A DNA stretch of 64,000 bases from positions 12,387 through 76,386 of IMG/VR virus record IMGVR_UViG_2861736478_000001. The stretch is one strand, 5' to 3'. The stretch comes from a virus. Its lineage: Duplodnaviria; Caudoviricetes. Shown here in pieces: positions 1 to 64,000 of this stretch; within the stretch, counting starts at the first letter, position 1, and every line of letters begins with the position of its first letter. A program made the translations under genes and the position numbers. The notes below the pieces were generated by a model, which was not told the origin of the DNA, did not search any database, and worked only from the letters and a program-made list of their open reading frames with translations.

Positions 1-503
1 ACAGAGTTTCCGGCGGGCGCGTCGAAGCGCCTGTGCCAGCCCGCCTTGATGTGCTGTGCATGATCAATGATGGAGCTGTGGCCTATCGCGGCGATGACGA
101 CGATCAGGTGGGTCCGCCGTCGATACCCAGCACGCTGAAGAACTGGACGTGGCTCATCTGTGAGCATCGCGGCCTGGTCTACCCGGCCACTGCCGGCGTT
201 GCGGAGCTGGCGGCTTTCCTCGCTCGTCACGTCGAGTGGGCCGCGAGCAGAGAGTGGATCGTCGACTTCATGGAGGAGATCGGTGCCCTGCGCAGGGCCG
301 CCCACGGACTGGCTCCGTGGACAGTGCATGTGCAGGAGCTGGTCGGCCCGTGTCCTGGGTGTGATCTTCGCGCGCTGATCCGCACGGCCGGGGAGGAGTG
401 GATCGAGTGTGACGCCACGGTGGGCGGATGCGGGGGCTTGTGGAGTCTGGCGTACTACAACGACCACGTCAGCGAGATTCTCAAGGGAAAGGCAATATCA
501 TGA
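1..503 (+). CDS. Hypothetical phage protein with C-terminal zinc ribbon, 5' truncated by window edge
   Basis: Frame is open from the window start. C-terminal CPGC...CDATVGGC motif. Its stop overlaps the next ATG (ATGA at 500-503). Confidence 0.65.
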   Translation, partial: RVSGGRVEAPVPARLDVLCMINDGAVAYRGDDDDQVGPPSIPSTLKNWTWLICEHRGLVYPATAGVAELAAFLARHVEWAASREWIVDFMEEIGALRRAAHGLAPWTVHVQELVGPCPGCDLRALIRTAGEEWIECDATVGGCGGLWSLAYYNDHVSEILKGKAIS

Positions 504-910
504 CGATCATGATAGAGGTCTCTCCGCGGGAAGCCCTGGCCGTACGCCTCCGTGAGGGCAAGAGCGTGCCGGAGGCCGCGGCTGAGCTGGACGTTCCGAT
601 TGCCACCGCCTACCGCTGGGAAGCCGAAGACCGGCGGGCCAGAGAACAGAACTTGCCGACGGTGGCCGAACAGCAGCAGGAAGCGGCCGACAAGCTGTCG
701 GCGGCGATCGGGGCCTTCTACCAGGCTCGGGCCAGCATGGAGGAGGCCATCATCGCGGCCTGCCAGCCGCCCCGCGTGGAGCCGTCGACGAGTCGGCCGC
801 TGGTGAAGCGGCAGGACATCGTAGACATGACGAAGGCGGCCGACCCGGCTGCGGTAGGTCTGACGATCTACGAGATTCGGCAGATTGTGGACGGCGGCAT
901 CAGTCGTTAG
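500..910 (+). CDS. Helix-turn-helix DNA-binding protein
   Basis: LREGKSVPEAAAELDVPIATAYRW is a classic HTH. ATGA coupling to the upstream gene. Confidence 0.7.
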   Translation: MTIMIEVSPREALAVRLREGKSVPEAAAELDVPIATAYRWEAEDRRAREQNLPTVAEQQQEAADKLSAAIGAFYQARASMEEAIIAACQPPRVEPSTSRPLVKRQDIVDMTKAADPAAVGLTIYEIRQIVDGGISR

Positions 911-979
911 ATTCGAGCTTGCGGGCGTTGAATGTCATCACATCCGCACCGGCCCCCGGCGATTCGCCGGGGGCCGTAT

Positions 980-1165
980 TCATCTGCGCGGTATGGCACG
1001 GAAGTCTTCTGCTGCCATCTCCTGCGCGTGGAGTATGCCCAGTTCGTATGCCTGCCTGCGGCTGGCCTCATTCCGGCGATGCCGCCAGGTGACCACGCCG
1101 GCCAAGATCCATCCGCCTGCCGCCACGGCAGCGAGGACGGCGTCGGCGTAGTCCAGGAACGGCAT
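980..1165 (-). CDS. Small single-TM membrane protein (AYELGILH motif)
   Basis: GGAGG RBS, one hydrophobic helix, then RHRR and AYELGILH. Motif shared with 6351..6635. Confidence 0.6.
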   Translation of the reverse strand: MPFLDYADAVLAAVAAGGWILAGVVTWRHRRNEASRRQAYELGILHAQEMAAEDFRAIPRR

Positions 1166-1330
1166 AGGGGGCCTCCAAGTGCGCGGCTAGTCCACACATT
1201 AGAGCATATGTTCGCATTATGGGGTAGATGCGACAGGGTATCTGAGCTGGGAGAAGTCCGCCCGCGAAGGTGTGCGACATGCACGATGCCCGATTCCTCC
1301 GGCGATCAACCCTTGAACGGATACCGTCGA

Positions 1331-1942
1331 TCACAGAGAGTCAAGACGCGCCTCTGTCAAGGGTTGCCACGCCCAAGTCGTCTCAGGTCCGTCTTGGGCC
1401 ACGAGGCTGAGGCTGCGGATGGTCACATCTCGGTCGGGAAGCCGCTTGCCGAGCGCGTTGATGATGGGTGCGGCCGGGCCGTCGGCGCTGCTGTAGGCGA
1501 CAGTGACATGGGGCGTCCAAAGGTCGTGAGCGAGCCGTCCTTCCTGCCCGGTGACCGTTCGGGTAGCCGTCTTGGCCGCTTCCAGCAGCGGCGTGAGCCG
1601 TTCGGCCGGCTGTGCTTCCAAGGCGACCGCCTCAGGGTGGTACAGCACGCGACCCAACGTCACCGAAATGGGGCCGACGTCGGCCAGCTGGTGCCCGGCG
1701 GCCTGAGCCATTTCGGCTGCCTGTGTGCTGGTGGTCTCGTGAGAGTAGCCAGCGATCAGCACCGTCAGATGGATATGGCTGAGTGGTACCAGGTCAAGCC
1801 CAGAAAGCCCGCCGAGGCGAGCTTGGGCTTCCTCCACGATGGCCACCGCCTCCGGTTCTTCGCCCAGCAACACGTGCCAGTAGAGCAAACCCTGGCCGGG
1901 CGGCAGCATCAGGGGCCGGCGAAGCTCCCAACGGTTGGCCAT
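1331..1942 (-). CDS. 2H phosphoesterase (2'-5' RNA ligase superfamily)
   Basis: Two HxT motifs (HIHLTV and TPHVTVAY) about 85 aa apart. Start at MANRW, 17 nt after the upstream stop. Confidence 0.85.
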   Translation of the reverse strand: MANRWELRRPLMLPPGQGLLYWHVLLGEEPEAVAIVEEAQARLGGLSGLDLVPLSHIHLTVLIAGYSHETTSTQAAEMAQAAGHQLADVGPISVTLGRVLYHPEAVALEAQPAERLTPLLEAAKTATRTVTGQEGRLAHDLWTPHVTVAYSSADGPAAPIINALGKRLPDRDVTIRSLSLVAQDGPETTWAWQPLTEARLDSL

Positions 1943-1959
1943 CTGCTCAGGTAAGGGGC

Positions 1960-3210
1960 TCACGCGTCCTCCGCCGCTGGAAGAAGAGCGCGAGCCGAGG
2001 TGAACGCGCTGATCTGCTCGCGCAACGTGGACACCGTATCGGAGCCGCGAAACTGAGGCGCTTGCAGGCGCGAGTCCATGCGGACCAGATAGCTGGTGAT
2101 CGTGGCCAACCGATGTTCGGGCGGCAAGAGCAGGGCAGGAGCGATGTGCTCGGCCGCCGCTTCGACGTCGTTCATCATCACGTAAGCGATCCCGGCGCCG
2201 AACCGCACCTGAGCCCACGAGGCGACAACCCGTGGAGCTCCATCGGCCCATGCGCTCTCCGCCGCGTCCGCCGCGGTCAAGGCCGCTCTCGCCTCCCTGG
2301 CCTGCAAAGCCACGGATAGGGCGTACAGCGACCGGCGCGGAGCGGGACACGACCAGGGCGTCACTCCGGAGTCGTCACTGACTACCTGCGCAGCGTCGTC
2401 CGCACGAAGGAGCGCCGCCTGCGCGCGCACGAAGTCCCCCAGCAGGCTCGCCGCGTTCGCCTCCTGGCACGCCAGGAGAACGCGCAGCGGAGTGGCCGGA
2501 CTGCAATCGAACCCGCGACGAGCCGCATCGGCCGAGATCGCATATCGGTGGCGCCAGCGCTCCGTCTTTGCTTGGGCGCTGAGCGCCGCGGCCGGGCTCG
2601 CGTCGGCTTCCTCAGCACACAGCCGCGCAGCTTCTCCGTAGACCGCGGCCGATTCGTCGTCGTAGAGGTCGCCCATGAGGATGCAAGCATGCGCGAGAAG
2701 GTCGGCGTCGATGCGGAACAACTCGCGGGTCTGCCGTAGCCGCTGTTTGCCACCGCGCAGAAGAGCGTGAATCTGGCGGTGGTAGCGGAGCACGCTGGCG
2801 AGCATCTGGGCGGGCGGTATCTGCGTGTGCCTCTCCCCGAGGTGGTAGCGGGTCTCATCGAGCATGGCGATGGTGGAGTCACCCACGTTGGTCCGCTCGA
2901 CCCACGAGGCGTGCTCGATGAGATCATCTACCGCGGGTGCCGCGGATCGGGTCGGACCCTGGAACAGGGTGACCTCGTCGATGCCGAACACGCGGCAGTA
3001 CAGGAGCGGATACGGGTCTTTGGGCCTGTTCGTTCCGGCCTCGTGAGACTTGATCCGCCGAACCACGGAATCGAACTCAGATAGCACAACGGAACAACTA
3101 CGCGCCGCCTTGTACAGCTCCGCAGCCAGCTGTTTCTGCGACCAGCCCGCTGTGCGCCTTTCGTCGCGGATGGTCTCGGCCCAGGCCGGGAGTTCGCCCG
3201 CATCGCTCAT
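1960..3210 (-). CDS. XRE-family HTH regulator with C-terminal helical/TPR-like domain
   Basis: N-terminal IRDERRTAGWSQKQLA...IKSHEAG HTH followed by about 300 aa of Ala/Leu-rich helical repeats. Confidence 0.8.
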   Translation of the reverse strand: MSDAGELPAWAETIRDERRTAGWSQKQLAAELYKAARSCSVVLSEFDSVVRRIKSHEAGTNRPKDPYPLLYCRVFGIDEVTLFQGPTRSAAPAVDDLIEHASWVERTNVGDSTIAMLDETRYHLGERHTQIPPAQMLASVLRYHRQIHALLRGGKQRLRQTRELFRIDADLLAHACILMGDLYDDESAAVYGEAARLCAEEADASPAAALSAQAKTERWRHRYAISADAARRGFDCSPATPLRVLLACQEANAASLLGDFVRAQAALLRADDAAQVVSDDSGVTPWSCPAPRRSLYALSVALQAREARAALTAADAAESAWADGAPRVVASWAQVRFGAGIAYVMMNDVEAAAEHIAPALLLPPEHRLATITSYLVRMDSRLQAPQFRGSDTVSTLREQISAFTSARALLPAAEDA

Positions 3211-3310
3211 GCCGCAGCACCTCGTCAGCAAGGAGGGGACACGCTCGTGTCCCTCAGTGTCCCCCATCGGCATCTGTTCGCGCATCGTTACTCACCGTTG
3301 TGATAGACGC

Positions 3311-3715
3311 ATGAGCGAGATCTCTAACGACACTGGTTTTGACCCGAGAATGATGCTGACCTGCCGGGAAGCGATGGACTACACCCTCGCTGAGCAGGTT
3401 CAGCGCTGGCGCGGGTTGCTTGGCATGCACGGGGAGCGGGACGCGAGATTCCGCCTGGCCGAGGTGGCGTGGGTGTCGGCGATGAACCAGACCACCCACG
3501 CCTACGCGATGGCATCGGCGACCAGGGCGCTGCTCCAAGGTGCGTCAATCCCTGCGATCGTGGCCGCGCTCGGGGTTGCCGACGTTGAGGCGTTCCGGCG
3601 GATGTGGCAACCGTGGGCCCAAGCTCAACCTCTGCTGTTCATACAGGGACACGGGGCGGTGTCTCCCCAGGACTGCGCGCGGGTCGGCCGACTACTCGCC
3701 AAGGCGCAGTTATGA
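3311..3715 (+). CDS. Hypothetical protein
   Basis: Divergent from the XRE-TPR gene, with GC-rich coding bias. Confidence 0.55.
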   Translation: MSEISNDTGFDPRMMLTCREAMDYTLAEQVQRWRGLLGMHGERDARFRLAEVAWVSAMNQTTHAYAMASATRALLQGASIPAIVAALGVADVEAFRRMWQPWAQAQPLLFIQGHGAVSPQDCARVGRLLAKAQL

Positions 3716-3886
3716 CCACCGCACACCTAGATCTCCCCGACCTGTTGCTGCCGGTGCCGCAGTTGGCGGGTCGGGGCTTCAACACCCGGAACTTCCCGAA
3801 TCCGTGGGGGCCGGGCTGCGAGCGGGCGCGGCGGCGAGCTGCCCCAGGCGAGAGGCCGGCGCCGCGCCCACCGAAAGCGACTTGCC

Positions 3887-4090
3887 ATGACCAGATGGGA
3901 ACCGCATGTCCCGCGGACGCCGACAACGCGAGTGCTCGAAACCTCCTCCGGAGGCACCTACGAGTTCTGCCACGAAGGCGGCCAGTACCTCGTCCTGCGC
4001 TGGAACGACACCCGCTACGAGGAGACCGGCAGAGGGTCGCATGCGAGGGCACGGGACGTATGGAAATCACTCACCGGTGCGAGGAGATGA
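3887..4090 (+). CDS. Small hypothetical protein of the type found beside XRE/DUF397 loci
   Basis: MTRWEPH..PTTRV..YEFC.EGG.Y.V.R...W..L.G pattern. Family assignment recalled, not searched. Confidence 0.55.
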   Translation: MTRWEPHVPRTPTTRVLETSSGGTYEFCHEGGQYLVLRWNDTRYEETGRGSHARARDVWKSLTGARR

Positions 4091-4343
4091 GCCCGTAAGG
4101 TTCGACGGCTATACCAGTGATATCCGTTCTGTGGTCACTGTGCGTGTCGCTGGCGGCAACGCGCACTGGGCTGAATAATGTGCTCAACGCCAGTTAGCCC
4201 AACCTTCACGACATGGGCGCAGTCTTTTGTCCGTTACGCTCCCTCGCGGGAGATTGTCCGGCCATGCCCTTAATGACTGATAGATGGCTTTCGTCACGTT
4301 CGCATGAAGATGTGCAAGAATTGCACAACCCCCTCTCGCCAGC

Positions 4344-5210
4344 ATGGACAATCCCAAGATGCAGCGCATCAGCCCTCCACTGCGCCAGCGCCACCTCGCT
4401 CAGATCCTTCGCGACCTGAGGTCCGATCGAGACCAGACGTTGAGCGACGCGATCACCCAGCTCCGACAGCTCGGACGGGCATGGAGCCGCACCAAGCTTT
4501 CCAGAGTCGAGACAGGGGAGAGCCTGCCAACTCCCGGTGACCTGGCCGATCTGCTGGACGTGTACGAGGTGAACTCCGACACGCGGGCGACATGCGAGGA
4601 GCTTGCCCGCCAAGCCCGCCTGAAGCCCTGGTGGAAGGAGTACGCAGCCGTAGTAGGGGAGTACGTTGCGCTTGAGACCGAAGCCACGATTGAACGCTCC
4701 TGGCAACCTCTGCTGGTTCCGGGTCTGCTCCAGACGGCGGACTACGCGCGGGAGATCTTCACTGCGGGCCAGCACGGCTCTTCGCCTCGCCTAGTAGAGC
4801 TCCAGCTCAAGGCACGTCTCGCCAGGCAGCGTGAACTTCTCGGCTGTGATCTTCCAGTCGAATTGCATGGGGTTATCGGTGAGCAGGCATTGCGCCGCAG
4901 GATCGGCACCCGAGACACCATGTTCGAGCAGCTCGAGAGGCTGGTCGTCATGGCCTCCTGGCCCAACGTGGTCATCCAAGTGCTTGAGGATTCAGTGGGT
5001 GCTCACCCGGGGCTGAGCGGCCCCTTCGTTCTGCTGTCCTTGCCTGGTGGGGCGAACTACGTGTACTTCGAGACGCCGCCGGATGAACGGGTGGCCGATA
5101 AGATCGACACCGTCCGTGAGTACGAGCGCTGCTTCGAGCGTCTCGCGGCCTTGGCGTTGACTCCCGAGCAGTCCGCCGTCTTCGTCTCGGAGATCCTCAA
5201 GGAGCTGTAG
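4344..5210 (+). CDS. XRE HTH-DUF5753 regulator (WhiJ/Scr1-like)
   Basis: HTH with KLSRVETG, then WW...YVALETEA...VPGLLQTADYAR...RLARQ...GEQALRR...GPFVLL...YFE, the DUF5753 signature. Confidence 0.9.
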   Translation: MDNPKMQRISPPLRQRHLAQILRDLRSDRDQTLSDAITQLRQLGRAWSRTKLSRVETGESLPTPGDLADLLDVYEVNSDTRATCEELARQARLKPWWKEYAAVVGEYVALETEATIERSWQPLLVPGLLQTADYAREIFTAGQHGSSPRLVELQLKARLARQRELLGCDLPVELHGVIGEQALRRRIGTRDTMFEQLERLVVMASWPNVVIQVLEDSVGAHPGLSGPFVLLSLPGGANYVYFETPPDERVADKIDTVREYERCFERLAALALTPEQSAVFVSEILKEL

Positions 5211-5441
5211 TTGCTGTCCCAGGAGTGGCAGAAGAGTTCGTGGTCGGACACCGCTGACGGCTGCGTCATGGTGCGACGTAACGGTGACCGTGTCGAGGTG
5301 GGGGATACGAAGCCGGAAGGGGCGGGGCTGGTGTTGTCCTTCACTCCGTTGGAGTGGTTGTGCTTCCGCGAGGGCTTCGTGGCCGGCCAGTTCGACCTGG
5401 AGGAGTGGCACGAGACGGGAGGCGTGAGCGCTTCCGGCTAG
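5211..5441 (+). CDS. DUF397 protein (BldB/Scr2-like)
   Basis: WQKSSWS...CVMV...VEVGDTK...L.FTP.EW..F..G pattern, directly after the XRE-DUF5753 gene. Confidence 0.9.
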   Translation: MLSQEWQKSSWSDTADGCVMVRRNGDRVEVGDTKPEGAGLVLSFTPLEWLCFREGFVAGQFDLEEWHETGGVSASG

Positions 5442-5701
5442 CTGGAACGTTGCATTCCCTGGGCCTCGGCGCGAGCGTCGTTTCGGCCCTGTCGGTACGC
5501 CTCTGAGAGTGTCTGGGGTTCCGGCAGGCCGTATGGCAGGGCGAGGAGTCCCAGGAGTGCTCCCACCAGGATCAACGCTACGAACGCGGCGGTGAGAGCG
5601 GGGTGTTCGGCGGTGTCTGGCGTTGTGACGCTGATGAGCATGGCGGTGGCCGCTCCGCACAACGCGGTTACAGCGCCCGTGACTTGGATGGCTCGCCTCA
5701 T
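5438..5701 (-). CDS. Small two-TM membrane protein
   Basis: Two hydrophobic segments followed by EAYRQGRNDAR. Confidence 0.6.
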   Translation of the reverse strand: MRRAIQVTGAVTALCGAATAMLISVTTPDTAEHPALTAAFVALILVGALLGLLALPYGLPEPQTLSEAYRQGRNDARAEAQGMQRSS

Positions 5702-6034
5702 TGGGGCCCCCTGAAATAGTTCGAAACCTTTCCCGTTTTGGGTGAAGATCACACTATGACACCGGCCGGGATTCCCGCACCATGCCCTCCATTAGCGACG
5801 ATAGGTGATCGTTATCTTTTCTTGCTGATCTAGAGGTTACGATCCGCAGTGGGCTTACGGGGCAAGGCTCTCGCGAGTGGCGGGTTATGGCCGTGGCCAA
5901 AACAGGCCGAACGAATCCATGGACACACACGGCGAGAGCGGTTTTTCTTGACGCTCACGCAGAAAGTTGACTCTTGCACTGCCGCATGTCAGTTGCAGGT
6001 GCACAGAGCGAGGAAGAGAAGGGAACGGTCCACG

Positions 6035-6313
6035 ATGGACTCCAATCTCAGGACGAAGATCGGCTTGTACCTTGCGGCTGGGGCGGCAGTCGTCGCGATC
6101 ATCCTGGCGGGCGCGCTCCCAGGCGCCGCCGACAGCGACCCCGGCGCGCCGCTGAGTTCGACCACGGCAGAGCCGATCCCGAGCCCTGAGTCTGAATCCG
6201 CCAGCGCTTCATCTGACGATTTGCAGGGCCCGGCCTCGACAAGCAGCCCGACGTCGACGCCGCGTTCGACATCCCCGGTGGCCGAGCGGAACGCGCACGG
6301 AAGCGGCTGGTAG
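6035..6313 (+). CDS. Small secreted peptide precursor ending in ...ERNAHGSGW
   Basis: AAGGGA RBS. Basic N-region (RTK), 22-aa hydrophobic core, GAA|DSD cleavage-like site, Ser/Thr/Pro-rich spacer, C-terminal GSGW. Confidence 0.7.
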   Translation: MDSNLRTKIGLYLAAGAAVVAIILAGALPGAADSDPGAPLSSTTAEPIPSPESESASASSDDLQGPASTSSPTSTPRSTSPVAERNAHGSGW

Positions 6314-6350
6314 AGCTGATACAGGCGCCTTCGCGCTCCGGAAGCAGCGC

Positions 6351-6635
6351 ATGCTGACACGACAGAACAGGCGCATGCGCGCATGCATGGTCGCCGCAAC
6401 CGCTGGTTGGGGCCTAAGTTCGCTCGCCGGCGCGCTCGTGGTGCTCGGCCCGGCCGGGCCGAGCACCCACGCCTTCAGCCTGCTCACAATGTGGCTTCTC
6501 GCCGTGCCGATCCCGGCCTCCGTATGCGCTGCACAACAGCGCCACCGAAAAGCCCGAGCAGCCACAGCTCGGCTCGCCTACGAACTCGGCCTTCTCCACG
6601 AACAGGACCTCGCCCCCACGATGCCCCTCCGGTGA
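6351..6635 (+). CDS. Small two-TM membrane protein (AYELGLLH motif)
   Basis: Two hydrophobic helices, then RHRK and AYELGLLH. The true start may be the ATG at 6375. Confidence 0.6.
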   Translation: MLTRQNRRMRACMVAATAGWGLSSLAGALVVLGPAGPSTHAFSLLTMWLLAVPIPASVCAAQQRHRKARAATARLAYELGLLHEQDLAPTMPLR

Positions 6636-6670
6636 AACGACGCAACGCATAAGCCGACTAGGAGAAACAG

Positions 6671-7654
6671 GTGTACAAGGCGCTCGGGCTCGACCACGAG
6701 GAGAGCCACGTCTACCAGTTCGTTCTGGCCAACAGCCCCATACCCCGCGGCGAGGTCATCGAGAGGTTCGGTGGCCCAGCGGAGAGGCTGTTAGGGAACC
6801 TGGCGGAACGCCATCTCACCATGGGCGATGAGCTGATCAGCGCGTGCAACCCGGCGCTGGCCTTGAGCGGTGGTGTGCTCCGCATCCAGAAGGAGTACAC
6901 CACCGCGAAGTCCGCACTGGATGACCTGGTCAGCCGCTTCAACGAGAACCCGAACAACTGGGAGTCGGCGGACAACCCGGTTGAGGTCATCCGCGATCCC
7001 GCGATCATCACGAAAACGTTCTCGGAGATCCGGGACACTGCGGTGCGGGAACTGAGGGCCATGTACACCTACCCCTACCAGTTCGTCACACCCTTGGTTG
7101 ACGACGTCGTGGAGCACACCACGACGTGCCGAATCCTGGTCGAGCCGAGCGTCTTCTCTGACCCCGCCGCCCGCCGGGACATCACCAAGTCGCACAACAG
7201 CGGGTGCGAGGTGCGAGTCGCGCCGGACGACGATCTCCCAACGAAGATGCTGGTGAAGGACCGAGAGCTGGCGATCATGCCGCGCGACCGAGAGACCGGC
7301 GCTGTCCTGGTGATCCAGCCCGGCCTGATGATGTCGTTAGTCCTGGCGGCCTTCGACGCCCGGTGGGCGCAAGGCGTACCGGCCCGCGCGTTCGTCCGGC
7401 GCACTGGCGCCGAATCAGGCACGCGAGTGCGCCGACCCAAGGCCGTTCTGTTCGACGAGGACGGATTGCAGATCCTCAGCATGCTGGCTGACGGGGCGAC
7501 GGACTCGATGATCGTCAAAGCGACCGGGGTGTCACAGCGCAACCTGACCCGCCGGATCGGCCAGTTCCTGGATTTCTGCGGCGCGAGGAGCCGATTCCAG
7601 CTGGGATTCATCGCGGCGACCAGCGAGTGGATGCCGAAGCGCCAGGCGTCGTAG
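6671..7654 (+). CDS. TrmB-wHTH / PLD-like sensor / LuxR-HTH transcriptional regulator
   Basis: AGGAG RBS. N-terminal LGLDHEESHVYQFVL (TrmB-like), central LPTKMLVKDRELAIMP, C-terminal ILSMLADGATDSMIVKATGVSQRNLTRRI...SRFQLG (LuxR HTH). Confidence 0.85.
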   Translation: MYKALGLDHEESHVYQFVLANSPIPRGEVIERFGGPAERLLGNLAERHLTMGDELISACNPALALSGGVLRIQKEYTTAKSALDDLVSRFNENPNNWESADNPVEVIRDPAIITKTFSEIRDTAVRELRAMYTYPYQFVTPLVDDVVEHTTTCRILVEPSVFSDPAARRDITKSHNSGCEVRVAPDDDLPTKMLVKDRELAIMPRDRETGAVLVIQPGLMMSLVLAAFDARWAQGVPARAFVRRTGAESGTRVRRPKAVLFDEDGLQILSMLADGATDSMIVKATGVSQRNLTRRIGQFLDFCGARSRFQLGFIAATSEWMPKRQAS

Positions 7655-7676
7655 CCCGGCTCCGCAAGCAGGTCCG

Positions 7677-8195
7677 CTAGCGAGCTCTGAATCGGAGCGT
7701 CGCGGCGTGCATATCCATGAGGGCATCGATCTGGCCGAACAGCACGTCGCGCATCTCCTGGCGGTCCTGCTCCGTCGCGCCGGGCACATTGTCGATCTCT
7801 GCCAGCTGGCGGAGGAGCTTCTGCTTGGTCCCCGCGGGAATGTCGTCCAAGCTGACCTTGGAGGCCGCCAGCTCGGTCTTGGCGCGCGCGTCGATCTCCT
7901 TGCGGAGCAGTTCCGCAGCGTCGGTGCGTCCAGTCGCCGCGATTTGCTCGGGGGTGGCGTAGAGGACGAGCCCGATGAGAACGAGCTCCCAGTCCTCCGC
8001 GATCTTCCGGCCGGCTTCGATGTTGCGCCACGTTCCGTCGCTGAAGCCGTACCCATCGGGGGCGATCTCCGTCAGCCGCTTCATCGCGGTCGACAGGCTC
8101 ATCTTGCGGCTTAGCGCAGCAGGTCGTTCCCGTAGCTGGCGTATGAGGCTGGCTTCGGGTGGCAGAGCTGGTGAGGCGCTCTTGTTGGTGGCCAC
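7677..8195 (-). CDS. Putative immunity repressor (XRE-like HTH)
   Basis: LIRQLRER...FSDGTWRNIEAG HTH. Divergent from a Cro/Xis-like gene at the head of the early operon. Confidence 0.7.
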   Translation of the reverse strand: MATNKSASPALPPEASLIRQLRERPAALSRKMSLSTAMKRLTEIAPDGYGFSDGTWRNIEAGRKIAEDWELVLIGLVLYATPEQIAATGRTDAAELLRKEIDARAKTELAASKVSLDDIPAGTKQKLLRQLAEIDNVPGATEQDRQEMRDVLFGQIDALMDMHAATLRFRAR

Positions 8196-8318
8196 AGCCC
8201 GGCTCCTTCGTGATTTCCGTGATCCTGCGGTTTTTGCGCTTGCTGCGCCAACCGTACCAGGGAGTACGCGGAATGCCAGTACCTACAGACACTTCTCAGC
8301 ATCACGATGACGTGCGCG

Positions 8319-8386
8319 ATTTTCGCGAATTTCTCGAAAATCCTTGACTTTCTCGAATGATCGACTAGCGTCTGATTGTGCTAGTA
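8319..8386 (+). promoter_or_regulatory. Early rightward promoter (TTGACT-N16-TAGCGT) overlapped by three TTTC(G/T)CGAA operator-like boxes
   Basis: TTGACT at 8344-8349 and TAGCGT at 8366-8371. Boxes lie near 8321, 8330 and 8349 in the repressor/cro intergenic region. Confidence 0.6.
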
Positions 8387-8409
8387 GATCATCACCAACC
8401 AAGGTCGCG

Positions 8410-8787
8410 ATGGGGGACATGAACCCCGTGAACGACCTCATCGAAAGCGTGCAAGACCTGGTCAACGGCATTCTCGACGCAGCGGCTCCCCCCAGGAAGA
8501 AGCTCTTCACCGTCCAAGAAGCCGCACTAGCGATGCGCGTGAGCCCATCCACCGTCCTCGGGCTCATCCGAGACAAGAGCCTGGCCAACATCTCGATCCA
8601 CAAGAAGAGCTTCCGCATCCCGCGCCAAGCCCTCCGAGACCACCTGTTCCACCGATACGTCGCCTCCGAACTCGCGGCGGCCACGCAAGAACTCGCACTC
8701 GTGCAGCTGGAGCTCAAGCGCCGCAAGGCCGAGCTCGACCGCGTCACCAAACGCCTCGCCCAAGCCAGCGACGCGCCCGCCCCATAG
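8410..8787 (+). CDS. Cro/excisionase-like HTH_17 protein with C-terminal coiled coil
   Basis: LFTVQEAALAMRVSPSTVLGLIRDKSL...KSFRIPR excisionase-type HTH. Confidence 0.8.
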   Translation: MGDMNPVNDLIESVQDLVNGILDAAAPPRKKLFTVQEAALAMRVSPSTVLGLIRDKSLANISIHKKSFRIPRQALRDHLFHRYVASELAAATQELALVQLELKRRKAELDRVTKRLAQASDAPAP

Positions 8788-8809
8788 CCCCCACCCGAAA
8801 GGAATCGTC

Positions 8810-9136
8810 GTGCCTCGACTCACCCCCTCTACGCTGAGCCTCCGTACCCGCCGCAGCACATGGACCGTCGTCCACGCCCAGCAGCTGGACGTGGTCATCC
8901 GGCGCACGCCGGACAACCGCAACCCCCGCTTCTACGCCTACCGCCACATCGCTGGGCTCACGTGGATGCAGATCCCCGGCCACTTCTACCGGCTCGACCA
9001 GGCCCGCGTCGCTCTCGCAAGCGAATCCGCCAGCATCACCGTCTGGGAGTTGCTGACGCCTCTGCTCGACCTCGCGGCCAAGACCCAGCCGCTCAGCACC
9101 GAGCCCCTTCCCATCGCGGCCGGTGGTGACCGATGA
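8810..9136 (+). CDS. Hypothetical early protein
   Basis: GAAAGGA RBS and chained overlaps. Confidence 0.6.
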   Translation: MPRLTPSTLSLRTRRSTWTVVHAQQLDVVIRRTPDNRNPRFYAYRHIAGLTWMQIPGHFYRLDQARVALASESASITVWELLTPLLDLAAKTQPLSTEPLPIAAGGDR

Positions 9137-9390
9137 GCGCCCCCCTCGACGCCGAGACGCACGCCATCCGCCGCATCGTCGGGCAGTACGGCAAGCCCAC
9201 CGCGATCCTCGCCCTCTACGCCCACCAGCACGAGACGTGCGCTGCCTATGGCCCGCTGCGCGCCGCGCTGGTTGAGAGCCTCCCCGAAGAGCTCGACCCC
9301 CGAGAGGCATCCGACCTGGCCGACGAGCTGATCGACCAGGTCCGCCGCCACATCCTGATCGCCGAGTACGCCCCGGAGCCCACCGCGTGA
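9133..9390 (+). CDS. Hypothetical early protein
   Basis: ATGA/GTGA coupling. Confidence 0.6.
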   Translation: MSAPLDAETHAIRRIVGQYGKPTAILALYAHQHETCAAYGPLRAALVESLPEELDPREASDLADELIDQVRRHILIAEYAPEPTA

Positions 9391-9584
9391 CCAGCACCAC
9401 CCTGAACCCCCCGGGCGAGCAACCGCCCAACGAAGACGAACTCGACGCCTTCATCGGCGCTCTCCGCGAAGAGCAGCCCGCCGAGCAGCGGCGTCACCCG
9501 TACCTCCACGCGCCGTCGTGGCGCGGCGGGCCGGCCTTGGGCACCTACGGCGAGTGGGAGTACGAGCGCGAGCGTGGTCTGTGA
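9387..9584 (+). CDS. Hypothetical early protein
   Basis: GTGA coupling on both sides. Confidence 0.55.
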   Translation: MTSTTLNPPGEQPPNEDELDAFIGALREEQPAEQRRHPYLHAPSWRGGPALGTYGEWEYERERGL

Positions 9585-10483
9585 CGGTCCTGACCGCTCA
9601 CCAGATCCCGGACGTTCAGCCCGGCTCCACGGAGTGGCTTCGCTACATGTCCGCTTCCAAGGCCGCCGCTGTGCTCGGCCTGTCGCCATGGGAGTCGCCG
9701 TTCTCCCTGTGGTGCCTCATGGCCGGGCTGGTCGAACCGGAACCCCAGACCAAGGAGCAGGCCCGCGGCCACTACCTCGAGCCCGCGGTCGCGAACTGGC
9801 TTGCCGACCGGCACCCGGAGTACCGGATGCTGCCCGGCGGCACCTGGGTCAGCAACGATCGGCCCTGGCAGCTCACCTCGCCGGACCGGCTTTTCTACGC
9901 CGGGGACGAGCTGGCCGAGCTGATCGAGTGCAAGACCGACGCCGACGGCCGCGAATGGGGCAAGCCCGGCACCAACGAGATCCCGCTGTACTACCTCGTC
10001 CAGGTGTTGTTCCAGATGGACACCATCGGCGCCCGCCGGACCCGCGTCGGCCTGCTCACCGGCAGGCTCGAATTCCGCGAGTACGTGGTGGACTACGACG
10101 AGCACTACGCCGCCGTGATCCGCGAGCGGTGCGAGTCGTTCATGGCCTCCCTCCTGCTGGGAGACATGCCCGACCTCGACGACCGTAAGGCCACGTACGA
10201 GTCGCTGCGTCGCCAGCACCCCCTGATCGACCGGGCTGGCAAGTACTTCATGGAGCCCGGCCTGGCCATCGAGGTGATCGACGCGCTCCAGGAGCTCGAA
10301 TCCGCAGAAGCAGCAGTGCTGACGGCCAAAGGGAAACTGCTGGTCGCCATGGGCACCGCCCGCCGGGCCTACTTCAACGGCGACCTGGTCGCTATCCGCA
10401 TGGCCAAGGGCGCCGAAGGTGTGCCCTTCCTCAAGTTTGAGAAGGCCCTGCCCGACATTTCCGACCTCGTAGGAGCATTTTGA
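9581..10483 (+). CDS. YqaJ-like (RecE/lambda-exo type) exonuclease
   Basis: EWL...SASKAAAVLGLSPWESP, RGHYLEP, SPDR, IECKT, YYLVQV.FQM motifs. Confidence 0.9.
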   Translation: MTVLTAHQIPDVQPGSTEWLRYMSASKAAAVLGLSPWESPFSLWCLMAGLVEPEPQTKEQARGHYLEPAVANWLADRHPEYRMLPGGTWVSNDRPWQLTSPDRLFYAGDELAELIECKTDADGREWGKPGTNEIPLYYLVQVLFQMDTIGARRTRVGLLTGRLEFREYVVDYDEHYAAVIRERCESFMASLLLGDMPDLDDRKATYESLRRQHPLIDRAGKYFMEPGLAIEVIDALQELESAEAAVLTAKGKLLVAMGTARRAYFNGDLVAIRMAKGAEGVPFLKFEKALPDISDLVGAF

Positions 10484-11889
10484 TGACCACTGAAACGCTG
10501 CCCGCCGTGATTCGCCGCGAGGACACCCTCGTCGAGCGGCAGGAGTACGCCAAGGCCCTGGCTGTGTCGGACCTCCTGCCCGCCCAGTACCGGAACAAGC
10601 CGGGCAATGTGCTGTACGCGGTCGAGTTTGGCCGCTCTCTTGGCATCTCCCCGATGGCCGCCATCCTTGGCGTGCACATCATCGAAGGCCGGGCCTGTGC
10701 CTCCTCCGGGCTCATCTCCGCGCTCGTGCGGGACGCCGGCCACAGGCTGCGCATCTGGGTCGAACGTAACCCCCAGAACGGGGCGCTGGTGAAAGCGGTC
10801 GCCACGATCGTCCGTGGTGACGACCCCGACTTCGAGTTCCGCGCCGAATGGACGTGGGACCGCGCCGTCGCTGCCGGGGTCACGGGCAAGAAGGTGTGGC
10901 AGAACTATCGGGAAGGGATGCTGAAGGCTCGCGCGATCACTGAAGTGGCCCGCGAAGCCTGCGAGGAGGCCCTGCGCGGCGTCGGCTACACCCCCGAAGA
11001 GCTCGGCGCAGAGGTCAACGAAGACGGCTCCATCGTCATCACCGACGCCAGGACGCCGCAGGGCCAGTCCCTCGGTGACGCGCTCGGCGTCAACCCCGGC
11101 CACGGTGACGACTCCCAGGACACCGACAAGGCCAGCAAGAAGCAGCGCAACGAGATCGGCGCGGCGATGGTCGCCCAGGGATACACCAAGGAGACCGCGC
11201 CCGGCTTCCTGTCGAAGGTCGCGCAACGGCCGGTGCAGAAGTCCGAGGAGCTGACGGGGGCAGAGGCCGCCCAGGTCATGCACGCCCTCAACATGGCGGC
11301 CAAGGCCCAGACCGCGCCAGAGGCCCAGCCCGAATCCGAGCCCCAGGCCGCAGCGGATGACGACATCCACGAGGGCGAGCTGGTCGACGACGAGGAGCCG
11401 CACGAGGCCGAGCCAGTCGTGATGATCAGCAAGGGCCAGCAGGCCGAGATGCACGCCCTGCTCAAGGACTGCGAGATCACCTCCGCCACCGGGGCGGGCT
11501 CGAAGGCCATCAACGACGAGAAGCGGTTCACCTACCTCTCCCACTTCCTCAACCGCCCAATCACCTCCAGCAGCGAACTCACATACGAGGAAGCACAGGG
11601 CGTGGTCGCCGCGCTGCGGCAGCTGCGAGCCGAGATCGAGGCGGAGCGGAACCTTCAGCTCTCCCAGATCGGCGGCCTGTTCCAGGGCCTCGGCGTCGAA
11701 TCCAAGGAGGACCGGCTCCGCGACACCTCCGCCCTCCTCGGCCGCACCATCACCAAGCCGGACGAGCTCTCCTCGGCCGACCTCGCCACGCTCCTCCAGG
11801 GCCTGAACGCGGCCGGAGGCGTCATCGATGCCTGGACCGCACTCATCGCCCAGGTGGAGGCCGCCCGCGGTGAGGACGGTCAGCACTGA
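10483..11889 (+). CDS. recT: RecT-like single-strand annealing protein with long acidic C-terminal extension
   Basis: LLPAQYRNKPGNVLYAVEFG..LGISPM...IEGR...MLKARAITEVAR pattern, directly after the exonuclease. Confidence 0.75.
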   Translation: MTTETLPAVIRREDTLVERQEYAKALAVSDLLPAQYRNKPGNVLYAVEFGRSLGISPMAAILGVHIIEGRACASSGLISALVRDAGHRLRIWVERNPQNGALVKAVATIVRGDDPDFEFRAEWTWDRAVAAGVTGKKVWQNYREGMLKARAITEVAREACEEALRGVGYTPEELGAEVNEDGSIVITDARTPQGQSLGDALGVNPGHGDDSQDTDKASKKQRNEIGAAMVAQGYTKETAPGFLSKVAQRPVQKSEELTGAEAAQVMHALNMAAKAQTAPEAQPESEPQAAADDDIHEGELVDDEEPHEAEPVVMISKGQQAEMHALLKDCEITSATGAGSKAINDEKRFTYLSHFLNRPITSSSELTYEEAQGVVAALRQLRAEIEAERNLQLSQIGGLFQGLGVESKEDRLRDTSALLGRTITKPDELSSADLATLLQGLNAAGGVIDAWTALIAQVEAARGEDGQH

Positions 11890-12134
11890 TGGCCCGCGCG
11901 AGGGCTCCTCAGCACGGCAAGGCCGGAACCTACAACGGCGGTTGCCGCTGCGTGTCGTGCACTGCGGCGGTGGCCGAGCGGCTGCGCATGACCCGGGCCA
12001 ACCTCCGAGCGAGGGCGATCTCCCATCCGGAGCTGGTGCCGCACGGCACCTCCGGCGCTTACCACAACTGGGGGTGCCGTTGCGATACCTGCAAGTCCGC
12101 CCAGAAGGCCCGCACTCGCCGCAAGACCACGTGA
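11889..12134 (+). CDS. Small Cys-rich protein with two HG..Y..GCRC..C repeats
   Basis: HGKAGTYNGGCRCVSC and HGTSGAYHNWGCRCDTC. Confidence 0.7.
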   Translation: MARARAPQHGKAGTYNGGCRCVSCTAAVAERLRMTRANLRARAISHPELVPHGTSGAYHNWGCRCDTCKSAQKARTRRKTT

Positions 12135-12153
12135 TCTGGAACGGAGACCCATC

Positions 12154-12603
12154 ATGATCAGACAGGTGTTCGTCGCGGACACGCCGTTCAGTCCCGAGCA
12201 GATCTACCACCAGGTCAGCCTGACGGAGCTCACCCTCGTTGTGGGCCAGCTCCGTGTCCCGGCCTCGGGAGGCGACTTGAGCGCCCTCGTCGACGCCGAG
12301 CGGATCGCCGACAAGCTGGGGCGCGTGGTTGCCGCCTACCACCGTGACCTGAAGATCCGGATCGGCCAGCTCCAGCGCGCGGACGAGCAGCGAGCGACCG
12401 CCCCCGCGCTGTGCGCCTGCGGCCAGCCGGCCGAGCCCGGCATCACGCACCAGACGGACGCGCCCTGCTACCGCGACGAGTCCCGCACCGCCGCCACACT
12501 CGAGCCGGAGAGCGCCCTGGGCGACATCGACCCGCACCTAGCCAAGGTGGTGGATCGCGTGTTCGCGACCCCCACCCACGAAGCCACTCAACCCGCAAGC
12601 TAA
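12154..12603 (+). CDS. Hypothetical protein (CACG..H..C motif)
   Basis: GGAG RBS and coding bias. Confidence 0.6.
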   Translation: MIRQVFVADTPFSPEQIYHQVSLTELTLVVGQLRVPASGGDLSALVDAERIADKLGRVVAAYHRDLKIRIGQLQRADEQRATAPALCACGQPAEPGITHQTDAPCYRDESRTAATLEPESALGDIDPHLAKVVDRVFATPTHEATQPAS

Positions 12604-12644
12604 ACCGCTTGCGAAAGTCACCTCACCCGAAGAAGGAGTCCGCC

Positions 12645-12929
12645 ATGGGACCCACGAAGGCGCAGATCGTGCTCAACGGCGACGGCAGCGCCGACTACAG
12701 CGTCATCGACTACGACGAGGAGACCGGGCCGTACTGGTACGTCTTCATCGACGACACCCCGGTCGCACCGGACAGGCCACTGCCGCTCACCCACGCGCTC
12801 CGCGAGTTCGAGAGATGCGCCCGGCAAGCCATCGAGGAGGACGACGGCGAGAGCGTCGAGCTGCGCCCGTGCACCCCCGATGACCTCGAATGGGCGGGCG
12901 TCACCGGTGCCGCTAACGGGGGTGAGTGA
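12645..12929 (+). CDS. Hypothetical acidic protein
   Basis: AAGGAG RBS. Confidence 0.65.
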   Translation: MGPTKAQIVLNGDGSADYSVIDYDEETGPYWYVFIDDTPVAPDRPLPLTHALREFERCARQAIEEDDGESVELRPCTPDDLEWAGVTGAANGGE

Positions 12930-13132
12930 CCATGTTCCTCGCCATTCTGCTTGCGGCGGCGTACTGGCTGATCAACTCCTGGCTGATCATGCTGGTGGTC
13001 GCCTACCTTCACCACCAGTGGTGGGCCGTCATCCCCGAGATGACCTATGGCAACGCCGTCGTCACCTCCCTCCTGCTGCACGCGATCGCCGTCCCGGCGG
13101 TCGCCACCATCTCCAAGGGTCGGCGGCGATGA
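12926..13132 (+). CDS. Small membrane protein
   Basis: Two hydrophobic helices and GTGA coupling. Confidence 0.6.
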   Translation: MTMFLAILLAAAYWLINSWLIMLVVAYLHHQWWAVIPEMTYGNAVVTSLLLHAIAVPAVATISKGRRR

Positions 13133-13512
13133 GCCGATACACCATTGCCAACGAGCCTGGTGCTTCCGCAGGTCGCACGACCGAGGTCGGTTGGGACGCG
13201 CCGCTGTCCACCTACTTCCTGTCGGCGTTCGAGCCCGGAGACGGTGCGGACGGCGACGACACCGAAGTGTTCTGGTACGGCTGCACCCCGGCGGAGGTGC
13301 CGACCGTCGAGGCGCTCGACGTGCTGCTCGCCAAGCACAACCTCGTCGTCACCGCGCCGATCGCCTACGCCCTCGTCCAGGACCGCGAGCGTGAAGGCCA
13401 CCGATTCTCCACCCGGCCGGCGGCAGCGCTCATCGCAGACCTGGTCCGCCCCATCGTCGACGACGCCCAGCAGGCGCGCATCGATGCCGAGCTCGCCCGG
13501 CGGCCCTCGTGA
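13129..13512 (+). CDS. Hypothetical protein
   Basis: ATGA coupling. VGWD.PL.TYF motif. Confidence 0.6.
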   Translation: MSRYTIANEPGASAGRTTEVGWDAPLSTYFLSAFEPGDGADGDDTEVFWYGCTPAEVPTVEALDVLLAKHNLVVTAPIAYALVQDREREGHRFSTRPAAALIADLVRPIVDDAQQARIDAELARRPS

Positions 13513-13760
13513 GGGCCCTCATCGTTCTGACCCTCGTCGCCATCATCGCCATCGCCTACGTCGCCGTCGTGTGGATCCAGTCCCGCGTCAAGGGCGCCCG
13601 CGAAAGCCAACGCGAACTCGCCCGGCACCGCCAGCTCGTCGCCGAACTCCACCAGCTGGCCATCGACCAACTCGGCGTCGACCCCACCGCCCAGCTCCTC
13701 GAACTGAAGATCCGCAAATTCCACACCGCCCCCTCAACCCGCAAGGAAGCTCGTTCATGA
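13509..13760 (+). CDS. Single-TM membrane protein upstream of SPFH gene
   Basis: N-terminal TM helix and GTGA coupling. Confidence 0.65.
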   Translation: MRALIVLTLVAIIAIAYVAVVWIQSRVKGARESQRELARHRQLVAELHQLAIDQLGVDPTAQLLELKIRKFHTAPSTRKEARS

Positions 13761-14623
13761 CCCGCAAGTACATCCCCGCCGCCATCCTCGCCCTGGCAGC
13801 CCTGACCGCCTGCTCGGTCACCACCGAGACCAACGAGCAGGCCATCGACTACGACTACGACATGTTCTCCGGCACCACGAAGAAGGAATCATGTGTCGCG
13901 CCGGGCCAGCGCTCCATGCTCGACATCAACGACTACGGCGTGGTCCTACCCGCCGACCTGCGCACGTTCGAGTTCGCCGGGTCGGCCGATCCGAAGAACC
14001 CGAACGCGGTCGTCGTCAAGGAGGGGGCAGAAACCGGCCCGATCACGGTCTCCGCTGCCGGGAACATCACCATGCTGGTCAGCGGTGTCGCCTCGTTCAA
14101 CCTCACCACCGACTGCGCCACCCTCGACGAGTTCTGGCGCAACATCGGCCGCAAGTACGCCGCCGACACCCCTGACGGCTGGCGGCGCATGCTGAGCGTC
14201 GTCGTTCAGCAGCCGCTAGACCGTGCGATGGATGCCGCGGCCAAGGCGTACACGTGGGAGCAGCTCTCCGGCGACAACACCGTCAAGCAGAACTGGGAGA
14301 AGGCAGTCGCCGATTCGCTGCCGGGCTTCATCCAGGAGCAGACCGGCAAGCAGTACTTCACCAACTTCAAGCTGACGCTCCAGATGCCGATGGCTCCGCC
14401 AAGCCTCCAGGACGCGAAGACGGCCAAGGAAGTCGCCAACCAGCGCAACGAGGCGCAGAAGGCTGAGAACACCCGCGCGCTCACCGAGTTGGACCAGATC
14501 AAGGCGCTCAAGGATGTGCTGGGCATCGAGGGCGCGGTCCTGTGGCGGGCTGTCGAGAAGGGCCAGCTCCAGGTGTACGTGACTGGCGACGGCAAGGTCA
14601 ACGTCACTCCTGGCAAGCCGTAG
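13757..14623 (+). CDS. SPFH/band-7-like lipoprotein
   Basis: Lipobox LTAC, SPFH-like core (ITMLVSGVASFNL...FWRNIGRKY...QPLDRAM) and coiled-coil tail. Confidence 0.75.
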   Translation: MTRKYIPAAILALAALTACSVTTETNEQAIDYDYDMFSGTTKKESCVAPGQRSMLDINDYGVVLPADLRTFEFAGSADPKNPNAVVVKEGAETGPITVSAAGNITMLVSGVASFNLTTDCATLDEFWRNIGRKYAADTPDGWRRMLSVVVQQPLDRAMDAAAKAYTWEQLSGDNTVKQNWEKAVADSLPGFIQEQTGKQYFTNFKLTLQMPMAPPSLQDAKTAKEVANQRNEAQKAENTRALTELDQIKALKDVLGIEGAVLWRAVEKGQLQVYVTGDGKVNVTPGKP

Positions 14624-14707
14624 TCCGCGCTGCACCCCACTTCGCTGCTCGGCCGCGGCGGATCACACCGCGGCGGCCGGCGGCGTCCTCCACCGTCCCA
14701 CGCTCGC

Positions 14708-15517
14708 ATGAAAGCGATCAACAAAGTGACTCTCCAACTGTCCGACCTGTACGGGCCGCGCCTGCGCGCGCTCGATTCGGCCACGAAGTATCCCGCGATC
14801 CCGACCTACCACACACTCGACAAGTCGCGGCGCAAGTCGCCGCTGCTCGACGAGGACCCCATCTCGTTCCGCGGCACCGTCTGGGGCTACGAGAAGGTGG
14901 ACGGCACTAACGGGCGAATCGTTCTGCTGCCAGAGAACTCCGGCTGGCTGATCGGCTCACGCGATGAGCTGCTGACCGCCGTCGGTGACCTGGTGGTGCG
15001 CGACGCACTCGGCATCGTCGCGACGCTGAGCCGCATCGCCGAGCGGCTAACCAATCCCCGCCGGGACATGGTCGTCACCGCGTATCTGGAGGTTTACGGC
15101 CAGCAGGGCGAGGCCGCCGCGCAGTACGGCAACCGAAGCGTATCCAGCGCACGGCTGTTCGACGTGTCCCTCGTGCCCGTCTCAATCCTCGATCGTGACG
15201 TCGAGGCTGTGGCCCGCTGGCGGGACCACGGCGGGCAGGAATGGCTGGACGAGGGGCAGCTGGACGGCTTCGCCGAGGACCAGAGCGTGCAGCGGGCTCC
15301 GGAGCTGTTCGCCCTAGCATCCCACATGCTGCCGACCACGGTCGCCGACATGCGCGTGTTCATGGAGCGCTACGCCACCACGGCGGCGCAACTGAATGGA
15401 GCGCCTGGACGCAGCGAGGGTCTGGTGCTGTCCAGCACAGACCGGCGGACCAAGGCGAAGGTCCGTTTCGCCGACTATGACCGGACGCTGGCGCTTCGCG
15501 CTGATGCCGCCAAGTAG
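14708..15517 (+). CDS. RNA ligase family nucleotidyltransferase (Rnl2-like)
   Basis: YPAIPTYH, motif I EKVDGTN, GSR, YLEVYG, LFDV, EGLVL, KAKVR. Confidence 0.8.
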   Translation: MKAINKVTLQLSDLYGPRLRALDSATKYPAIPTYHTLDKSRRKSPLLDEDPISFRGTVWGYEKVDGTNGRIVLLPENSGWLIGSRDELLTAVGDLVVRDALGIVATLSRIAERLTNPRRDMVVTAYLEVYGQQGEAAAQYGNRSVSSARLFDVSLVPVSILDRDVEAVARWRDHGGQEWLDEGQLDGFAEDQSVQRAPELFALASHMLPTTVADMRVFMERYATTAAQLNGAPGRSEGLVLSSTDRRTKAKVRFADYDRTLALRADAAK

Positions 15518-15685
15518 GTGAAGCCCGTGCTCGCCGCGCTGTGGACCGCTGATCCGTACTTGGTGGTCATGCTCGCCGGGCTTGGCCTGATCCTCACGAT
15601 CCTCGCCGCCGCAGCGCTGTGGCTCGACGTCGAGTCACAGCGCCCGCACACCGATATCGAAACCCAGGGGGACGAGTCTTCGTGA
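15518..15685 (+). CDS. Small membrane protein (55 aa, below ORF-track cutoff)
   Basis: Hand translation VKPVLAALWTADPYLVVMLAGLGLILTILAAAALWL...; starts right after the upstream TAG. Confidence 0.55.
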   Translation: MKPVLAALWTADPYLVVMLAGLGLILTILAAAALWLDVESQRPHTDIETQGDESS

Positions 15686-15930
15686 TCAAGGACATTCTCG
15701 CCGTCATCGGCGGCTTCGTAGTCGCAGCGTGGGTGCTCTTCATCGCCGGAGCATGGCTCGACCACCGCCGTGCTCAACACCGCCGCCGCAAAGCGGACCG
15801 TCTGGCCGCGAAGGCCCAGGCCCGAGCCATCGAGTCGAGCCCAGACGGCGTGGATGACCGCGTCTGGGACCTGTACATCCGCGAGCAGGGCTTGACCAGC
15901 ATCAAGGCCCCGAAGGAGTGGCGTCGGTGA
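15682..15930 (+). CDS. Small membrane protein
   Basis: GTGA coupling, TM helix followed by a basic segment. Confidence 0.6.
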   Translation: MIKDILAVIGGFVVAAWVLFIAGAWLDHRRAQHRRRKADRLAAKAQARAIESSPDGVDDRVWDLYIREQGLTSIKAPKEWRR

Positions 15931-16766
15931 TCAACGACTCCCAGCCGCTGGAACTCACACCGGACAGTCTGTTTCCTGCGGGCGGCAGAGAGGAGGACGC
16001 CGAGCGCGCTCTGCTTCTGTGCGAAGCACTCGCCCCTGGGACCGGCCAGATGATGATGGCCGTGATTGACGGCGAACCGCCCAGTAAGAGCCGCCCGCGG
16101 TTCACACGAAACGGGAAGCCATACCGAACCAAGGAAGACGTCGATGCCGAAGCGCGCACGGCGCAGCATCTTCGACGCATTTTCGACCAGCCGTGGACCG
16201 GAAATATCGCACTGGGCTGCATCTTCTTCCGGCCCAACAAGCAGCGCATCGACGTGGACAACATGATCAAGCACGTGTGCGATGCGGCCAACGGCATCGC
16301 CTGGAACGACGATTCCCAAGTCACAGCGGTGTACGGAGTGGCCGAACTCGACCAGCAGAGCCCTCGAACCGTTCTCATCTTCGCCCAGCATCGCTCGACC
16401 CTCACTCGAGGAACCGACAACGTTCGCCCTTGCGAGTACTGCGGTACGCCCTTCGAGCTTGTCGGGCGCACGACGAAGAGGTTCTGCACCGCAGCGTGTT
16501 CGTACAAGGCCAGAGGCTATGACCTGTCCGAGCCGATCTTGTGCAAGCAGTGCGGGCAGCTATTCCGCCGGACGACGAAAGCTCAGATTCTGTGCTCACG
16601 CGAGTGCCGGGCGGATAGTGTTCGCGGCCGAAACCGCAGCAGAGGCGGACCACCGAGCAACTGCGCGACATGCGGCAAGCCCTTGTCTCACAGGCGCGGT
16701 GGTCGGTGTCGAGATTGCTGGCGCGCCAATCCAGCCAATATGGGAGCGGGGGAGTCTCGTGGTTGA
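15927..16766 (+). CDS. rusA: RusA-family Holliday junction resolvase fused to three C-terminal Cys4 zinc-binding repeats
   Basis: GEPPSKSRPRF, RIDVDNMIKHVCDAANGIAWNDDSQV. C-terminal CEYC/CTAAC, CKQC/CSREC, CATC/CRDC. Confidence 0.85.
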   Translation: MINDSQPLELTPDSLFPAGGREEDAERALLLCEALAPGTGQMMMAVIDGEPPSKSRPRFTRNGKPYRTKEDVDAEARTAQHLRRIFDQPWTGNIALGCIFFRPNKQRIDVDNMIKHVCDAANGIAWNDDSQVTAVYGVAELDQQSPRTVLIFAQHRSTLTRGTDNVRPCEYCGTPFELVGRTTKRFCTAACSYKARGYDLSEPILCKQCGQLFRRTTKAQILCSRECRADSVRGRNRSRGGPPSNCATCGKPLSHRRGGRCRDCWRANPANMGAGESRG

Positions 16767-16850
16767 ACGCCCCCACGGCTACGCCAAGTCCACGCAGTAC
16801 ATCCGGCTTCAAAGCGAGAAGCGGCACGCCAACCGGCAGGGTGTGACTGC

Positions 16851-17276
16851 TTGATCCGGACCCTCCTAGGCGACGTCCCCGACTTCCACGCCCGCGCGGC
16901 CTGCGGCGGCAAGGCCACCGTCATGTCATCCAGGGACGACAGCGGCATCGCCCAGGCTAAGGCGATCTGCGCCCGCTGCCCGGTGCTCAACGACTGCCGG
17001 GCATGGGCTGGCGAGCTCAGAGAGGAGAAGGACCCCGAGATGGTGCTCGGCGGCCTCACTTGGCTGGAGCGCCGTCAAGGCGTGCCGTCCGGCGAGCGCA
17101 GGTGCAACACCTGCCAGCAGGTCAAGTCGTTCACCGAGTTCGGGCGCAGAAGCAAAGGCAAAGGCGGCAGGCAGTCGATCTGCCTGGATTGCAGCAGGCA
17201 GCAGTCCAAGGCCGCATACGACCGGCGCGTCCAGCAGAAACGCGACGCCCACAAGAACAGCCAGGCCACGTCATGA
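16851..17276 (+). CDS. whiB: WhiB-family Fe-S transcription factor with extra C-terminal CxxC..CxxC domain
   Basis: AAC...AKAICARCPVLNDC...VLGG, then CNTCQQVK...EF...CLDC. Confidence 0.8.
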   Translation: MIRTLLGDVPDFHARAACGGKATVMSSRDDSGIAQAKAICARCPVLNDCRAWAGELREEKDPEMVLGGLTWLERRQGVPSGERRCNTCQQVKSFTEFGRRSKGKGGRQSICLDCSRQQSKAAYDRRVQQKRDAHKNSQATS

Positions 17277-17398
17277 CCTTCAAGCCTCCCCACGAGGAGG
17301 GCGCCCCGGTCGTCGTGGATGGCGAGGTCGTCGGCTACCAATACGCCTTGTTCGACATATGCCACCACGAGCCAATTGAGGAAGGGCCAAATCGATGA
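17273..17398 (+). CDS. Very small hypothetical protein
   Basis: ATGA coupling on both sides. Confidence 0.45.
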   Translation: MTFKPPHEEGAPVVVDGEVVGYQYALFDICHHEPIEEGPNR

Positions 17399-17748
17399 TC
17401 CCCACCGGTCGTGAGCTTTCCCTCTGCGGGCTGTGCCGCGAACCCATCCTGTGGACCGTCACCGAAGCGGGCAATCGTCTCGCCGTCGATCCCAACCCAG
17501 CCGCCACAGGGAACACCGCGTGCTACCGGACCGGGCCGCGCGCGTGGAAGTCCAGAGCCCTGCACGGGGTCGAGGCGTTGCCCCGACAGCCCTGGGAGGA
17601 CGTGTTCATGCCGCACGTCGCCACCTGCGCCCGCGCCAACCCCGTCCAGACCGAACTGCCCGCTGTCCTTCCGCCCAACGTGGTCCGGCTCGACCTAGCC
17701 CGCCAGCGCCGCGCCCTGAAAGGAGCCCGCCGAAATGCGACACGGTGA
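17395..17748 (+). CDS. Hypothetical protein (CxxC ... HxxxC)
   Basis: CGLCREPILW..TEAG..LAVD.......GN...PHVATC pattern. Confidence 0.65.
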   Translation: MIPTGRELSLCGLCREPILWTVTEAGNRLAVDPNPAATGNTACYRTGPRAWKSRALHGVEALPRQPWEDVFMPHVATCARANPVQTELPAVLPPNVVRLDLARQRRALKGARRNATR

Positions 17749-18544
17749 GTACGCCACCTACACCGTCCAGAAATGCCGCTGCACGGAATGCAAAGCAGCA
17801 TCCGCCGCCTACGCACGCGAACGACACCGGCTCCTGGCGTACGGCAGGTGGAAGCCGTTCGCCGACACCGAAGCCGTCCGGGCCCATGTGCTGAACCTGC
17901 GCCGGTACATCTCCTATGACGCCATCGCCCTCCTGGCGCAAGTCCCTGCACGCAGCATCGACCTGCTGGTGTACGGCGAGGCTGGCTCGCCGGGGTCAGC
18001 CCGGATGAGGACGGAGACCGCAACGCGGCTGCTCGCGGTCTCCATCGACCTTGACCAGATGCCCGACGAGATGCGGATCAGCGTGGCCGGCAGTCGCCGC
18101 CGCCTCCAGGCGCTCATGCTGCGCGGCTGGGCCATGCCGCTGGTGTCCGAACGGTGCGAGGTACCCCGTTGGCAGCTCGACAAGGTGCTCAACGTTGCGC
18201 TGATCCTGCGGGTCTTCCAGGCTCGCGCGATCCGCGACGTGACCGCCCAACTGTTTGACCAGGACCCGCCACTCACCACCCGCAGTGAACGGCATACCGC
18301 TGCCATCGTCCGCAACCGCGCGCGACGCAACGGCTGGGTGCCCTTGGCGGCCTGGGACGACATCGACGACCCCGACGTAGAACCCGACCTCGGCACCACT
18401 GTTCCACGGGCCCAGGCCATCACTGAGGACGCAGCGTTCCTCGCCGAGCAGGGCCTAACCCCCAACCAGGTGGCCGAGCGCCTCCAGATTTCCCGCGGCT
18501 ATCTACAGAAGGCCAGAGCCCGCGCCGCAGCCACCAGCGCCTGA
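17735..18544 (+). CDS. Multi-HTH DNA-binding protein with N-terminal HG..Y...CRC..C motif
   Basis: SRRRLQALMLRGW and AWDDIDDP motifs. C-terminal LTPNQVAERLQISRGYL HTH. Confidence 0.7.
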   Translation: MRHGEYATYTVQKCRCTECKAASAAYARERHRLLAYGRWKPFADTEAVRAHVLNLRRYISYDAIALLAQVPARSIDLLVYGEAGSPGSARMRTETATRLLAVSIDLDQMPDEMRISVAGSRRRLQALMLRGWAMPLVSERCEVPRWQLDKVLNVALILRVFQARAIRDVTAQLFDQDPPLTTRSERHTAAIVRNRARRNGWVPLAAWDDIDDPDVEPDLGTTVPRAQAITEDAAFLAEQGLTPNQVAERLQISRGYLQKARARAAATSA

Positions 18545-18564
18545 CGTCCACCGATCGGAGACCC

Positions 18565-18921
18565 GTGAAAGCACTCAAGGAAGCGCCCTACGACCGGCGC
18601 GGCAACCTCATGCACTACCCGCAGGACGACTACCGGCGGGTCGAGACCGGCGAGTATGCCGTGGTGCCGCCGGACTGGAGGCCCATCACCGAGTTCACCG
18701 CGACCCTCACTATGACAGGTCGCCGCCGTGGCCGGTCGGCCGCCTATTTCATGTGGACCGACCAGGACGGACACGAGTGGCCGATGTTCCTGGCCGACCT
18801 CGACCACCTGATCAGCTCGGCCACGATCAAGAATGGCGTCGCCACCGGCACCTGGACAGTCGGTAAGCGCGGCGCCAACTTCGGCATCCGCTATGTGTCG
18901 CAGGGCGAGGGCAGCGCGTGA
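18565..18921 (+). CDS. Conserved actinophage hypothetical protein
   Basis: RRGRSAAYFMW...WPMFL.D motif and GGAG RBS. Confidence 0.65.
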   Translation: MKALKEAPYDRRGNLMHYPQDDYRRVETGEYAVVPPDWRPITEFTATLTMTGRRRGRSAAYFMWTDQDGHEWPMFLADLDHLISSATIKNGVATGTWTVGKRGANFGIRYVSQGEGSA

Positions 18922-19436
18922 ATCGCCGTCCCAGCTACGCCGACCGGCAGCTCAACGCGAAGCCCCGCGGCGCGCACAACAAATGCGTGGACAGCGAAGA
19001 CCACGCGTGGAAGCCGCTGTCGTTCGTGTTCGAGTGCCAGCTGCTCGACGCGCATGGCCGGGTCCGGATCCGCCAGCCGAACACGACGGCCGCCCGGGTG
19101 TACTGCATCTGCCTGGGCTGCCGGTCGTGGACGTACGTCGAGACGGACTGGGTCGGCTACTACCTCGGTGGGCCCGAGCACGTCGATCCGACGCTCGACA
19201 ACCCCGACGAGGTGTTCGCGGACGACGTAGCCCAGCCGGAGCAGCCGCTATGCGAGTGGTTCGTGTGGGTCGGCCAGCCGTACAACGCGTGCGACCGGTG
19301 CGGCGAACCGGCCTGGGAGCACCGCGGCCAAGAGACCCACATGAACGGCGGCCCGCCCGAGGCCGATGAGTCAGTCCGTCGCCTCTGGGCGCCAGGCATG
19401 GCAGACCACATCCGAAAGAAATGGGAGAGCACCTGA
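18918..19436 (+). CDS. Hypothetical Cys-rich protein
   Basis: CLGC and CDRC motifs, GTGA coupling. Confidence 0.6.
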   Translation: MNRRPSYADRQLNAKPRGAHNKCVDSEDHAWKPLSFVFECQLLDAHGRVRIRQPNTTAARVYCICLGCRSWTYVETDWVGYYLGGPEHVDPTLDNPDEVFADDVAQPEQPLCEWFVWVGQPYNACDRCGEPAWEHRGQETHMNGGPPEADESVRRLWAPGMADHIRKKWEST

Positions 19437-20026
19437 TGCGCATTTACTACGGCACCGAGTTTCTCGACACGGGAACCACGATCGAGCTGATCTCGATAGG
19501 AATCGTCGTCGACGACGGCCGCGAGTACTACGCCGTCAACTTCGATGCGCCGTGGCAGAAGGTCGCGCAGCACGACTGGCTGATGGAGAACGTCGTCCCG
19601 CATCTTCCGCTGGTCGACGGGATCCGGAGGGGCCCGTTCGGTGGGCAGCCGCAGTTTCAGATCGACCCGACGAACGTGGCCGTGAAGCCGCAGTGGGTGA
19701 TCGCCAACGAGGTGCGCGAGTTCATCTTGTCGACGCTGGAGCCGGAGCTGTGGGCCTACTACGCGGCGTACGACCACGTCGTTCTCGCGCAGCTGTGGGG
19801 GCCGATGGTGAATCTGCCGACTGGTGTCCCGATGTTCACGTGTGACCTGAAGCAGGAGCATGTCCGGTTGGGCCGACCGCCGTTGCCGTCCCGGGATGGG
19901 GATGAGCACCACGCTCTGGCCGACGCCCGCCATAACCGGACGATGGGCACGCTGCTGGAGGGCATCGCTCGGCCGGTCGAGCTACTCGAACTCGTCGAGT
20001 TTGACCCCGAGGAGGCTGACGCGTGA
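19436..20026 (+). CDS. 3'-5' exoribonuclease-like DEDDh protein (Rv2179c-like); first Asp replaced by Gly
   Basis: YYGTEF...IELISIGIV.DDGREYYAV, YYAAYDHVVL.QLWG, HHALADAR. Confidence 0.85.
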   Translation: MRIYYGTEFLDTGTTIELISIGIVVDDGREYYAVNFDAPWQKVAQHDWLMENVVPHLPLVDGIRRGPFGGQPQFQIDPTNVAVKPQWVIANEVREFILSTLEPELWAYYAAYDHVVLAQLWGPMVNLPTGVPMFTCDLKQEHVRLGRPPLPSRDGDEHHALADARHNRTMGTLLEGIARPVELLELVEFDPEEADA

Positions 20027-20247
20027 AGACCTGGAAGCGCTGGCAGGTCATGGCAGAGATGAGGCTCGGGGGCCGTTTCACTGAGCCGAGCGTTGACCGG
20101 TATCTGCGGCCTCGCCGGTTCTGGACGCGGGCCGGTGCCGAGCGTGACGCGCGACGCCGTCGCGCCCAGGCGGAGCTGGAGCGGAAGCCGCACGTCGCCT
20201 ACACCGTGGTGGAGGCGCCCTCAGGGAGCGGGGACAACAAGCGATGA
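20023..20247 (+). CDS. Hypothetical basic protein
   Basis: GTGA coupling. Confidence 0.5.
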   Translation: MKTWKRWQVMAEMRLGGRFTEPSVDRYLRPRRFWTRAGAERDARRRRAQAELERKPHVAYTVVEAPSGSGDNKR

Positions 20248-20507
20248 TCACGCGATGGATTCTGGCGTTCGACCGGCTCGGCATGGTCAATGTGCTGCTG
20301 GCCGGTCTCGCCTTCGCCGCTCTTGCGGACGGCCTGATGGACGTTGTGCAGCTGGACGTCGGTGACGTGGTGAACAAGCTGATGGTCGCCGCGCTGGCGT
20401 TCTCGCTGCTCGGGACACGTCTCGATCGGGATGCGGCGCTCGCTGCGCGCGAGAAGGGTCCCGCGTTGGAGGACGGCCGCGGCCAGCACGGCGAGGTGGC
20501 CCGGTGA
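20244..20507 (+). CDS. Small two-TM membrane protein
   Basis: Two hydrophobic helices and ATGA coupling. Confidence 0.55.
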   Translation: MITRWILAFDRLGMVNVLLAGLAFAALADGLMDVVQLDVGDVVNKLMVAALAFSLLGTRLDRDAALAAREKGPALEDGRGQHGEVAR

Positions 20508-20908
20508 GCGACGAGCGGAAAGCCCCGGCGGCGGCACGGTTCCGGGTGCTCGTCACGGGGTCGCGGACGTGGCGTCAAGGTGACCTCATTGATCGCGCGT
20601 TGTCGGCGTTGCGGGTTGAGCACGGGTCGCTCGTCGTCGTGCACGGCGCTTGCCCAAGCGGCGCGGACGGCTACGCGTCGGCCTGGGTGATGCGGATGGC
20701 AGCGATCGGGCGGGACGTTGTCGAGGAGTACTACCCGGCGAACTGGGCGAAGTTCGGCGACGCGGCGGGCCCGATCCGCAACCGGGCGATGGTCGATCTG
20801 GGCGCGGACCTCGTGCTCGCGTTCATCCGCGACGGGTCGCCGGGGGCGACTCAGTGCGCGCGCTACGCCGAGAGCAGGGGCTTGCTGGTGCGGCGGGTGC
20901 TTGCGTGA
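20504..20908 (+). CDS. SLOG superfamily protein (DUF2493/YspA-like)
   Basis: VLVTGSR, VVHGACPSGAD, AAGPIRNRAMV, LVLAF...SPGA motifs. Confidence 0.85.
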   Translation: MSDERKAPAAARFRVLVTGSRTWRQGDLIDRALSALRVEHGSLVVVHGACPSGADGYASAWVMRMAAIGRDVVEEYYPANWAKFGDAAGPIRNRAMVDLGADLVLAFIRDGSPGATQCARYAESRGLLVRRVLA

Positions 20909-20977
20909 CGGTATGCATGATCAGTAAAGAGAGACCTTCCCTCAAGGCCCTCGGCACGTTGAGGGGGAGGGGAGCGG

Positions 20978-21397
20978 GTGAGCGCTCGACTGATGGGCGA
21001 GGTCGCCGGCTGGCTCGGTACGGCTGCCGCCGAAGGGCTGACCGCGGCCGAGCGGCTGGTGCTGCTGATCGTCGCCGAGCGGGCGAACGAGCACAGCAGG
21101 CGCATGTGGACGCACCGTGGCGACCGGCGCGACGACGGGACGCGGATCACGCTGACCGAGCTGATCGCGGACCGGGCCGGGCTGACGCCGCGCGGCCTGA
21201 ACGACGCGTTGCAGCGGCTCGCCCGGCGGGGCCTGGAGGTGCGGGTGCAGATCGCGACGGACACGCGTGGCCGACCGGTGTTCGCGCGGAAGGGTCACGC
21301 GGTCGACTACGAGCTTCCGTTCCTGCCCGCGTCAGTCGAGCTACCCCCGCGACCTGTGGATAGCGGGTCGTCAGGACCCCCGGAACGCGACCGGTAG
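20978..21397 (+). CDS. Putative replication initiator (winged HTH N-terminal domain)
   Basis: AERLVLLIVAERA...ELIADRAGLTPRGLNDALQRL. Ends exactly at an iteron array flanked by DnaA boxes. Confidence 0.65.
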   Translation: MSARLMGEVAGWLGTAAAEGLTAAERLVLLIVAERANEHSRRMWTHRGDRRDDGTRITLTELIADRAGLTPRGLNDALQRLARRGLEVRVQIATDTRGRPVFARKGHAVDYELPFLPASVELPPRPVDSGSSGPPERDR

Positions 21398-21591
21398 GTC
21401 ACGCCACAGCGTGACCTAAGGGCCCGATAGGTCACGCCACAACGTGACCAAAGACGCTCTTAGGTCACGCCACAGCGTGACCCCATCCCTATAAGACCTA
21501 TCCCTCTAACACCTTCTATCCCTAACGCGGGCCGGGGTCTCACAACCTGAGGTGGAAGGGGACAAGATCACACCCGGCGATATGTGGACAA
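21355..21591 (+). promoter_or_regulatory. Putative replication origin: DnaA box, 3 iterons, pyrimidine/A-rich spacer, DnaA box
   Basis: TGTGGATAG at 21355-21363 and TGTGGACAA at 21583-21591 (reverse complement TTGTCCACA, the actinobacterial DnaA box). Confidence 0.7.
21395..21482 (+). repeat. Three 22-bp direct repeats TAGGTCACGCCACA(G/A)CGTGACC with 33-bp period
   Basis: Copies start at 21395, 21428 and 21461. Each is internally dyadic (GGTCACG...CGTGACC). Confidence 0.95.
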
Positions 21592-21623
21592 CCCGCAAGC
21601 AGAATCGCCAGCAAGGAACGCCC

Positions 21624-21911
21624 ATGACCGACCCCGAGAGCCTCGACCGTCAAACCCGGGTCGCCGTCGCCGCACTCGCCCACCGCATCCGCGAACGCGA
21701 CCACCAAGACGACCCCACCGACGCCGACATCTTCGCCCTCGAATACCTGCACGCACTCCGCGGCCAAGGCTGGCGACCCACCAACGCCCGCCGGCCAGAA
21801 CCCTGGACCACCGACCACCGGCCACCCGGCACCGAAACCGCACGCCGCGGCGCCGAACTCGCCCGCGACCTCCTCCGCCGACCCACCAACGACCACCAGG
21901 AGCAGGAATGA
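21624..21911 (+). CDS. Hypothetical protein
   Basis: AAGGA RBS and ATGA coupling downstream. Confidence 0.6.
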   Translation: MTDPESLDRQTRVAVAALAHRIRERDHQDDPTDADIFALEYLHALRGQGWRPTNARRPEPWTTDHRPPGTETARRGAELARDLLRRPTNDHQEQE

Positions 21912-22303
21912 CCACACCCACCCGCACCGACTGGCGCGGCAACCCCTACACGACCGGCACCACCGTGCTCTACGCGCGCAGAATCAGCACCAGCTGCGAA
22001 ATCGCCGAAGGCGTCGTCATCGACATCTACGACGCCGTCCGCGATGCCCGCACGAACCGGTGGGCCCGCGCCGACCCCGACAACCCCAACCACCAGACGA
22101 TCACCGGCCGCGACCGCGAAACCCGCGTCATCGTCCAACCCACCGGACGCGAGAGCAAGAACTGGCGGCTGAACACCCGCCAAGCCCGTAACGAGAACTG
22201 GATCGGCGTCTATGACGAGCACGGCTCCCCGATCTTCGAGCCGGTCGAGCATGGGCCCGTCGCCCTCACCGCTCTGGCGAACATCACCGTGATCACCCCG
22301 TGA
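21908..22303 (+). CDS. Hypothetical protein
   Basis: DWRGNPYT.G..V.Y motif and ATGA coupling. Confidence 0.65.
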   Translation: MTTPTRTDWRGNPYTTGTTVLYARRISTSCEIAEGVVIDIYDAVRDARTNRWARADPDNPNHQTITGRDRETRVIVQPTGRESKNWRLNTRQARNENWIGVYDEHGSPIFEPVEHGPVALTALANITVITP

Positions 22304-22570
22304 GCCGCATCACCGTGCCCAGCGTCGCCATCGCCCGGCGCTGACCAGCACAAACAAACACGCCCCCAGCTTCACACCTCGTCGCTGCTGGGGTTGACCT
22401 TCTACGAATCATTCGCGCAATGCGCGCAAAGCTTGACACGAGACGCACGCTAGACGGTCCCAGAATCGACGCTGGGACACAAACAAGGGTCGGTTGGTAT
22501 CTCTGGATACCCCCGACCCTTTCGTATGCTCAGGGACGACTACAGTGCTTTGACCCTGGTCGGACCAAGA

Positions 22571-22789
22571 TCAAGACGTCCCCTGAATCCGCTGAATCCG
22601 CCGACGAGTCGTCTCCGACCACTCCCCATACGCAGCCAACGCCACATCCCGCGCCTGAATCCCCAACTCCCCACGGCACTGAAGCACCAACTCCCGCTGC
22701 CGGCGCTCAAACCTCGCCAGCTCGGCCGACACATGCTTCAACTCCGCCAGCGCCACCCGCTGCTCATCAGACAACTCCCGCTCAGCCAC
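22571..22789 (-). CDS. Small helical/HTH-like protein
   Basis: AERELSDEQRVALAELKHVSAELARFERRQRELVLQCR.ELGIQARDVA...RRRIQRI. GTG start inferred. Confidence 0.5.
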   Translation of the reverse strand: MAERELSDEQRVALAELKHVSAELARFERRQRELVLQCRGELGIQARDVALAAYGEWSETTRRRIQRIQGTS

Positions 22790-23027
22790 CCCGCAAGCGT
22801 AGACACAAAATGTCCCACGCGGAAGAGGCGTCAACCAGGGGTGCCACCCCAAGCCCCGCACCAAGAGTCAACCTACATTGACGCACGGCGACGGAAAAGC
22901 CTGCCAGACAAGGGAATGCCGCCCTACAAAGTCAGCTAGCCGCCCAGGTTCGTTGTGATCAATTCGTTCCTTATTTGAGATCACTTCGTGCTTCATTGCC
23001 TGTGTAGATCACGACACAATTTGTGTC

Positions 23028-23777
23028 GTGATGACATTCACCAACGCCCGGCGGGCACTCGCGGCACTGGCCGCGACACTCGCACTCACGGGCACACCAC
23101 TCGCCGCTCTCGCAGCGGCACAGGATGACCCGCCCGGCGGCACGCCGGGACCGGAGGTCACCGTGACCACCACGGTCACGGTGTTCGTTCCGGTCACGGG
23201 TCCGCCCGGACCCAAGGGCGACACCGGCCCCCAGGGCCCGGCGGGATCTCCCGGACCCCAGGGTCCGGCGGGTTCCCCTGGTCCGGTCGGCGCGTCCGGC
23301 AGGCCCGGCGAACCCGGCAAGGCGGGGGCGGACGGCAAGCCCGGTGCCCAAGGGCCAAAGGGCGACACCGGCCCGTCCGGCAAGCCCGGCGCGGACGGGA
23401 AGCCCGGACCTACCGGTCCGCCCGGAAGCACCGGCCCGCAAGGGCAGGCGGGGCCGCGCGGCATCGCCGGTCCGAAGGGTGACCCCGGACTCACAGGTCC
23501 GCCCGGTTCGCCCGGACCATTCAGCGTTGCTGGAAAGCCGCAAGCGGAACCGCAAGTGGCTTCCACTAGCAGGGACAAACCCCTCGCGGGTGCCGGACTC
23601 GCCAGCGCTGACAAGGGCATCCCGCCCACGGTCGGCCTGACGGTCGGTGCCGTCCTGCTGGCTCTCGCAATCGGAGTCGGACTCACGATCCGAACCCGCA
23701 AGCGGAAGCGCAAGCCGGTAAGCGCCTCCAAGCCCGCCACGTCCACGGACACGGGCGACGAGACGCAAGTCCTGTAA
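23028..23777 (+). CDS. Collagen-like surface protein (signal peptide, 36 Gly-X-Y triplets, C-terminal TM plus RKRKRK)
   Basis: Uninterrupted GPP GPK GDT...GPF run, AxA signal cleavage and membrane anchor. Confidence 0.85.
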
Positions 23778-23837
23778 CAACCCCCGGCGCTCCCGTACAG
23801 GGCGGGAGTGCCACCTCAGCCCGAAAGGCGAGAGATC

Positions 23838-24284
23838 ATGACCAGCTTCACCCCAAGCGAGATCCTTACCGGCATCGGCGACGCGCTTGCCGCGTTCGAC
23901 AAGCTCAACCGCTTCACCCGGTACGTTCCCCTGGTTCCCGCTGTCTGGGCCTACTACTTCACCATTGGCGAGCTCACGGGCGACGCGATGCCCGTTGACG
24001 GGCTGGTCAAGGCGGGCGACGACGACGACGCCGCGCACGTCTTCACCGACGCCAAGGGCGGCAAGTGGATCAAGCGCTCTGCGCGCGGTCTGGCCAAGCT
24101 GGGCGGAGACGCCGCCTACCTCACGGCCATGCCCCCGGCGCAGTTCCGCGCCGTGATCGACAAGATCCGCGCCGACGCTGCGGAAGCCGAAAGCCAGCGC
24201 ATCAGGGACGAGCTGGAGGCCGCCAAGGCGGAGCTGGCCGCGCTCAAGAGCGCCAAGCCCGCCGCCAAGCCCGCCGCGAAGTAG
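23838..24284 (+). CDS. Hypothetical protein with coiled coil and KPAAKPAAK tail
   Basis: GAAAGG RBS and strong coding bias. Confidence 0.7.
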   Translation: MTSFTPSEILTGIGDALAAFDKLNRFTRYVPLVPAVWAYYFTIGELTGDAMPVDGLVKAGDDDDAAHVFTDAKGGKWIKRSARGLAKLGGDAAYLTAMPPAQFRAVIDKIRADAAEAESQRIRDELEAAKAELAALKSAKPAAKPAAK

Positions 24285-24291
24285 CACAACC

Positions 24292-24317
24292 GGCGCGCGG
24301 TTCGGGGACCGCGCGCC
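24292..24317 (+). terminator. Hairpin GGCGCGCGGT/ACCGCGCGCC
   Basis: 10-bp stem just after the stop at 24284. Confidence 0.55.
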
Positions 24318-24368
24318 ACCCCTCACGACCTAGCCAGTCAGCCAACCTCACCCGAACGGAGCAACACC

Positions 24369-24902
24369 ATGCGAATCCTGGTCAACGTCAAGACGCCACT
24401 ACTCCGCAAGGCGGAGCGTTACGGCATCTCAGTTCACCGCGTCATGCACGACGCGTTGGCCGCCGCCGTGGCCAAGGCGGAAGCCGTCGCGCCCGTCAAG
24501 GTGTCCGACCGCATCGCCGTCGCGAACCTATGCGTTGCGACGGCAGCGGAAGACTGGGCAGACATCCTGCACATGGCGGGAGTGGTCGCGCCGGTCCTCA
24601 CCATGGAAGAGCGGAACGGCGTGCGTCACGTGGTCGCCGACGACGGTTGGCTTGTGCAGGTCTGCACGTGGCTGACCAAGAAGCCCGCAGAGGTGCGTAT
24701 CGTCACGAACACGGCTGTCACCATCTGGCGTGAGCTGGCCGACGCGACTGGCCTTGCCGCCAAGTCCTACTCTCGCCGCACGCCGAAGCACCTGGAGAGC
24801 GCTTACGCCGACGCCGTTGCCACGCTGGCTGACGACATGGCCAAGACCAAGGCAGCTCTCGCGACGCACGTTGGCGACGTCGCGCCGCGCCGCCGCGCGT
24901 AG
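24369..24902 (+). CDS. Hypothetical protein
   Basis: GGAG RBS and coding bias. Confidence 0.7.
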   Translation: MRILVNVKTPLLRKAERYGISVHRVMHDALAAAVAKAEAVAPVKVSDRIAVANLCVATAAEDWADILHMAGVVAPVLTMEERNGVRHVVADDGWLVQVCTWLTKKPAEVRIVTNTAVTIWRELADATGLAAKSYSRRTPKHLESAYADAVATLADDMAKTKAALATHVGDVAPRRRA

Positions 24903-24909
24903 TCCGCGC

Positions 24910-24947
24910 GAAGCCGCCGCAGGCGATCACCGCTTGCGGCGGCTTTC
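24910..24947 (+). terminator. Intrinsic terminator-like hairpin
   Basis: AAGCCGCCGCAGGCG / CGCTTGCGGCGGCTTT, followed by TTTCGCATGTC. Confidence 0.7.
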
Positions 24948-25024
24948 GCATGTCTGGGGGTACCCCCCAGGAGCCGGCCGCTGGTCGCGCTGCTGTTGGC
25001 GTCGCACCTCGCCGGGGTTGCCGC

Positions 25025-25273
25025 ATGATGGTTGGTGTGTGGGTGGATCTTGATGGTGCTGCGTTGCGTGTTGGTGTGTCTCGTTCGACGGTGAATCGGT
25101 GGGTGGCGTCGGGTGCGCTTGGGTGTTGGGTGGTTGATGGGGTGTCGGGGGTGCCTCGGTTGCGTCGTCCGGGGGAGGGGGGTGGGGTAGTCAGCGTGTC
25201 GGAGTTGCTGAGGGTTGAGCGGGAACGGAGGAGGGCGCGGGGGCGGCCGGGGGCGCGACTTGATCGCCGATGA
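25025..25273 (+). CDS. MerR/excisionase-like HTH protein
   Basis: VDLDGAALRVGVSRSTVNRWVASGAL. Confidence 0.65.
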   Translation: MMVGVWVDLDGAALRVGVSRSTVNRWVASGALGCWVVDGVSGVPRLRRPGEGGGVVSVSELLRVERERRRARGRPGARLDRR

Positions 25274-25850
25274 GGTTGGAGGCGATGTTGAGGGGGATGG
25301 CCAGAAGTAGTCCGACCAGGAAGAACGCCCATTCGCGGAGGCGTTGGCGTTTCCTGTCGGATTTGGTGTCGCCGAGGATGAGGGCTTGGACGGCTTCGGC
25401 TTCCTCGCGGTCCATGTTGATCAGCGTGCGTTGGCGCTCGGCTTCTTCGGTGAGTTTCTGATGTGCTGCTTGTTGGGTGGCGATCTCCTGGCGTAGCTCA
25501 TCGGCTAGGACGCCGGCTTCGGCGAAGGCGGTGTTGGCTTGGCTGAAGGCGTCGTTTACGGCGTTGATGCGCTGCTGTAGCCGCTCGCTTGGATCTACTT
25601 CTATCTTCGGTCTGGGGAGCCTGGCTCGTCTGGTGACATAGAGGAGTCCCGCCGTGGTGAGCGTTCCGACGGCGCCGGCGGCAATTGCAACCCAAGGTGG
25701 GATTGTGGTGAGGATGTCGTCGCCGATGAGTTGGACGGCGACGCCGACCGAGGCGGCAACGAGGCTGGCAATGGCAGCGAGCGTGCCCGCTGTTTGGTGT
25801 GAAGGCGCAGGCGGTTCGGGCCTGGGTGGGGGGGTGTTCTGGTCGGACAT
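25191..25850 (-). CDS. Membrane protein (2 TM, coiled coil, 1 TM), moron
   Basis: Hydrophobic N-terminal pair, LQQRINAVNDAF...EAERQR coiled coil, and WAFFLVGLLLAIPLNIASNLI TM. Confidence 0.7.
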   Translation of the reverse strand: MSDQNTPPPRPEPPAPSHQTAGTLAAIASLVAASVGVAVQLIGDDILTTIPPWVAIAAGAVGTLTTAGLLYVTRRARLPRPKIEVDPSERLQQRINAVNDAFSQANTAFAEAGVLADELRQEIATQQAAHQKLTEEAERQRTLINMDREEAEAVQALILGDTKSDRKRQRLREWAFFLVGLLLAIPLNIASNLIGDQVAPPAAPAPSSVPAQPSATPTR

Positions 25851-25936
25851 GCTCCATTGGCTACCTGGCGGCCGGGTGTGTGCGCAATGAAGTGATGAAA
25901 TTGAGAGCTCTGAGCAACGCTCGACCCATGTTCGCA

Positions 25937-25956
25937 ATTTTCGCGAAATGCTAGTA
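25937..25956 (+). promoter_or_regulatory. Second copy of repressor-region box (ATTTTCGCGAA...TGCTAGTA)
   Basis: 11-mer identical to 8319-8329. TGCTAGTA also occurs at 8379-8386. Sits in a divergent intergenic region. Confidence 0.5.
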
Positions 25957-26043
25957 AGTCACGATAGGGTTCCCTTATCATGGGTTAGAAACCTTGATCA
26001 TCTCGCTAGCCACGGGATGTTCCCTCACCCGAAAGAGGCAACA

Positions 26044-26271
26044 ATGAGCAACACGCACCAGCGCCTGAACGTCACGGAACTCCGTCCGGGGATGCGAATC
26101 CTAGACCGCGACATCATCGCCACGTCGATCCGGCACTGTCCCTGCGCCCTGCCCGATCCCGACCTTGTCACCGAGGTCCGCTCGGCACGCAAGTACGCGC
26201 GCATCGCCTTCGGCAACTGCGCGCTCGTGAAGGTCCCCCTCGACCGGTTCGTCTCGGTCACGTCCGCCTAA
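26044..26271 (+). CDS. Hypothetical protein
   Basis: AAGAGG RBS. Confidence 0.6.
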   Translation: MSNTHQRLNVTELRPGMRILDRDIIATSIRHCPCALPDPDLVTEVRSARKYARIAFGNCALVKVPLDRFVSVTSA

Positions 26272-26352
26272 CCCCGTCAGCCCCGTCGGGTCGCGGGCAC
26301 TAGCCATGCCCGCGACTCATCTCCCACCTCTCACCCGAATCTGGAGCCATTG

Positions 26353-26724
26353 ATGAGCGACGCTCGCTTCCTGCCGTTCAACTCGCTGTACGTTCGTCCG
26401 AACCCGGACCACGTGGGCGTGCTGGAGATCCTCGACATAACCCTCTACCCGGACACCCTCTGGGGCTTCCACTTCTACGGCCCGGCCTCCCCGGGCAACT
26501 TCTACGACGACGGTCCGGTGTACGAGACGCTCGTCGAGGCGGACCACGTGTGGCAGGGCGACATGGAGCTAGGCACGGAAGACGACCTCCGAGCGTTTGC
26601 CGCGATCCTGCACGAGAGCCTCACCGGGGGAGGCGACGAGTTCTACGGGAGCGGCTGGACTCGTCTCCACTACCGGCCGCTCCCGAGCGCCGGCGTCGAA
26701 CTGGCCGCCCAGGGCACGGCGTGA
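26353..26724 (+). CDS. Hypothetical acidic protein
   Basis: GGAG RBS. Confidence 0.6.
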   Translation: MSDARFLPFNSLYVRPNPDHVGVLEILDITLYPDTLWGFHFYGPASPGNFYDDGPVYETLVEADHVWQGDMELGTEDDLRAFAAILHESLTGGGDEFYGSGWTRLHYRPLPSAGVELAAQGTA

Positions 26725-26900
26725 GGGGAACCCGGCTCGACCTCACGCCTGTGAAGGACCGAAGCGCCGCTGAGCAGAAGTCGTTCGTCCGGGCTGGCGC
26801 GCACCTGCTGGTGATGAAGCTGATGGGCGGCACGACCCTGACCGAGGACGAGATCGTCGCCGAGATCGTCCGCGCAGCCCGTTCCGGGCTCCCCTCCTGA
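26721..26900 (+). CDS. Small hypothetical protein
   Basis: GTGA coupling. Confidence 0.5.
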   Translation: MRGTRLDLTPVKDRSAAEQKSFVRAGAHLLVMKLMGGTTLTEDEIVAEIVRAARSGLPS

Positions 26901-26958
26901 CCAGCCCCTCCGACCGGCGCCCAGCACGGGCGCCGGTCTCCCCCCGAAACGAGATCAC

Positions 26959-27474
26959 ATGAACGAGATACAGCCTCAGCGCGGCACCCTCGTGCCCACG
27001 CCCGAGGAGTGGCAGCCGGGCGACGTCGTGCTCGACAACCAGGGCAGTCTGTTCGCCCGAGCGTCGGCGCACGATGAGGCGAAAGGGTGGCCCTGGGGCT
27101 ACACCTCGACTGCCGCCAGGGGATTCGACGGCGAAGCGTATGTGCCCGAGGGGTCTGTGGAAGAGGGTTATCCGACCCGTCCGCTCCGGCTCCTGGTCCG
27201 CGATGGCCGCACCGTTGCCAGCCCGGACACGAAGGCTCAGCCGTACCGAGCGTTCGACGGCGTTACCACGACCGACCTGATCCTGCTCGACCAGCTGCTG
27301 CGCGCCGACGAGACCGGTTTGACCAAAGCGGCCGGACTGGCCGGGCGTATCCGGGAGGAACTGGCCCGCCGTCCCGCCCATGACAAGGAGGCCGCGCTGC
27401 GAGAAGTGTCCGACATGGCGGTCAGGTTCATCGGGACCGGCGTGTGGCCGCTGATGAACGAAAGCGGGGAATGA
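26959..27474 (+). CDS. Hypothetical protein
   Basis: Coding bias. Confidence 0.55.
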   Translation: MNEIQPQRGTLVPTPEEWQPGDVVLDNQGSLFARASAHDEAKGWPWGYTSTAARGFDGEAYVPEGSVEEGYPTRPLRLLVRDGRTVASPDTKAQPYRAFDGVTTTDLILLDQLLRADETGLTKAAGLAGRIREELARRPAHDKEAALREVSDMAVRFIGTGVWPLMNESGE

Positions 27475-27528
27475 GACCGATGAGCGAGTGGCACCCCTGG
27501 TACGGCATGGATGAGGCTTCGGCGCGAG

Positions 27529-27557
27529 GCGGTCATTAGTGGATCTCCAATGACCGC
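27529..27557. other. 11-7-11 dyad overlapping recombinase start codon (candidate recombination core site)
   Basis: GCGGTCATTAG-TGGATCT-CCAATGACCGC, 10 of 11 arm positions match. Confidence 0.4.
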
Positions 27558-28545
27558 AGAGCTTGCGCCGCTGCGAGACGGTGCCCTACTCCTTGACGAC
27601 GAGGTGGCGGAGCGGTTGGCCGCGCTCGACCAGGCGGCCGTCGCCTACTTGGACACGACGACGAAGCCGAACACCAGGCGCGCTTACGGCGACGACTGGC
27701 GGACGTGGACCAGGTTCTGCGCCGAGCTGCGCATCCCGGCCGGCGCGGCGACGCTGGGCACGCTGGTCGGGTTCGTCAACTGGTTGTACTCGGCCGGGAA
27801 CGCGCCCTCCACGGTAGACCGGCGGCTGGCGGGCGTGTCGGTGACGTTCCGGGACGCGGGCAGGCCGATCGACAAGCCGGTCATGCAGGCCGCCCGGAAG
27901 GCGATGGCTGCGGAGGCGGACAACCTAGCCCGTGCCAACGAGCGACGTGGCCGGGGGAAGGCCCCCGCAGTCACGGTCGCGCAGCTGCGGCTGATGTGCC
28001 GGGCCTGCCCAAGCGACACGCTCGCCGGGATCCGCGACCGGGCGCTGCTCCTGATCGGGTTCGCCATCGCGGCACGACGGTCCGAGCTGGCCTCGCTGCA
28101 CGTGTCCGACGTCGTCGAGGTCGAGGAGGGCCTGATCGTCACGGTCCGGTTCGGTAAGCGCGGCGCCCGCGAGGTGGCCGTGCCGTACGGGTCGAATCCG
28201 CTGACGTGCCCGGTCCGGGCGTGGCGGGCGTGGCTGGCCGCGTCCGGGCTCGTGGAGGGCCCGGCGTTCCGGTGGATCGACCGGCACGACAAGCTCCGGG
28301 ATCGGGAACTGTCCGGTCAGGCTGTCGGGGACGTGGTGACCCGCGTTGCTGGACGGGCCGGGCTGGCAGGCCGGACGGCGCATGGCCTGCGCTCGGGCCT
28401 GGCGACAGAGGCCCGTCGCGCCGGGCATGACTCGGTGTCGATCGCTGCACAGGGTGGTTGGTCACCCACGTCAAGGGACCTATTCGGCTACATGCAGATC
28501 GTAGATCGCTGGGCTGACAACGCCGCAGCGGGACTCGGCCTGTGA
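27550..28545 (+). CDS. Cre-like tyrosine recombinase
   Basis: SAM-like N-domain (NTRRAYGDDWRTWTRFC). RDRALLLIG..ARRSEL, HGLRSG, QGGWS (Trp as in Cre), LFGY. Confidence 0.9.
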   Translation: MTAELAPLRDGALLLDDEVAERLAALDQAAVAYLDTTTKPNTRRAYGDDWRTWTRFCAELRIPAGAATLGTLVGFVNWLYSAGNAPSTVDRRLAGVSVTFRDAGRPIDKPVMQAARKAMAAEADNLARANERRGRGKAPAVTVAQLRLMCRACPSDTLAGIRDRALLLIGFAIAARRSELASLHVSDVVEVEEGLIVTVRFGKRGAREVAVPYGSNPLTCPVRAWRAWLAASGLVEGPAFRWIDRHDKLRDRELSGQAVGDVVTRVAGRAGLAGRTAHGLRSGLATEARRAGHDSVSIAAQGGWSPTSRDLFGYMQIVDRWADNAAAGLGL

Positions 28546-28549
28546 CCAT

Positions 28550-28583
28550 GGCTGAGTAGGGCTTGTTCAGGCCCTACTCAGCC
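28550..28583. other. Perfect 13-8-13 inverted repeat (lox-like site or bidirectional terminator)
   Basis: GGCTGAGTAGGGC-TTGTTCAG-GCCCTACTCAGCC. Confidence 0.6.
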
Positions 28584-29641
28584 GCCCGGTCGGGCGCCTT
28601 CGGCTCGATCTTGAGCCTCTTGCGTGCCCACTCCACCAGGGGGTGAAGAGCCAAGCCGCTGGTCATCACAACAAGGATCGCAGCACCCAGTCCAGTGTCC
28701 CAGATGGTCTCCAGGCCGCCCCAGAGCATAAGACCGGAGATCAGGAACCACGTGCGCTTCTGAGATCGGAGCAGCCACATCAGCAGGCACCTGGCAGGGT
28801 GGGCGAGGCGTCGCCCAACCCACGCCGAGCGGGATTCCAGCCCTGCCCACAGGAGCCCGGCCGAGTAGCGGAGCAACTGCGTACGTGATCCGCCTGTCGC
28901 GATCTCCAGAAGATCCCGCCGCCATATCTCGTCAGCTTCGGGCTCGGCTGCAAGGTACGACGCGATGTGCGAGATGCGACCGGCGGCAGTCCGGCGCAGC
29001 GGGATTTCCGTGTCTTCAGCCTGCAGTTCCGTGTAGCGACGCGCCACTCTTATGGCACATCCAATCGGATCCGTATTCAGATGCCGACGTGTCACCGAGC
29101 CTTCCTGCCATCGGTAGAAACCATGGCTGGAGCGCACTACCAAGCCGATCCCGACCGAGAGGGTAGGGTCATCGTCCACTTTGTATGTGCTGGTGACGCC
29201 GAGGCTATGCAGGTCCGCGCGGAGCTTCTTCATCGCTTGTTTGTCGATGGCGCTCTTGAAGCGGTCCTCGGCTAGCGACCGCGGTTCGTCGATCAATAGG
29301 TAGGCAAGGGGTTCCCACCGAACTGTGGCTCGGCGTTCAAGAACGAGCACGTAACCGTGCATCCAAGGCGTGGGTCCACGATGGGTTTGGTCGGAGGCAC
29401 GGCGAATGCGCATCCCAAAGAGGGGGCTGGACTCCGAGACGAGGCCCTGTTCGCCTACGACAAAGGATTCTCCGCCCCGCCCATCGAACCCACGCGCCAC
29501 CGCAAACTCGATCACCTTGCGCGCCAGATCACCGAGTTCCTGCTGAACTCCAGGACTGATCCGTGCCTGGTCCTCTGCTTCGGCAGTTGTCCAGATAGAG
29601 AACGTGTAGGCATAGCCGCCAGCAATCAAGCGCTTGCTCAC
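28574..29641 (-). CDS. PadR-associated membrane protein
   Basis: Coupled to padR. C-terminal WLLRS..RTW...GLM...VEWARKR membrane domain shared with 63074..64000. Confidence 0.7.
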   Translation of the reverse strand: MSKRLIAGGYAYTFSIWTTAEAEDQARISPGVQQELGDLARKVIEFAVARGFDGRGGESFVVGEQGLVSESSPLFGMRIRRASDQTHRGPTPWMHGYVLVLERRATVRWEPLAYLLIDEPRSLAEDRFKSAIDKQAMKKLRADLHSLGVTSTYKVDDDPTLSVGIGLVVRSSHGFYRWQEGSVTRRHLNTDPIGCAIRVARRYTELQAEDTEIPLRRTAAGRISHIASYLAAEPEADEIWRRDLLEIATGGSRTQLLRYSAGLLWAGLESRSAWVGRRLAHPARCLLMWLLRSQKRTWFLISGLMLWGGLETIWDTGLGAAILVVMTSGLALHPLVEWARKRLKIEPKAPDRAAE

Positions 29642-29952
29642 AAGGCCTCAATCCATCGAAGTATTGGGCGAGGACGCTGGCGATTCGCCAATGCCGCAGT
29701 AGCTTGGCTCTCGCCCTCCGCGGTCAGCTCAACAAGGCGTCGGCGAGGACCGGTCGTTTCGGTTTCATCCCAGTGAGAGCGGACCCAGCCGATGCTCTCT
29801 AGCCGTCGCAAGATCGGGTAGACGGTGCCGGAACCGTGGCCGGTGGCTTGGATGACCTCAAGCCCGTACGTGGGCGTGCTCTCCGCTGCTGCTTCAAGCA
29901 GAACGCCGAGCACGTCGCGGGTTGGTGTAGTGAGGCGAATCGGGACAGGCAT
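29638..29952 (-). CDS. PadR-family transcriptional regulator
   Basis: TYGLEV...GHGSGTVYPILRRLESIGWV.S.W....GPRRR..ELTAEG. Confidence 0.9.
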   Translation of the reverse strand: MPVPIRLTTPTRDVLGVLLEAAAESTPTYGLEVIQATGHGSGTVYPILRRLESIGWVRSHWDETETTGPRRRLVELTAEGESQATAALANRQRPRPILRWIEAL

Positions 29953-30031
29953 TCACCCTCCGAGAATCGTTCTCGACCTATGTCGAGTACGACTCTACAG
30001 GCTTCTCGGCAAGGATGCGGGGCCCTCGTTC

Positions 30032-31321
30032 CTACTTGAACTCCTCGACTTCTTCGGCCAGCGCCGCCCTACGCTCCCCAGACAACGGGGCATGCGCATC
30101 GCTGAACTCGACGCTTGTGGGCAGATCGCAGGAGTTAAGACCAGCCAGGAGCGCCCTGGGCTCCGTGACCAAGTGCGAGTTTCTCCGGACGTAGAGCATT
30201 TCTCGCGGCGTCAGATCTCGAACCACTAGCATGTCGTGAGCCTTCAGAAGGAGCATTGCTCCTACCTGTATTGTTACGACAGCATGCGGAGCAGCAGCCT
30301 CCATGAGTTTCGCAACTGCGGCTGCCTTGGCGTCATCCACCTTGGCCTGTTCAAGATCTACCGCACGGAGTTGAATGGCGCGTTGCATCTCGGCGGCCAG
30401 GTCCTGTCCAAGGTCACAGTCGCGGATCTCCTTGGTGCGACGCCAGAGGCCCTTGAACAGCTTCGTGATCGAACCACGGAACGGTCCCTTGCAGGTACGT
30501 ATGTCGTACCCATAGGCGTTGAGAACCTCTTCCAATGCCTCCTCGATGGGTGCCAGGGAAGCGTCATCGGCTTCACCTCCGACATACACCAGGATCCTGG
30601 GCTCCTGAACGAAATCGCGGTTGAGGAGGGCCGCCATGTTTTCCTCGATCATCGACTGGGCGGCTGTCTCGGCGGTAACCGATGTCGAAGTGGAATGCGA
30701 CGAATACTCCCCTTTCGGGGAGAACGTTGCTGCCCAGGCTCGGAGCGTGTCGGAGAACTCGCGCTCGGCGAGAGCAGCGTCGCGTGCCTTGCGGAAGCGG
30801 TCGCGGGCGGAGCGAAAACCACGCCACGTGTCCGTCTGAACCCTATTTGGGGCTTTCTTGATAGCAGTCGCCCACTGTTGTGAGAGTTCGTCGAAGGCGT
30901 CGGAGGTGGTGCTCCAATCGGTGGACGATGCCAACTCCTGGGCCTTGGCTACGATGCGGTCCAGCTCACGGGCGGCCCGCTCTTGCTCCCTTTCGTACGC
31001 TTGGCGAGACATGACCTGTTCCGACAGCCTGTCGAGGTGACCTATTAGCCTGGTCAGATCGCCGATGCCCTCGGCGGCGGCTACTGCTTGGCGTAGCGCT
31101 GCAATGCGAGCGGGAGCATCGATGAGGTCCAGACCATGACCTCGAATTGCGTACCCAAGCAGCTGCACTTGCCTTGCCAGTTCGTCGTATCTGCGCCGTG
31201 AAGCCAGCTCATCTTTCGGCTCGTCGGCCCGCCGCGCCTGGAGGGCGCGTTCTCCCTCAGCGGTACGCGCGTTGACGGTGCTGTCGTCGTCTACCCAGCC
31301 CCGCCGATCGTTGCTCACCAT
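30032..31321 (-). CDS. DUF349-like helical repeat fused to uncharacterised C-terminal domain (moron)
   Basis: GDLTRL..HLDRL...AQELASSTDWSTT...W...WRGFRSARDRF resembles DUF349. Lower GC than neighbouring genes. Confidence 0.6.
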   Translation of the reverse strand: MVSNDRRGWVDDDSTVNARTAEGERALQARRADEPKDELASRRRYDELARQVQLLGYAIRGHGLDLIDAPARIAALRQAVAAAEGIGDLTRLIGHLDRLSEQVMSRQAYEREQERAARELDRIVAKAQELASSTDWSTTSDAFDELSQQWATAIKKAPNRVQTDTWRGFRSARDRFRKARDAALAEREFSDTLRAWAATFSPKGEYSSHSTSTSVTAETAAQSMIEENMAALLNRDFVQEPRILVYVGGEADDASLAPIEEALEEVLNAYGYDIRTCKGPFRGSITKLFKGLWRRTKEIRDCDLGQDLAAEMQRAIQLRAVDLEQAKVDDAKAAAVAKLMEAAAPHAVVTIQVGAMLLLKAHDMLVVRDLTPREMLYVRRNSHLVTEPRALLAGLNSCDLPTSVEFSDAHAPLSGERRAALAEEVEEFK

Positions 31322-31595
31322 GTCCTCCCGCGGTTGTGATCAATCTTCTGGGACCAGGCATCGTGCCTCGAGTTGTTGGCTCTTCCCCGATTTCTGACGG
31401 CACGATTAGAGTCTGGTCGCCCAACAGTGGCGTCATTTCAGTCAACGCTAGAGGTGGGATCGCCGTTCTCGCCGCGGAATCCGACAGTTCGGCAGGGTTC
31501 ACGCGCAATCGCGATTGCGGCGACTTGACAAGCGTGCGTAGGGTAACGCCCATCGTGAGACGACTGTCTCCACGGCCATGATCTAACCCTTGAAC

Positions 31596-31625
31596 GGGCC
31601 CCGGACCTGCACAGGTTCGGGGCCC
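31596..31625. terminator. Hairpin GGGCCCCGGACCT/AGGTTCGGGGCCC
   Basis: 13-bp stem with one G-T pair and a 4-nt loop. Confidence 0.5.
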
Positions 31626-31750
31626 TCACCATGGACGCGGGCATGTCCTGCACAGTGGTCCTGAGCCGGTCGCGCTGCTCATTTGGGGGAGTGAAGCGCG
31701 CGACCGGCCCGGGAACCCAACATCGCCCCTCTGCACGAACGAGGTGGACC

Positions 31751-32389
31751 TTGACGGCATCCCGCTACATCGAGCACATGGCGCTCGCCTCTATCCCGCG
31801 CGCCCCTCGCAACCCCAAGGACCACGACCTCGAGGGAATCCGCGCCGCGATCGAGCAGTTCGGCCTCCTCATCGCGGGCGAACTCGACGACCGGACCGGC
31901 CGCCTGGTCGTCGGCCACGGCCGGCTCGAAGTCCTTGAGACGATGAAGGCGGAACGCGCGGGCGCGCCCTCCGGGGTGCAACTGGCCGACGATGGCGAGT
32001 GGATGGTCCCGATCCTGCGCGGCTGGGAGTCCCGGTCCGACGCCGACGCCGAGGCATACCTGATCGCCAACAACCACCTGTCCGAGAAGGGCGGCTGGCA
32101 TGAGCAGGGCCTTGCGGACATGCTCGCCTCAATTGCGGCGATCGACGCGCAGCTACTGGCCGCGACGGGCTACAACACCGACGACTTGGCCGACCTCGAA
32201 GAGGCGCTGAACGCTGACCGGCCCACATTCGACGAGGACGATGAGCCGCTCCCCGAGCCGGGCGACGCCGACGAGGAAGACCGCCCGACCGTATGGGGCG
32301 TGGTCGTCACCTGCGAAAACGAAGATCAGCAGGTCGAGCTGCTCCAGCGCATGGTCAAGCAGGGATACAAGGTCCGCGCCCTCATGTGA
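31751..32389 (+). CDS. ParB/Srx-like N-terminal domain protein
   Basis: PRNPKDHD..GIRAAIEQFG...LVVGHGRL...AYLIANN...GGW. Acidic tail ending WGVVVTCENEDQQ. TTG start after GAGGTGG. Confidence 0.8.
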   Translation: MTASRYIEHMALASIPRAPRNPKDHDLEGIRAAIEQFGLLIAGELDDRTGRLVVGHGRLEVLETMKAERAGAPSGVQLADDGEWMVPILRGWESRSDADAEAYLIANNHLSEKGGWHEQGLADMLASIAAIDAQLLAATGYNTDDLADLEEALNADRPTFDEDDEPLPEPGDADEEDRPTVWGVVVTCENEDQQVELLQRMVKQGYKVRALM

Positions 32390-32555
32390 CCTTCTCCCGG
32401 ACCCGCATCTTCCGCAGCAGCTCGCCCGGCTGATCGCAGTCGATGGTCGGGCAGCGCTCCGGCCAGTCCCAGCCGATCGGGCCGAAGTAGTGGCCGCGGG
32501 GGCACCGGCCGTGCAGCTCGAACGGCGCGAATGGGTTCGCTACGGCTTGTTCCAT
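32382..32555 (-). CDS. 57-aa antisense zinc-finger-like microprotein (CPRGH...CPTIDC)
   Basis: Hand translation MEQAVANPFAPFELHGRCPRGHYFGPIGWDWPERCPTIDCDQPGELLRKMRVREKVT. GAGGGGATGAGGG RBS. Exactly fills the intergenic gap. Confidence 0.55.
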   Translation of the reverse strand: MEQAVANPFAPFELHGRCPRGHYFGPIGWDWPERCPTIDCDQPGELLRKMRVREKVT

Positions 32556-32583
32556 CCCTCATCCCCTCGAAAGGCGGTGCGCG

Positions 32584-33669
32584 GTGCGCGCTGACATCAC
32601 CCTGTCGTCCCCGGTCCAGCCGTCGGCCCGAGTCCTCCAGCTACAAGGCATGTTCGACGTCGCCATCGAGGAGAAACTGGCCAACTCCTGGGCGATCGAG
32701 CTCCCCATCGAGCAGAAGCCGTGGAACGTCGGACTGATCGTAGGGCCATCCGGCGCGGGCAAGTCTACGATCGCCCGGCACCTATGGCCGGACAAGATCA
32801 TGGGCGCCCAGACCTGGACCGACCAGGCCCTCGTGGACGACTTCCCGCAGGGGATGGGCATCAAGGACATCGTCGCGCTTCTCGGTGCGGTTGGCCTGTC
32901 CAGCCCGCCGGCGTGGCTCCGGCCGTACGGCACGCTCTCCAACGGGGAAGCCTTTCGAGCGTCGATCGCCCGCGCGCTGGCCGACACTGACGGCCTGGTC
33001 GTCGTCGACGAGTTCACGAGCGTCGTGGACCGGCAGGTCGCCAAGGTCGCCAGCCACGCCGTGGCGAAGGCCGTGCGACGTGGGAAGCGTCAGCTCGTGG
33101 CCGTGACCTGCCATTACGACGTGCTCGACTGGTTGCAGCCCGACTGGATGCTCGACGTCGCCACCAGCACCTTCGAGTGGAGGTCGGTTCAACCCCGGCC
33201 CGCGCTCCAGCTCGACGTCCGCGAGGTCGATCGGTCGGCCTGGGAAGTCTTTCGCCGTCATCACTATCTGACCGGCACCCTGCATAAGGCCGCAAGATGC
33301 TTCGGCGGATTTATCGCCGGAGAATTGGTGGCGTTTACTTCGTACCGACATTTCCCGCACCCGAAGACACGCAATATCAAAATGGCTCATCGGACTGTGG
33401 TGTTGCCGGATTATCAGGGGCTGTCGATTGGCGGCGCTTTGACGGAATGGATGGGGCAACATCTGTACGAGCGCGGCTATCGCCTGCGCGCGGTGCTGTC
33501 GCATCCGGCGCTGATCGCCTACCGCTCCCGGTCGCCGCGCTGGAGGCTGGTCGGGCAGGACAAGAGCCTGCGCACCACCAGCAAGGAGAAGCACCTGCAC
33601 GCGCACTCCCTCAACCCGCGGCGGCTGGGCACCGTGTCGTTCGAGTACGCCCCGATCAGCCCCCGGTGA
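32584..33669 (+). CDS. ABC-type ATPase-GNAT acetyltransferase fusion (Mom-like DNA modification candidate)
   Basis: GPSGAGKST, LSNGE, VVVDEF, VTCH, then WEVFRRHHYL...RTVVLPDYQGLSIG. Confidence 0.9.
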   Translation: MRADITLSSPVQPSARVLQLQGMFDVAIEEKLANSWAIELPIEQKPWNVGLIVGPSGAGKSTIARHLWPDKIMGAQTWTDQALVDDFPQGMGIKDIVALLGAVGLSSPPAWLRPYGTLSNGEAFRASIARALADTDGLVVVDEFTSVVDRQVAKVASHAVAKAVRRGKRQLVAVTCHYDVLDWLQPDWMLDVATSTFEWRSVQPRPALQLDVREVDRSAWEVFRRHHYLTGTLHKAARCFGGFIAGELVAFTSYRHFPHPKTRNIKMAHRTVVLPDYQGLSIGGALTEWMGQHLYERGYRLRAVLSHPALIAYRSRSPRWRLVGQDKSLRTTSKEKHLHAHSLNPRRLGTVSFEYAPISPR

Positions 33670-34096
33670 CCGCGAGGTCCCGCACCTTCGACCAGCCCGT
33701 CAGTCCGGGCGCGTCCACGTCGGTGAAGCCGCGCCGCCAGTCGAGCGGCGGCGCGAACAGCCCGAGCTTGCCGCTGACCTCGACGAACCGGGTCGCGGGC
33801 TGGGCGCCGGACAGGACCCAGTTCCACTGGTAGGGATTGGCCCACGCCGAGTCGTGCTCGCGCACGATGTCGTTGAGCTCGACCGACCCCAGAATCACGC
33901 CGAACTGGAGCAGCTCCTCCGGGAGCGTCACCCCGAGTTCGGCCACCCGAGCCCAGCCGCGGGAGTCTTCCTTCTGGCCGGCATGGATGAGCAGCTCACC
34001 GCGGTAGCGGGTGTCCCATGAGCGGTTCTCGACGTCCTTCAGGCCGGCGACGATCAGCGCCGCCCAGGGCTGCTTAATGGTAATCGCTTTAATCAT
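33656..34096 (-). CDS. ASCH domain protein
   Basis: AITIKQPWAALIVAGLKDVENRSW...RGELLIHAG...G.LGLF. Confidence 0.9.
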   Translation of the reverse strand: MIKAITIKQPWAALIVAGLKDVENRSWDTRYRGELLIHAGQKEDSRGWARVAELGVTLPEELLQFGVILGSVELNDIVREHDSAWANPYQWNWVLSGAQPATRFVEVSGKLGLFAPPLDWRRGFTDVDAPGLTGWSKVRDLAVTGG

Positions 34097-34174
34097 TCGC
34101 ATTATCGCAGGATAGCTCACCGGTAAGCGAATTAGACGCAGACCAACCTTGACATTTTTAGGGGGTGCTGCTCA

Positions 34175-34672
34175 ATGAGTGTTCCCCTTGCAAAGCGAGT
34201 TGAGGTCGCTGAGCGGCGAGCGAAAATCGTTCAGATGCGTCTGGCTGGAATGAGCCATGACGCCATCGCACGGCAGCTCGGCATCAAGGGCGGTGCCCGC
34301 GCAGTGTCCAAGGACATGACGCGCGCGCTGGCCTCCGCGGCGAAGGCGCAGCAGGAGTCGTCGGAGCAGCTGCTCGACATCGAGATCAAGCGGCTGGACC
34401 GGCTGATGCAGGCCCTCTGGCCGAAGGCCCTCGACGGCGACGTCAAGGCCGTCGAGGCGTGCGAGAAGCTCATCACCCGCCGCAGCTACCTGCTCGGCCT
34501 GGACCAGATGAACCGCAACGGCGCCCAGGACGGCGACGTCCTGTCTCTGCTCGGGTCGCTGTTCGACTCGCTGCGCGGCCGTCACACCCCGGACGAGGTC
34601 GTCGAGGCCCACGTGGTCGGCGAGATCGAGTCCGGTGACGAGGATGACCTGGACGACGAGGACGACGGGTGA
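34175..34672 (+). CDS. terS: Terminase small subunit (HTH)
   Basis: RRAKIVQMRLAGMSHDAIARQLG...EIKRLDRL..ALWPKALDGD. Precedes terL. Confidence 0.8.
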   Translation: MSVPLAKRVEVAERRAKIVQMRLAGMSHDAIARQLGIKGGARAVSKDMTRALASAAKAQQESSEQLLDIEIKRLDRLMQALWPKALDGDVKAVEACEKLITRRSYLLGLDQMNRNGAQDGDVLSLLGSLFDSLRGRHTPDEVVEAHVVGEIESGDEDDLDDEDDG

Positions 34673-35955
34673 GTCTGGGTCTGGTCCGGCTGTCGCCCAA
34701 GCAGGAGCAGTCCATCGCGGAGTCCACCGCGCGCATCAACATCTGGACGGGCGCGGTCAGGTCGGGCAAGACCATCGCATCGCTACTCAGGTGGCTGATG
34801 TACGTCTCCCGTGCGCCGCGCGGAGGCAGTTTGGTGATCGTCGGCAAGACGAGCGACACGATCAGCCGGAACGTCTTCGAGCCGTTGATGGACCCTGCGC
34901 TGACCGGGCCGGTGGCGCGCAGAGTGTTCTACAACCGGGGCGCGCCGACCGCGAACATCTTGGGCCGCCGGATCGAGATCATCAGCGCGAACGATGTCAG
35001 GGCCGAGTCCCGCCTGCGAGGCATGACCTGTGCGGGCGCGTACGTGGACGAGGCCACCTTGATCCCGGAAGCTTTCTGGGACCAGCTCCTCGCCCGCTGC
35101 TCGGTACCCGGCTCCAAGATCTTTTGCACGACCAACCCCGACGCTCCGAACCATTGGCTTCGCAAGCGTTTTCTCCTGCGGAGTCACGAGCTGGACCTGC
35201 GGTGGTGGCAGTTCCAACTCGACGACAACCACAGCTTGGACCCCGTCTACGTCACCAACCTCAAGGCCGAGTACACCGGGCTCTGGTACCGCCGGTACGT
35301 GCTCGGCGAGTGGTGCATGGCCGAGGGCGCGATCTATGACATGTGGGATCCGGATCGGCACATCGTCGACCACATCCCGCTCATGGAGCGCTGGCTGTCG
35401 GTGGGCGTCGACTACGGCACGGTCAATCCTTTCGCGGCGCTGCTCATCGGTGTCTCGACCCCGGACAAGGTGGGCCAGCGGCGCCTCTACCTGGCCTCCG
35501 AACTGCGGTGGGACTCCCGCGTCGAACGCCAGCAGCTGACCGACGCCGAGTACTCATCCCGGCTTCAGGAATGGCTCGACGGCATGCCGGACTCCTACGG
35601 TCCCGGAACCCGAGGAGTGCGGCCGGAGTGGCTGATCGTCGACCCGTCCGCCGCCTCCTTCATCACGCAGCTGCACCGTGACGGGCTCCTGCCGATGATG
35701 GGCGACAACTCCGTCCTGGACGGTATCCGCACGGTCAGCAACCTCATCGCCGCCGACCACCTGCGGGTGCACCGCTCCTGCGCAGGTTTCCTCGGCGAAG
35801 TCGGCTCCTACAGCTGGGACGAGAAGAAGGCCGAACGCGGCGACGACGCACCCATCAAGCTCGACGACCACTCCTTGGACGCCGCCCGGTACGGCTTGCA
35901 CACCACGCAGGCAGCATGGGCGCAGCTGCTGGAGCCCGTCCCCAACTACAAGTAG
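34669..35955 (+). CDS. terL: Terminase large subunit (PBSX-like)
   Basis: GAVRSGKT, LRGMT..GAYVDE, TTNP, nuclease GVDYGTVNP, IVDPSA, DDHSLDAARY. Confidence 0.95.
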   Translation: MSLGLVRLSPKQEQSIAESTARINIWTGAVRSGKTIASLLRWLMYVSRAPRGGSLVIVGKTSDTISRNVFEPLMDPALTGPVARRVFYNRGAPTANILGRRIEIISANDVRAESRLRGMTCAGAYVDEATLIPEAFWDQLLARCSVPGSKIFCTTNPDAPNHWLRKRFLLRSHELDLRWWQFQLDDNHSLDPVYVTNLKAEYTGLWYRRYVLGEWCMAEGAIYDMWDPDRHIVDHIPLMERWLSVGVDYGTVNPFAALLIGVSTPDKVGQRRLYLASELRWDSRVERQQLTDAEYSSRLQEWLDGMPDSYGPGTRGVRPEWLIVDPSAASFITQLHRDGLLPMMGDNSVLDGIRTVSNLIAADHLRVHRSCAGFLGEVGSYSWDEKKAERGDDAPIKLDDHSLDAARYGLHTTQAAWAQLLEPVPNYK

Positions 35956-36111
35956 ACGCCCGCCCAGAGTCTCGCGGCCCTGGGCGGGATTGCTCCGCCG
36001 GACCCTTCCCAGTCCGCGCGTCGAGCCGCCGGGTGCCTGGCCGCGTGCTGTTGAGGGGCAGCGCGCGACCAGGCATCCACCATCACCGCACACATCAAGG
36101 AGAGGGCCCGC

Positions 36112-36582
36112 GTGGCTGACTTCACCTTCAATATCGCCAAGGGCCGCGTGGTCGAGTTCTACCGGCAGATCAAAGCGAACACTCCCAGCGGATCGGCACT
36201 AGTCATGGTGGTCATCGCCGCCGCCGCCATCGAGGCAGACGGCCTGATGAACAATCGCACCACCCTCGCCGACGTGCTGTCGGCCTCCACTGAGGCGTCC
36301 AACGCCGGATACGAGCGAAAGTCGCTGCTGGCCGCGGACTTGGCTGAGGTCACAGTTGACAACGCCAATGACCGGGTTGACCTCGACATCCCCGACCAGA
36401 CGTACATCAACGTCCAGGCAGCCGGCGGCGCCTGGGGCAAGATCCTCATCTGCCACAGGCCGGGCTCGGTCGTCCCCGATTCCCAGATCATCCCGCTGAC
36501 TGCGCACGACTTCCCCATGAACCCGGACGGCGCCAACATCGTGGTGCAGACCGACGCCATCGGCTTCTACCGCGCCACCTGA
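36112..36582 (+). CDS. Putative virion structural protein
   Basis: AAGGAG RBS. FNIAKGRV.E...DRVDLD.PD motif seen in actinophage virion genes (recalled, not searched). Confidence 0.6.
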   Translation: MADFTFNIAKGRVVEFYRQIKANTPSGSALVMVVIAAAAIEADGLMNNRTTLADVLSASTEASNAGYERKSLLAADLAEVTVDNANDRVDLDIPDQTYINVQAAGGAWGKILICHRPGSVVPDSQIIPLTAHDFPMNPDGANIVVQTDAIGFYRAT

Positions 36583-36589
36583 CGGCGTC

Positions 36590-38560
36590 ATGGTCTTCGT
36601 CACTGAGAACTTTGAGGACGACACCCTCGACCTCGCCATCACCGGCACGTGGACCAGGACAAACGCCACAGCGGGGACCGGCTCTTGGTCGATGCGCAGT
36701 GCGCCCATCGACCACAACCAGATGACCGAGATGGTCGTCCAGGTCCCGGCTGGCGCCACGCACCTATCGTTCAAGATCCGCTTGTCGACTGAGGGCGGCG
36801 CCTACGACCCGTTCGAGCTCTACGGAATCGATGCGGTCGGTTCATACGTCCTGCTCGATGAGGCGTGGGGCGTGCTCGACTGGTACACGTGGCTCACTGC
36901 CGTTCCCGTCGACTCGTACACCGCAGTCGCCTTCCGCTACTCGAGGGACAGCAGCGACGGCGGGGGCGAAAACGCCGTCTTCGTCGACGACATTGTCTTC
37001 TTCACCGCCGCGCCTTCACCACCTGCGGCCGTGGCCAACAACTTCAATCACGGCGTAGCAGGCCAACCCCTCACCCCGGACAGCTCCGGCGGCGAGAACG
37101 GCCTCCCCTTCTCTGTATCCGGAAACGTCCACTACACCGACGAGGCTCCCCGCCTGCCCGGCGGGCTTGCGGCGGTCAACCCCGGCCCCGACCTCTCGGC
37201 GACCTTCTCCTGGGCTGACCCGCCTGGGATGAGCAGCAGCAACGCGTTCTACGTGCGGGCCTACTGGTACCGCGCTGAAGACGTCGACACAAGCTCGTCC
37301 GTGTTCACCCTGTACGGCCCGACCATCTGGTTCCTCGACCTCTGGGCCAGCGGCGGCAGCCTGTACCTGGATGTCCGTGCCTCACGCTTGACGGTGGGCG
37401 AGGCTCCTGCCGGGCAGTGGATCCGCATCGAACTGGCACTCCTGCTCGACTCCCCGGGTGTCGGCCACGCCGAAGCCTGGGTCTACTACCAGCACGACGC
37501 CACAGTTCCCGACGTGCATGTCACCAGCGGGACTATCACCTTCGAGGACCCGCGTCCCAACCAATACTCCTTCTACGTCAAGCGCGACAGCTTGGGCAAA
37601 CACTGGCTCCTCGACGACATCGCCGTTGGGTCGGTCAAACTGGGCCCGGTCGGGCCGCCCGCCACCGAAGCCATCGCCGCGGTGGTCGCGTCGGACACGT
37701 CGCAACCCCTTCCTCGGCTCGCGAAGGGCGACATCGGGTCCGCCAGCGGCGCCGAGGTCGCGCAGTCGTTGCACGGCGCTAGGCAGCGTCTGCTGCCAGC
37801 CTCGACCGATGCTGCCGCAGCGCGGATGCTGCACGGAAGCAAGGGCTGGCGGCTCGCCGCCGCTAGGAACCTGGACCACGCCCGCCCGTTGCACGCAACG
37901 AAGATCTTCACACTGGGCACGGTCGTCGAGGTCAATGAAGGACGGCGCCTGTTCGCTGACATCAGCCTCGGGCTGGCCCACGATCAATCCCGAGCCTTGC
38001 CGCTCGTCCCCAGACGGGTGAAGACGCTCCATCCCGCCGTGCATGCCGATGCTGCTCAACCGCTCCCACTGGGACGCGGACGCGCCCCCGGCCAAACGGT
38101 GACCAACGACATCGCCACAAGGTTGCGCTGGACCAAGACCCAGACCGTCGGGTTCGTGCTCGACCGGAGCCTGCCGGGCGTCTTTTCGCCCTTCCTTCCG
38201 CCACTCGCGGTTGACCTACCTCACCGTCTGTGGGGCGTGAGCGCGCCTGAGCTGCTGAGAGGAGTCGTTGTGGACCCCATCTCGTCACTATCGCTGGAGT
38301 ACGTGCGCGTCTTCGTCAAGCACGCTCGCGGAACCGAACCCGTGGAGATCGCCTTCACCACACCCGGCGTCGAGCCAGGGCCTGCGGACTGGAAGACCGC
38401 CAGTTGGGCCGAGACGAAGAATAGAGGTGCGATCGCACACATCCTCGTCGGCCCGAACGGCACCGTGACGCTGGCGGACGGCACCTACCAGGTATGGGTG
38501 CGCACTGTCCGGCAGGACGAGCGGCCCGTGCTTCCCAGCGGTCTCATCCCCATCATTTGA
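36590..38560 (+). CDS. Large beta-rich virion appendage/fibre-like protein
   Basis: Two Trp/Tyr-rich beta-sandwich-like regions, about 21-aa degenerate repeats (A..L...K..LG.A.E.D), Ig-like C-terminus. Confidence 0.55.
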   Translation: MVFVTENFEDDTLDLAITGTWTRTNATAGTGSWSMRSAPIDHNQMTEMVVQVPAGATHLSFKIRLSTEGGAYDPFELYGIDAVGSYVLLDEAWGVLDWYTWLTAVPVDSYTAVAFRYSRDSSDGGGENAVFVDDIVFFTAAPSPPAAVANNFNHGVAGQPLTPDSSGGENGLPFSVSGNVHYTDEAPRLPGGLAAVNPGPDLSATFSWADPPGMSSSNAFYVRAYWYRAEDVDTSSSVFTLYGPTIWFLDLWASGGSLYLDVRASRLTVGEAPAGQWIRIELALLLDSPGVGHAEAWVYYQHDATVPDVHVTSGTITFEDPRPNQYSFYVKRDSLGKHWLLDDIAVGSVKLGPVGPPATEAIAAVVASDTSQPLPRLAKGDIGSASGAEVAQSLHGARQRLLPASTDAAAARMLHGSKGWRLAAARNLDHARPLHATKIFTLGTVVEVNEGRRLFADISLGLAHDQSRALPLVPRRVKTLHPAVHADAAQPLPLGRGRAPGQTVTNDIATRLRWTKTQTVGFVLDRSLPGVFSPFLPPLAVDLPHRLWGVSAPELLRGVVVDPISSLSLEYVRVFVKHARGTEPVEIAFTTPGVEPGPADWKTASWAETKNRGAIAHILVGPNGTVTLADGTYQVWVRTVRQDERPVLPSGLIPII

Positions 38561-38573
38561 CTGGAGTCCACTC

Positions 38574-38834
38574 ATGTACGCGACGCCGAGCATTGGCCGC
38601 ATCGTCCACTACGTTTCCTACGGCACGCCGGGGGGTGAGTACACCTCCCAGTGCCGGGCCGCACAGATCACGGAGGTCGCGCCCGACGGGAACACCGTGG
38701 GCCTGGCCGTCATAAGCCCCACGGGCCTGTTCTTCCACTCCCTCGCGCAAGGCGGCTGCGAGCACCACGAGACGTACGGCGTGAACCCGCCCGCCCGCCG
38801 CGGCGGCACCTGGCACTGGCCTGAGCAGGTCTGA
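38574..38834 (+). CDS. Conserved small phage protein (PSIGRIVHY family)
   Basis: PSIGRIVHYV...RAA.ITEV...VGLAV..PTGLFF...GGTWHWPE. Confidence 0.75.
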   Translation: MYATPSIGRIVHYVSYGTPGGEYTSQCRAAQITEVAPDGNTVGLAVISPTGLFFHSLAQGGCEHHETYGVNPPARRGGTWHWPEQV

Positions 38835-38927
38835 CCCGCAGCCTGATCCCCTTTCCCATCTCGTAGCACGAGCTCTACCGGCTCGCCATTCCCGCAAGCG
38901 GTTCAGCTTGCAAGAAGGGAGGTGGCG

Positions 38928-40489
38928 GTGCCGCTTCCCGACCGTGATATGGAATGGCCCCCGCCCCACACACGGCAAGAGAACAAGCTCTACGCCCAGT
39001 GGGGGGCCTGGTACTCAGGCGACCCCGACCGGCTGTCACAGGTGTACGGCGCGGGCGTGACACCGGGCCTCGGCCTGGATCTGAAGGGCTGGGACCGGCC
39101 GCTCCAATACGCCGGCGGCGTCGTCGGTCGCGTGGCCCGCTGGTTCTGGGGCTCGCCGATTCCGGCTGGCCAGTCGCGCAGCACGAAGCTGCACGTGCCG
39201 ATCGCCGCCGACATCAGCGCGACCAGCGCCGACCTGCTGTTCTCCGAGCCGCCCACTCTCCGCGTCCCGGGCAAGAAGGGCCAGTCGCGCCTAGACCGGA
39301 TCCTCGCTGACGGCGGCGTCTACAGCATGCTGCTGGAGTCCGCCGAGATCGGCTCCGCGTACGGCGGCGTCTACCTGCGCGTCGGCTGGAACAGCGAGAT
39401 CGCCGACTACCCCATCCTCGACCTGGTCCCCGCCGATGCGGCGGTGCCGGAGTTCGCCAACAACAGGCTCCGCGCGGTGACCTTCTGGAAGGTCGTTCAT
39501 GAGGAGGAGAAGGCGGTCTGGCGGCACTTGGAACGCCACGAGACCGGCCGGATCTACCACGGGCTGTACCGCGGTGACCGTGAGCGGCTCGGCATGCAGG
39601 TGCCTCTGGAGGATCACCCCGAGACCGCCGGATTCGCGGAGATCGTAGACGCCGAGGGCGGCCTGGACACCGGCTACGACAAGGCTTGCTCACCTACTAC
39701 GTGCCGAACATCAAGCCTCACCGGCTGCTGCGCGGCACTTCGCTCGGCCGCAGCGACTACAGCGGCGTCGAGCCGCTCATGGACGCGCTGGACGAGACCT
39801 ACACGTCCTGGATGCGGGACCTGCGGCTCGGAAAGGGCCGGATCATCGTGCCGGAGGTCTACCTGGCCAACACCGGTCGCGGCCGGGGGTCGACGTGGGA
39901 TCCGGACCGCGAGGTGTACTCCGGCCTGGGCATGATGCCGCCCGCCAATGGCGGGCCCAGCATGATCACGATCTCCCAGTTCGACATTCGCGTCGCCGAG
40001 CACAAGGAGACCGCTCGCACCCTGCTGGCGCAGATTCTGCGCGGCGCGGGCTACTCGGTGCAATCCTTCGGCGAGGCGGGCGACGGCCAGGCGGCCACAG
40101 CGACGGAGATCCACTCCCGTGAGCGCAAGTCGTTCGTCACCCGTGGCAAGAAGCTGAACTACTGGACGCCCGCCCTGGCGTGGCTCGCCGAGGCTCTCCT
40201 GTCGATCGACCTGGCCGTGTTCGGCACGAAGGTCGTCGCGGAGAAGGCCACCATCGAGTGGCCAGACGGGGTCATGCCCGATCCGGAGAGCCTGAGCCGG
40301 ACGCTGGACATGCTCAACCGGGCCCAGTCCGCCAGCCTCGACACCCGTGTCCGGATGCTCCACCCCGACTGGGACGACACCCAGGTCAAGGCCGAGGTGC
40401 GGCGCCTGCGCGACGAACTCGGGCTGAACCTGCCGGACCCGGCCGAGCTGGACGAGACGTACGTCCCGGGCGATGGCGACGACGACTAG
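38928..40489 (+). pseudogene. Portal protein (SPP1 gp6/A118-like) split by a 1-nt frameshift near 39684
   Basis: Frame 1 gives LHVPIAADISATSADLLFSE...GLDTGYDK. A second frame continues LLTYYVPN...GRSDY..MDALDETYTSWMRDLRLGK. Confidence 0.85.
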
Positions 40490-43001
40490 CGGACCCACGC
40501 CCGAGCAGGCCATCGAGCAGGCTTTGGAACAGGCCAAGCTCGTGGCCCGCATGTATGCGGAGGCCGAGCAGCTGCTCGCCGAGAAGATCGCCAAGCGCGC
40601 GACAGGCGGTGACGACGAGCAGGACGCTGGCCGGTGGCAAGAAGGCCGGTTCGCCGAGATCGGGCAGCTCCGCAAGGAAGCCCAGCAGATCATCAAGCGG
40701 CTCGAATCGGTAGCCAAGAAGGCTGCCGAGAAGGCAGTGCTCCAGTCCTGGGCCGATGGCATGGACTCCGCCGTGGTGGCCGCGTTGTCGCAGGTGCACG
40801 ACGACAAGGTCCGCAAGCGCCTGGACCAGGTGCTGCGGGATGCCCGGAAACTGGGGGCGAAGAAGCTGATCAACCCTGGCCAGGGCGTTAACGAGCTCGC
40901 CCGCCAGACCGTGGAGAAGCTGTCTGCCGTCCACCTGTCGGCGCTGCGCGTGGTCGACGACATCTACCGCAAGGTGGTCGCCGACACCGCTGGCCAGGTT
41001 CTGACCGGTGCCCGCACCCGGAAGGAGGCCGCTCGGGACGCGCTGAAGCGCCTGACCCCGGTGGCGCCGTTTCGGGACAAGTCGGGCCGCCAGTGGCGGA
41101 TGTCCACCTACGTGGAGATGGCCATGCGCACCGCCACGGCGCGCGCGGCCGTCGACGGCCATCTCGCGGTCATGCAGGACGCGGGCATCGACCTGGTCAT
41201 CGTCTCGACGACGCCGTGGAACTGCGAGAAGTGCGACCCCTGGGAGGGGAAGGTCCTCACGCAGTCCGGTGCGGCCGGAAAGATCTCGGTGGAGCACGCC
41301 CTCGAGGACGGTGTGCAGGTCGAGGTCGAGGTGGCCGCGACGGTGAGCGGGGCCCGCATCGCGGGGCTCTTCCACCCGCAGTGCCGTCACAGCTTGTCGG
41401 CGTACCTGCCGGGTGTGACGACGGTTCCGGCGAAGCCGACCGCTCCGCCGACCAAGCCCAAGCCGAAGCCGTCAGCGGGCAAGCCCAAGCCGACGCCGAA
41501 GAAGCCTGACAAGCCGCAGCTCGCCGCTCAAGAACAGCCGCGCCCGAACGCCGAAGCCACCGTGCGCCGAGAGGTCGACGAGCAGGCCCAGCGTGAGCAA
41601 CTGGTCGCGGAGGAGAGAGCACGCCGAGAGGTCGAGGAGCAGGAGAACGCCACTGGGGTTGAAGCCGGCGACTTCAGCAAACTGCGCCAGGTCGGGCAAC
41701 AGGGCGGATCGAACCCCGGCGGGATGTTCGAGGACGAGAACGGCAACCGCTGGTACGTCAAGACCCAGCAGTCCGAGACGCACGCCGCCAACGAAGTCGC
41801 CTCAGCCCGCCTGTACCGGGCGGCCGGGATCCGAACTCCCGACGTTCGCCGGGGGAGTGGCGCACCGGGCCTTCCGGACGGGCCGCAGACGGCAAGCCGA
41901 GTCGTGGAAGGCAAGCAGGTCACGGCCAAGGAGCTTCGCGGGCCTGCCCGTGAAGGATTCGGCGCCGACGCCTGGCTGGCCAACTGGGACACCGCGGGCC
42001 TGACGTTCGACAACATGCTCTTGTCGCCAGACGGGTCCGTGACCCGGATCGACACGGGCGGCTCGATGCTGTTCCGTGCTCAGGGCGGCCCGAAGGGCGA
42101 CAAGTTCGGCAACACCGTCCCCGAGTGGCGGACCCTGCGCCATCGCAAGCAGGCCCCGCAGGCCGAAAAGCTGTTCGGAGGGCTCACGCCGGTCGAGCAG
42201 GAAAAGGCGCTCGAACGAATTGAGCAGGTCACACCCGCTGAGATCCGCCGGATCATCTCCGAGTCGGGGCTCGACAAGGACGTAGCCGATCGGCTCATCG
42301 CCCGTCGTGCGGACCTCATGCGGCGCCTCAAGAAGGTACGGGAGCTTGCTCAACGGCAGCGCGCCTACGATAAGAAGCGCGCCACGGCAGCGACAGGTCG
42401 GGACGCACTGGACGCCGCGCCTACACGGCTGACCGTGTACTCCTACGGAAATCCGTCCAAGCTGGTTCCTCAACCTGCCGGGTGGACTGACGAGCAGGTC
42501 AGGCGCAGCACGTTTGCACTTGGCGGCTATCGGGGCTCCGACTACAAGGACATCAACAAGCGGCTGCGAGAGAACGATCCGGACCACAGCCAGATCAGAG
42601 ACATCGACAAGGTCATGCCCCTGTCGGAGCTCAAGAAGACTGTGCTGTCGTACCGGGGCATCCGCGACACCAAGGCATTCGGGTCTGCCTGGGATGACGT
42701 CGATGTCGCCGGGCTGGAGTGGATCGATCTGTCCTACGCCAGCACCACCGTGGATCTACGCATCGCTGAGCGATTCGCAGCGGGCGGGGATCCGCCCGTC
42801 ATCATGCGAATCGTCACCCCGCCGGGGGTTTCGGCGATCCGCTTGTCCGACCTCGCACCCCCCGACCGCGCTCCGGACCCTGGTACAAAGGAGGAAGCGG
42901 AGCTCATGCACCAGCGGGACATCAAGTACCGGGTGGTGACCGATCATGGATTCGACGAACGTGGAATCCGCCAACTGGACGTGGAGGTGTCCCCCCGATG
43001 A
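40473..43001 (+). CDS. MuF/minor capsid protein fused to HipA/PI-kinase-like and VIP2-type ADP-ribosyltransferase domains
   Basis: MuF: GRQWRMSTYVEMAMRT, CEKCDPWEG, GLFHPQCRH. Kinase-like: GSNPGG..WYVK..NE, DAWLANWD..DN..RIDTGG. ART: YRG, YASTT, EEAE. Confidence 0.85.
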   Translation: MATTTSGPTPEQAIEQALEQAKLVARMYAEAEQLLAEKIAKRATGGDDEQDAGRWQEGRFAEIGQLRKEAQQIIKRLESVAKKAAEKAVLQSWADGMDSAVVAALSQVHDDKVRKRLDQVLRDARKLGAKKLINPGQGVNELARQTVEKLSAVHLSALRVVDDIYRKVVADTAGQVLTGARTRKEAARDALKRLTPVAPFRDKSGRQWRMSTYVEMAMRTATARAAVDGHLAVMQDAGIDLVIVSTTPWNCEKCDPWEGKVLTQSGAAGKISVEHALEDGVQVEVEVAATVSGARIAGLFHPQCRHSLSAYLPGVTTVPAKPTAPPTKPKPKPSAGKPKPTPKKPDKPQLAAQEQPRPNAEATVRREVDEQAQREQLVAEERARREVEEQENATGVEAGDFSKLRQVGQQGGSNPGGMFEDENGNRWYVKTQQSETHAANEVASARLYRAAGIRTPDVRRGSGAPGLPDGPQTASRVVEGKQVTAKELRGPAREGFGADAWLANWDTAGLTFDNMLLSPDGSVTRIDTGGSMLFRAQGGPKGDKFGNTVPEWRTLRHRKQAPQAEKLFGGLTPVEQEKALERIEQVTPAEIRRIISESGLDKDVADRLIARRADLMRRLKKVRELAQRQRAYDKKRATAATGRDALDAAPTRLTVYSYGNPSKLVPQPAGWTDEQVRRSTFALGGYRGSDYKDINKRLRENDPDHSQIRDIDKVMPLSELKKTVLSYRGIRDTKAFGSAWDDVDVAGLEWIDLSYASTTVDLRIAERFAAGGDPPVIMRIVTPPGVSAIRLSDLAPPDRAPDPGTKEEAELMHQRDIKYRVVTDHGFDERGIRQLDVEVSPR

Positions 43002-43144
43002 GCACTCCGGACCAGGAGCCCAGGTCGATCGAGGACCGGTGGGCTGATGCCGAGAAGCCTGGCACGCTGATCGTGACAAGCGAGCCCGAGAAGACCATCG
43101 AGAACTGGATGGACGACGAACCTTCTGCCGACAACGAGAAGTAG
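42998..43144 (+). CDS. 48-aa acidic protein, candidate immunity/antitoxin
   Basis: ATGA-coupled to the MuF stop. MSTPDQEPRSIEDRWADAEKPGTLIVTSEPEKTIENWMDDEPSADNEK. Confidence 0.55.
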   Translation: MSTPDQEPRSIEDRWADAEKPGTLIVTSEPEKTIENWMDDEPSADNEK

Positions 43145-43155
43145 AGTCCATCCCT

Positions 43156-43182
43156 GAAAGGCCCGCCCTGTGCGGGCCTTTC
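43156..43182 (+). terminator. Hairpin GAAAGGCCCGC/GCGGGCCTTTC
   Basis: 11-bp stem followed by GCATGTC, after the MuF/partner pair. Confidence 0.65.
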
Positions 43183-43290
43183 GCATGTCCGCCGCCGGAC
43201 GATCTGGCGGCCTCCTGCTCGCGCAGCACGCTGGACGGCGGCGAGCAGTCTCCCCCGATGCCGGACAGCCCGTAGGCCGGGCGCGGCTTC

Positions 43291-43312
43291 CCGCAAGCGG
43301 TTCCGCTTGCGG
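43291..43312. repeat. Best copy of dispersed 22-bp dyad CCGCAAGCGG-TT-CCGCTTGCGG
   Basis: Perfect 10-bp arms, upstream of the scaffold gene. Other copies are listed in findings. Confidence 0.85.
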
Positions 43313-43388
43313 TATTTCAGGCTGCCCGTTGGCCGGGCGGCGTGCGCAGCCCGTTGGCCGGGCGGCACTGACTGAACAAGGAGCACAG

Positions 43389-44108
43389 TTGGACCCCGAC
43401 GAGAACGACAAGCCGCAGGACCCTCCCGCCCCGGAACCGGCGCCCGAGCCGACGCCCGAGCCCGCTCCCGCGCCGGACGACAAGGCCAAGCCCGACGCCC
43501 GCAAGATCGACGACCTGCCCGCATGGGCCCAGGCGGAGCTGCGCCGCGCCCGCATGGAAGCGGTCAACGCCCGCAAGGCCGCCGAGGAGCAGAAGACCGA
43601 GCAGGGGCCGTCCCCCGAAGACCTGGTCGCTCAGGCGCAGAAGGACCTCGCCCAGCAGATCGGCAAGGCGCTCGGCCTCGTAGCCGAGGAGGAGAAGTCT
43701 CTCGACCCGCAGCAGGTGATCGAGAAGCTGACTGCCGAGAAGGACAGCACGGCCAAGGAACGGGACGCGGAGAAGGACCGGCATCGTCGCGCCTTGATCG
43801 AGCTGGCTGTGCACCGGGCGAGCACACGGCTCGGCGCCGACCCTGACGCGCTGCTCGACTCGCGCTCGTTCCTGCGCAACGTGCGCGACATGGACCCGGA
43901 CGGCGAGGGGTTCAGCGCCACGCTGACCGGGGCCATTCAGAAGGCCGTCGAGGACAACCCCAAGTTCAAGGCGGCCGGAACGTCCGGTCCGCCCGCCAAG
44001 AGCGGCGGCGAATTCACCGGCGGTCCCGGCGCGCGGGCCAGCGATCCCGAGCAGATGACCACCGACGACTTCCGCGCGTTCCGGCGCAACAAGAAGTCCT
44101 CTGACTAA
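43389..44108 (+). CDS. Capsid scaffolding protein
   Basis: PEP-rich N-terminus, LPAWAQAELRRAR.EA, coiled coil, DPDALLDSRSF, KSGGEF. Precedes the capsid gene. Confidence 0.85.
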   Translation: MDPDENDKPQDPPAPEPAPEPTPEPAPAPDDKAKPDARKIDDLPAWAQAELRRARMEAVNARKAAEEQKTEQGPSPEDLVAQAQKDLAQQIGKALGLVAEEEKSLDPQQVIEKLTAEKDSTAKERDAEKDRHRRALIELAVHRASTRLGADPDALLDSRSFLRNVRDMDPDGEGFSATLTGAIQKAVEDNPKFKAAGTSGPPAKSGGEFTGGPGARASDPEQMTTDDFRAFRRNKKSSD

Positions 44109-44158
44109 GCCGCAAGCGGTTCCGCTCGCGGCTTTCTTGATTTCTAGGAGGGGCATTC

Positions 44159-45094
44159 GTGCCTAACAACTTTCTGACGCCGAACGTGATCGCGCGAGCG
44201 GCGCTTGCCACCCTGTACGAGACCTGCGTCATGGCCCAGCTGGTCCACAGGGACTACGACGAGGACTTCGCGTCCAAGGTCGGCGACACCGTGAACGTGA
44301 GGAAGCCCGCGGTCTTCGAGGCCAAGGAGTTCTCCCGCGCGAACGGCATCGAGATCCAGAACGCCCAGGAAACGGGCATCCCGGTCACCCTGAACCACTT
44401 CGCAGACGTGTCCTTTGCCGTGACCGCCGAGGACCTGACCCTGCGGATCGAGGACTTCGGCGTCCAGCTGCTCAACCCGGCGATGGAGGCCATCAGCCAG
44501 AAGATCGACCGAGACATCCTCGCCCTCCGCAACGACATCGTCCAGGAGGTCGGACGGACCGGCCAGCATGCCGCGAACCCGCCCGGTGCCAACGTCTTCG
44601 TCTACGACAACCCGCGCACCGCGATCGACGCTCGGCGTGTCCTGAACCAGCGCAACGTGCCGGCCGCTGACCGACACCTGGTCGTCGGCCCGGAGATCGA
44701 GGCCAAGTGGCTGGGTGACGAGCTGTTCCACCGCGCTGACGCCCGCGGCGACACGGACGGTCTCCGTGAGGCGTCGCTGGGTCGCAGGGTCTTCGGCTTC
44801 GACCCGTACCAGACCCAGAACATCAAGGTTCCCGACCAGGTGACCGGCGCGTCCACGACCGAGGTCGGCGTCGCCTTCCACCGGACGGCTTTCGCGCTGG
44901 TCACCCGCCCGCTGGTGCTGCCGCAGGGCGCGGCCAATGCCGCAGTTGCCTCCTACAAGGGGTTCGGTCTGCGCGTGGTCATGGACTACGACATCGATCT
45001 CAAGCAGGACGTGGTCAGCATCGACTGCCTCTACGGCACGAAGACCATCGACCCCAACCGTGCGGTGCTCATCAAGGGCCCCAACGTCGCGTAG
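44159..45094 (+). CDS. Major capsid protein (P22 coat-like)
   Basis: NNFLTP..IAR.AL..L, RDY..DFA.KVGDTVNVRKP, G.R..GFD.Y.TQN, DCLYG.KT. Confidence 0.9.
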   Translation: MPNNFLTPNVIARAALATLYETCVMAQLVHRDYDEDFASKVGDTVNVRKPAVFEAKEFSRANGIEIQNAQETGIPVTLNHFADVSFAVTAEDLTLRIEDFGVQLLNPAMEAISQKIDRDILALRNDIVQEVGRTGQHAANPPGANVFVYDNPRTAIDARRVLNQRNVPAADRHLVVGPEIEAKWLGDELFHRADARGDTDGLREASLGRRVFGFDPYQTQNIKVPDQVTGASTTEVGVAFHRTAFALVTRPLVLPQGAANAAVASYKGFGLRVVMDYDIDLKQDVVSIDCLYGTKTIDPNRAVLIKGPNVA

Positions 45095-45163
45095 TCAGCG
45101 CCCCCACGCGCACCTGTGCCTGCCCACCCGGCGGGCTTTTCGCATTTCTAAGGAGAAAACGCG

Positions 45164-45508
45164 ATGTCGTACAAGGCTCGGCTCACCGAGCGGGTCCTGA
45201 CCCTGAAGACCCCTGCGGCTGGCACCCACGTCCTGTGGCGAGCGCCGGTCGCCTGCAAGGTGAAGGCGGTCCGCGCCTACCGGGTGGGCGGCACCGGAGC
45301 GACCGTCAACGCCACGAAGAACGGCGGCAACCTGCTCGCTGCGCCCCTGTCGGCCGCCCCTGCGGCGACCTGGGTCTCGGCCAGCCCCACCGCGGCCGTG
45401 GGCAAGCTCGCCGCAGGCGACACGCTCGCTGCGGTGATCGTGACGGCGGACGGCAACCCGACCGACCTCACCATCCAGATCGACGTCGAGCTGGACGCCA
45501 ACGGCTGA
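45164..45508 (+). CDS. Small beta-rich head protein (decoration?)
   Basis: AAGGAG RBS directly after the capsid gene. Confidence 0.6.
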   Translation: MSYKARLTERVLTLKTPAAGTHVLWRAPVACKVKAVRAYRVGGTGATVNATKNGGNLLAAPLSAAPAATWVSASPTAAVGKLAAGDTLAAVIVTADGNPTDLTIQIDVELDANG

Positions 45509-45804
45509 TGTTCGTCTACCGCAACTCCAGCACCGGCCAGGTGGTCGAGCTTCCCGAGCGGGATGTACGGCTCGACCACCTGGACGTGTGGCTACTGATC
45601 GCTGAACCCGCCCCCGAGGACCTCCCCGAGCAGGTCATCGAGCCTGCTCCGGAGCCCCGGCCCGAGCGGCCGTCCGAGAACGACACCAAGGCGGCCTGGG
45701 TCGCCTACGCGGTCGCCCGCGGCATGGCCGAGGGCGACGCCAAGTCCCTGTCCAAGGCCGCGCTCGTCGAGGAGTTCGGCCGCGACGACGAGGAGGATGA
45801 CTGA
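45508..45804 (+). CDS. Hypothetical head-region protein
   Basis: TGATG coupling. KAAWVAYAV motif. Confidence 0.6.
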   Translation: MFVYRNSSTGQVVELPERDVRLDHLDVWLLIAEPAPEDLPEQVIEPAPEPRPERPSENDTKAAWVAYAVARGMAEGDAKSLSKAALVEEFGRDDEEDD

Positions 45805-46151
45805 TGGCTCGCGCTGAGGCCACCATCACACCGCTGCCCCGCGCAGGTCTCGCGGTCGCCACGGCGCCGGCCAACCCGGCGGTCGTCGACGGCCTCATGG
45901 TCACCTGGTCGGACAAGCGGATGATCCGCATCAAGAACACCGACGCCGCACCGAAGACCGTCACCCTGGTCATCCCCGGCGCGATCGACGGCCAGGAGAT
46001 CCCTGACCGCGACTACATCATCCCGGCCAGCACCGGGGACGTCCTGATCCCGCCGCTTCCCGCCGTCTACCGGCACCCCGACGGCAAGGTGTGGATCAAC
46101 TTCTCCGCCATCACCGGCGTCTCCGTCGCCGTCTACGAGCTCCCGGCCTGA
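45804..46151 (+). CDS. Hypothetical virion protein
   Basis: TGATG coupling, beta-rich. Confidence 0.6.
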   Translation: MARAEATITPLPRAGLAVATAPANPAVVDGLMVTWSDKRMIRIKNTDAAPKTVTLVIPGAIDGQEIPDRDYIIPASTGDVLIPPLPAVYRHPDGKVWINFSAITGVSVAVYELPA

Positions 46152-46154
46152 GCC

Positions 46155-46550
46155 GTGCTGGTGTACGCGACCGCGCAGGACTACGCGGACTACACCGGCC
46201 AGGACGCTCCGGACGGGATCGAGCAGGCCCTCGCACGGGCGTCGGAACGCATCGACGAGCTGCTGATGGGCGCGGTCTACGCGGTCGACGCCAGCGAGAT
46301 GCCCACGGATGTGAAGGTCCGGCAAGCGGTACGGCAGGCGACCTGCGCGCAAGCCGCCTGGTCGATCGCGGTCGGTGACCCGTACGGCGTGGCCAGCGCG
46401 TTCAAGTCCGTCTCGATCGGCTCGGTCAAGCTCGACCGAGCCAGCGGGGGAGCGGGCGACGGGCCGCCCCGGTACGCACAGGACGCGCTGTCGATCCTGC
46501 GCACTGCGGGCCTGCTGCCGGGCATCGTCATCGACGGCCCGCGCTGGTAG
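46155..46550 (+). CDS. Head-to-tail adaptor
   Basis: YAT..DY...ALARASERID..L...VRQATCAQ...SVSIGSV, plus gene position. Confidence 0.75.
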   Translation: MLVYATAQDYADYTGQDAPDGIEQALARASERIDELLMGAVYAVDASEMPTDVKVRQAVRQATCAQAAWSIAVGDPYGVASAFKSVSIGSVKLDRASGGAGDGPPRYAQDALSILRTAGLLPGIVIDGPRW

Positions 46551-46566
46551 AAGGGCGGGTGCTCAC

Positions 46567-46881
46567 GTGACGACCCTGCCTGGCTGGCTGCTGCGCCACA
46601 CCGCTGTGATCAAGCCGTTCGAGGGCGACTCGGCTTACGGCCCCGTCTACGGCCCGCCCGTCACCGTGAAATGCCTGGCCGACGACGAACGCCGCATGGT
46701 CCGAGACGACAAGGGCCTCGAAGTCGTCTCAGAGATCACCATCTACATGCTGCCGGGCACCCGGTGCCCTTCCGGGTCCCAGGTCACGGTCAACGGCAGG
46801 ACGACCACCGTCCTTGCCTCCTACACCCGTGACGGCGGCGGGCTCCCCACTCCGGATCACGTGGAGGTGGTGTGCCAATGA
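46567..46881 (+). CDS. Head-to-tail stopper
   Basis: LLRHT.VIKP.EG..AYGPVYG, plus gene position. Confidence 0.7.
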   Translation: MTTLPGWLLRHTAVIKPFEGDSAYGPVYGPPVTVKCLADDERRMVRDDKGLEVVSEITIYMLPGTRCPSGSQVTVNGRTTTVLASYTRDGGGLPTPDHVEVVCQ

Positions 46882-47231
46882 GCCGTGCCGAGTTCAACGC
46901 GGACGTCACCCCCCTGGAGCTGACTACCAAGGTCAACCGGGCCGCCGCACGCGGCCTCCGTCTGGGCGCCGAGCACGTGCTCCAGGTGTCGCGGACGCAG
47001 GTCCCGATCGACGAGGCCACGCTGGAGAGGTCCGGCGCGGCCACCGTTGATGAGTCGCAGCTGACGGCCGCGGTCTCCTATGAGACGCCTTACGCGGTGG
47101 TCCAGCACGAGGACCTGGACCTCAAGCACGCATCAGGCCGCAAGGCCAAGTACCTGGAGGACCCTGCGCGGGACGAGGCCGACACGGTCCGGGCCCTGGT
47201 CGCGGCGCAGATCCGGCGGGCGCTGTCGTGA
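46878..47231 (+). CDS. Neck/tail-completion protein (HK97 gp10-like)
   Basis: VPIDEATLERSG...VSYETPYAVVQHE...KAKYLE. Confidence 0.8.
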   Translation: MSRAEFNADVTPLELTTKVNRAAARGLRLGAEHVLQVSRTQVPIDEATLERSGAATVDESQLTAAVSYETPYAVVQHEDLDLKHASGRKAKYLEDPARDEADTVRALVAAQIRRALS

Positions 47232-47674
47232 GTTTCACCCGAGACCTTCTCTCCGGGCTGGCCGTCCTGCTGGCCGACGCCGGAGCGGGCGACTGGAACC
47301 CGTCCGGCATCTACAGCGACGAGCAGACCGCCATCACCATCGGCGGACTGCCCGCCAGCCCGGACATGGCTATCACGCTCACCGTGTACGGCACAGGCCG
47401 CGCCGGCGACGACCTGACCCAGTCCGACACGAACACCCAGATCCAGGTCCGCATCCGCGGCAAGGCAGATCCCCGCGTGGTCGACGACCTGGCCGACCTC
47501 GTGTTCGACGCACTGCACGGGCTGTCCAACCACACCTTGGACACTGGCGTGCACGTCCTGCTCGCGCAACGCCGCATCGTCGCGCCGATCGACCGGGACG
47601 CCAACGGGCGCTGGGGCCGAGCGGACTCCTACGAGCTGCTCGTCGACCGCCCGTCACCCCACCGCACCGAGTAA
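47228..47674 (+). CDS. Tail terminator protein
   Basis: QVRIRG..DPR.VDDLAD..FDALHG...DANGRW. Confidence 0.75.
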   Translation: MSFTRDLLSGLAVLLADAGAGDWNPSGIYSDEQTAITIGGLPASPDMAITLTVYGTGRAGDDLTQSDTNTQIQVRIRGKADPRVVDDLADLVFDALHGLSNHTLDTGVHVLLAQRRIVAPIDRDANGRWGRADSYELLVDRPSPHRTE

Positions 47675-47737
47675 CCCACACGAAAACCGCAAGCGAAAAC
47701 GCATGCGGGATCTCCGCATGCCTGAAGGAGCAAGCAC

Positions 47738-48208
47738 ATGGCGCTTCGCAGCCTCCTCGCCAAGGACTGGACGCTGGAGGTCAACACGTCCAGCACCGCC
47801 GTACCGGCTTGGACCACGGTCAAGGGCCTGACCAAGCTCGAATTCACCCTCGACAGCGAGACCGAGGACGACAGCGACTTCGACAGCAACGGCTGGGCGT
47901 CCGAGGTCGTCACCCAGCGCAAGTGGGCGCTGGAGATCGAGGGGCGCCGCAAGCGCGACACCGGTTCGGCCTCCTTCGTGCCCGACCCCGGTCAGGAGTT
48001 CCTGCGCAAGGCCGGTCTCGTGGTCGGCATCAACGCCAACGTCGAAGTGCGTTGGTACCGCAAGGACGGCTCGCCGGACGCCTTCCAGGGCACTGCCGCC
48101 GTGCAGTACAAGGGGGCGGGCGGCGAGGTCACCGATCTGGAGCCGTTCGAGTGCGAGCTGACCGGCCAGGGCGAGCCCATCGAGATTGACAACCCGGCGG
48201 CGGCCTGA
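47738..48208 (+). CDS. Major tail tube protein
   Basis: LAKDW.LEV...DDSDFDS.GW...W.L..EG.R...DPGQE.LR. AAGGAG RBS. Confidence 0.85.
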   Translation: MALRSLLAKDWTLEVNTSSTAVPAWTTVKGLTKLEFTLDSETEDDSDFDSNGWASEVVTQRKWALEIEGRRKRDTGSASFVPDPGQEFLRKAGLVVGINANVEVRWYRKDGSPDAFQGTAAVQYKGAGGEVTDLEPFECELTGQGEPIEIDNPAAA

Positions 48209-48213
48209 CCCCG

Positions 48214-48606
48214 ATGGCGAAGTTCACAGACCTCAACGAGTTCTTCAACGACGGCCTGGCGCTCCCGGTTGGCGGCAAGGTCTACCACGTGCCGCCCGCC
48301 TCCGCCGAGGTCGGCCTGTTCTGCCAGAAGCTGATGGCGGCCGGGATCAGCGCCGCCAACGGTCAGGAGATCGACGCCGCCGACCTCGACGACGACGGAG
48401 AGAAGGACCTGTACAGGCGGGTCCTCGGCGACGTCTACGACGAGCTCATCGCCGATGGGGTGTCCTGGGCGAAGATCAAGCACTGCGGCGTCACGGCGTT
48501 CCTGTGGATCGCGACCGACGAGGACACCGCGGCCAAGCACTGGCGGGCCGACCCGGAAGCGGAGGCCCCGAAGGCGAAGGCTCGGGCGGGCCGGTCGACC
48601 CGCTGA
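48214..48606 (+). CDS. Tail assembly chaperone (G)
   Basis: L.LPVGGK.Y.VP..SA..GL...LY.RVLG..Y.EL..DGV.W, plus gene position. Confidence 0.8.
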   Translation: MAKFTDLNEFFNDGLALPVGGKVYHVPPASAEVGLFCQKLMAAGISAANGQEIDAADLDDDGEKDLYRRVLGDVYDELIADGVSWAKIKHCGVTAFLWIATDEDTAAKHWRADPEAEAPKAKARAGRSTR

Positions 48607-48863
48607 CGGGGCTGCGCGAATGGTATGACGCAGACGACGGCCTGGCCGTGGACGGCACCGCCGTCTCCTGGGCCGACCTGCTGCAACGCTGGGCTCTCGT
48701 CGAGGCCGACCTCCACTCCGAGTACGGCGTCGACGTCGACCAGCCCGGCCTTCTTCTCACCCGCACGTGGCGCTGGCTACGCGTGCGCATCCTGGGCCTG
48801 CTGTCCGCCGACACGCGGACCGCCCGCTCTCTCACCCCCGAAGACCGTCACCACCGGAGGTGA
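48597..48863 (+). CDS. Tail assembly chaperone downstream segment (T), -1 frame relative to G; start uncertain
   Basis: SWADLLQRW.LVEADLHSEYGVD...TWRWLRVRILGLLS.DTR. Confidence 0.65.
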   Translation, partial: DPLTGLREWYDADDGLAVDGTAVSWADLLQRWALVEADLHSEYGVDVDQPGLLLTRTWRWLRVRILGLLSADTRTARSLTPEDRHHRR

Positions 48864-48866
48864 GCT

Positions 48867-50828
48867 GTGGCGTTGAACGTGGGCGAGCTGTACGCGACGC
48901 TCGAACTGAAGGACCGCCTGACCGGTCCGCTGGGAAAGGCCACAGCAGGGATCAAGGTCAAGGCGACCGGCATCCACGCGGCGATGGTCATGGTCGGGAT
49001 GGCCGCCGCGCGGATGGCCGCCGCGGTCGCATCCGGCGCGTCGAGGGCCGGAGCCGCCTTCGTCTCGTCAGGCGCGAAGATGGCGGCGGCTGGCGCGAAG
49101 AGCGCCGGGCTGCTGGCGGGCGTCGGCGTGGCAGGCGTCGCTGTTGGTGGCGTTCTCGCTGGCGTTTTCGCTGGCATCACTGCCGGGATCGCGAAGATCG
49201 GCATCCAGGCGGCGATGTCCGCGCCCGCGGTGAAGGCCGCCTTCGCGGACCTGAAGACGTCCGTGCAGGCCGATCTGGCGGACGCGGCGTCGGTGTTCCA
49301 GGGGCCGCTGATCGCCGCTGCTGGCCAGCTCAAGGGCATGTTCTCCAGCCAGATCGCGCCAGCGCTGGGGGACATGTTCAAGACGCTCGCGCCCTTGATC
49401 GGCCAGTTCACGACCGGGCTGGGCGCCTTTCTCAAGCCCATGCTGCCCGCGATCCAGGGCGTGGTGGCAGCGGTCACGCCGATGCTGTCGGCCCTGGCCG
49501 GGTCCATGGGGATCTTCGGGTCGCAACTCGCTGGCTTTCTTGCTCCCATCTCGCAAGCGTTTTCGCAATCGAGTGGACTGCTGGCCACGCTGGTCACCGG
49601 TGTTGGTGGTCTGCTTCAGTCACTAGCGCCTTTGCTTGCGGCTCTTGTGGGGCTCGCTGCCCAGGTCGCAGGCCCGCTCATGAGCGGGCTGGCCACCGTC
49701 GGCCAGACCCTGTCCGCGCAGCTTGGGCCGGTCCTCATCCAGCTCGGCCCGCTGATCGGACAGCTGATCACGCAGTTCGCGCAGATCGCGGCAGCCGTGA
49801 TCCCGCTGCTGCCGCCCTTTCTACAGCTGGCGGCCACGCTGGCGTCGGCGCTGATGCCGGTTCTGACCCAGATCGTCGGGGCGCTCGCCTCGGCTCTTCA
49901 GCCGATCCTCGTGGCGCTCCAGCCCGTGCTGGCTGCTCTGGCAGAGGTCTTCGGGGCCGTCATCACGGCCCTGCTGCCGATCTTGCCGCCGATCTCTCAG
50001 CTGATCACCGCGCTTCTCCCGGTCGTGGTCACGCTGGTCAAGGCGCTCACACCGATTCTGACCATGCTCGCCACGGTGTTCTCCAAGATCGTTGGAGCGA
50101 TCACGCCGTTCATCGCACCACTGGTCCAGATCACGACCGCACTCCTACCGCCGCTGATCTCGCTGGTCCAGGCGGTCGTCAAGCTCTTTCAGGGAGACTT
50201 CAAGGGCGCGCTGAAGGTCGTTCAAGATGCCTTCTCGAACGCGGGCAAAGTCATCAAGGACGCCTTCCTCAAGATCATCGACATGGGGAAGAACCTGCTG
50301 AGCGGCCTGTGGGAGGGCATCAGCACCAAGGTCCAGTGGTTCCTGAACAAGATCGGCCAGTTCTTCGGCAACCTCCTGCCCGACTGGGTCAAGGACATCC
50401 TCGGCATCCACTCCCCGAGCCGCGTGTTCGCCGCCATCGGCTCGTTCACGATGCTTGGTTTCGCAGACGGGGTCACCGCCGAGCGGCCTGCCGTCCTTCG
50501 CGCCGCAGACCAGGCGACAAGGGGATTCGGAGCTGCCTTCCGCGCCGGGCTCAAACGCGAGGCCAGCGGCTTGGGCGACGCCATCAACGGCGCGACCCCG
50601 GGCAAGGTGGGCATCATCCCGCCCGGAGTGAAATCAGCGCTCCGCGCGGGGGGCCGCCGGGCAGGGAAGATCCCCGCAGAGGCAACGCGCCGCGCGGTCT
50701 CCCCGAGCGGGAGCACCGTCCCCGGGAGCGTGACGGTGAACGTCACCAACATCCACCCCCAGGCGGAACCCACCAGCCGCACAGTGAACCGAGGCTTGCA
50801 GTACGCCGCCACGCTCGGCCTCACCTGA
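48867..50828 (+). CDS. Tape measure protein 1
   Basis: MALNVGELYATL, amphipathic Ala/Leu/Pro repeats, LGIHSPSRVF, C-terminal PQAEPTSRTVNRGLQYA. Confidence 0.9.
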   Translation: MALNVGELYATLELKDRLTGPLGKATAGIKVKATGIHAAMVMVGMAAARMAAAVASGASRAGAAFVSSGAKMAAAGAKSAGLLAGVGVAGVAVGGVLAGVFAGITAGIAKIGIQAAMSAPAVKAAFADLKTSVQADLADAASVFQGPLIAAAGQLKGMFSSQIAPALGDMFKTLAPLIGQFTTGLGAFLKPMLPAIQGVVAAVTPMLSALAGSMGIFGSQLAGFLAPISQAFSQSSGLLATLVTGVGGLLQSLAPLLAALVGLAAQVAGPLMSGLATVGQTLSAQLGPVLIQLGPLIGQLITQFAQIAAAVIPLLPPFLQLAATLASALMPVLTQIVGALASALQPILVALQPVLAALAEVFGAVITALLPILPPISQLITALLPVVVTLVKALTPILTMLATVFSKIVGAITPFIAPLVQITTALLPPLISLVQAVVKLFQGDFKGALKVVQDAFSNAGKVIKDAFLKIIDMGKNLLSGLWEGISTKVQWFLNKIGQFFGNLLPDWVKDILGIHSPSRVFAAIGSFTMLGFADGVTAERPAVLRAADQATRGFGAAFRAGLKREASGLGDAINGATPGKVGIIPPGVKSALRAGGRRAGKIPAEATRRAVSPSGSTVPGSVTVNVTNIHPQAEPTSRTVNRGLQYAATLGLT

Positions 50829-50861
50829 TCCCACCACGCCAGCCCGGACGGGAGGTGCGAG

Positions 50862-52889
50862 ATGGCGATCAACGTCGGCGAGCTGTTCATCCTGCTCGAC
50901 CTGCGCGACACCATGTCCGCCAAGCTCCAGCGGGCGTTCGTCCGAAGCCGCACGTCGGCCACGGACTTCGGGACCCGCCTCAGCAGAGTGACCGGCGGCG
51001 CGGTCCAGTCGCTCACCTCCACCGCCGTGGCGGCCACCGCCACGGCGGTCAAGTTCGCTGTCCTGGCCGCCGCCGCGGCTTCGACCGCCGGCCACCTCCA
51101 GGCCCTCGGCGTCGCTCTGGCCCCGGCGGGCGGCATCATCGCCGCGCTCCCGGGGGTGGCCGCCCTTGGCGCCGCAGGGCTGGCCACGCTCGCACTGGCC
51201 TTCCGGGGTGTCGGTGACGCCGCGACCGCAGCTCTGGGCGACGACGCGGAGGCGTTCCAGGAGTCGCTCGCGGGCCTGTCGCGTGAAGCTCAGGGCGCAG
51301 CGCGGGAACTGCGGCAGCTCAAGCCCGTCGTCGACGGCCTGCGCCTTTCGGTGCAAGACGCCTTCTTCGCCCCGCTCGCGGGACAAATCGCAGCCGTTGC
51401 TGACGCACTTTCCGCAAGCGTTTCCGCTGGCATGTCAGCCGTTGCGGCGCAGTTCGGCCTCGCCGGTCTGGCGGTCGCGGACTTCCTTCGCACCGCGGAG
51501 ACCGCGTCTGCTGTGGAGGCCGTGTTCGGGTCGCTGGCCGATGCCATCGCCGCGCTCACCCCCGCGATCCAGCCCGTCGCCGCAGGTCTGCGAGACCTTG
51601 TCGTAGTCGGCGCGTCGTTCTCAGCCAGCCTCGCCCCCAGCATCGCGAGCGCCGCGGCCCGGCTCGGCACCTTCCTGAGCACGGCCGCCGCCTCCGGCCG
51701 TGCCCTGGAGTGGATGACCGGCGCAGTCGAGGTGTTCAAACAGCTCGGCGCTGCCGCCCGTGACGTAGGCGGCATCGTGACCGGCGTCCTCGGGGCGCTG
51801 CGCAGCGCCGGAACCAGCGCGCTCGGCGTGATCGGGCAGGTTCTCGACGGGGTCAACCGGTGGGTCAACTCGGCACAGGGCCAGCGGGTCCTCGTCGAAG
51901 TCTTCGCAGCGCTCGGCAGGGTCGGTGAGGCGTTCGTCCCGGTCGTACTCGCGATAGCCAGCGGCCTGGCCGAGCTGGCGCCCGTCGTCGCCGACCTGGC
52001 CGTACAGCTCGGGCCGGTGCTGACGGAAGCCATCTCCGCCGTCGCGCCCGCGCTCGCCGACCTCGGCCCAGGAGTGATCGCCGTCGTCGACGCGATCGGC
52101 CTAGCCGTGAGGGAGCTCGGCCCCGCACTTTCACCCATCGCAATCACGCTGGCGGAACTGCTTGCGGCTGTTGCCCCGCTGATCCCTGTGGTCGCCGACC
52201 TGGCGTCGATCATCGTGCGCAGCCTGGCGGCCGGCGTGCAGGACGTTCTGCCGGACCTGGCCCGGATGGCGTACGCCTTCACCGACGTGCTCTACGCGGC
52301 CCTGCCGCTGCTGCCGCCGCTGCTCCAGCTCGCCACCGACTTGCTGCCGGTCATCGCTGACCTTGTGACCGGCGTGGCCCGGCTGCTGTCGGGCGACTTC
52401 GCCGGAGCGCTCACCGCGGCGGGGTACGCGGCCATCGGCTTCGTGAACAGCATGGGCAACATCGGCTACCTGCTGCTGACCGGCCTGTGGGACGGCATCG
52501 TCTCGGCCGCCGCGTGGTTCAGGGACGCGATCTACAGCTTCTTCTCCAGCATCCTGCCTGACTGGGTGCGCGACGCTCTCGGTATCCGTTCCCCGAGCCG
52601 GGTGTTCGCCGAGATCGGCCGCAACACCATGCTCGGCATGGCGGATGGCATGACGAGCTCCACCAGGCAGGTCTTGGCTACGGCGGGGGACATCGCGGCC
52701 CGATTGGAGAAGTCGTTCGCCCCCAACCTAGCCGCGTCCATCGGGTCGACCGGGGTGGTCGCGACGGGCGCGAGCCGTGCGGCAGGGCCGGTCAACATCA
52801 CCGTCCACACCTACAACCCGCAAGCTGAACCAACTTCGTCCACGATCAACCGCGGACTGGCGTACGCGGGCATGCTGGGGGTGCTCTGA
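50862..52889 (+). CDS. Tape measure protein 2
   Basis: GGAGG RBS. MAINVGELFILL, same repeat type, LGIRSPSRVF, C-terminal PQAEPTSSTINRGLAYA. Confidence 0.9.
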   Translation: MAINVGELFILLDLRDTMSAKLQRAFVRSRTSATDFGTRLSRVTGGAVQSLTSTAVAATATAVKFAVLAAAAASTAGHLQALGVALAPAGGIIAALPGVAALGAAGLATLALAFRGVGDAATAALGDDAEAFQESLAGLSREAQGAARELRQLKPVVDGLRLSVQDAFFAPLAGQIAAVADALSASVSAGMSAVAAQFGLAGLAVADFLRTAETASAVEAVFGSLADAIAALTPAIQPVAAGLRDLVVVGASFSASLAPSIASAAARLGTFLSTAAASGRALEWMTGAVEVFKQLGAAARDVGGIVTGVLGALRSAGTSALGVIGQVLDGVNRWVNSAQGQRVLVEVFAALGRVGEAFVPVVLAIASGLAELAPVVADLAVQLGPVLTEAISAVAPALADLGPGVIAVVDAIGLAVRELGPALSPIAITLAELLAAVAPLIPVVADLASIIVRSLAAGVQDVLPDLARMAYAFTDVLYAALPLLPPLLQLATDLLPVIADLVTGVARLLSGDFAGALTAAGYAAIGFVNSMGNIGYLLLTGLWDGIVSAAAWFRDAIYSFFSSILPDWVRDALGIRSPSRVFAEIGRNTMLGMADGMTSSTRQVLATAGDIAARLEKSFAPNLAASIGSTGVVATGASRAAGPVNITVHTYNPQAEPTSSTINRGLAYAGMLGVL

Positions 52890-52891
52890 CC

Positions 52892-53761
52892 TTGCCGACT
52901 TACACACTCGACGGCGTGGCACTGGACCACCCGGCCGGCTGCTGGAGGCTGAAGAGCGGCACCCGCCGTCGTTCGTTTCCCGCAGCCCGGTCGGTGTCGG
53001 TCAAGATGCCCGGCCGGTCGGGGGAACTCCCCATAGTGGGCCTGGACCTGGAGACCACCTCGGTCGCGCTCGTCTTCGGGCTCACTGGCCGGACCCCGTC
53101 CGGCACGGACGGCGGGTTCGAACAACTGGAGTCGAATCTTGAAGCACTCGCCGCCTTGATTGGTGTCCGCCACCGGCTGATGACGCTCTCCTACACCGCG
53201 GGCTCGATCGTCCGCGTCGCGGAGGTTGCGCTCGATTCGGTGTCGGAGCCTGAGGTCGACGTCGGCTCGGCTCGTGGGCGGCTCACGGCGATCTTCAAGA
53301 TCCCCGGCGTCTTCTGGCGTGACCCGATCACGTCCACTTGGGCGGGGAGCGCGAACGCAGCTGAGCAGCCTGTCACTACCCTCGCCGGGTCCACCGGCCC
53401 GGTGGCAGACGCGCTCCTGCGCATCACCGGCCCGGCCGTCAACCCCGCGATCACCGACGTGGCCACGGGAGACACCATCACCAGGCCCTCCGGCCTGACC
53501 GCCGGACAGCGACTCCTCATCGACTGCGGGCAGATGAAAGCACGCCTGGTCACCACGGACACCTGGGACATGAGCGCGGGCTCGGACGTGACCGGCCAGA
53601 TCCAGGCCACAGGCCCAGGCTCGGCGTTCCACTGGCTCCACCTCACTCCTGCGGTGGGCGTCGGCGACCCCTTCTCGCGCGTCGTCCTGGTCACCAGCTC
53701 AGCGACGTCCACGACCGGCGCGTCCGGGTTGGAGGTTCGCGCCCGCCGCGCCTACCTGTGA
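52892..53761 (+). CDS. Distal tail protein (Dit)
   Basis: Follows the TMPs. YTLDGV.LD...PGRSG...FWRD...GSTGPVADA..RITGP..NP. Confidence 0.75.
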   Translation: MPTYTLDGVALDHPAGCWRLKSGTRRRSFPAARSVSVKMPGRSGELPIVGLDLETTSVALVFGLTGRTPSGTDGGFEQLESNLEALAALIGVRHRLMTLSYTAGSIVRVAEVALDSVSEPEVDVGSARGRLTAIFKIPGVFWRDPITSTWAGSANAAEQPVTTLAGSTGPVADALLRITGPAVNPAITDVATGDTITRPSGLTAGQRLLIDCGQMKARLVTTDTWDMSAGSDVTGQIQATGPGSAFHWLHLTPAVGVGDPFSRVVLVTSSATSTTGASGLEVRARRAYL

Positions 53762-53764
53762 GGG

Positions 53765-54652
53765 CTACTTCCAGGGGGCTGGCCAGTCGAGCCACTGTCC
53801 GAGGCCGGCATACGTCCCGATGGCTGTGGCGATGAAAGCGAGAGTCCAACCAACTATGGGCCAGAAACGCCCCCTCCTGGGTTCTGCGGGGGTGTTCACG
53901 CTATTCGAAATGCCGCCAGCGTCGTGTCCTGCGTAGTTGAAGATCGTATTCGGGCTGTTTTCGATGCGGATTTCTGGCACCGCAGTGGCGAGCGCCTGGT
54001 TGGTGACATCTGCGGACGGTGTCTCCTCACCTTCGGGCATGTTCGCGCGCATCTCGCTGACGAGCTCAGCCAGGGTGCTTCGGATACGGCTCACAACACC
54101 CTTGATCGTGACGGGCTGGAACTTAATGTAGATCTCGCCAACCCGCTGCATCTGGGGAATGTTCCCAGCCTTCCAGCCCGCTTCCGTGACAAGTCGCGCT
54201 ATGTCATCAAACGGTGGCCGCTTCACGGAGAGATCCTTACCCTGAGCGGCGAGGTCTTCTAGCTCGGATACCGATTCTGTAAGGTGGACCTCCTCCGTAA
54301 CGTACTCGCGAAGCTGTTCGGGAAACCACGATGGCGTTACCGGCTGGGGCATGGGGTTGTACCCGCCTCGATTAACGTGGACCACCCAGAGAGTGCCGAT
54401 GATCTTTCTGTAGACAGGAACGTCCTCCGTGGTGGTGTAGCCGTTCAGCTCGCGCTTCGCCCAGTCACGGAGCGGCCCGGAACGGGCATGCCCGCCCAAG
54501 GTCACACACTTTAGAAGAATGTTCGAAAGTGGCGTGCTGGGATCAATGATGTCCCGCTCGATCTGCGCGAGCAGAGAGTCGTCTCGGGATCGTCCCGCCG
54601 AGGGCTTCGTCACCGGCCTATTGTCTCGCGAATACCGGGGTATCTGACGCAC
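53765..54652 (-). CDS. AbiTii-domain protein with C-terminal TM helix (defence moron)
   Basis: D...PLSNILLKC..LG.....LRDWAKRELNGY...VPVYR, ending in a FWPIVGWTLAFIATAIG TM helix. Lower GC. The true start may be 54613. Confidence 0.75.
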   Translation of the reverse strand: MRQIPRYSRDNRPVTKPSAGRSRDDSLLAQIERDIIDPSTPLSNILLKCVTLGGHARSGPLRDWAKRELNGYTTTEDVPVYRKIIGTLWVVHVNRGGYNPMPQPVTPSWFPEQLREYVTEEVHLTESVSELEDLAAQGKDLSVKRPPFDDIARLVTEAGWKAGNIPQMQRVGEIYIKFQPVTIKGVVSRIRSTLAELVSEMRANMPEGEETPSADVTNQALATAVPEIRIENSPNTIFNYAGHDAGGISNSVNTPAEPRRGRFWPIVGWTLAFIATAIGTYAGLGQWLDWPAPWK

Positions 54653-54684
54653 CTTCGTCCTGCTGCGCGAAAGCCGAGACGGGG

Positions 54685-57423
54685 GTGCAGATGCTCCTCC
54701 GTCTCGCCATCTACGCCCCCAACGGAACCCGGAAGGGTGTCCTGCCGACCACGATCGGCACAGAGGTCGGGTGGCCGTTCAACGACGTGCCCGCCCTCAA
54801 GCTGACCCACAGCCAGGCCGGGCCAGGAAGCGACCTGCTCTCCGACCCTTGCGAGATCGCCGTCGAGGTCTCGGGAGACGGAACTAGCTGGGCTGAGCCT
54901 GCCGATTCTCGGTTCCTGCTGATTCGGCGGCATCTCGATCTCACCGACAAGGCGGCCGTCGAACAGCTCGACATGCCCGGCTACGCGTGGATGCTGCGCA
55001 AGCTAATCCTCTATCCCGGCAGTCAGCCGTTGGTCGACGGCAAGCGGGCGTTTCTGAGTGCGACGCCGGGCGCGATCCTCGCCACGTTCCTGACCGAAGG
55101 GCACGCGCGCGGCACGCTGACCGGCTTGACGTGGAACTTCAGCTCCACCCACGACTCTGCGGGACAGCCGTGGGCCAAGGTCTTGACGATCTACTACGAG
55201 CCGGGGCTGGACGCGCTCACCACGCTTATCAACCTCGCCGAGCAGGGCGTGCTCGACTTCTCCATGCAGGGCCGTCAGCTGCGCGCCTACAACGCCGACA
55301 CCCAGCTGGCGCGCGACCTCGCCACCGGGCCCGCCCCGATAGATCTGCGCCACGGCCGTGACATCACCCACGCGCCCGACGTCGGCACCCTGGAGGACGC
55401 CGCGTCCGCGGTCCTGGTCGTGGGCGATAACCAGTTCCAGCAGACCTACACCAACCCCTCTGCCGTAGCGCCATGGGGGCGGTGGGAGCAGTACGTCGGC
55501 CAGGGCGGCGTGTCCGATCCCGGTACGGCGGCGCTGCTCGCCGACGCGGCACTCAAGCGCGCCGAACGGGAACGGGTGCAACGGACCCGGCAGATCAGTC
55601 TGGCGGCGGCACGCTGGTTCCCGATCCTGGACTACCGGCCCGGTGACCGGGTTCTCGCGCCCGGCGCAGGAGGTCTGCCAGAGCCGCTGCGGGTCCGGCA
55701 GGTCACCCTGGTCCGGGACCAGACAGGGGTGCTCTCCGGCAACGTCGTCCTCAACGACCGGCTGCTCGAACAGGACATCCGCCTCGCCCGACGCACAGCG
55801 GGCATCGTCGGCGGTTCGACGGCGTCCGGCGGCTCCGGGGCGCGCCCTGCGCCCGCATCACCCCGGCCGCGTTCCCCCACCGCGCCTGCCGGGCTGATTG
55901 TGGACGCGCAGGCGTACATCGACTCGGCCGGCGTCCCCCAAGGCCAGATCACTGCCACCTGGGGCGCGGTAGTCACCGACGTCAACGGCACAGCCGTCGA
56001 GATCGACGGCTACGAGCTGTTCATGCGCGTCAACCAGGCGGACGCACCGTGGTTCCTCGTCGCGCTGACCCAGGCCGACGACAGGAACGCGACCTACAGC
56101 CCGCTCGTGATCGGCGAGCAGTACGCGTTCAAGGTCCGGGCCACCAACCAGGGTGCGCGGGGCGGATTCTCGGCACAGCAGGTGGTCACGGTCCCCGACG
56201 ACATCGATGCGCCACCCGTGCCGACGCCTCCTTCGCTCTCGACCCGTCTCGGCGTCATCCACGTCGGATGGGACGGGCACGGCGTCGGTGGCGTTCTCAT
56301 GCCGTCCGACTTCGCCCATCTCCTGGTGTGGATGCAGGACCCGCTCTCGCCCGGCTGGTCCGAGGTCGGATACCTGGAGCAGGCGGGCGGGATTGTCGTA
56401 CCCGGCCAGCCGTACGGCCAGGACCGCGAGTTCCGGCTGACCGCGGTGGACCGCTCGGGCAACGAGTCCGCGCCGTCCAGCTCGGCCACGATCGCAGCCG
56501 TCCAGCTGGTGTCCGGGGACGCCGCGGCGAGTTCGATCACGACTGGGCACCTGGTCGCCAACGCCGTCACGGCGGCGAAGATCGACGTCGGTGCGATCCA
56601 GGCGGCCCACATCGGAGCGAACCAGGTGACGGCGGCCAAGCTCGAATCGGTGCTGACGCTGTCCACCCGCATCGTCGCGGGCAGCGCGGCCGGGGCTCGG
56701 GTCGAGCTCAACAGCACGGGCCTGGCCGCCTACGACTCGGGCGGCGTCCAGACGGTCTCCATCTCCTCTGCGACCGGCAGCGTGTCGCTCGTGGGCCAGC
56801 TCGCCTCGGGCGTGACGGGGGCGCGCGTCGTCATCAATCCGTCCGGGGCGATGGTCCCGGAGCTGCGCTTTTACCCCGGCGCTGGAGCCAACTACTCGCG
56901 CATCTTCAGCGACGCCTCCCTGTTCCCTGGTGAAGCGACCCTGATCAGCTTGTCGGGTACCAACAGCGGCAATACCGCCGAAACCAGGGTTATGCACGCT
57001 GCGGGCGCCTACCACGTGAGGGTCCGAAACCCGGTGACCACGCTCGACAACGGCGGCTTCCTCGCGCTGGAGGAGTCGCAATCGCGGGTCGGCTTCAACC
57101 GGCATGCCACCACCCAACTTCAGCAGCTCACCTTCCTCCCGACCTCTACCCGGCATACCGGGGCCTGGTCCTACAGCGGCGGCGACGCCGGACTCGTGAT
57201 GAGCACCGTCACAATCCCCGCCAACCAGGCCGGGGCCACCTTCACCTACGGGCCGACCATGGCCAGCTCCCCGTATGTGGTGGCCACCATCGACGTCGGC
57301 GCAACCGGCAGTCCGCGCGTCGGCGCGTGCGTGTCGGCCAGGACCACGACGAGCGTCTTCGTGAGCCCCACCACGACGCAGGTGGTCGCCATCACCGCCC
57401 AGCTCTGGGGCTGGCGCATGTAA
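54685..57423 (+). CDS. Tail tip/hub-central fibre protein 1
   Basis: Hub-like N-terminus (WPFNDVP, AWMLRKL, PWGRWE), FN3-like domains, AITAAKI repeats, C-terminal beta domain. Confidence 0.8.
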   Translation: MQMLLRLAIYAPNGTRKGVLPTTIGTEVGWPFNDVPALKLTHSQAGPGSDLLSDPCEIAVEVSGDGTSWAEPADSRFLLIRRHLDLTDKAAVEQLDMPGYAWMLRKLILYPGSQPLVDGKRAFLSATPGAILATFLTEGHARGTLTGLTWNFSSTHDSAGQPWAKVLTIYYEPGLDALTTLINLAEQGVLDFSMQGRQLRAYNADTQLARDLATGPAPIDLRHGRDITHAPDVGTLEDAASAVLVVGDNQFQQTYTNPSAVAPWGRWEQYVGQGGVSDPGTAALLADAALKRAERERVQRTRQISLAAARWFPILDYRPGDRVLAPGAGGLPEPLRVRQVTLVRDQTGVLSGNVVLNDRLLEQDIRLARRTAGIVGGSTASGGSGARPAPASPRPRSPTAPAGLIVDAQAYIDSAGVPQGQITATWGAVVTDVNGTAVEIDGYELFMRVNQADAPWFLVALTQADDRNATYSPLVIGEQYAFKVRATNQGARGGFSAQQVVTVPDDIDAPPVPTPPSLSTRLGVIHVGWDGHGVGGVLMPSDFAHLLVWMQDPLSPGWSEVGYLEQAGGIVVPGQPYGQDREFRLTAVDRSGNESAPSSSATIAAVQLVSGDAAASSITTGHLVANAVTAAKIDVGAIQAAHIGANQVTAAKLESVLTLSTRIVAGSAAGARVELNSTGLAAYDSGGVQTVSISSATGSVSLVGQLASGVTGARVVINPSGAMVPELRFYPGAGANYSRIFSDASLFPGEATLISLSGTNSGNTAETRVMHAAGAYHVRVRNPVTTLDNGGFLALEESQSRVGFNRHATTQLQQLTFLPTSTRHTGAWSYSGGDAGLVMSTVTIPANQAGATFTYGPTMASSPYVVATIDVGATGSPRVGACVSARTTTSVFVSPTTTQVVAITAQLWGWRM

Positions 57424-57438
57424 CCCAAGGAGTACTGA

Positions 57439-57588
57439 GTGCAGGACCTGAACGTCGAGGCAGAGGCGGTCATCGCTGCCCTCCGCCGCCGCGTCGACGA
57501 GCTGAGCTACGAGAACGTCCTCCTGTCGCTCGCGGTGGACCAGCTGCAACAGCAGCTCGGCGCACCGATCCGGAAGAACGCAGGCTGA
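57439..57588 (+). CDS. 49-aa coiled-coil protein between the two tail-tip genes
   Basis: AAGGAG RBS. VQDLNVEAEAVIAALRRRVDELSYENVLLSLAVDQLQQQL. Confidence 0.65.
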   Translation: MQDLNVEAEAVIAALRRRVDELSYENVLLSLAVDQLQQQLGAPIRKNAG

Positions 57589-57594
57589 GCCGCC

Positions 57595-60369
57595 ATGCAA
57601 GTGATCATCCCTGGGGAGCGGCCCCGGTTCGGAGTCCGGCTTGTCGCCCATGCTCCCAACGGGCCCCGGCTCGGACTCCTTGGAGCGCCCCTGAGCTGGG
57701 ACGCCGGGCTTCCGCTGAACGATGTGCCAAGCCTGGAGCTGACCTACACCGCCCACGCTCAAGGCGCGGCCTGGCTGCGAGAGCCGTGCGAAGTTGCGCT
57801 GGAGTACAGCGTGGACGGCGGCGCGTGGAGCGAGGCCGCCAACGGCAGGTTCCTGAGGATCAAAAGGTCAGGAGATGCGACCGACCAGACCGGCGCACAG
57901 CGATTCTCGCTGCCCGGATGGGCGTGGATGCTGCGCAAGCTCGTCCTCTACCCGTCACTCGACATGGTCGACGGCAAGCGCCAGTTCAACGCCGTCCGCG
58001 TCGGCCGCATCCTCACCACGCTGATCGCCGAGGGGTCCGGCCGCGGAACCCTTCCCGGCCTGGTCGTGGACTTCACAGCCACGCACGACTCTGCCGGCCA
58101 GCCGTGGTCGGCAGAGCTGACGATCGGCCTGGAGCCCGGAACCGACCTCCTCCAGCTCCTCATCAACCTGTCTGAGCAGGGCGTATGCGACTGGCAGATG
58201 ACCGGTCGCGTTCTGCAGGTCTACAACGAGGGCACCGCGTTGGGTCGCCAACTGGCCGCCGGACCGGCGCCGGTCGAGCTGATCCTGGGCCGCGACATCG
58301 ACCAGGCCCCTGACGACGCGACGCTCGAAGACGCCGCATCGGCGATCCTCGTCGTTGGCGAGGAAGGGCTACGAGTCGAGGTCACCAACCCGGCCGCTGT
58401 CGCGCCGTGGGGCCGGTGGGAGGCATTCCAGCAGCAGGGCGGCGTCAAGGACGAGGGCACCGCCCGGCTGCTTGCTGGTCAGGCGTTGGAGCGCGCGAGC
58501 CGGGAGCGGGTGCAGTTCACCCGCCAGATCAAGCCGCAGCAGGCACGATTCCTGCCGCTGGTCGACTATCGGCCGGGCGACACCATCCGGGCGCCGGGGG
58601 AGGAGGGCAAGCCCGAGCCGCTGCGGATCCGGCAGATCACGCTGTCGCGCGGTGACGACGGCGTCGTGGGCGGCAACCTCACGCTGAACGACAGGTTCTT
58701 GGAGAGGGAGATCAAGCTCGCCCGCCAGGCCGCCGGCATTCTCAACGGCGGCGTCTCCGGCGGGGGCAACGGCGGGGATCCCGGAGGGGACAACGAGAAC
58801 CGCGTCCCAGCAGCCCCGACCGGTCTCCTCGTGAACCCGGCCGCCTACCTGGATGACGAGGGATACGCCCACGGGCAGATCACCGTCTCGTGGGTCGGCG
58901 TGACCAGCGACGTCAACGGCACGCCGCTCACGGTCGACGGCTACGAGCTGGTCGGGCAGACCCCGCCGGGCACGGGCGCGATGCGCGTCCTGGCCACGAC
59001 CACCGGCACAAGCGTCAGCTACTCGCCGCTGGAGCCCAAGACTCGCTGGCAGTTCGGGGTCCGTGCCACCAACCAGGGCACGCGAGGCGTGGTCGCGGGC
59101 ACGGCGGTGATCACCATCCCGGACGACGAGACGCCGCCGCCGGGCCCGTCCGCGCCGGTCGTCGACAGCCGAATCGGGATCTTCCGGATCACGTGGGACG
59201 GGTTCACCAGCGCGGGCACTGGCATGCCCACGGACTTCGCCCGCGTTTTGATCATGATGCGGGATCCGCTGGACCTCAGCGATGAGGGCCAGCAGGTCGA
59301 GTGGCTCGAACGCGCGGGCACCGCCGTGGTGCCCGGCCAGCCGTACAGCGTTGACCGGGAATTCTGGCTGGTCGCGATCGACAGGTCCGGCAATCTCAGC
59401 GGCGCATCAGCTCACGTCATGTCGCAAGCGAAACCGCTTGTGAATTCGGACATGATCGGCGAGATCATCAACGGAGCCGAGCACATCATCACCGGCTCCA
59501 TCCCGGCCAACGCGAAGATAGTCGCTGGATCAATTACTGGCGGCCTCATCCAGGCGCTCGCCATCGACGCGGGGAAGATCGCCGCGAACGCCATCAGCGC
59601 CGACAAGATCGTGGCGGGTGCGATCGACGCGGCGCATATCAAAGCCAACGCGGTCACTGCGGACAAGATCGCGGCAGGGTCCATCACCGCTGCGAAGATC
59701 GACGCCGACGCGCTCAACGGCAAGGTCATTACCGGCCCCGTCATCCGGAGCTCGGCCACCGGGCGCAGGTTCGTTCTCGACAGCAGCACGCTCGACCTGC
59801 GGTTCTACCCGTCCGGATCGTCGAACTACTCCCGCGTCTACGCGGAAGACTCGGGCGGCGAAGCCGCAGTGGCTATCACCACGAACACGTCGTTCTCGCA
59901 GCGGGCCGAGCTGCGAGTGAACTCGAGCCTGATCAGGCTCGGCATGATCAGTAGCGGTGGCGGACAGTCCGGCGGCGGCTTGGACATCGCCTCCAGCTAC
60001 GCCCGATACGGCTACAGCGCCGGTAGCTCCTCCACCGAGGCGTCGATCCTGTTCGACGGCGCTGGCAAATGGACCATGAAGGGCAGGGTCTGGGAGTTCA
60101 CCACCTCCAGCGCCTACGAAACGATCTGCGCCGGATCAGGCGTCGTTTCCTCCGGCTACGTCGGCGTCACGATCACGTACGGACCGTATATGGCCGGCAA
60201 CATGGGGCCCGTCGCGGTGGTGCGCGATGGCGCGACCACTCCGAACTTTTATTGGTGCTTGGACGCCTCCAGCCCTTCCGGGTTCTCGATCGGCTGGTCC
60301 TCTGGCGGCGGAGTCTATTCGGGCAAAGCCTTCTACTTCTGGTCCTTCCGCCACCCGGGCTCAGCGTGA
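57595..60369 (+). CDS. Tail tip/hub-central fibre protein 2 (full-length paralog of protein 1)
   Basis: LPLNDVP, AWMLRKL, PWGRWE, FN3-like domains, AISADKI repeats, LRFYP..SNYSR. Confidence 0.8.
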   Translation: MQVIIPGERPRFGVRLVAHAPNGPRLGLLGAPLSWDAGLPLNDVPSLELTYTAHAQGAAWLREPCEVALEYSVDGGAWSEAANGRFLRIKRSGDATDQTGAQRFSLPGWAWMLRKLVLYPSLDMVDGKRQFNAVRVGRILTTLIAEGSGRGTLPGLVVDFTATHDSAGQPWSAELTIGLEPGTDLLQLLINLSEQGVCDWQMTGRVLQVYNEGTALGRQLAAGPAPVELILGRDIDQAPDDATLEDAASAILVVGEEGLRVEVTNPAAVAPWGRWEAFQQQGGVKDEGTARLLAGQALERASRERVQFTRQIKPQQARFLPLVDYRPGDTIRAPGEEGKPEPLRIRQITLSRGDDGVVGGNLTLNDRFLEREIKLARQAAGILNGGVSGGGNGGDPGGDNENRVPAAPTGLLVNPAAYLDDEGYAHGQITVSWVGVTSDVNGTPLTVDGYELVGQTPPGTGAMRVLATTTGTSVSYSPLEPKTRWQFGVRATNQGTRGVVAGTAVITIPDDETPPPGPSAPVVDSRIGIFRITWDGFTSAGTGMPTDFARVLIMMRDPLDLSDEGQQVEWLERAGTAVVPGQPYSVDREFWLVAIDRSGNLSGASAHVMSQAKPLVNSDMIGEIINGAEHIITGSIPANAKIVAGSITGGLIQALAIDAGKIAANAISADKIVAGAIDAAHIKANAVTADKIAAGSITAAKIDADALNGKVITGPVIRSSATGRRFVLDSSTLDLRFYPSGSSNYSRVYAEDSGGEAAVAITTNTSFSQRAELRVNSSLIRLGMISSGGGQSGGGLDIASSYARYGYSAGSSSTEASILFDGAGKWTMKGRVWEFTTSSAYETICAGSGVVSSGYVGVTITYGPYMAGNMGPVAVVRDGATTPNFYWCLDASSPSGFSIGWSSGGGVYSGKAFYFWSFRHPGSA

Positions 60370-60402
60370 GCCGCGGGTCGGCGATTCCTGCGTGCAAGGA
60401 GC

Positions 60403-61089
60403 GTGAACGCATTGACGGTTGAGATGTGGAAGGTGTGGGATTCCGAGCTCGGCTACACCCCCACCGACTTCATGGAGGGCGAACAGAACGCGGCAGTTGC
60501 ACCACCCCGTGATGGCGCCGACCCGCTGTGGGGTGTGAGCCGCGTCGATGAGCAAGGGCACGCCCACATCCATATCTTCCCGCACACCGCGCTGGAGTGG
60601 CGGGCTGCGGAGTACGGCATTGACCACGACGACGTGGAAACGCTCCTGGACGTGATCTTGCACGAGCCGTGGATCCCAGCACTGGATGATCCACTGGCGT
60701 TCACCGATCCGCGGGCCGCGAAGATCTTGGCCGACATCCACGGACTGCCCACCGTCTGGACTCCAGGTGTCAGCGACGAGGTGCGCAGGCAGGCGCACCT
60801 GGAACGCATCAACGCGGTGAAAACCCACCGCGCCAGATTGGACGCAGAGACGAAGCAGGTCCGGCAGGGTGTGGTCGACTACCTGGGCATCAGCGTGACC
60901 TTGCCGGACGATCCGCTCGCAGCGGTTCGTGCAGCCCGCCTGGACCCCATCCGCGTCCAGGCACGGCAGCTCGCGGTGGCCCGCAACCGTGACCGCGGTC
61001 AAGGGTTCACACCTGTCACGATCACGTCGAAGCCAGCCATGACCTTCGCGGGCCGTAAGCCATGGTCGGGCGTGGAGGTGAGCGGGTGA
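60403..61089 (+). CDS. Hypothetical protein after the tail tip (possible tail chaperone)
   Basis: AAGGAG RBS. HIFP...LEWRAAEYGID..DV.TLLDVILHE motif. Confidence 0.65.
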   Translation: MNALTVEMWKVWDSELGYTPTDFMEGEQNAAVAPPRDGADPLWGVSRVDEQGHAHIHIFPHTALEWRAAEYGIDHDDVETLLDVILHEPWIPALDDPLAFTDPRAAKILADIHGLPTVWTPGVSDEVRRQAHLERINAVKTHRARLDAETKQVRQGVVDYLGISVTLPDDPLAAVRAARLDPIRVQARQLAVARNRDRGQGFTPVTITSKPAMTFAGRKPWSGVEVSG

Positions 61090-61478
61090 CGGGCATCCTC
61101 TGGCTGGACCTCTTCGTCACCGTCACGATCGTCGGCGGTGCCCTCGGACTCCTCGCGCGAGCAGTGACCGGCCTGGCTCGCCGACTGCGTCGTCTGTCGC
61201 ACTTCTTGGATGATTGGAACGGTGAGGAAGCGCGGCCCGGCGTGCCGTTCAGGCCGGGTTTCGCCGAACGGGTGGCGCTGATCGAGGCGGAGCTCAAGCC
61301 CAATCACGGCTCCTCACTGCGTGATGCGATCAACAGGGTCGAGCAGGGAGTGCGCCGAGTCGAGGACGGACTGGCTTCCCACCTTCAGCAGCACCGCGAG
61401 GCACTGCTACCGGTCGAGCGCCTACGCGGGGGAGCCGGAGCGGGCGAGACGGCGGAAGGTACGCCTCCTCCCGAATGA
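61086..61478 (+). CDS. Lysis-region membrane protein (TM plus coiled coil)
   Basis: N-terminal TM, FLDDW.GE.ARPG, PNHGSSLRDAINRVE. Confidence 0.7.
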   Translation: MTGILWLDLFVTVTIVGGALGLLARAVTGLARRLRRLSHFLDDWNGEEARPGVPFRPGFAERVALIEAELKPNHGSSLRDAINRVEQGVRRVEDGLASHLQQHREALLPVERLRGGAGAGETAEGTPPPE

Positions 61479-61604
61479 CGATCTTTCCGACAGACGGCGG
61501 CGTTCTCGTTGTGCCCGCTGTCCTCCCTATTCATGTACCGACCTCGGCGTTCGGGCTCACCGTCGCCGAGTGGCTTCTCCTCGACCCCGTACAGGAGGTG
61601 AGCA

Positions 61605-61775
61605 ATGTCTGAACCGACCGAGGAACAGCTCGTGGCCGCGGGCGTGGACCTGAGGCCATGGGGCCCGACAGAGCCTGACGAAGAGCAGGTGCTGCGCGGC
61701 CTGGGCTACGTCCTCAACCCGCTGACCGGCACCTACGAAGGCGACCCCCACGACGAGGACGGAGCACCCGAATGA
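61605..61775 (+). CDS. 56-aa acidic protein coupled to endolysin
   Basis: AGGAGG RBS. MSEPTEEQL...EPDEEQVLRGLGY. ATGA overlap with the endolysin. Confidence 0.6.
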   Translation: MSEPTEEQLVAAGVDLRPWGPTEPDEEQVLRGLGYVLNPLTGTYEGDPHDEDGAPE

Positions 61776-62539
61776 GCGTCAACGCCATGTTGGCCGCCGC
61801 CCGCGCGACCCTCGGTACGCAGGGCCGGCCGAACGGCATCACCCGCGCGTACGCTACCCGGCACGGCGCTGCCTTCCTCACCGCGCCCTGGTGCAACATG
61901 AGCGTGACCGAGTGGGCGCGACGCTCCAGCAACGCCCCGGCGGTGCTGCCCCGCGGTGACCGGGCCTACACGGTCTGGCACGCGCAAGACGGCAAGGAAC
62001 TGCGCCGGTGGTTTGCGGGCACGGCCGACAACCTCCGCAAGCACGCCCGGCCAGGCGCGATCGTGTTCTTCGACTGGTCCGGCACCAACACCATCGGCGC
62101 CATCGACCACGTCGGAATCGTCGAGCGAAACCTGGGCGACGGCAGAATCCAGACCATCGAAGGAAACACTGGCGACGCCTGCCGCCGTCGTGTCCGATCC
62201 GCAAGCGTTATCGCTGGCTTCTGGTGCCCGCCGTACGAGGAGCCCACCAAACCCTCCCAGCCCAAGCCGAAGCCCGAACGCGACTGGATGGAGGAGATCG
62301 TGAAGAAGCTGCCCGCCCTCTACTACGACGGCGACAAGCCGCTCACCGGCTGGCACGTCAAGACCCTGACCTGCCTGCTGGAGGCCCGCGGCTACCCCGT
62401 ACCGACGACGGTGGATGGCACCGTCTTCACCCGACACCACGACAAGCAGCTACGCGAGTTCCAGAAGGCCGCCGGTCTCAGTGGCGAGGCCGGCCGGACC
62501 GGCACCCGCACGTGGGCAGCGCTGCTCAAGGTCGCCTGA
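61772..62539 (+). CDS. Endolysin, CHAP domain plus peptidoglycan-binding domain
   Basis: PWCNM, PGAIVFFDW, IDHVGIVE, TIEGNT. C-terminal LREFQKAAGL..G.RTWAALL. Confidence 0.9.
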   Translation: MSVNAMLAAARATLGTQGRPNGITRAYATRHGAAFLTAPWCNMSVTEWARRSSNAPAVLPRGDRAYTVWHAQDGKELRRWFAGTADNLRKHARPGAIVFFDWSGTNTIGAIDHVGIVERNLGDGRIQTIEGNTGDACRRRVRSASVIAGFWCPPYEEPTKPSQPKPKPERDWMEEIVKKLPALYYDGDKPLTGWHVKTLTCLLEARGYPVPTTVDGTVFTRHHDKQLREFQKAAGLSGEAGRTGTRTWAALLKVA

Positions 62540-62742
62540 CATAGACCAGAACGGCAACGCCGCCCAAGCCCCCCCAGCCCAAGCCCTGGACGGACGACTG
62601 GACCAGCCCCGAAGACGCCCTCGGCGACGAGCCGACCGAGCAGCGCGTGCCAGGCCTGATCGATGAGGCGAACTAGGCACCGCTCTGCCCGCCCGCTCTA
62701 CCGCCCCGCAGGTCGCGGGGCTTCGCATTTCTAGGAGTGATC

Positions 62743-63009
62743 ATGTTTCATCAGTGGCTTCTCAGCCTGTGGCGCACCGTCGTGCCGTCGCTCGTCGGAG
62801 GCATCCTCGGGTGGCTCGCCCTTCGCGGCATCGCCATCGAGGGCGTTACTGCCGAGCAGATCAGCGCTGGCGCGGTCGTGCTCGGCACCGGCCTGTACTA
62901 CGGCGTCTTTCGGGCTCTGGAGCAGCGCTGGCCCGCTCTTGGCATCCTGCTTGGATCTACCAAGACCCCCACCTACGCGCAGCGTCAGCCGTACGACTAC
63001 TCGCGCTGA
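62743..63009 (+). CDS. Holin
   Basis: WRTVVP..VG..LGWL...YY...RALEQRWP.LG.LLG..K.PTY, two TM helices, after the endolysin. Confidence 0.8.
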   Translation: MFHQWLLSLWRTVVPSLVGGILGWLALRGIAIEGVTAEQISAGAVVLGTGLYYGVFRALEQRWPALGILLGSTKTPTYAQRQPYDYSR

Positions 63010-63023
63010 TCGGCACCCGGCTT

Positions 63024-63067
63024 GAAGCCCCCGTCAACCCGATTTCGGGTTGACGGGGGCTTCTTTT
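63024..63067. terminator. Bidirectional intrinsic terminator
   Basis: 18-bp perfect stem GAAGCCCCCGTCAACCCG/CGGGTTGACGGGGGCTTC followed by TTTT, between convergent genes. Confidence 0.9.
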
Positions 63068-63073
63068 GAATGC

Positions 63074-64000
63074 TCATTCGGAACTGGAGCTACCCGTCTG
63101 GCTTCGCCGTTTCACGCTTACCCCCCAGCGCTTCCGGAGCCACTCGACGCTGGCGTAAAAAGTGACGACTCCCGGCAGGGCCCAGAAGATGCTACCCCAG
63201 CCCTGCTGAAGGAAGACGTTGACGGCGGCCAGGGCCATGAGGGGACCGAGCAGCCCCCAAGTCCGCCATTCGGATCTTAGGATCCAGCAGGCCAGGCGAT
63301 AAGAGCGAAATATACGAGGCTCGCCGGGGGCCAGCAGCGACGCCCGCAACGCCCACACATGGGAGAGTTGGCGAACCGCATACATGACCCGAGATCGGCG
63401 GTCAGCTTCGGCATCGGAGAGGTTTCGGAGCTCCGCCTGGAACTCCCGGCGGTAGCGGGTACGGTGCTGGCAAGGAAGTAGCAGCACATTCAACTCGATG
63501 AGAAGCCCCGCGATTCTGCTCGTCCGCTGGACTTGGAGTTTGGCGTCCAATTGTGCGGCGGTATCGAGGCAGGACATTATGCGTTGGGCTTCCTTGGTAG
63601 CCCTGCCCAGGTCGCGGGACCGGACGATGCCGTGGGAGCGGCCGATGCTGTGGAAGCGCTCTTGGTTGCGAGCGAGGTCGCGGGCGCGGGCGAGGTCGTG
63701 GGCGAGGGTGCGGGCGCGGGCAGGGTCGCGGGGCAGGACGGGGGGGCGGTCGAAGTAGGGGTCGCGGTTGCGGGCGAGGACGGGGTCGCGGGCGAGGTCG
63801 CGGGCGAGGTTGCGAGCGAGGTCGCGAGCGCGGGCGAGGACACGGGCGCGGACGTAGTCGTGGTTGTCTCTGAAGTCGCGGGCCCTGGCGCGGGCGAGGT
63901 AGAGAGCTAGATTGTTGGCGCGGGTACGCGCCTCATCGATGGCATTCTCACGGACACGAAAGAGTTCCTCGGTGGACTGAGTCCGTAGGCGGATTCTCAC
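63074..64000 (-). CDS. PadR-partner-like membrane protein with (A)RDL repeats, 5' truncated
   Basis: RARDLARNLARDLARD repeats, RYRREFQAEL, then WILRS..RTW..GPLM...VEWLRKRW. Confidence 0.7.
   Translation of the reverse strand: MRIRLRTQSTEELFRVRENAIDEARTRANNLALYLARARARDFRDNHDYVRARVLARARDLARNLARDLARDPVLARNRDPYFDRPPVLPRDPARARTLAHDLARARDLARNQERFHSIGRSHGIVRSRDLGRATKEAQRIMSCLDTAAQLDAKLQVQRTSRIAGLLIELNVLLLPCQHRTRYRREFQAELRNLSDAEADRRSRVMYAVRQLSHVWALRASLLAPGEPRIFRSYRLACWILRSEWRTWGLLGPLMALAAVNVFLQQGWGSIFWALPGVVTFYASVEWLRKRWGVSVKRRSQTGSSSSE

Follow-up and report, generated by a model that had tools for sequence, protein, structure and literature searches.

To our knowledge, peptide communication between phages has so far been found only in arbitrium and other RRNPP systems of Bacillota. 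Among the RRNPP systems, the Phr peptides are matured by secreted subtilisin-type proteases. Other phages encode receptors for small molecules of the host and have no signal of their own, as is the case for VqmA of vibriophage VP882 and LuxR of Aeromonas phage ARM81ld. TrmBL2, the closest solved relative of the regulator described here, is without the C-terminal sugar-binding subdomain of TrmB and is not known to bind sugar, and we know of no peptide binding by a TrmB/PLD-like receptor fold. The signals described for Actinomycetota are small molecules, and quorum sensing by peptides is not the norm reported for this phylum (PMC10075063). The DNA analysed in this work (64,000 nt, hereafter the window) derives from a prophage of a Nonomuraea-like actinomycete, in which a secreted protein, two small membrane proteins and a two-HTH regulator are encoded beside a CI-like repressor. 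From its sequence, this module is a serious candidate for peptide signalling, with parts unlike those of any known phage communication system.

Organization of the module

A tight operon on the + strand within positions 6035–7654 runs from the peptide gene through a 2-TM gene to the regulator gene, which converges on the repressor gene with 22 nt between the two stop codons. The initial annotation had described these three open reading frames as a Sec-signal peptide, a 2-TM protein and a TrmB/PLD-like/LuxR regulator converging on the repressor, and both the anatomy and the convergence were confirmed. The features of the locus are as follows.

980–1165, − strand: third membrane protein paralogue, 61 aa, single-TM, with the tail A-Y-E-L-G-I-L-H as in the 2-TM protein
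5438–5752, − strand: divergent small 2-TM protein; longest ORF 104 aa, with a likely Met start at 5701 giving 87 aa
5753–6034: conserved divergent intergenic/leader region of the peptide operon
6035–6313, + strand: secreted pre-pro-peptide, 92 aa, with a Sec signal, an A-x-A type cleavage site and a variable acidic linker
6351–6635, + strand: operon-encoded 2-TM hairpin protein, 94 aa, with the cytosolic tail R-x-A-Y-E-L-G-x-L-H
6671–7654, + strand: regulator, 327 aa, with a TrmB-type wHTH, a coiled coil, a non-catalytic PLD-like domain and a LuxR-type HTH
7677–8195, − strand: CI/XRE-type repressor candidate, 172 aa, with an N-terminal HTH and a helical C-terminal domain
8196–8409: switch region, with three TTTCNCGAA operator copies (8321–8357) overlapping the early promoter
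8410–8787, + strand: first early gene, an HTH_17 (MerR/excisionase-like) DNA-binding protein (Pfam HTH_17, E 1.5e-6)

The secreted precursor begins with a basic n-region and a hydrophobic stretch of about 20 residues, followed by a signal peptidase I type site (P-G-A-A↓D-S-D) and an acidic, P/S/T-rich tail that ends in N-A-H-G-S-G-W. The ORF was found in every close relative, with indels in multiples of three, and among the four closest loci the codons of the conserved C-terminus differ by synonymous changes only (GCG/GCC, CAC/CAT, GGA/GGC). The ORF is therefore coding rather than a chance reading frame. Conservation of the + frame also ruled out an antisense ORF (5989–6399) as a real gene, leaving it a shadow ORF. 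A signal peptide with an A-x-A↓[D/E/S] site was present in 19 of 19 tabulated precursors, and in those found later. The precursors range from 72 to 180 aa and their pro-regions from 30 to 115 residues; the pro-region is unconserved in clade A, where the tail is kept, and in clades C and D a stretch of about 16 residues within it is conserved as a separate motif. The initial annotation had placed the putative ligand at the C-terminus, and the last 5–7 residues are indeed the sole universally constrained part of the secreted protein, with the consensus x-x-[H/D/S/T]-x-G-G-[M/W] family-wide and x-x-H-G-S-G-W in the clade of the window. The clade C and D motif, like the length of the precursors, would suit a secreted protein that is functional in itself better than a pro-peptide that is discarded. 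Homologues of the 92-aa precursor were confined to the same prophage clade in a search of 5.8 billion proteins. Further host peptides with the same tail were discounted, the 11.5-Mb genome containing one other such ORF, of 35 codons and with no signal peptide.

The 2-TM protein encoded within the operon has an N-in/C-in hairpin topology, with a loop of about seven residues and a conserved basic cytosolic tail that includes A-Y-E-L-G. In clades B and C, a protein corresponding to it in position and motif is encoded between the peptide and regulator genes, and a search of the ESM Atlas with the 2-TM protein gave nothing above 0.85. The product of the divergent gene at 5438–5752 carries A-Y-R-Q-G in its cytosolic tail and matched nothing in Pfam or PADLOC. 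Its orthologues, located 170–330 nt upstream of the peptide gene in 15 of the 19 loci examined, are all 2-TM proteins with the tail A-Y-x-x-G or a close variant. The initial annotation assigned the operon-encoded 2-TM protein no role and did not mention its paralogue. Both are conserved parts of the module and could themselves be the sensor; a model in which the peptide is simply imported and bound gives no role to two or three conserved paralogous membrane proteins.

Alone, the window regulator fell below Pfam thresholds. The profile of an 82-member family matched TrmBL2 at positions 5–248 (E 7e-20), which covers the wHTH-to-PLD-like part only, and the LuxR-type HTHs of DevR, NarL, GerE and VraR at positions 260–326 (E 1e-8 to 1e-5), with Pfam TrmB detected in 71 and GerE in 60 of the 82 relatives. 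An AF2 model (pLDDT 88) matched TrmBL2 (E 4.6e-10) and TrmB in Foldseek, together with the PLD-fold proteins Nuc, Zucchini and PLD3. Residues 257–317 of the model form a four-helix LuxR-type HTH in place of the C-terminal sugar-binding barrel of TrmB. Profile, Pfam and fold searches detected neither a TPR domain nor an autoinducer (AHL) binding domain. The catalytic PLD motif H-x-K-x4-D is replaced by L-P-x-K-L-x-I-A-D, with P190 at the His position (assigned by eye), K192 invariant in the six closest regulator sequences and D197 conserved family-wide. This non-catalytic PLD-like domain could be the part that takes up a ligand. A second regulator considered as the true receptor, the XRE protein at 1960–3285, shows no TPR in Pfam and is absent from related prophages, and was set aside as a conserved partner.

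The AF2 model of the candidate repressor (pLDDT 83) best matched the N-terminal domain of TP901-1 CI in VIA-align (Z 9.2, rmsd 1.8 Å over 72 residues), with XRE-family HTHs ranking next, and its look-alikes in the Atlas are Cro/C1 HTH proteins. Foldseek E-values alone were above 0.3, the Pfam HTH_31 match was sub-threshold (best E 0.037), and PDB sequence searches with the repressor, alone and as a profile, gave chance matches only. The XRE-type HTH and the divergence of the gene from an early promoter with operator repeats are features of the CI/Cro (XRE) class and mark the protein as a candidate repressor. The early promoter faces the early operon and, as read directly from the sequence, consists of TTGACT (8344–8349) and TAGCGT (8366–8371) separated by 16 nt. 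Its −35 is overlapped by the three TTTCNCGAA copies, a motif with six occurrences in the window as a whole (0.76 expected), half of which fall in the switch region. This layout is kept in five loci, and the first early gene is called at 117–125 aa in relatives.

The leader upstream of the peptide gene (5753–6034) is 92, 92, 80 and 72% identical to that of four related loci, matching the identities of the regulator and repressor genes, and contains blocks invariant in five of five loci. It had no Rfam match, and an Rfam search of 5200–8600 gave chance-level matches only. Genome and viral collections searched with the conserved-leader pattern returned the known loci and one chance match. Sharing of the early-promoter operator by the peptide operon was not supported, as TTTCNCGAA is absent from the leader and no shared motif is conserved across loci.

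Recurrence and co-variation in related prophages

A gene-neighbourhood survey for peptide/receptor co-variation, proposed in the initial annotation, returned linkage of the regulator and a signal-peptide protein in 26 of 34 informative repressor-homolog loci of Streptosporangiales genomes. In total, the module recurs in about 30 related prophages, with carriers found among prophages and IMG/VR contigs only, and the second, divergent 2-TM paralogue is usual at these loci. Nineteen of the 26 linked loci are convergent with the repressor and seven are co-directional, in the order repressor, peptide, regulator. Stop-to-stop distances between regulator and repressor are 1–22 nt in the window and 10 further loci matched by its repressor; the peptide and 2-TM genes lie a short distance apart, and in some loci the called ORFs abut or overlap. 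The linkage holds at 26–30% regulator identity and 25–36% repressor identity, and the left flanks of the module vary among related prophages. Because all carriers are prophages of Streptosporangiales that are related and widely syntenic, co-occurrence is in part inherited. Eight loci encode a related repressor in the absence of the module, which the switch therefore does not require.

More than 20 tail variants were found, in which G-G-[M/W] is kept, the preceding positions change and the variants group by regulator clade. Tail differences increase with falling regulator identity, and one pair of regulators at 86% identity differs at three of seven tail positions. On this comparison of sequences, the peptide tails appear largely, if roughly, to follow the regulator tree, a co-variation that is confounded by shared ancestry given that the loci are kin.

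The peptide, 2-TM proteins and regulator matched nothing in Pfam, PHROGs or PADLOC, known defence models included; DNA of 5700–6670 gave short trivial matches only against 401 family genomes; a phage collection queried with the DNA, the window regulator and a clade B regulator returned no match; and a metagenome scan with the regulator found no relative. The TrmB-LuxR regulator family itself comprises 6559 representative clusters. At 80 distant, mostly chromosomal TrmB-LuxR loci, a secreted small peptide was ruled out as the family-wide partner; what recurs there beside the regulator gene is a secreted S8 subtilase of 1100–1280 aa or, alternatively, a 212-aa secreted protein with a C-terminus common to the subtilase. 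The statement in the initial annotation that small secreted ORFs with GW motifs sit beside TrmB-LuxR genes in actinomycetes is accurate for the approximately 30 related prophages, and loosely for the Streptomyces phage Chymera, but does not extend to the chromosomal members, which adjoin S8 subtilases.

Proposed mechanism and alternative explanations

The arrangement and recurrence of these genes are consistent with a signalling module, conserved among prophages, that provides input to the lysis-lysogeny switch, a reading given a probability of roughly 0.4. In such a module, the disordered pro-region would be trimmed outside the cell to release a short C-terminal peptide, which would accumulate with the density of phage-carrying cells. 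The peptide might then be re-imported to bind the PLD-like domain of the TrmB-LuxR regulator, or act at the membrane on the two 2-TM paralogues, whose A-Y-x-x-G tails would hold or release the regulator. The regulator would in turn alter transcription at the conserved leader of its own operon, at the switch, or at both. Operon transcription may also interfere directly with repressor expression, since the operon and the repressor gene are convergent and leave no space for a terminator, no terminator-like site having been predicted between them. The effect could be in favour of lysogeny or of induction. The fuller proposal is a new peptide communication system of Actinomycetota phages, independent of RRNPP arbitrium, in which an x-x-H-x-G-G-[M/W] peptide sensed through TrmB-PLD-LuxR and 2-TM proteins sets lysis-lysogeny and tail variants provide private channels; it is possible, and is put forward tentatively.

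The same parts could also serve a cell-autonomous sensor of the envelope or of secretion. The secreted protein would act in cis on 2-TM proteins that tether the regulator via their A-Y-x-x-G tails, and host extracellular protease activity, envelope stress or secretion load would free the regulator, so that the prophage would sense when to induce rather than communicate between cells. Conservation of two 2-TM paralogues with a common cytosolic motif around the peptide gene is in keeping with this, as are the closely spaced peptide and 2-TM ORFs. The long P/S/T-rich stalks, with the pro-region motif of clades C and D, would suit a wall-spanning protein, and the regulator's chromosomal relatives adjoin secreted S8 subtilases. 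However, an extracellular loop of about seven residues is small for a receptor, the presence of canonical cleavage sites suggests that the secreted protein is freed from the membrane, and private signalling channels more easily explain tail diversification among close phages. Such a sensor is considered unlikely. A similarly improbable function is that of a superinfection exclusion, defence or lysogenic conversion cassette, in which the secreted and membrane proteins alter the surface or block DNA entry of related phages and the regulator controls their expression only. Lysogen-expressed genes next to actinophage repressors often encode small membrane proteins with exclusion or defence roles, other accessory genes lie nearby (a WhiJ-like HTH_31/DUF5753 and DUF397 pair, and a 2H phosphoesterase), and the diversified tails could mirror an arms race. 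Against this, PADLOC, PHROG and Pfam gave no match, and a surface effector in which only the last 5–7 residues are conserved over a body with a three-fold length range is hard to explain. A dedicated two-HTH regulator also stays with the peptide through changes of gene order and down to 26% identity.

The persistence of linkage at such identities and in two gene orders likewise makes it very unlikely that the genes are independent neighbours with no joint function, co-travelling through shared prophage ancestry only. The kinship and wide synteny of the carriers would favour this explanation, but the left flanks of the module vary, and Chymera carries a looser version in what is, by its annotation, a different neighbourhood. 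If the signalling reading is true, a non-homologous peptide system in actinophages would mean that communication between viruses had more than one evolutionary origin. It would provide the first candidate ligand class for the large, uncharacterised TrmB-LuxR family and add a new kind of membrane partner. The proposal is directly testable, given that the candidate signal is a defined 5–7-mer, that more than 20 natural variants are available for specificity swaps and that Chymera is an isolated phage.

Comparison with known systems

Chymera (KU958700; host S. venezuelae ATCC 10712) carries the looser version of the module in gp29–gp31, annotated as hypothetical. Gp29 aligned with the TrmB-LuxR profile over its full length (hhalign probability 98.3%, E 1.6e-14). 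Gp30, of 59 aa, combines a signal peptide with a C-terminus containing G-W, and gp31 has hydrophobic segments at both ends. By annotation, the three genes adjoin an integrase and the immunity repressor, with the integrase between module and repressor. Unlike in the window, the peptide operon and the regulator gene are divergently oriented, the repressor occupies an unrelated position, and the tail is D-P-G-W-G, repeated at the mature N-terminus, rather than G-G-[M/W].

The regulator shares a winged HTH, a long dimerization helix and a PLD-like domain with TrmB and TrmBL2, an archaeal sugar regulator and chromatin protein respectively (PDB 3qph, 5box), and differs in its LuxR-type HTH, which replaces the C-terminal sugar-binding barrel, and in its bacterial, phage-borne context. 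Like the VqmA and LuxR receptors of phages, it is a phage transcription factor with a LuxR-type DNA-binding domain that could couple a diffusible signal to lysis-lysogeny; here, however, the candidate signal is itself a phage product, and no autoinducer-binding domain is present in the regulator.

The RRNPP systems (Rap-Phr, PlcR-PapR, NprR-NprX, PrgX) similarly employ a secreted pro-peptide that yields a C-terminal oligopeptide, a maturation that is a prediction in the present module, and the S8 subtilases adjoining chromosomal relatives of the regulator offer a parallel of the Rap-Phr type. The TPR receptor and the gene order set the RRNPP systems apart, and import by Opp is an assumption here. 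The term arbitrium-like, used in the initial annotation, is plausible by function and fails as a statement of membership, since the receptor is without a TPR domain. As in arbitrium (AimP-AimR-AimX of Bacillus SPbeta-like phages), a temperate phage encodes a Sec-exported pro-peptide alongside a cytoplasmic transcription factor; the last few C-terminal residues are conserved and diversifying, although maturation here is predicted, and related phages differ in their tail variant. Diversification of the tails along the regulator tree resembles that of arbitrium and Phr peptides. In contrast, no part is homologous and an output resembling aimX was not identified. The arbitrium receptor is HTH-TPR rather than TrmB-wHTH/PLD-like/LuxR-HTH, and the pro-peptide gene of arbitrium and RRNPP systems lies directly 3' of the receptor gene, whereas the order here is peptide, 2-TM, regulator. 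The present module further differs in its two or three conserved 2-TM proteins, in precursors 2–4 times longer and in a host phylum, Actinomycetota, distinct from that of arbitrium.

Anatomy of the module and its prophage

The window lies on contig C10 of an 11.5-Mb genome whose nearest relatives are Nonomuraea species. Its DNA is that of a prophage. The phage genes present are those for RecE-like and RecT-like recombination proteins, WhiB, a tyrosine recombinase, the terminase large subunit, a P22-type coat protein and a CHAP endolysin. The same locus was also found in a related 43-kb IMG/VR provirus. Three ORFs at 6035-7654 form an operon with successive gaps of 37 and 35 nt and a Shine-Dalgarno-like sequence 5' of each. 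No terminator-like site was predicted 3' of the operon, whose stop codon is 22 nt from that of the convergent gene. The principal features are:

980-1165, minus strand, 61-aa single-TM protein
5438-5752, second 2-TM protein, divergent from the operon
6035-6313, plus strand, secreted precursor
6351-6635, plus strand, 2-TM protein
6671-7654, plus strand, TrmB-LuxR regulator
7677-8195, minus strand, putative CI-like repressor

The precursor (92 aa) has a basic n-region, a hydrophobic core of ~20 residues, a signal peptidase I-type site (P-G-A-A↓D) and an acidic, P/S/T-rich tail that ends in N-A-H-G-S-G-W. A predicted A-x-A↓[D/E/S] cleavage site is present in every precursor examined.

The 94-aa second product is an N-in/C-in hairpin with a loop of ~7 residues and a basic cytosolic tail containing A-Y-E-L-G-L-L-H. 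It forms a small paralogous family inside one prophage with the divergent 2-TM protein and the 61-aa protein, whose cytosolic tail (A-Y-E-L-G-I-L-H) is of the same kind. Within the operon's 2-TM gene, at the loop codons, is a perfect 14+14-nt palindrome (6440-6467). Its hairpin is kept in N. longicatena and Nonomuraea sp. NPDC050328, where paired substitutions turn T-A into C-G and change two amino acids, and it is weaker or missing in two more distant loci; as RNA it may uncouple peptide from regulator expression.

The third product (327 aa) had no Pfam match alone. Its family, made up of proteins of about 325 aa, is very large: 6559 representative clusters score at E 1e-3 or better, and 601 at 1e-30 or better. 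A profile was built from 82 family members; Pfam TrmB scored in 71 of these and GerE in 60. The profile aligned with TrmBL2 over positions 5-248 (E 7e-20) and with the LuxR-type HTHs of DevR, NarL and GerE over positions 260-326 (E about 1e-8), and an AF2 model (pLDDT 88.3) matched TrmBL2 (E 4.6e-10), TrmB and PLD-fold proteins such as Nuc and Zucchini. The PLD-like domain is predicted to be non-catalytic because its motif is degenerate (family consensus L-P-x-K-L-x-I-A-D), with Pro at the catalytic His position as placed by eye. The anatomy read in the initial annotation, a Sec-signal peptide, a 2-TM protein and a regulator with TrmB wHTH, PLD-like part and LuxR HTH, was correct; the pocket that it placed in the PLD-like part is putative.

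The 172-aa product of 7677-8195 gave only sub-threshold HTH_31 scores and weak Foldseek rows. Its AF2 model, built on 23 homologues (pLDDT 83), had the phage TP901-1 CI repressor (N-terminal domain; Z 9.2, rmsd 1.8 Å over 72 residues) as its best alignment, with XRE-family HTHs next. Its gene and the early operon are divergent. Three copies of TTTCNCGAA overlap the early promoter (TTGACT, 16 nt, TAGCGT); 0.76 occurrences of this motif are expected in the window, and 6 were counted. This layout of repressor, promoter and operators is kept in five loci. Assignment of the product as a putative CI-like repressor of the early operon is well supported by architecture, given the structural match, its Cro/C1-type HTH look-alikes in the Atlas and the overlapped divergent promoter.

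Conservation among close relatives

The whole arrangement is common to five to six prophages, from N. longicatena, Nonomuraea sp. NPDC050328, two or three public sequencing-run assemblies and Streptosporangium saharense. DNA identity to the window is 93, 88, 81 and 71% for the regulator gene and 94, 92, 83 and 69% for the repressor gene, and 71-77% for the peptide gene over its alignable parts only. In length the mature peptide ranges from 33 to 96 residues, while the signal peptide and last seven residues are retained: N-A-H-G-S-G-W in Nonomuraea and the run-assembly copies, Q-M-H-G-S-G-W in S. saharense. The motif codons carry synonymous changes, and the tail is under selective constraint; the overall pattern fits selection on the two ends of the precursor only.

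The 280-bp stretch that separates the peptide gene from the divergent 2-TM gene (5753-6034) is 92, 92, 80 and 72% identical, on par with the regulator and repressor genes, and several blocks are invariant even in a locus whose proteins are only 60-67% identical. It had no Rfam match, and may act as a structured leader or contain densely packed binding sites. All close relatives also keep a gene pair (4344-5441) that lies directly upstream of the module and encodes a WhiJ-like HTH_31/DUF5753 regulator and a DUF397 protein. At 1331-3285 on the minus strand, a 2H phosphoesterase (Pfam 2_5_RNA_ligase2, E 3e-14) comes after a 441-aa XRE-type HTH protein that has no TPR by Pfam; this pair is not conserved among related prophages. 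A tRNA-Asp (GTC) called by ARAGORN at 2182-2257 (minus strand), inside the 441-aa ORF, is probably spurious or the remnant of a tRNA-like sequence.

Distribution of the module

Of 401 sampled genomes of the order Streptosporangiales, 33 had repressor homologues, and all 35 places were retrieved. A TrmB-LuxR homologue with an upstream signal-peptide ORF was present at 26, the module was missing at 8, and one was uninformative owing to a cut-off contig. Outside the window's clade, these homologues are 24-43% identical to the window regulator (E 1e-14 to 1e-70), and the upstream ORFs in the 26 carriers have the C-terminal form x-x-[H/D/S/T]-x-G-G-[M/W]. A second-clade profile yielded additional loci, including IMG/VR proviruses of 79-95 kb.

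C-terminal tails of the secreted precursors
Window's clade and sister: x-x-H-G-S-G-W and Q-A-H-L-G-G-W
Second clade: H-[M/V/T/F/A]-G-G-M
Third clade: S-D-x-G-G-W and N-G-x-x-G-G-W
Fourth clade: N-x-T-T-G-G-M
Rare endings: A-G-M and G-G-G-V

The operon converges on the repressor at 19 places; in the window, and at 10 further loci matched by its repressor, the two stop codons are 1-22 nt apart. At 7 places repressor, peptide and regulator lie in that order on one strand. With two gene orders and such divergent carriers, the peptide-regulator-repressor linkage outlasts rearrangement and deep divergence. Convergent loci encode a 2-TM protein with an R-x-x-Y-x-x-G-x-x-H-x-R-type tail between peptide and regulator, and 15 of 19 loci examined have a divergent second 2-TM gene (A-Y-x-x-G tail) 170-330 nt upstream of the peptide gene. 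The 2-TM proteins are module components, and any mechanism has to assign them a role.

Two clades (loci L167-L170, L172 and L146-L153) share a pro-region motif of ~16 residues, of the type T-Q-T-V-T-N-P-D-G-S-K-x-I-T-K-T, which is absent from precursors of the window's clade; because of this motif, the secreted protein of those phages may contain another functional region. In the prophage at locus L140 (G491:C1), the repressor is 70% identical to the window's, and the place of peptide and regulator is taken by two membrane proteins, one of 404 aa with 6 TM segments and one of 106 aa with 2; the slot adjoining the repressor is therefore exchangeable.

A link between small secreted ORFs and TrmB-LuxR genes, put forward in the initial annotation, was seen at the 26 carriers but is not a general family property. 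Distant, mostly chromosomal members (Catellatospora, Streptomyces and relatives; L015, L030, L063 and many other loci) adjoin giant S8 subtilases, secreted and 1100-1280 aa long, whose C-termini end in a conserved R-A-Y-G-L-R / K-A-Y-L-L-K that a 212-aa secreted protein also has.

Interpretation and relation to known systems

We give a probability of about 0.4 to the C-terminal peptide being a signal that modulates the CI-like switch. The pro-peptide would be matured and diffuse between cells, to be sensed by the regulator itself or with the 2-TM proteins as intermediaries. The regulator would then act at presumptive DNA targets, operon transcription may interfere with the convergent repressor gene, and the switch would be shifted either towards lysogeny or towards induction. 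In a tree of 21 regulators, tail types sort into clades; regulator pairs >90% identical have the same heptamer, and tail differences increase as regulator identity drops. In one pair whose regulators are 86% identical, 3 of the 7 tail positions already differ, whereas two regulators at 76% have the same tail. This co-variation of peptide and regulator fits co-diversification with some exchange, but the loci are kin and the correlation is not independent evidence. Mere co-inheritance of the module genes is a rival account. The module, with its exported peptide and membrane proteins, might also be a cell-autonomous envelope sensor, or an exclusion or defence cassette, although it matched no known defence model.

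The module had no match among Rfam families either, and literature searches turned up no account of a system like this from actinophages; an RRNPP survey gives small molecules as the typical signals of Actinomycetota (PMC10075063). Chymera, a Streptomyces phage (KU958700; locus L175), was the sole match among 50,697 phage records. Its gp29 could be aligned end to end to the profile of the family (hhalign probability 98.3%, E 1.6e-14). In gp29-gp31 (2692-4361, all annotated hypothetical), gp30 and gp31 are divergent from gp29, and the three adjoin an integrase and an annotated immunity repressor. The 59-aa gp30 has a signal peptide and D-P-G-W-G at both start and end of its mature part, and hydrophobic segments lie at either end of the membrane protein gp31. 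Judged by these genes, Chymera is an isolated phage with a looser version of the module. Membership of arbitrium/RRNPP was rejected because Pfam, profile and fold searches gave no TPR receptor: the receptor of those systems is a TPR protein, whereas the regulator here combines a TrmB wHTH, a PLD-like domain and a LuxR HTH.

Follow-up and report, generated by a model that had tools for sequence, protein, structure and literature searches.

A temperate Nonomuraea prophage of siphophage type carries, in its tail operon, two complete genes for tape measure proteins (TMPs), TMP1 and TMP2, in tandem. The pair is real, old and selectively maintained in a family of Streptosporangiaceae prophages, suggesting that the tails of this prophage and of at least 11 related prophages are built around two different TMPs. 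The tape measure is the textbook molecular ruler encoded by a single gene, and the usual rule of 0.15 nm per residue extrapolates to about 100 nm for either protein. By the window we mean the whole stretch of 64,000 nucleotides that was analysed, of which about 40 kb is phage-like; the tail genes described below and their features lie on its plus strand.

Two complete tape measure genes in one tail operon

The ORF list and matches to PHROG and Pfam families revealed the canonical gene order of major tail protein (MTP), chaperone G/GT, TMP1, TMP2 and distal tail protein (Dit), so that the two TMP genes sit between the chaperone and Dit, as expected for TMP genes. The major tail (tube) protein is encoded once (47738..48208; phrog_3884 major tail protein, E 1.9e-48), as is Dit (52892..53761; phrog_33 Dit, E 6.6e-6). 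The tail assembly chaperone G (48214..48606) matched phrog_3860 tail assembly chaperone (E 5.9e-32) and Pfam DUF7426 (E 2.2e-47). It is overlapped by an open −1 frame (48186..48863) that stops 3 nt before TMP1 and presumably encodes the T extension of the G/GT frameshift product.

TMP1 (48867..50828, GTG start) encodes 653 aa, matches the tape-measure family phrog_58 (E 1.7e-35) and is preceded by the ribosome binding site (RBS) GGAGG at 48856-48860, 6 nt ahead of the start. Its core, at about aa 201-440 (49467..50186), is an uncharged hydrophobic Leu/Pro/Ala repeat with 0-2 charged residues per 40 aa, resembling the repeats of the Listeria monocin protein FtbJ (PDB 9j1k) and of gp57, the TMP of Staphylococcus phage 80alpha. 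The C-terminal block (LLSGLW..LPDWVKDILGIHSPSRVF.., aa 465-552, 50259..50522) was identified by an HMM match and aligns with the region of gp57 that holds the motif GIHSPSREF; it is followed by a T1-type tail (VNVTNIHPQAEPTSRTVNRGLQYAATLGLT, 50724..50825) that is conserved across T1 genes.

TMP2 (50862..52889, ATG start), of the T2a type, encodes 675 aa in an intact ORF and belongs to the tape-measure family phrog_305 (E 1.7e-50). It has a charged core that TMP1 lacks (aa 130-431, 51249..52154), which matches residues 308-605 of the gp16 tape measure in PDB 8zdo (E 2.7e-13) as well as TMPs of Streptomyces and Gordonia phages. Its C-terminal block (aa 525-614, 52434..52703; HMM match) lies inside a stretch that aligns to residues 971-1126 of gp57, and its tail (VNITVHTYNPQAEPTSSTINRGLAYAGMLGVL, 52785..52886) belongs to the T2-type C-terminal module. 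AlphaFold2 modelled its last 190 aa as helical, with a confidence (mean pLDDT 54) too low for a fold search. The 33-nt spacer between the genes (50829..50861) holds the RBS of TMP2, GGGAGG at 50850-50855, which ends 6 nt ahead of the ATG, and no promoter or terminator was found in this spacer. TMP1 and TMP2 would, as read from the DNA, be transcribed with the tail operon and each be translated from its own RBS.

An earlier note on this DNA had described the two ORFs as intact paralogs with a common start, a common C-terminal block, diverged repeat cores and a separate RBS for TMP2, and all of this was confirmed. There were no internal stops in either ORF. BLASTP aligned the two proteins with 31% identity over 576 aa (E 2e-46), and both carry the N-terminal motif MA(L/I)NVGEL, the block LPDWV..LGI.SPSRVF (the C-terminal blocks being 48% identical) and the tail PQAEPTS..NRGL.YA. 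Divergence of the cores is seen in the longest run without a charged residue, which is 169 aa in TMP1 versus 50 aa in TMP2. The composition of both proteins fits that of TMPs, with GRAVY values of 0.77-0.79 and long uncharged runs, and both are homologous to established TMPs (PHROG families and PDB chains 6v8i, 8zdo and 9j1k). A search of Pfam and NCBIfam with the two proteins returned no model above threshold, and no hydrolase or other enzymatic domain was found.

We then asked whether the two ORFs could be halves of one gene. Both ends of TMP1 and of TMP2 match those of the sole TMPs of homologous prophages, the comparison being made with relatives homologous to the window prophage in their head and tail genes; the N-terminal motif MALNVGELFATL.LRD and the C-terminal tail YPQAEPTS.TVNRGLQYA are common to T1, T2 and these single TMPs. 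Each ORF thus carries the two end motifs found in the relatives' only TMP; we conclude that these are two complete genes, and a TMP gene split into two ORFs was rejected, in agreement with the earlier note.

Conservation of the pair among related prophages

The search for related loci included a degenerate DNA motif scan. TMP pairs were present in 12 species-level genomes of three genera, Nonomuraea, Spongiactinospora and Streptosporangium, with T1 upstream of T2 in every pair and an RBS before TMP2 in the window and in all 11 other pairs. An assembly artefact or a unique duplication was therefore rejected, the 12 assemblies being independent. Both ORFs were intact in 10 of the 12 pairs; in the other two (N. 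cavernae and Nonomuraea sp. M3C6) the retrieved sequence begins inside T1. Relaxed selection, which the earlier note had named among the findings that would count against its reading, was not seen in either gene: T1 had a dN/dS of 0.15-0.27 and T2 one of about 0.10, compared with 0.14 for MTP and 0.10 for Dit. By these ratios both TMP genes are under purifying selection, as are the tube and Dit genes.

These results bear on the possibility that the second gene is a redundant duplicate without a distinct function and on its way to being lost. Nonomuraea sp. H19, N. basaltis (contig 32) and Nonomuraea sp. NPDC049709 do have decaying prophages with degraded TMP copies. The portal gene of the window copy is also broken, by a 1-bp frameshift (a deletion near window position 39683), so the window prophage may make no particles; the portal is intact in the related prophages of Nonomuraea sp. 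NPDC050556 and N. longicatena JCM 11136. However, the pair has been kept at 31% identity across three genera, with intact ORFs and low dN/dS, and we consider redundancy the least probable of the explanations, one that we disfavour.

The two members of the pair belong to separate types. The T1 clade was monophyletic (support 99), with uncharged runs of 169-333 aa across its genes. TMP2 grouped with other T2a genes, its nearest neighbour being the single TMP of Planomonospora, and T2a is the type closest to single TMPs. A second kind of pair combines T1 with a protein that we call T2b, and both of its members are hydrophobic and lack the charged core. The T2-type C-terminal modules of the two kinds of pair nonetheless group together (support 92), and T1 and T2 hold to distinct C-terminal module types in all pairs. 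The T1 block of the window type is nearer to T2-type blocks (42-48% identity) than to other T1 blocks (30-36%), suggesting an old exchange of modules; recent gene conversion was not supported, since the two blocks of the window pair have diverged so far.

Each type also occurs by itself. The sole TMP is of the T1 type in Streptosporangium saharense and in one IMG/VR provirus, and of the T2 type in Planomonospora and many Nonomuraea. Single TMPs of this prophage family are 744-972 aa long and are either T2-like with one C-terminal block or T1-like with two; a one-block T1 without T2 was not seen among the relatives surveyed. The single TMP of Planomonospora, from a prophage whose major capsid protein (MCP) is 92-93% identical, combines both features, with a charged core and an uncharged run of 280 aa.

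Could the two proteins act end to end, either in a serial arrangement or as a fusion made by read-through of the TGA? The two would then form a single ruler of about 1330 aa, and the tail would be roughly doubled in length. In the window lineage TMP1 and TMP2 are in the same reading frame, with one TGA and 11 sense codons between them, and an in-frame arrangement with a single stop and 11-15 sense codons is found in the window, in its two close relatives, in Spongiactinospora and in Nonomuraea sp. B19D2. Single TMPs of 867-1581 aa are also encoded by other prophages of these genomes. However, 4 of the 12 pairs have lost this frame relation and another 3 contain additional stop codons; a conserved read-through fusion was rejected on the ground that the relation is not conserved. 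Every TMP2 also has its own RBS. Neither the C-terminal tail of TMP1 nor the N-terminal motif of TMP2 is less conserved than in sole TMPs, as might have been expected of ends in the middle of a tail. We regard the end-to-end arrangement as very improbable.

Possible arrangements of TMP1 and TMP2 in the tail

The TMP of 80alpha is a trimer whose C-terminal helix docks in Tal (last 20 residues; PMC7048315) and whose N-terminus, at the neck, pairs with the tail completion protein (first 37 residues; bioRxiv 10.1101/2024.12.10.627806). By analogy with 80alpha, TMP1 and TMP2 would each touch the tail completion protein, at the neck, with the N-terminus and dock in the tail tip with the C-terminus. 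Since both proteins keep the motifs of the neck end and of the tip end, both are most likely full-length and run the whole length of the tube in parallel. Our preferred reading, held tentatively and at a little under even confidence, is that the two proteins of this complete, co-retained pair lie full-length in parallel, probably as a mixed oligomer of TMP1 and TMP2 in one tail lumen. Somewhat more tentative is the statement that each tail is built around two full-length TMPs, which form a hetero-oligomeric ruler or are coexisting rulers with distinct tip-docking modules. We infer that both proteins would be present in the virion, lie in parallel, co-assemble and perhaps divide the labour. In the window lineage TMP1 may supply a long uncharged, probably membrane-inserting repeat and TMP2 the charged core; the pattern behind this division (an uncharged T1 with a charged-core T2) fails in the T1 + T2b pairs. 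The second TMP may make the path by which DNA enters wider, or shield it.

Partner lengths differ by 22 to 168 aa among pairs and showed no significant co-variation (r = 0.66-0.73, p > 0.15, n = 5 lineages), so strict length matching in one lumen is not supported. Several pairs are in fact unmatched (69, 96 and −168 aa), as might be the case if TMP1 and TMP2 were homo-oligomers that nucleate separate tails. Two subpopulations of virions would then differ in the core of the tail and in how they cross the envelope, perhaps slightly also in tail length, and could be a safeguard against exclusion systems, of the host or of prophages, that are aimed at the tape measure. The distinct C-terminal modules of T1 and T2, which stay apart in all pairs, would fit two docking modes or two kinds of tail, and either type serves as the sole TMP in some relatives. 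On the other side, there is a single tube gene, a single Dit and a single chaperone. The tube protein is homologous in all relatives, with one TMP or two, and Dit is 59-90% identical in relatives. The operon also showed no sign of a switch, the two genes having similar RBSs and being, to judge from their layout, co-transcribed.

Two kinds of tail might also be expected to have matched tips. Two tail-tip paralogs of 912 aa (A, 54685..57423) and 924 aa (B, 57595..60369) are indeed encoded downstream, and neither co-varies with the TMP pair. Both also occur in at least nine single-TMP relatives. The tip pair accompanies a single TMP at loci L023-L026, L042, L047 and L048, and does so in split form at L027-L029 and L049; the tip paralogs therefore do not track the TMP pair, and matched sets of TMP pair and tip pair were rejected as a rule. 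There is thus no matched second tip set, and we consider alternative tails unlikely.

It is similarly unlikely that one protein is the ruler and the other an accessory derived from a TMP, such as a membrane channel or pilot protein carried inside the tail or ejected through it, or a factor for assembly only. The extreme hydrophobicity of T1, with its uncharged runs, is what would be expected of a membrane-inserting segment, and the closeness of T2a to single TMPs also speaks for this reading. However, purifying selection maintains the complete set of end motifs in both proteins, and S. saharense and the IMG/VR provirus have no TMP other than one of the T1 type, so T1 itself is a competent ruler. 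The mixed oligomer in one lumen remains our preferred reading.

Relation to known tails and significance

The pair resembles 80alpha gp57 (PDB 6v8i and 9mu2) in its position after G/GT and before Dit, in its hydrophobic repeats and in a GI.SPSR.F block near the C-terminus (alignments with E 2e-8 and 7e-9), but 80alpha has one TMP gene whereas the Nonomuraea prophage has kept two complete ones. The uncharged Leu/Pro repeat of TMP1 likewise aligns with FtbJ of the Listeria monocin, an F-type tailocin (E 4e-9); the 9j1k entry contains three chains, but FtbJ comes from a single tailocin gene and lacks the family-specific end motifs of TMP1 and TMP2. A further comparison is with the single-TMP prophages of Nonomuraea, Planomonospora, Thermocatellispora, Sphaerimonospora and Streptosporangium saharense, whose MCP, connector, tube, chaperone, Dit and tip proteins are 50-93% identical. 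Their TMP has the same N- and C-terminal motifs as the pair, but there is one TMP instead of two. Matches in cultured phages were partial, all below 60% identity and every one in a single TMP gene.

Neither the literature that we searched nor a set of 50,697 phage records yielded a siphophage described as having two tape measures; mentions of 'two tape measure' in the literature concerned chaperones or pairwise comparisons. To our knowledge, every model of how tail length is determined, how the tail tip is nucleated and how the DNA channel forms takes the copies of the TMP to be identical. A two-TMP tail, if true, would make this the first siphophage whose tape measure has two components. The practical effect is small, in that annotation pipelines should allow more than one TMP per siphophage. 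These prophages offer a natural system for asking whether a ruler can be hetero-oligomeric, how two TMPs share the docking sites at tip and neck, and whether the membrane-penetrating and length-setting roles of the tape measure are separable, with the single-gene relatives of both types as built-in natural controls.

The tape-measure pair and its setting in the prophage

The ORF list and family searches showed that the window contains a prophage of the siphophage type, which has a tyrosine recombinase at 27511, TerL at 34669, the portal at 38922-40489, an 842-aa minor head protein, the major capsid protein (MCP) at 44159 followed by connectors, the tube protein at 47738, the tail chaperone G at 48214 (overlapped by a -1 frame extending to 48863), the distal tail protein Dit at 52892, two tip proteins of ~915 aa (54685-57423 and 57595-60369), and an endolysin at 61772. 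Two adjacent tape measure protein (TMP) genes, TMP1 (48867-50828, GTG start, 653 aa) and TMP2 (50862-52889, ATG start, 675 aa), directly precede Dit. Both are open frames with a Shine-Dalgarno sequence 6 nt 5' of the start, and a scan of the interval between them turned up neither a promoter-like nor a terminator-like site. PHROG tape-measure families match both proteins, and the alignment of the two that the earlier note had proposed showed that they are homologous (31% identity, E 2e-46).

TMP1 and TMP2 have in common an N-terminal motif (MA[LI]NVGEL[YF]..L.L[KR]D), a C-terminal block (LLxGLWxGI...LPDWVxDxLGIxSPSRVFAxIGxxTMLG), and a C-terminal tail (..NPQAEPTS.T[VI]NRGL.YA..LG..). The same N-terminal motif and tail are found in the single TMPs of homologous prophages; each protein is therefore complete as judged against its own family, and, with both frames open, the claim of two complete paralogs holds. 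The C-terminal block aligns to the GIHSPSREF-bearing region of gp57, the TMP of Staphylococcus phage 80alpha, with TMP2 matching gp57 residues 971-1126. The 80alpha TMP is a trimer: in the Tal tip, its last 20 residues are docked as helices (PMC7048315), and at the neck, its first 37 residues and the tail completion protein together make up a sheet (bioRxiv 10.1101/2024.12.10.627806). Residues 130-431 of TMP2 match actinophage TMP cores (gp16 of PDB 8zdo, E 2.7e-13, and Streptomyces and Gordonia phages), whereas TMP1 lacks this core and has instead ~240 nearly uncharged residues of Leu/Pro/Ala repeats, like the repeats of monocin FtbJ and 80alpha gp57. The longest uncharged run is 169 aa in TMP1 and 50 aa in TMP2. 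No enzymatic domains were found in either protein; the element itself is small, temperate, and of the siphophage type.

A search of 50,697 cultured-phage records gave matches to TMP1 in 540 and to TMP2 in 314; no match exceeded 60% identity or covered more than 80% of the query. Only two records, both of Rothia phage Spartoi, contained two matching places, and the annotation of Spartoi lists one TMP gene. In the full text of the library searched, we found no siphophage described as having two tape measures.

The portal of Nonomuraea sp. NPDC050556 is intact (521 aa); compared with it, the window portal lacks 1 bp in a G run near 39683 and is thereby split into two frames (38922-39935 and 39686-40489). 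The missing base may reflect a sequencing error, or the prophage in the window may be defective. Synteny with NPDC050556, at 78-91% identity, spans the whole window (window 1-63000 against G002:C1:1423035-1488479), including the left 20 kb, which lacks a phage-like look; the similarity ends near 62965. A variable insert between TerL and the portal (35956-38866), including a 656-aa ORF at 36590-38560, had no clear family match; NPDC050556 carries a different insert, of 5.3 kb, at the same site. The C-terminal half of the minor head protein (41435-43001), which lies between the portal and the MCP, is missing from NPDC050556 and matches ADP-ribosyltransferase exoenzymes weakly in PHROG (E 7e-4); this half probably represents an effector domain that is ejected and has been fused to the minor capsid protein. 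An AbiTii-family gene (Pfam PF18864, E 1.8e-29) lies on the minus strand at 53765-54652, between Dit and the first tip protein, and a prophage of Planomonospora parontospora (L043, 3778-4623) has a 40%-identical gene in its Dit/tip interval on the opposite strand.

Tape measures in related prophages

We searched 61 related genomes with TMP2 and 401 genomes of the family with the C-terminal module, and scanned 185,579 species genomes with a degenerate DNA motif for the C-terminal tail, which gave 33 loci, nearly all in Streptosporangiaceae and a few in Pseudonocardiaceae. The same pair, which the earlier note had suggested looking for in related prophages, is present in 12 genomes, and the T1 type (as TMP1) precedes the T2 type in 12/12. 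The carriers are the window genome, Nonomuraea sp. NPDC050556, N. longicatena, Spongiactinospora sp. TRM90649, genome G022, Nonomuraea sp. NPDC050404, N. bangladeshensis, Nonomuraea sp. B19D2, N. fuscirosea, N. cavernae, Nonomuraea sp. M3C6, and Streptosporangium sp. CA-135522. The unpublished genome G042 is not used as support for any claim. In the pairs compared, the T1-T2 spacers are 33-137 nt and GGAGG lies ahead of every T2 start. Decaying remnants were also seen (L063, L055, L074): Nonomuraea sp. H19 retains only the last 40 codons of T1 beside an internally deleted T2, and only fragments are left in N. basaltis contig 32 and in Nonomuraea sp. NPDC049709.

The MCP, connector, tube, G, Dit, and both tips are homologous across double- and single-TMP prophages (50-99% identity). 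A proposed link between the TMP pair and the two tip paralogs was not borne out, because the tip pair also stands beside single TMPs. The two tips are kept as a pair in many relatives; in L027-L029 and L049 their shared N-terminal domain of ~375 aa is a gene of its own, and the C-terminal parts are several ORFs. Streptosporangium saharense has one TMP, and one tip paralog was found in the stretch read.

T2-like sole TMPs of 744-972 aa occur in many Nonomuraea, Planomonospora, Thermocatellispora, and Sphaerimonospora. A T1-like sole TMP with two C-terminal blocks occurs, for example, as an 858-aa gene in S. saharense and IMG/VR UViG_2863332268, and related two-block genes of 959 aa are in two more family genomes. 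The structural ORFs of single-TMP prophages are intact over the stretches read. Because each type is found as the only TMP in some relatives, either could act as sole ruler, provided that these prophages are functional. Two SPSRVF blocks in one polypeptide were seen at L039 (7001-9577), L020 (6279-9065), L044 (8100-10979), L045 (8461-11340), and L046 (8796-11993); in G022 a two-block T1 is followed by T2, giving three blocks in the operon.

Selection, history, and possible arrangement in the tail

Nei-Gojobori dN/dS among the copies of the window, NPDC050556, and N. longicatena was 0.15-0.24 for TMP1 and 0.10-0.11 for TMP2, with 0.14-0.18 for the tube protein and 0.10-0.12 for Dit. In a full-length tree, all T1 genes formed one clade (support 99), and T2 was divided into T2a (the window clade, Spongiactinospora, and G022), which adjoins the sole TMP gene of Planomonospora, and T2b (732-734-aa genes), which is sister to T1. 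In a tree of the C-terminal modules, those of T2a and T2b grouped together (support 92), separate from the T1 modules and the main single-TMP clade; the window-type T1 block is more similar to blocks of the T2 type than to those of other T1 genes. What stays constant in the pair is therefore the presence of two distinct C-terminal modules, always in the same order, with the bodies exchanged. The proteins are repetitive and compositionally biased and the trees came from quick searches, which makes the deep order of events insecure.

A fusion of the two proteins by read-through is possible in principle, as the window genes are in the same frame, one TGA and 11 sense codons apart (50826-50864). 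The genes are also in frame in the two close relatives, as well as in Spongiactinospora (TAA, 15 codons) and in Nonomuraea sp. B19D2 (TGA, 13 codons). In the 7 remaining pairs the frame differs or additional stops intervene, and the arrangement is thus not conserved across pairs.

In the window lineage, the charged core of TMP2 and the long uncharged run of TMP1 look complementary, and a Planomonospora relative (MCP 92-93% identical) has both features in one ~972-aa protein. This complementarity is missing from the T1 + T2b pairs, and is therefore not the general reason why both genes are kept. The two partners of a pair are 22-168 aa apart in length, with no significant co-variation.

The most economical reading is that TMP1 and TMP2 lie in parallel, each spanning the whole tail, since the two docking ends are constrained in each protein. 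TMP1 and TMP2 could mix in one lumen or make separate tails. We favour a shared lumen, given the single tube, single Dit, and single chaperone, the lack of a switch, and the similar translation signals.

Follow-up and report, generated by a model that had tools for sequence, protein, structure and literature searches.

Two diverged full-length copies of a tail-tip hub and central-fibre gene in a prophage of a Nonomuraea-like actinobacterium

The analysed stretch of viral DNA (64,000 nucleotides, hereafter the window) belongs to a prophage of a Nonomuraea-like actinobacterium, in which the gene for the tail-tip hub and central fibre occurs in two full-length, diverged copies, tip1 and tip2. The statements made below on the identity and evolution of the two proteins, taken together, are held with high confidence. 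The explanation preferred as a whole is advanced tentatively, at somewhat less than an even chance: a paralogous Tal pair of a temperate siphovirus, being a lineage trait independent of the tape measure protein (TMP), with both hubs residing in the same tail tip and not in alternative virions.

The core of the siphophage tail tip is taken to be one hexamer of the distal tail protein (Dit) and one hub trimer. In Streptosporangiaceae, a lineage of over 40 prophages and phage-plasmids keeps under selection two complete hub-fibre genes, or a bare hub and a complete one. This means either a tip architecture unlike every solved one or two kinds of particle from one genome, and both outcomes bear on the widening of host range without DNA rearrangement. 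If the reading with two hub trimers is true, the tail tip is of an undescribed kind.

Gene content of the tail module

The genes follow in the order major tail protein, tail assembly chaperone, TMP1, TMP2, Dit, an AbiTii-family gene on the opposite strand, tip1, p49, tip2, p228 and holin, with the following coordinates and supporting matches:

47738..48208, + strand, major tail (tube) protein, single copy (phrog_3884, E 1.9e-48)
48214..48606, + strand, tail assembly chaperone (phrog_3860, E 5.9e-32)
48867..50828, + strand, tape measure protein 1 (TMP1), 653 aa (TMP PHROGs, e.g., phrog_58 at 1.7e-35)
50862..52889, + strand, tape measure protein 2 (TMP2), 675 aa (phrog_305 at 1.7e-50)
52892..53761, + strand, Dit, single copy (phrog_33 at 6.6e-06)
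53765..54652, - strand, AbiTii-family gene between Dit and tip1, a context gene outside the tail (PF18864 at 1.8e-29, over the cut-off)
54685..57423, + strand, tip1, the upstream baseplate-hub/central-fibre paralog, 912 aa (AF2/Foldseek; "first" hub clade)
57439..57588, + strand, p49, a 49-aa protein, helical by eye, with an AAGGAG ribosome-binding site (read from the sequence)
57595..60369, + strand, tip2, the downstream baseplate-hub/central-fibre paralog, 924 aa (colinear with tip1; "second + single" clade)
60403..61089, + strand, p228, the putative partner gene of the tip2 C-terminal domain (AF2 model; co-variation with tip2)
61062..61478, + strand, holin-like gene, the last of the tail module (phrog_9869 and phrog_15431, holin)
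61772-62539, CHAP + PG_binding_1 endolysin, after the holin-like gene

The hub genes lie directly downstream of TMP and Dit, as expected of Tal, and the 172-bp gap between them is occupied by the conserved 49-codon ORF p49. The first-pass annotation had counted a single Dit and a single tail tube gene, in agreement with the present analysis, in which the major tail protein, the chaperone and Dit each occur once. It had also seen no invertase cassette and no reverse transcriptase, and no DNA-rearrangement system has been found: the inverted repeats of the region 47000-62600 are all imperfect and 20-30 nt in length, none exceeding 30 nt, and the whole genome gave no match to the reverse transcriptase profile PF00078 while the control profiles matched. 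The direct repeats between the tip genes (70-86%) reflect their paralogy, and neither an inversion of the Mu G-segment type nor a diversity-generating retroelement was recognised. A scan of 52800-61500 revealed no promoter-like site, and terminator-like sites were near chance level. Homologs of the AbiTii gene occupy the same site in three related loci (L011, L018 and L041).

Architecture of the two tip proteins

Both tip1 and tip2 are baseplate-hub/Tal proteins, in which a hub of the gp27/Mu gp44 kind is followed by two FN3 domains, a trimer-type repeat shaft and, at the C-terminus, a variable domain, as judged from an AF2 model of tip1 (mean pLDDT 75.6) and, for tip2, from the 55% identity of the hubs. 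Their parts were delimited as follows:

tip1, aa 1-375 (54685-55809), hub
tip1, aa 368-392, Gly-rich linker
tip1, aa ~395-605 (55867-56499), two FN3-like domains
tip1, aa 606-700, repeat shaft
tip1, aa 701-912 (56785-57420), variable C-terminal beta domain
tip2, aa 1-9 (57595-57621), N-terminal extension, with the hub reaching up to aa 383 (up to 58743)

The tip1 model was matched by Foldseek to lambda gpJ (8k35_A, 5.8e-15), the T1 tip (9l9p_S), T5 pb3 (7zhj_b), Mu gp44 (1wru), Listeria gp18 (3gs9) and Douge (8zdo_s), and the hub fold is apparent from TM(target) values of 0.55 for 1wru, 0.50 for 3gs9, 0.55 for 3d37 and 0.53 for 9j1k_L. The beta domains modelled with confidence at aa 400-605 (pLDDT 83-94) matched the FN3 tandems of titin and contactin; homologs are annotated as "fibronectin type III domain-containing", some with a precomputed PF00041, and aa 461-745 of tip2 gave PHROG tail and tail-fibre matches. 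The Gly-rich stretch follows immediately after the hub in both tips, with the invariant G377, G382, G383 and G385, and a Pfam search of the tips detected no lysin domain.

The two proteins had been described at first as colinear homologs from end to end, and BLASTP indeed returned one colinear alignment of 901 columns (43% identity, 58% positives, E = 0) that contains all the motifs listed then (NDVP, AWMLRKL, DGKR.F, THDSAGQPW, PWGRWE, R(V/I)RQ.TL, the A.KI-type repeats and LRFYP..NYSR). Identity amounts to 55% in the hub, 45% in FN3, 31% in the shaft, 30% in residues 701-800 and 21% in the last 112 aa; therefore, the remark that they differ most at the C-terminal end was correct. No other copies of the hub/fibre gene are present in the genome. 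Compared with relatives of about 90% identity, every region is under purifying selection (omega of 0.07-0.15 in tip1 and 0.07-0.30 in tip2), and family-wide the hub omega is 0.35-0.41.

Related loci and the origin of the pair

The comparison covered 65 related prophage loci, sorted by ORF and BLASTP, which are prophage or plasmid predictions with no isolated phages among them. Dit orthologs with 44-72% identity stand directly upstream of the hub gene or genes in 60 loci, and in the single-hub relatives the hub start overlaps the Dit stop. Instead of the usual one gene per genome, two hub copies are present in the window and in 42 related loci, while all relatives at <45% identity are single-hub. 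The hub tree separates a "first" clade (44 rows, support 99), to which tip1 belongs, from a "second + single" clade (63 rows, support 99), which includes tip2, and the sub-clades of the first and second hubs match each other, which argues for a long co-inheritance of both. The double-hub loci are united in a single clade of the Dit tree (42 rows, support 99), so that one origin of the double hub is needed. Among isolated phages, the best tblastn match of tip1 covered 67% of the query at 36% identity; MT836445.1, the one record matched in two places, has a single gene with split alignments.

From these sequence comparisons, tip2 is the counterpart of the single Tal that directly follows Dit in the single-hub prophages, and tip1 an extra paralog inserted between Dit and Tal, constituting one extra module with p49 and, in relatives, with p160, a paralog of p228 located after tip1. 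Homologs of p49 lie between two full-length tips in about 29 loci and were found in none of the hub-only or single-hub loci. The extra module arrived once, in a lineage of Streptosporangiaceae phages, which has since retained it alongside tip2. When rooted with distant single hubs, the maximum-likelihood tree sets the upstream-paralog clade outside the "second + single" clade; an AU test did not reject first and second hubs as one clade (p 0.13) and thus did not separate in-situ tandem duplication from acquisition from another phage.

Distal ends and their small partner proteins

The C-termini are the most variable regions in both hub clades. The similarity of p228 follows that of the last ~105 aa of tip2 (Spearman 0.92) more closely than that of the hub (0.54), both coefficients being calculated across loci irrespective of kinship, and p228 is absent from the loci where the tip2 C-terminus has been replaced. 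The window, L003 and L021 have lost p160. The small downstream gene is thus exchanged together with the distal domain of the fibre, as read from this kinship-blind co-variation, and each distal domain with its small partner of the p228/p160 family probably makes up an exchangeable host-range cassette. The earlier suggestion that the distal end is the likely receptor-binding part gains from its hypervariability among orthologs and from the co-varying partner gene, a pattern like that of host-range cassettes. AF2 predicts p228 to be a globular alpha/beta protein (pLDDT 86, pTM 0.79); it had no Pfam, PHROG or Atlas match, and the structure search gave a best Z of 2.4, with no Foldseek BFVD match below E 0.01. 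The p228/p160 proteins are thereby defined as a partner-protein family without a known fold match that travels with the receptor-binding end.

Independence from the tape measure genes

Both TMP ORFs match many TMP PHROGs and are true paralogs (31% identical, E 2e-46), and a C-terminal block of ~25 aa (PQAEPTS..NRGLQYA..GL in TMP1) is kept in all first, second and single TMPs of the relatives; by analogy with Douge, it may be the part inside the hub lumen. TMP1/TMP2 and tip1/tip2 had been proposed in the first-pass annotation to form cognate pairs that build two different tails. There is something in favour of such pairing: TMP and tip are both doubled in the window, and no locus with two TMPs has fewer than two tips; the Dit tree allows a parsimonious reading with both gains on the same stem branch; the last ~8 residues carry a small position-specific signature, the first copies ending in ..AAxxGL. 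and the second and single copies in ..AGxxGV.; and in some relatives the two TMPs are far apart in length, e.g., 1147 and 761 aa in L007. However, only one TMP is encoded in 23 of the 38 double-hub loci where TMP could be counted, including a well-supported clade of 21, a situation that the annotation had set beforehand against its own proposal. Two hubs, therefore, work with one TMP, and the cognate pairs are not supported. Furthermore, a tree built from the C-terminal 260 aa has a mosaic pattern and long branches, with no clean first/second orthology and with TMP2 grouped with most single TMPs of relatives, and its shape departs from that of the hub tree; apart from the small signature, all copies retain the C-terminal block. 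On the Dit tree, TMP number needs at least three changes. TMP number and hub number offer just 2-3 usable pairs of independent contrasts, too few for any statistical link. Pairing is, accordingly, regarded as very improbable. The hub pair is independent of TMP gene number, and the double-tip trait is now set apart from the double tape-measure trait. A search of a limited full-text literature collection, weak evidence by its size, yielded no genuine case of two tape-measure genes or two hub/Tal proteins; the mentions of "two tape measure" products proved to refer to the two chaperone products.

One tail tip or two kinds of particle

Two observations carry the preferred reading, and because of them both hubs in one tail are favoured. 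In ten relatives, the upstream paralog is hub-only, of ~383 aa (381-385), and located directly before a full-length tip2, with dN/dS of 0.365, similar to that of the full-length hubs; p49 and p160 have been lost along with the fibre part and not with the hub. The second observation is the N-terminal extension QVIxPG, present in ~39 of the 42 downstream hubs (37 with the strict pattern and two close variants) and in none of the 42 upstream hubs or the 22 true single hubs, all counted irrespective of kinship. In the mechanism suggested, the upstream hub would serve as an added ring or adaptor adjoining Dit, the downstream hub would dock by its lineage-specific extension, and the particle would bear two different receptor-binding fibres. 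The detailed arrangement is possible, if on balance doubtful: one particle with two complete gp27-like hub trimers (Dit hexamer, upstream hub, then downstream hub held via the QVIxPG arm) and two independent central fibres, each with its own tip-plus-partner cassette, the upper hub being a bare adaptor ring in the hub-only sub-lineage. A precedent is provided by the lambda hub, which consists of two stacked trimeric proteins, BHP and BHP-CFP (PMC13033339). Against it stand the solved siphophage tips, which have one homotrimeric hub and a tube:Dit:hub ratio of 6:6:3 (PMC13252515), and the search of the limited literature collection gave no account of a tail with two complete gp27-like hubs. The trimeric fibre of the upper hub must also get past the lower hub, a geometry left unexplained by the model, and the hub-only genes could have taken another role after truncation.

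The same genes might be used in alternation, a tip1 or a tip2 homotrimer under one Dit ring, so that each lysate would contain two particle types of different receptor specificity without any TMP pairing. Much agrees with such alternative tips: the hub is complete in the two proteins, with one fold and 55% identity; the canonical tip has space for one hub trimer; shafts specific to each paralog would prevent the mixing of chains; the variation of both distal domains resembles that of receptor binders, and tip2 is accompanied by a partner gene of its own; and in TP901-1/Tuc2009 a single genome is known to give virions that are heterogeneous in their Tal (PMC11409707). The shafts, 65-68% identical within each clade and 31% between the clades, fit two separate homotrimers and would likewise be suited to alternation. 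However, a hub-only protein acting as a stand-alone alternative tip would yield fibre-less particles, and therefore the ten hub-only paralogs kept under purifying selection, with no other receptor-binding gene between Dit and holin, are hard to accommodate; nor does alternation explain why the extension of the downstream hub is seen only alongside an upstream hub. The original reading of two virion types is weakened by the hub-only paralogs and the downstream-specific extension, and alternation is considered rather unlikely. Mixing of tip1 and tip2 subunits within one ring, e.g., 2:1, would be allowed by the many invariant positions of the hubs and by their common late operon, but the shaft resembles trimeric fibres (the lambda J and T5-type matches) with just 31% identity between the paralogs, and with a hub-only partner the one or two remaining chains would be unable to make a trimeric fibre; such mixed trimers are quite improbable. 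Hardly more probable is that one of the copies has no working role in the virion, being either a recombination spare in the course of loss or a protein co-opted, e.g., for the exclusion of related phages. The upstream paralog is split into two ORFs in L059, the downstream gene is broken in L067, and the loss of p160 noted above points the same way; however, more than 30 diverged loci, and the close relatives too, keep both genes intact and under purifying selection, and the matching sub-clades of the two hub clades indicate long co-inheritance.

Comparison with known systems

The tips share the gp27/Mu gp44-like hub, FN3 and central fibre with lambda gpJ, the T1 tip protein, T5 pb3 and the Douge BHP gp18, which are the best structural matches of tip1 and whose genes likewise lie right after TMP and Dit. 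In those phages there is one gene and one trimer per tail, whereas two paralogs, or a hub-only and a complete one, are found here lineage-wide. The loci with a hub-only and a full-length gene resemble lambda gpL (BHP) and gpJ (BHP-CFP), a hub layer by the Dit-like ring and a fibre-bearing hub (PMC13033339). Unlike in lambda, the whole hub domain is contained in each of the two proteins. To our knowledge, gpL and gpJ are not paralogs each with a complete gp27-like fold.

In TP901-1/Tuc2009, tips with different distal parts also come from one genome without DNA rearrangement, and the Tal has a glycine-rich motif, where the present tips have their Gly-rich stretch after the hub; there, the two virion forms are derived from one Tal gene by proteolysis that removes a lysin domain, and the receptor binders are separate baseplate proteins (PMC11409707). 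In the window, by contrast, there are two genes, with no lysin domain found in their products. Mu switches its fibres by inversion, for which there is no counterpart here. The putative partners p228/p160 match no Pfam or PHROG family or known fold, unlike the partners in T4, Mu and lambda. Cassettes of a tail fibre and its cognate downstream chaperone or adhesin are represented by T4 gp37-gp38, Mu S-U and lambda stf-tfa, in which a small downstream gene is swapped with the distal fibre domain, as p228 appears to be; in the present lineage such a partner is duplicated, as p160 and p228.

The tail module and its two tip genes

The prophage is carried on contig 10 of a genome of 11.5 Mb, its DNA in the window has a GC content of 65-69%, and its nearest relatives, about 90% identical over this region, belong to Nonomuraea longicatena and Nonomuraea sp. 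NPDC050556. The genes of interest are the following.

48867-50828 (+): TMP1, tape-measure gene, 653 aa
50862-52889 (+): TMP2, tape-measure gene, 675 aa
52892-53761 (+): Dit (weak match)
54685-57423 (+): tip1, 912 aa
57439-57588 (+): p49, a 49-codon ORF between the tips with an AAGGAG ribosome-binding site, helical by eye
57595-60369 (+): tip2, 924 aa
60403-61089 (+): p228, 228 aa

TMP1 and TMP2, both with TMP PHROG matches, are paralogs of 31% identity, and the tail genes found in single copy 5' of the tips comprise one major tail protein, one chaperone and one Dit, as the first-pass annotation had it for Dit and the tail tube. Since the module closes directly after the tips with p228, a holin-like gene and a CHAP endolysin, tip1 and tip2 are its sole receptor-binding candidates. 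The impression that no invertase-type or reverse-transcriptase system is present was borne out, with nothing beyond imperfect 20-30-mer inverted repeats in 47000-62600 and no reverse transcriptase anywhere in the genome. Between Dit and tip1 an AbiTii-family gene (53765-54652, - strand; PF18864, E 1.8e-29) runs antisense; its homologs are found at this junction in three related prophage loci (L011, L018, L041), most relatives carry 0.6-2.8 kb of other DNA there, and the site appears to be a hot spot of accessory-gene insertion. In the 842-aa head protein (40473-43001), a Phage_min_cap2 domain (E 3.4e-47) is joined to a PF03496 ADP-ribosyltransferase exoenzyme-type domain (E 3.1e-10) at the C-terminus.

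The double tip is real and was correctly seen: the two proteins, the sole copies in the whole genome, are full-length colinear paralogs (901 alignment columns, 43% identity, 58% positives, E = 0), and their alignment contains every motif that had been named. Identity is 55% over the N-terminal 375 aa, 45% over the ~210 that follow, ~30% over a further 200 and 21% over the final 112, the C-terminal end where the greatest difference had been placed. The AlphaFold2 model of tip1 (22 homologs, mean pLDDT 75.6) is divided as follows.

aa 1-372: mixed alpha/beta domain
aa 368-392 (window 55786-55860): disordered Gly-rich linker directly after the hub, with a counterpart in tip2
aa 400-605: two beta-sandwich domains, confident
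aa 609-661: repeat segment, poorly modelled
aa 663-912: C-terminal region, beta-rich

Foldseek matched this model in the PDB to lambda gpJ (8k35_A, E 5.8e-15), T5 pb3, the T1 tip complex and chain 8zdo_s of the Douge baseplate, and also to VgrG and contractile-injection hubs; the stand-alone hubs Mu gp44, Listeria gp18 and Neisseria 3d37 gave target TM-scores of 0.50-0.55, and the middle part matched many FN3 tandems. On the model and these matches, each tip is identified as a baseplate hub (Tal, gpJ-like) followed by FN3 domains and a central fibre, and both fold and gene position are those of hub/Tal-central-fibre proteins.

Distribution and origin of the pair

A protein search returned ~180 homologs, nearly all from Streptosporangiaceae, many of them paired on one contig three locus tags apart. 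From species-representative genomes 65 loci were fetched, and their ORFs were sorted by BLASTP against the tail genes of the window.

Gene layouts among the related loci
A, 15 loci (window counted): two TMPs, Dit, two full-length tips
B, 13 loci: one TMP (~790 aa), Dit, two full-length tips
C, 10 loci: one TMP, Dit, a clean hub-only paralog of 381-385 aa, a full-length tip
D, ~20 loci: one TMP, Dit, one tip, its start overlapping or adjoining the Dit stop

Layout D is hosted by Pseudonocardiaceae, Nocardiopsis and some Streptosporangiaceae; distant IMG/VR relatives (<45% identity) all have one hub, and isolated phages gave no match above 36% identity. In L059 (6592-9350) the upstream paralog is divided between two overlapping ORFs (516 + 478 aa) and in L067 (11165-13962) the downstream gene is broken, which may reflect either sporadic decay of a single copy or faulty assembly. 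Contigs of ~85-108 kb carry several relatives, including L030 and P0003/P0053; the sources label two of them as plasmids (Microtetraspora malaysiensis, 94 kb, and Nonomuraea sp. LPB2021202275-12-8 plasmid unnamed2), and NZ_BMQD01000023.1 (95.7 kb) carries tip1 and tip2 at opposite ends (L011, L035), as if circular; these relatives may form a phage-plasmid family. The element in the window's own genome sits inside a contig of >280 kb.

The tree of 107 hub domains falls into two clades. One (44 rows, support 99) comprises all upstream paralogs, whether full-length or hub-only; the other (63 rows, support 99) comprises all downstream paralogs together with every single hub, and the upstream and downstream sub-clades mostly mirror each other. 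The double-hub loci are monophyletic in the Dit tree (42 rows, support 99), and within them hub-only layout C is a sub-clade of its own (support 100), with layout B as its sister. From these two trees, tip2 corresponds to the usual single Tal, and tip1 is an extra paralog that entered once between Dit and Tal and was co-inherited with tip2 afterwards. Tip1 may have arisen by tandem duplication or been acquired from another phage: an ML tree rooted with distant hubs places the upstream clade outside 'second + single', but a clade uniting first and second copies is not rejected by the AU test (p 0.13).

Tape-measure genes

The first-pass annotation had further proposed that TMP1/TMP2 and tip1/tip2 are cognate pairs building two tails. 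Within the double-hub clade there are two TMPs in 15 loci, one in 23, and a number that is not countable in 4; thus, the common single TMP which that proposal had itself named as refuting it is what was found. The co-occurrence holds in one direction, every two-TMP locus having two tips, but not in the other. One origin suffices for the double hub on the Dit tree, on which TMP number requires at least three changes, and the TMP tree is a mosaic whose branching departs from that of the hubs. In the mycobacteriophage Douge, the last ~40 TMP residues lie inside the hub (PMC13033339); the corresponding block here, PQAEPTS..NRGLQYA..LG, is conserved alike in first, second and single TMPs. The pairing is favoured by one parsimonious scenario that places both gains on the same stem branch, by a small position-specific signature in the last ~8 residues (..AAxxGL. 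in first copies, ..AGxxGV. in second and single ones), and by very unequal lengths in some relatives (1147/761 aa in L007, 2390-8229). Tandem TMPs measure 928/760 and 851/735 aa in L008 and L031, and 653/675 aa in the window. Cognate pairs are, on balance, very improbable, and the double TMP is a separate feature, unneeded for the double tip.

Selection and exchange at the distal end

Against the ~90% relatives, dN/dS is 0.07-0.30 in every region of both tips, and family-wide it is 0.35-0.41 for the hub domains. Variability peaks in the C-terminal 100-200 aa in both clades, and tip2 orthologs show mosaic patterns, with entirely different C-termini (980-1090 aa) in several loci. Both tips thus seem to be functional host-range modules. 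The distal end, already suspected of binding the receptor, keeps that role as the likelier part by its variability and by the behaviour of p228, which varies with the tip2 C-terminus (Spearman 0.92 against its last ~105 aa and 0.54 against the hub, kinship among loci ignored) and is missing wherever that C-terminus is replaced. Directly 3' of tip1, most relatives have p160, a ~157-aa gene (e.g., L026:12815-13300) that is a shortened p228 paralog, lost in the window and its two nearest relatives; the duplicated unit would therefore be 'tip plus partner'. Genes of the p228/p160 type always lie directly downstream of a tip and are exchanged with its last ~100 aa. The p228 model is globular alpha/beta and confident (pLDDT 86, pTM 0.79), with no match in Pfam, PHROG, Atlas, PDB or BFVD by sequence-family and structural comparisons; from the co-variation, p228 could be a chaperone or a distal adhesin. 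Almost every locus with two full-length tips keeps the small p49 (37-90% identity), which is absent from layouts C and D and goes with the fibre part of tip1 and not its hub.

How two hubs may work

Two complete hubs need explanation, because solved siphophage tips have one hub trimer below one Dit hexamer (PMC13252515). Our preferred, though tentative, reading places both proteins in one particle, where upstream and downstream hubs would contact each other in one tail tip. In layout C, ten species carry the hub-only paralog directly before the full-length gene, at a dN/dS of 0.365, within the range of full-length hubs; if it served as an alternative tip, the resulting tails would lack a fibre, with no other receptor-binding gene present. 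A conserved QVIxPG extension of 9-10 residues (window 57595-57621, tip2 aa 1-9) is N-terminal on ~39 of 42 downstream hubs (37 by the strict pattern, plus two close variants), on none of 42 upstream hubs and on none of 22 genuine single hubs, so that the ancestral Tal is altered solely in the presence of an upstream hub, as contact between the two would lead one to expect. However, two complete gp27-like rings are known from no tail, and the fibre of the upper hub would have to get past the lower one.

The paralog-specific shafts suit equally well alternative homotrimers, with tip1 or tip2 per particle but not both; this is less probable, though it deserves to be taken seriously, and it is the reading against which the hub-only paralogs of layout C speak. 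That one tip is non-structural or decaying is improbable, and mixed trimers of tip1 and tip2 are slightly more so.

Comparison with known systems

What is unusual relative to known hub/Tal-central-fibre proteins is that two are kept stably, and no report of paired hub genes was found in the searchable literature. The tail-tip architecture question raised by the double hub is worthwhile and answerable with one inducible strain. Placing both hubs in one particle has an analogy in lambda, where the hub protein gpL is stacked on the hub-fibre protein gpJ (PMC13033339). Two virion types would not be new in principle, because TP901-1/Tuc2009 already yields two tip forms from one genome without DNA rearrangement, via cleavage at a glycine-rich motif (PMC11409707). 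The post-hub linker, with glycines G377, G382, G383 and G385 (alignment A1) invariant in every family member, is reminiscent of the Gly-rich site at which TP901-1 Tal is processed. The route in TP901-1/Tuc2009 is cleavage of Tal, whereas the one proposed here would use two genes and, if true, would be new.
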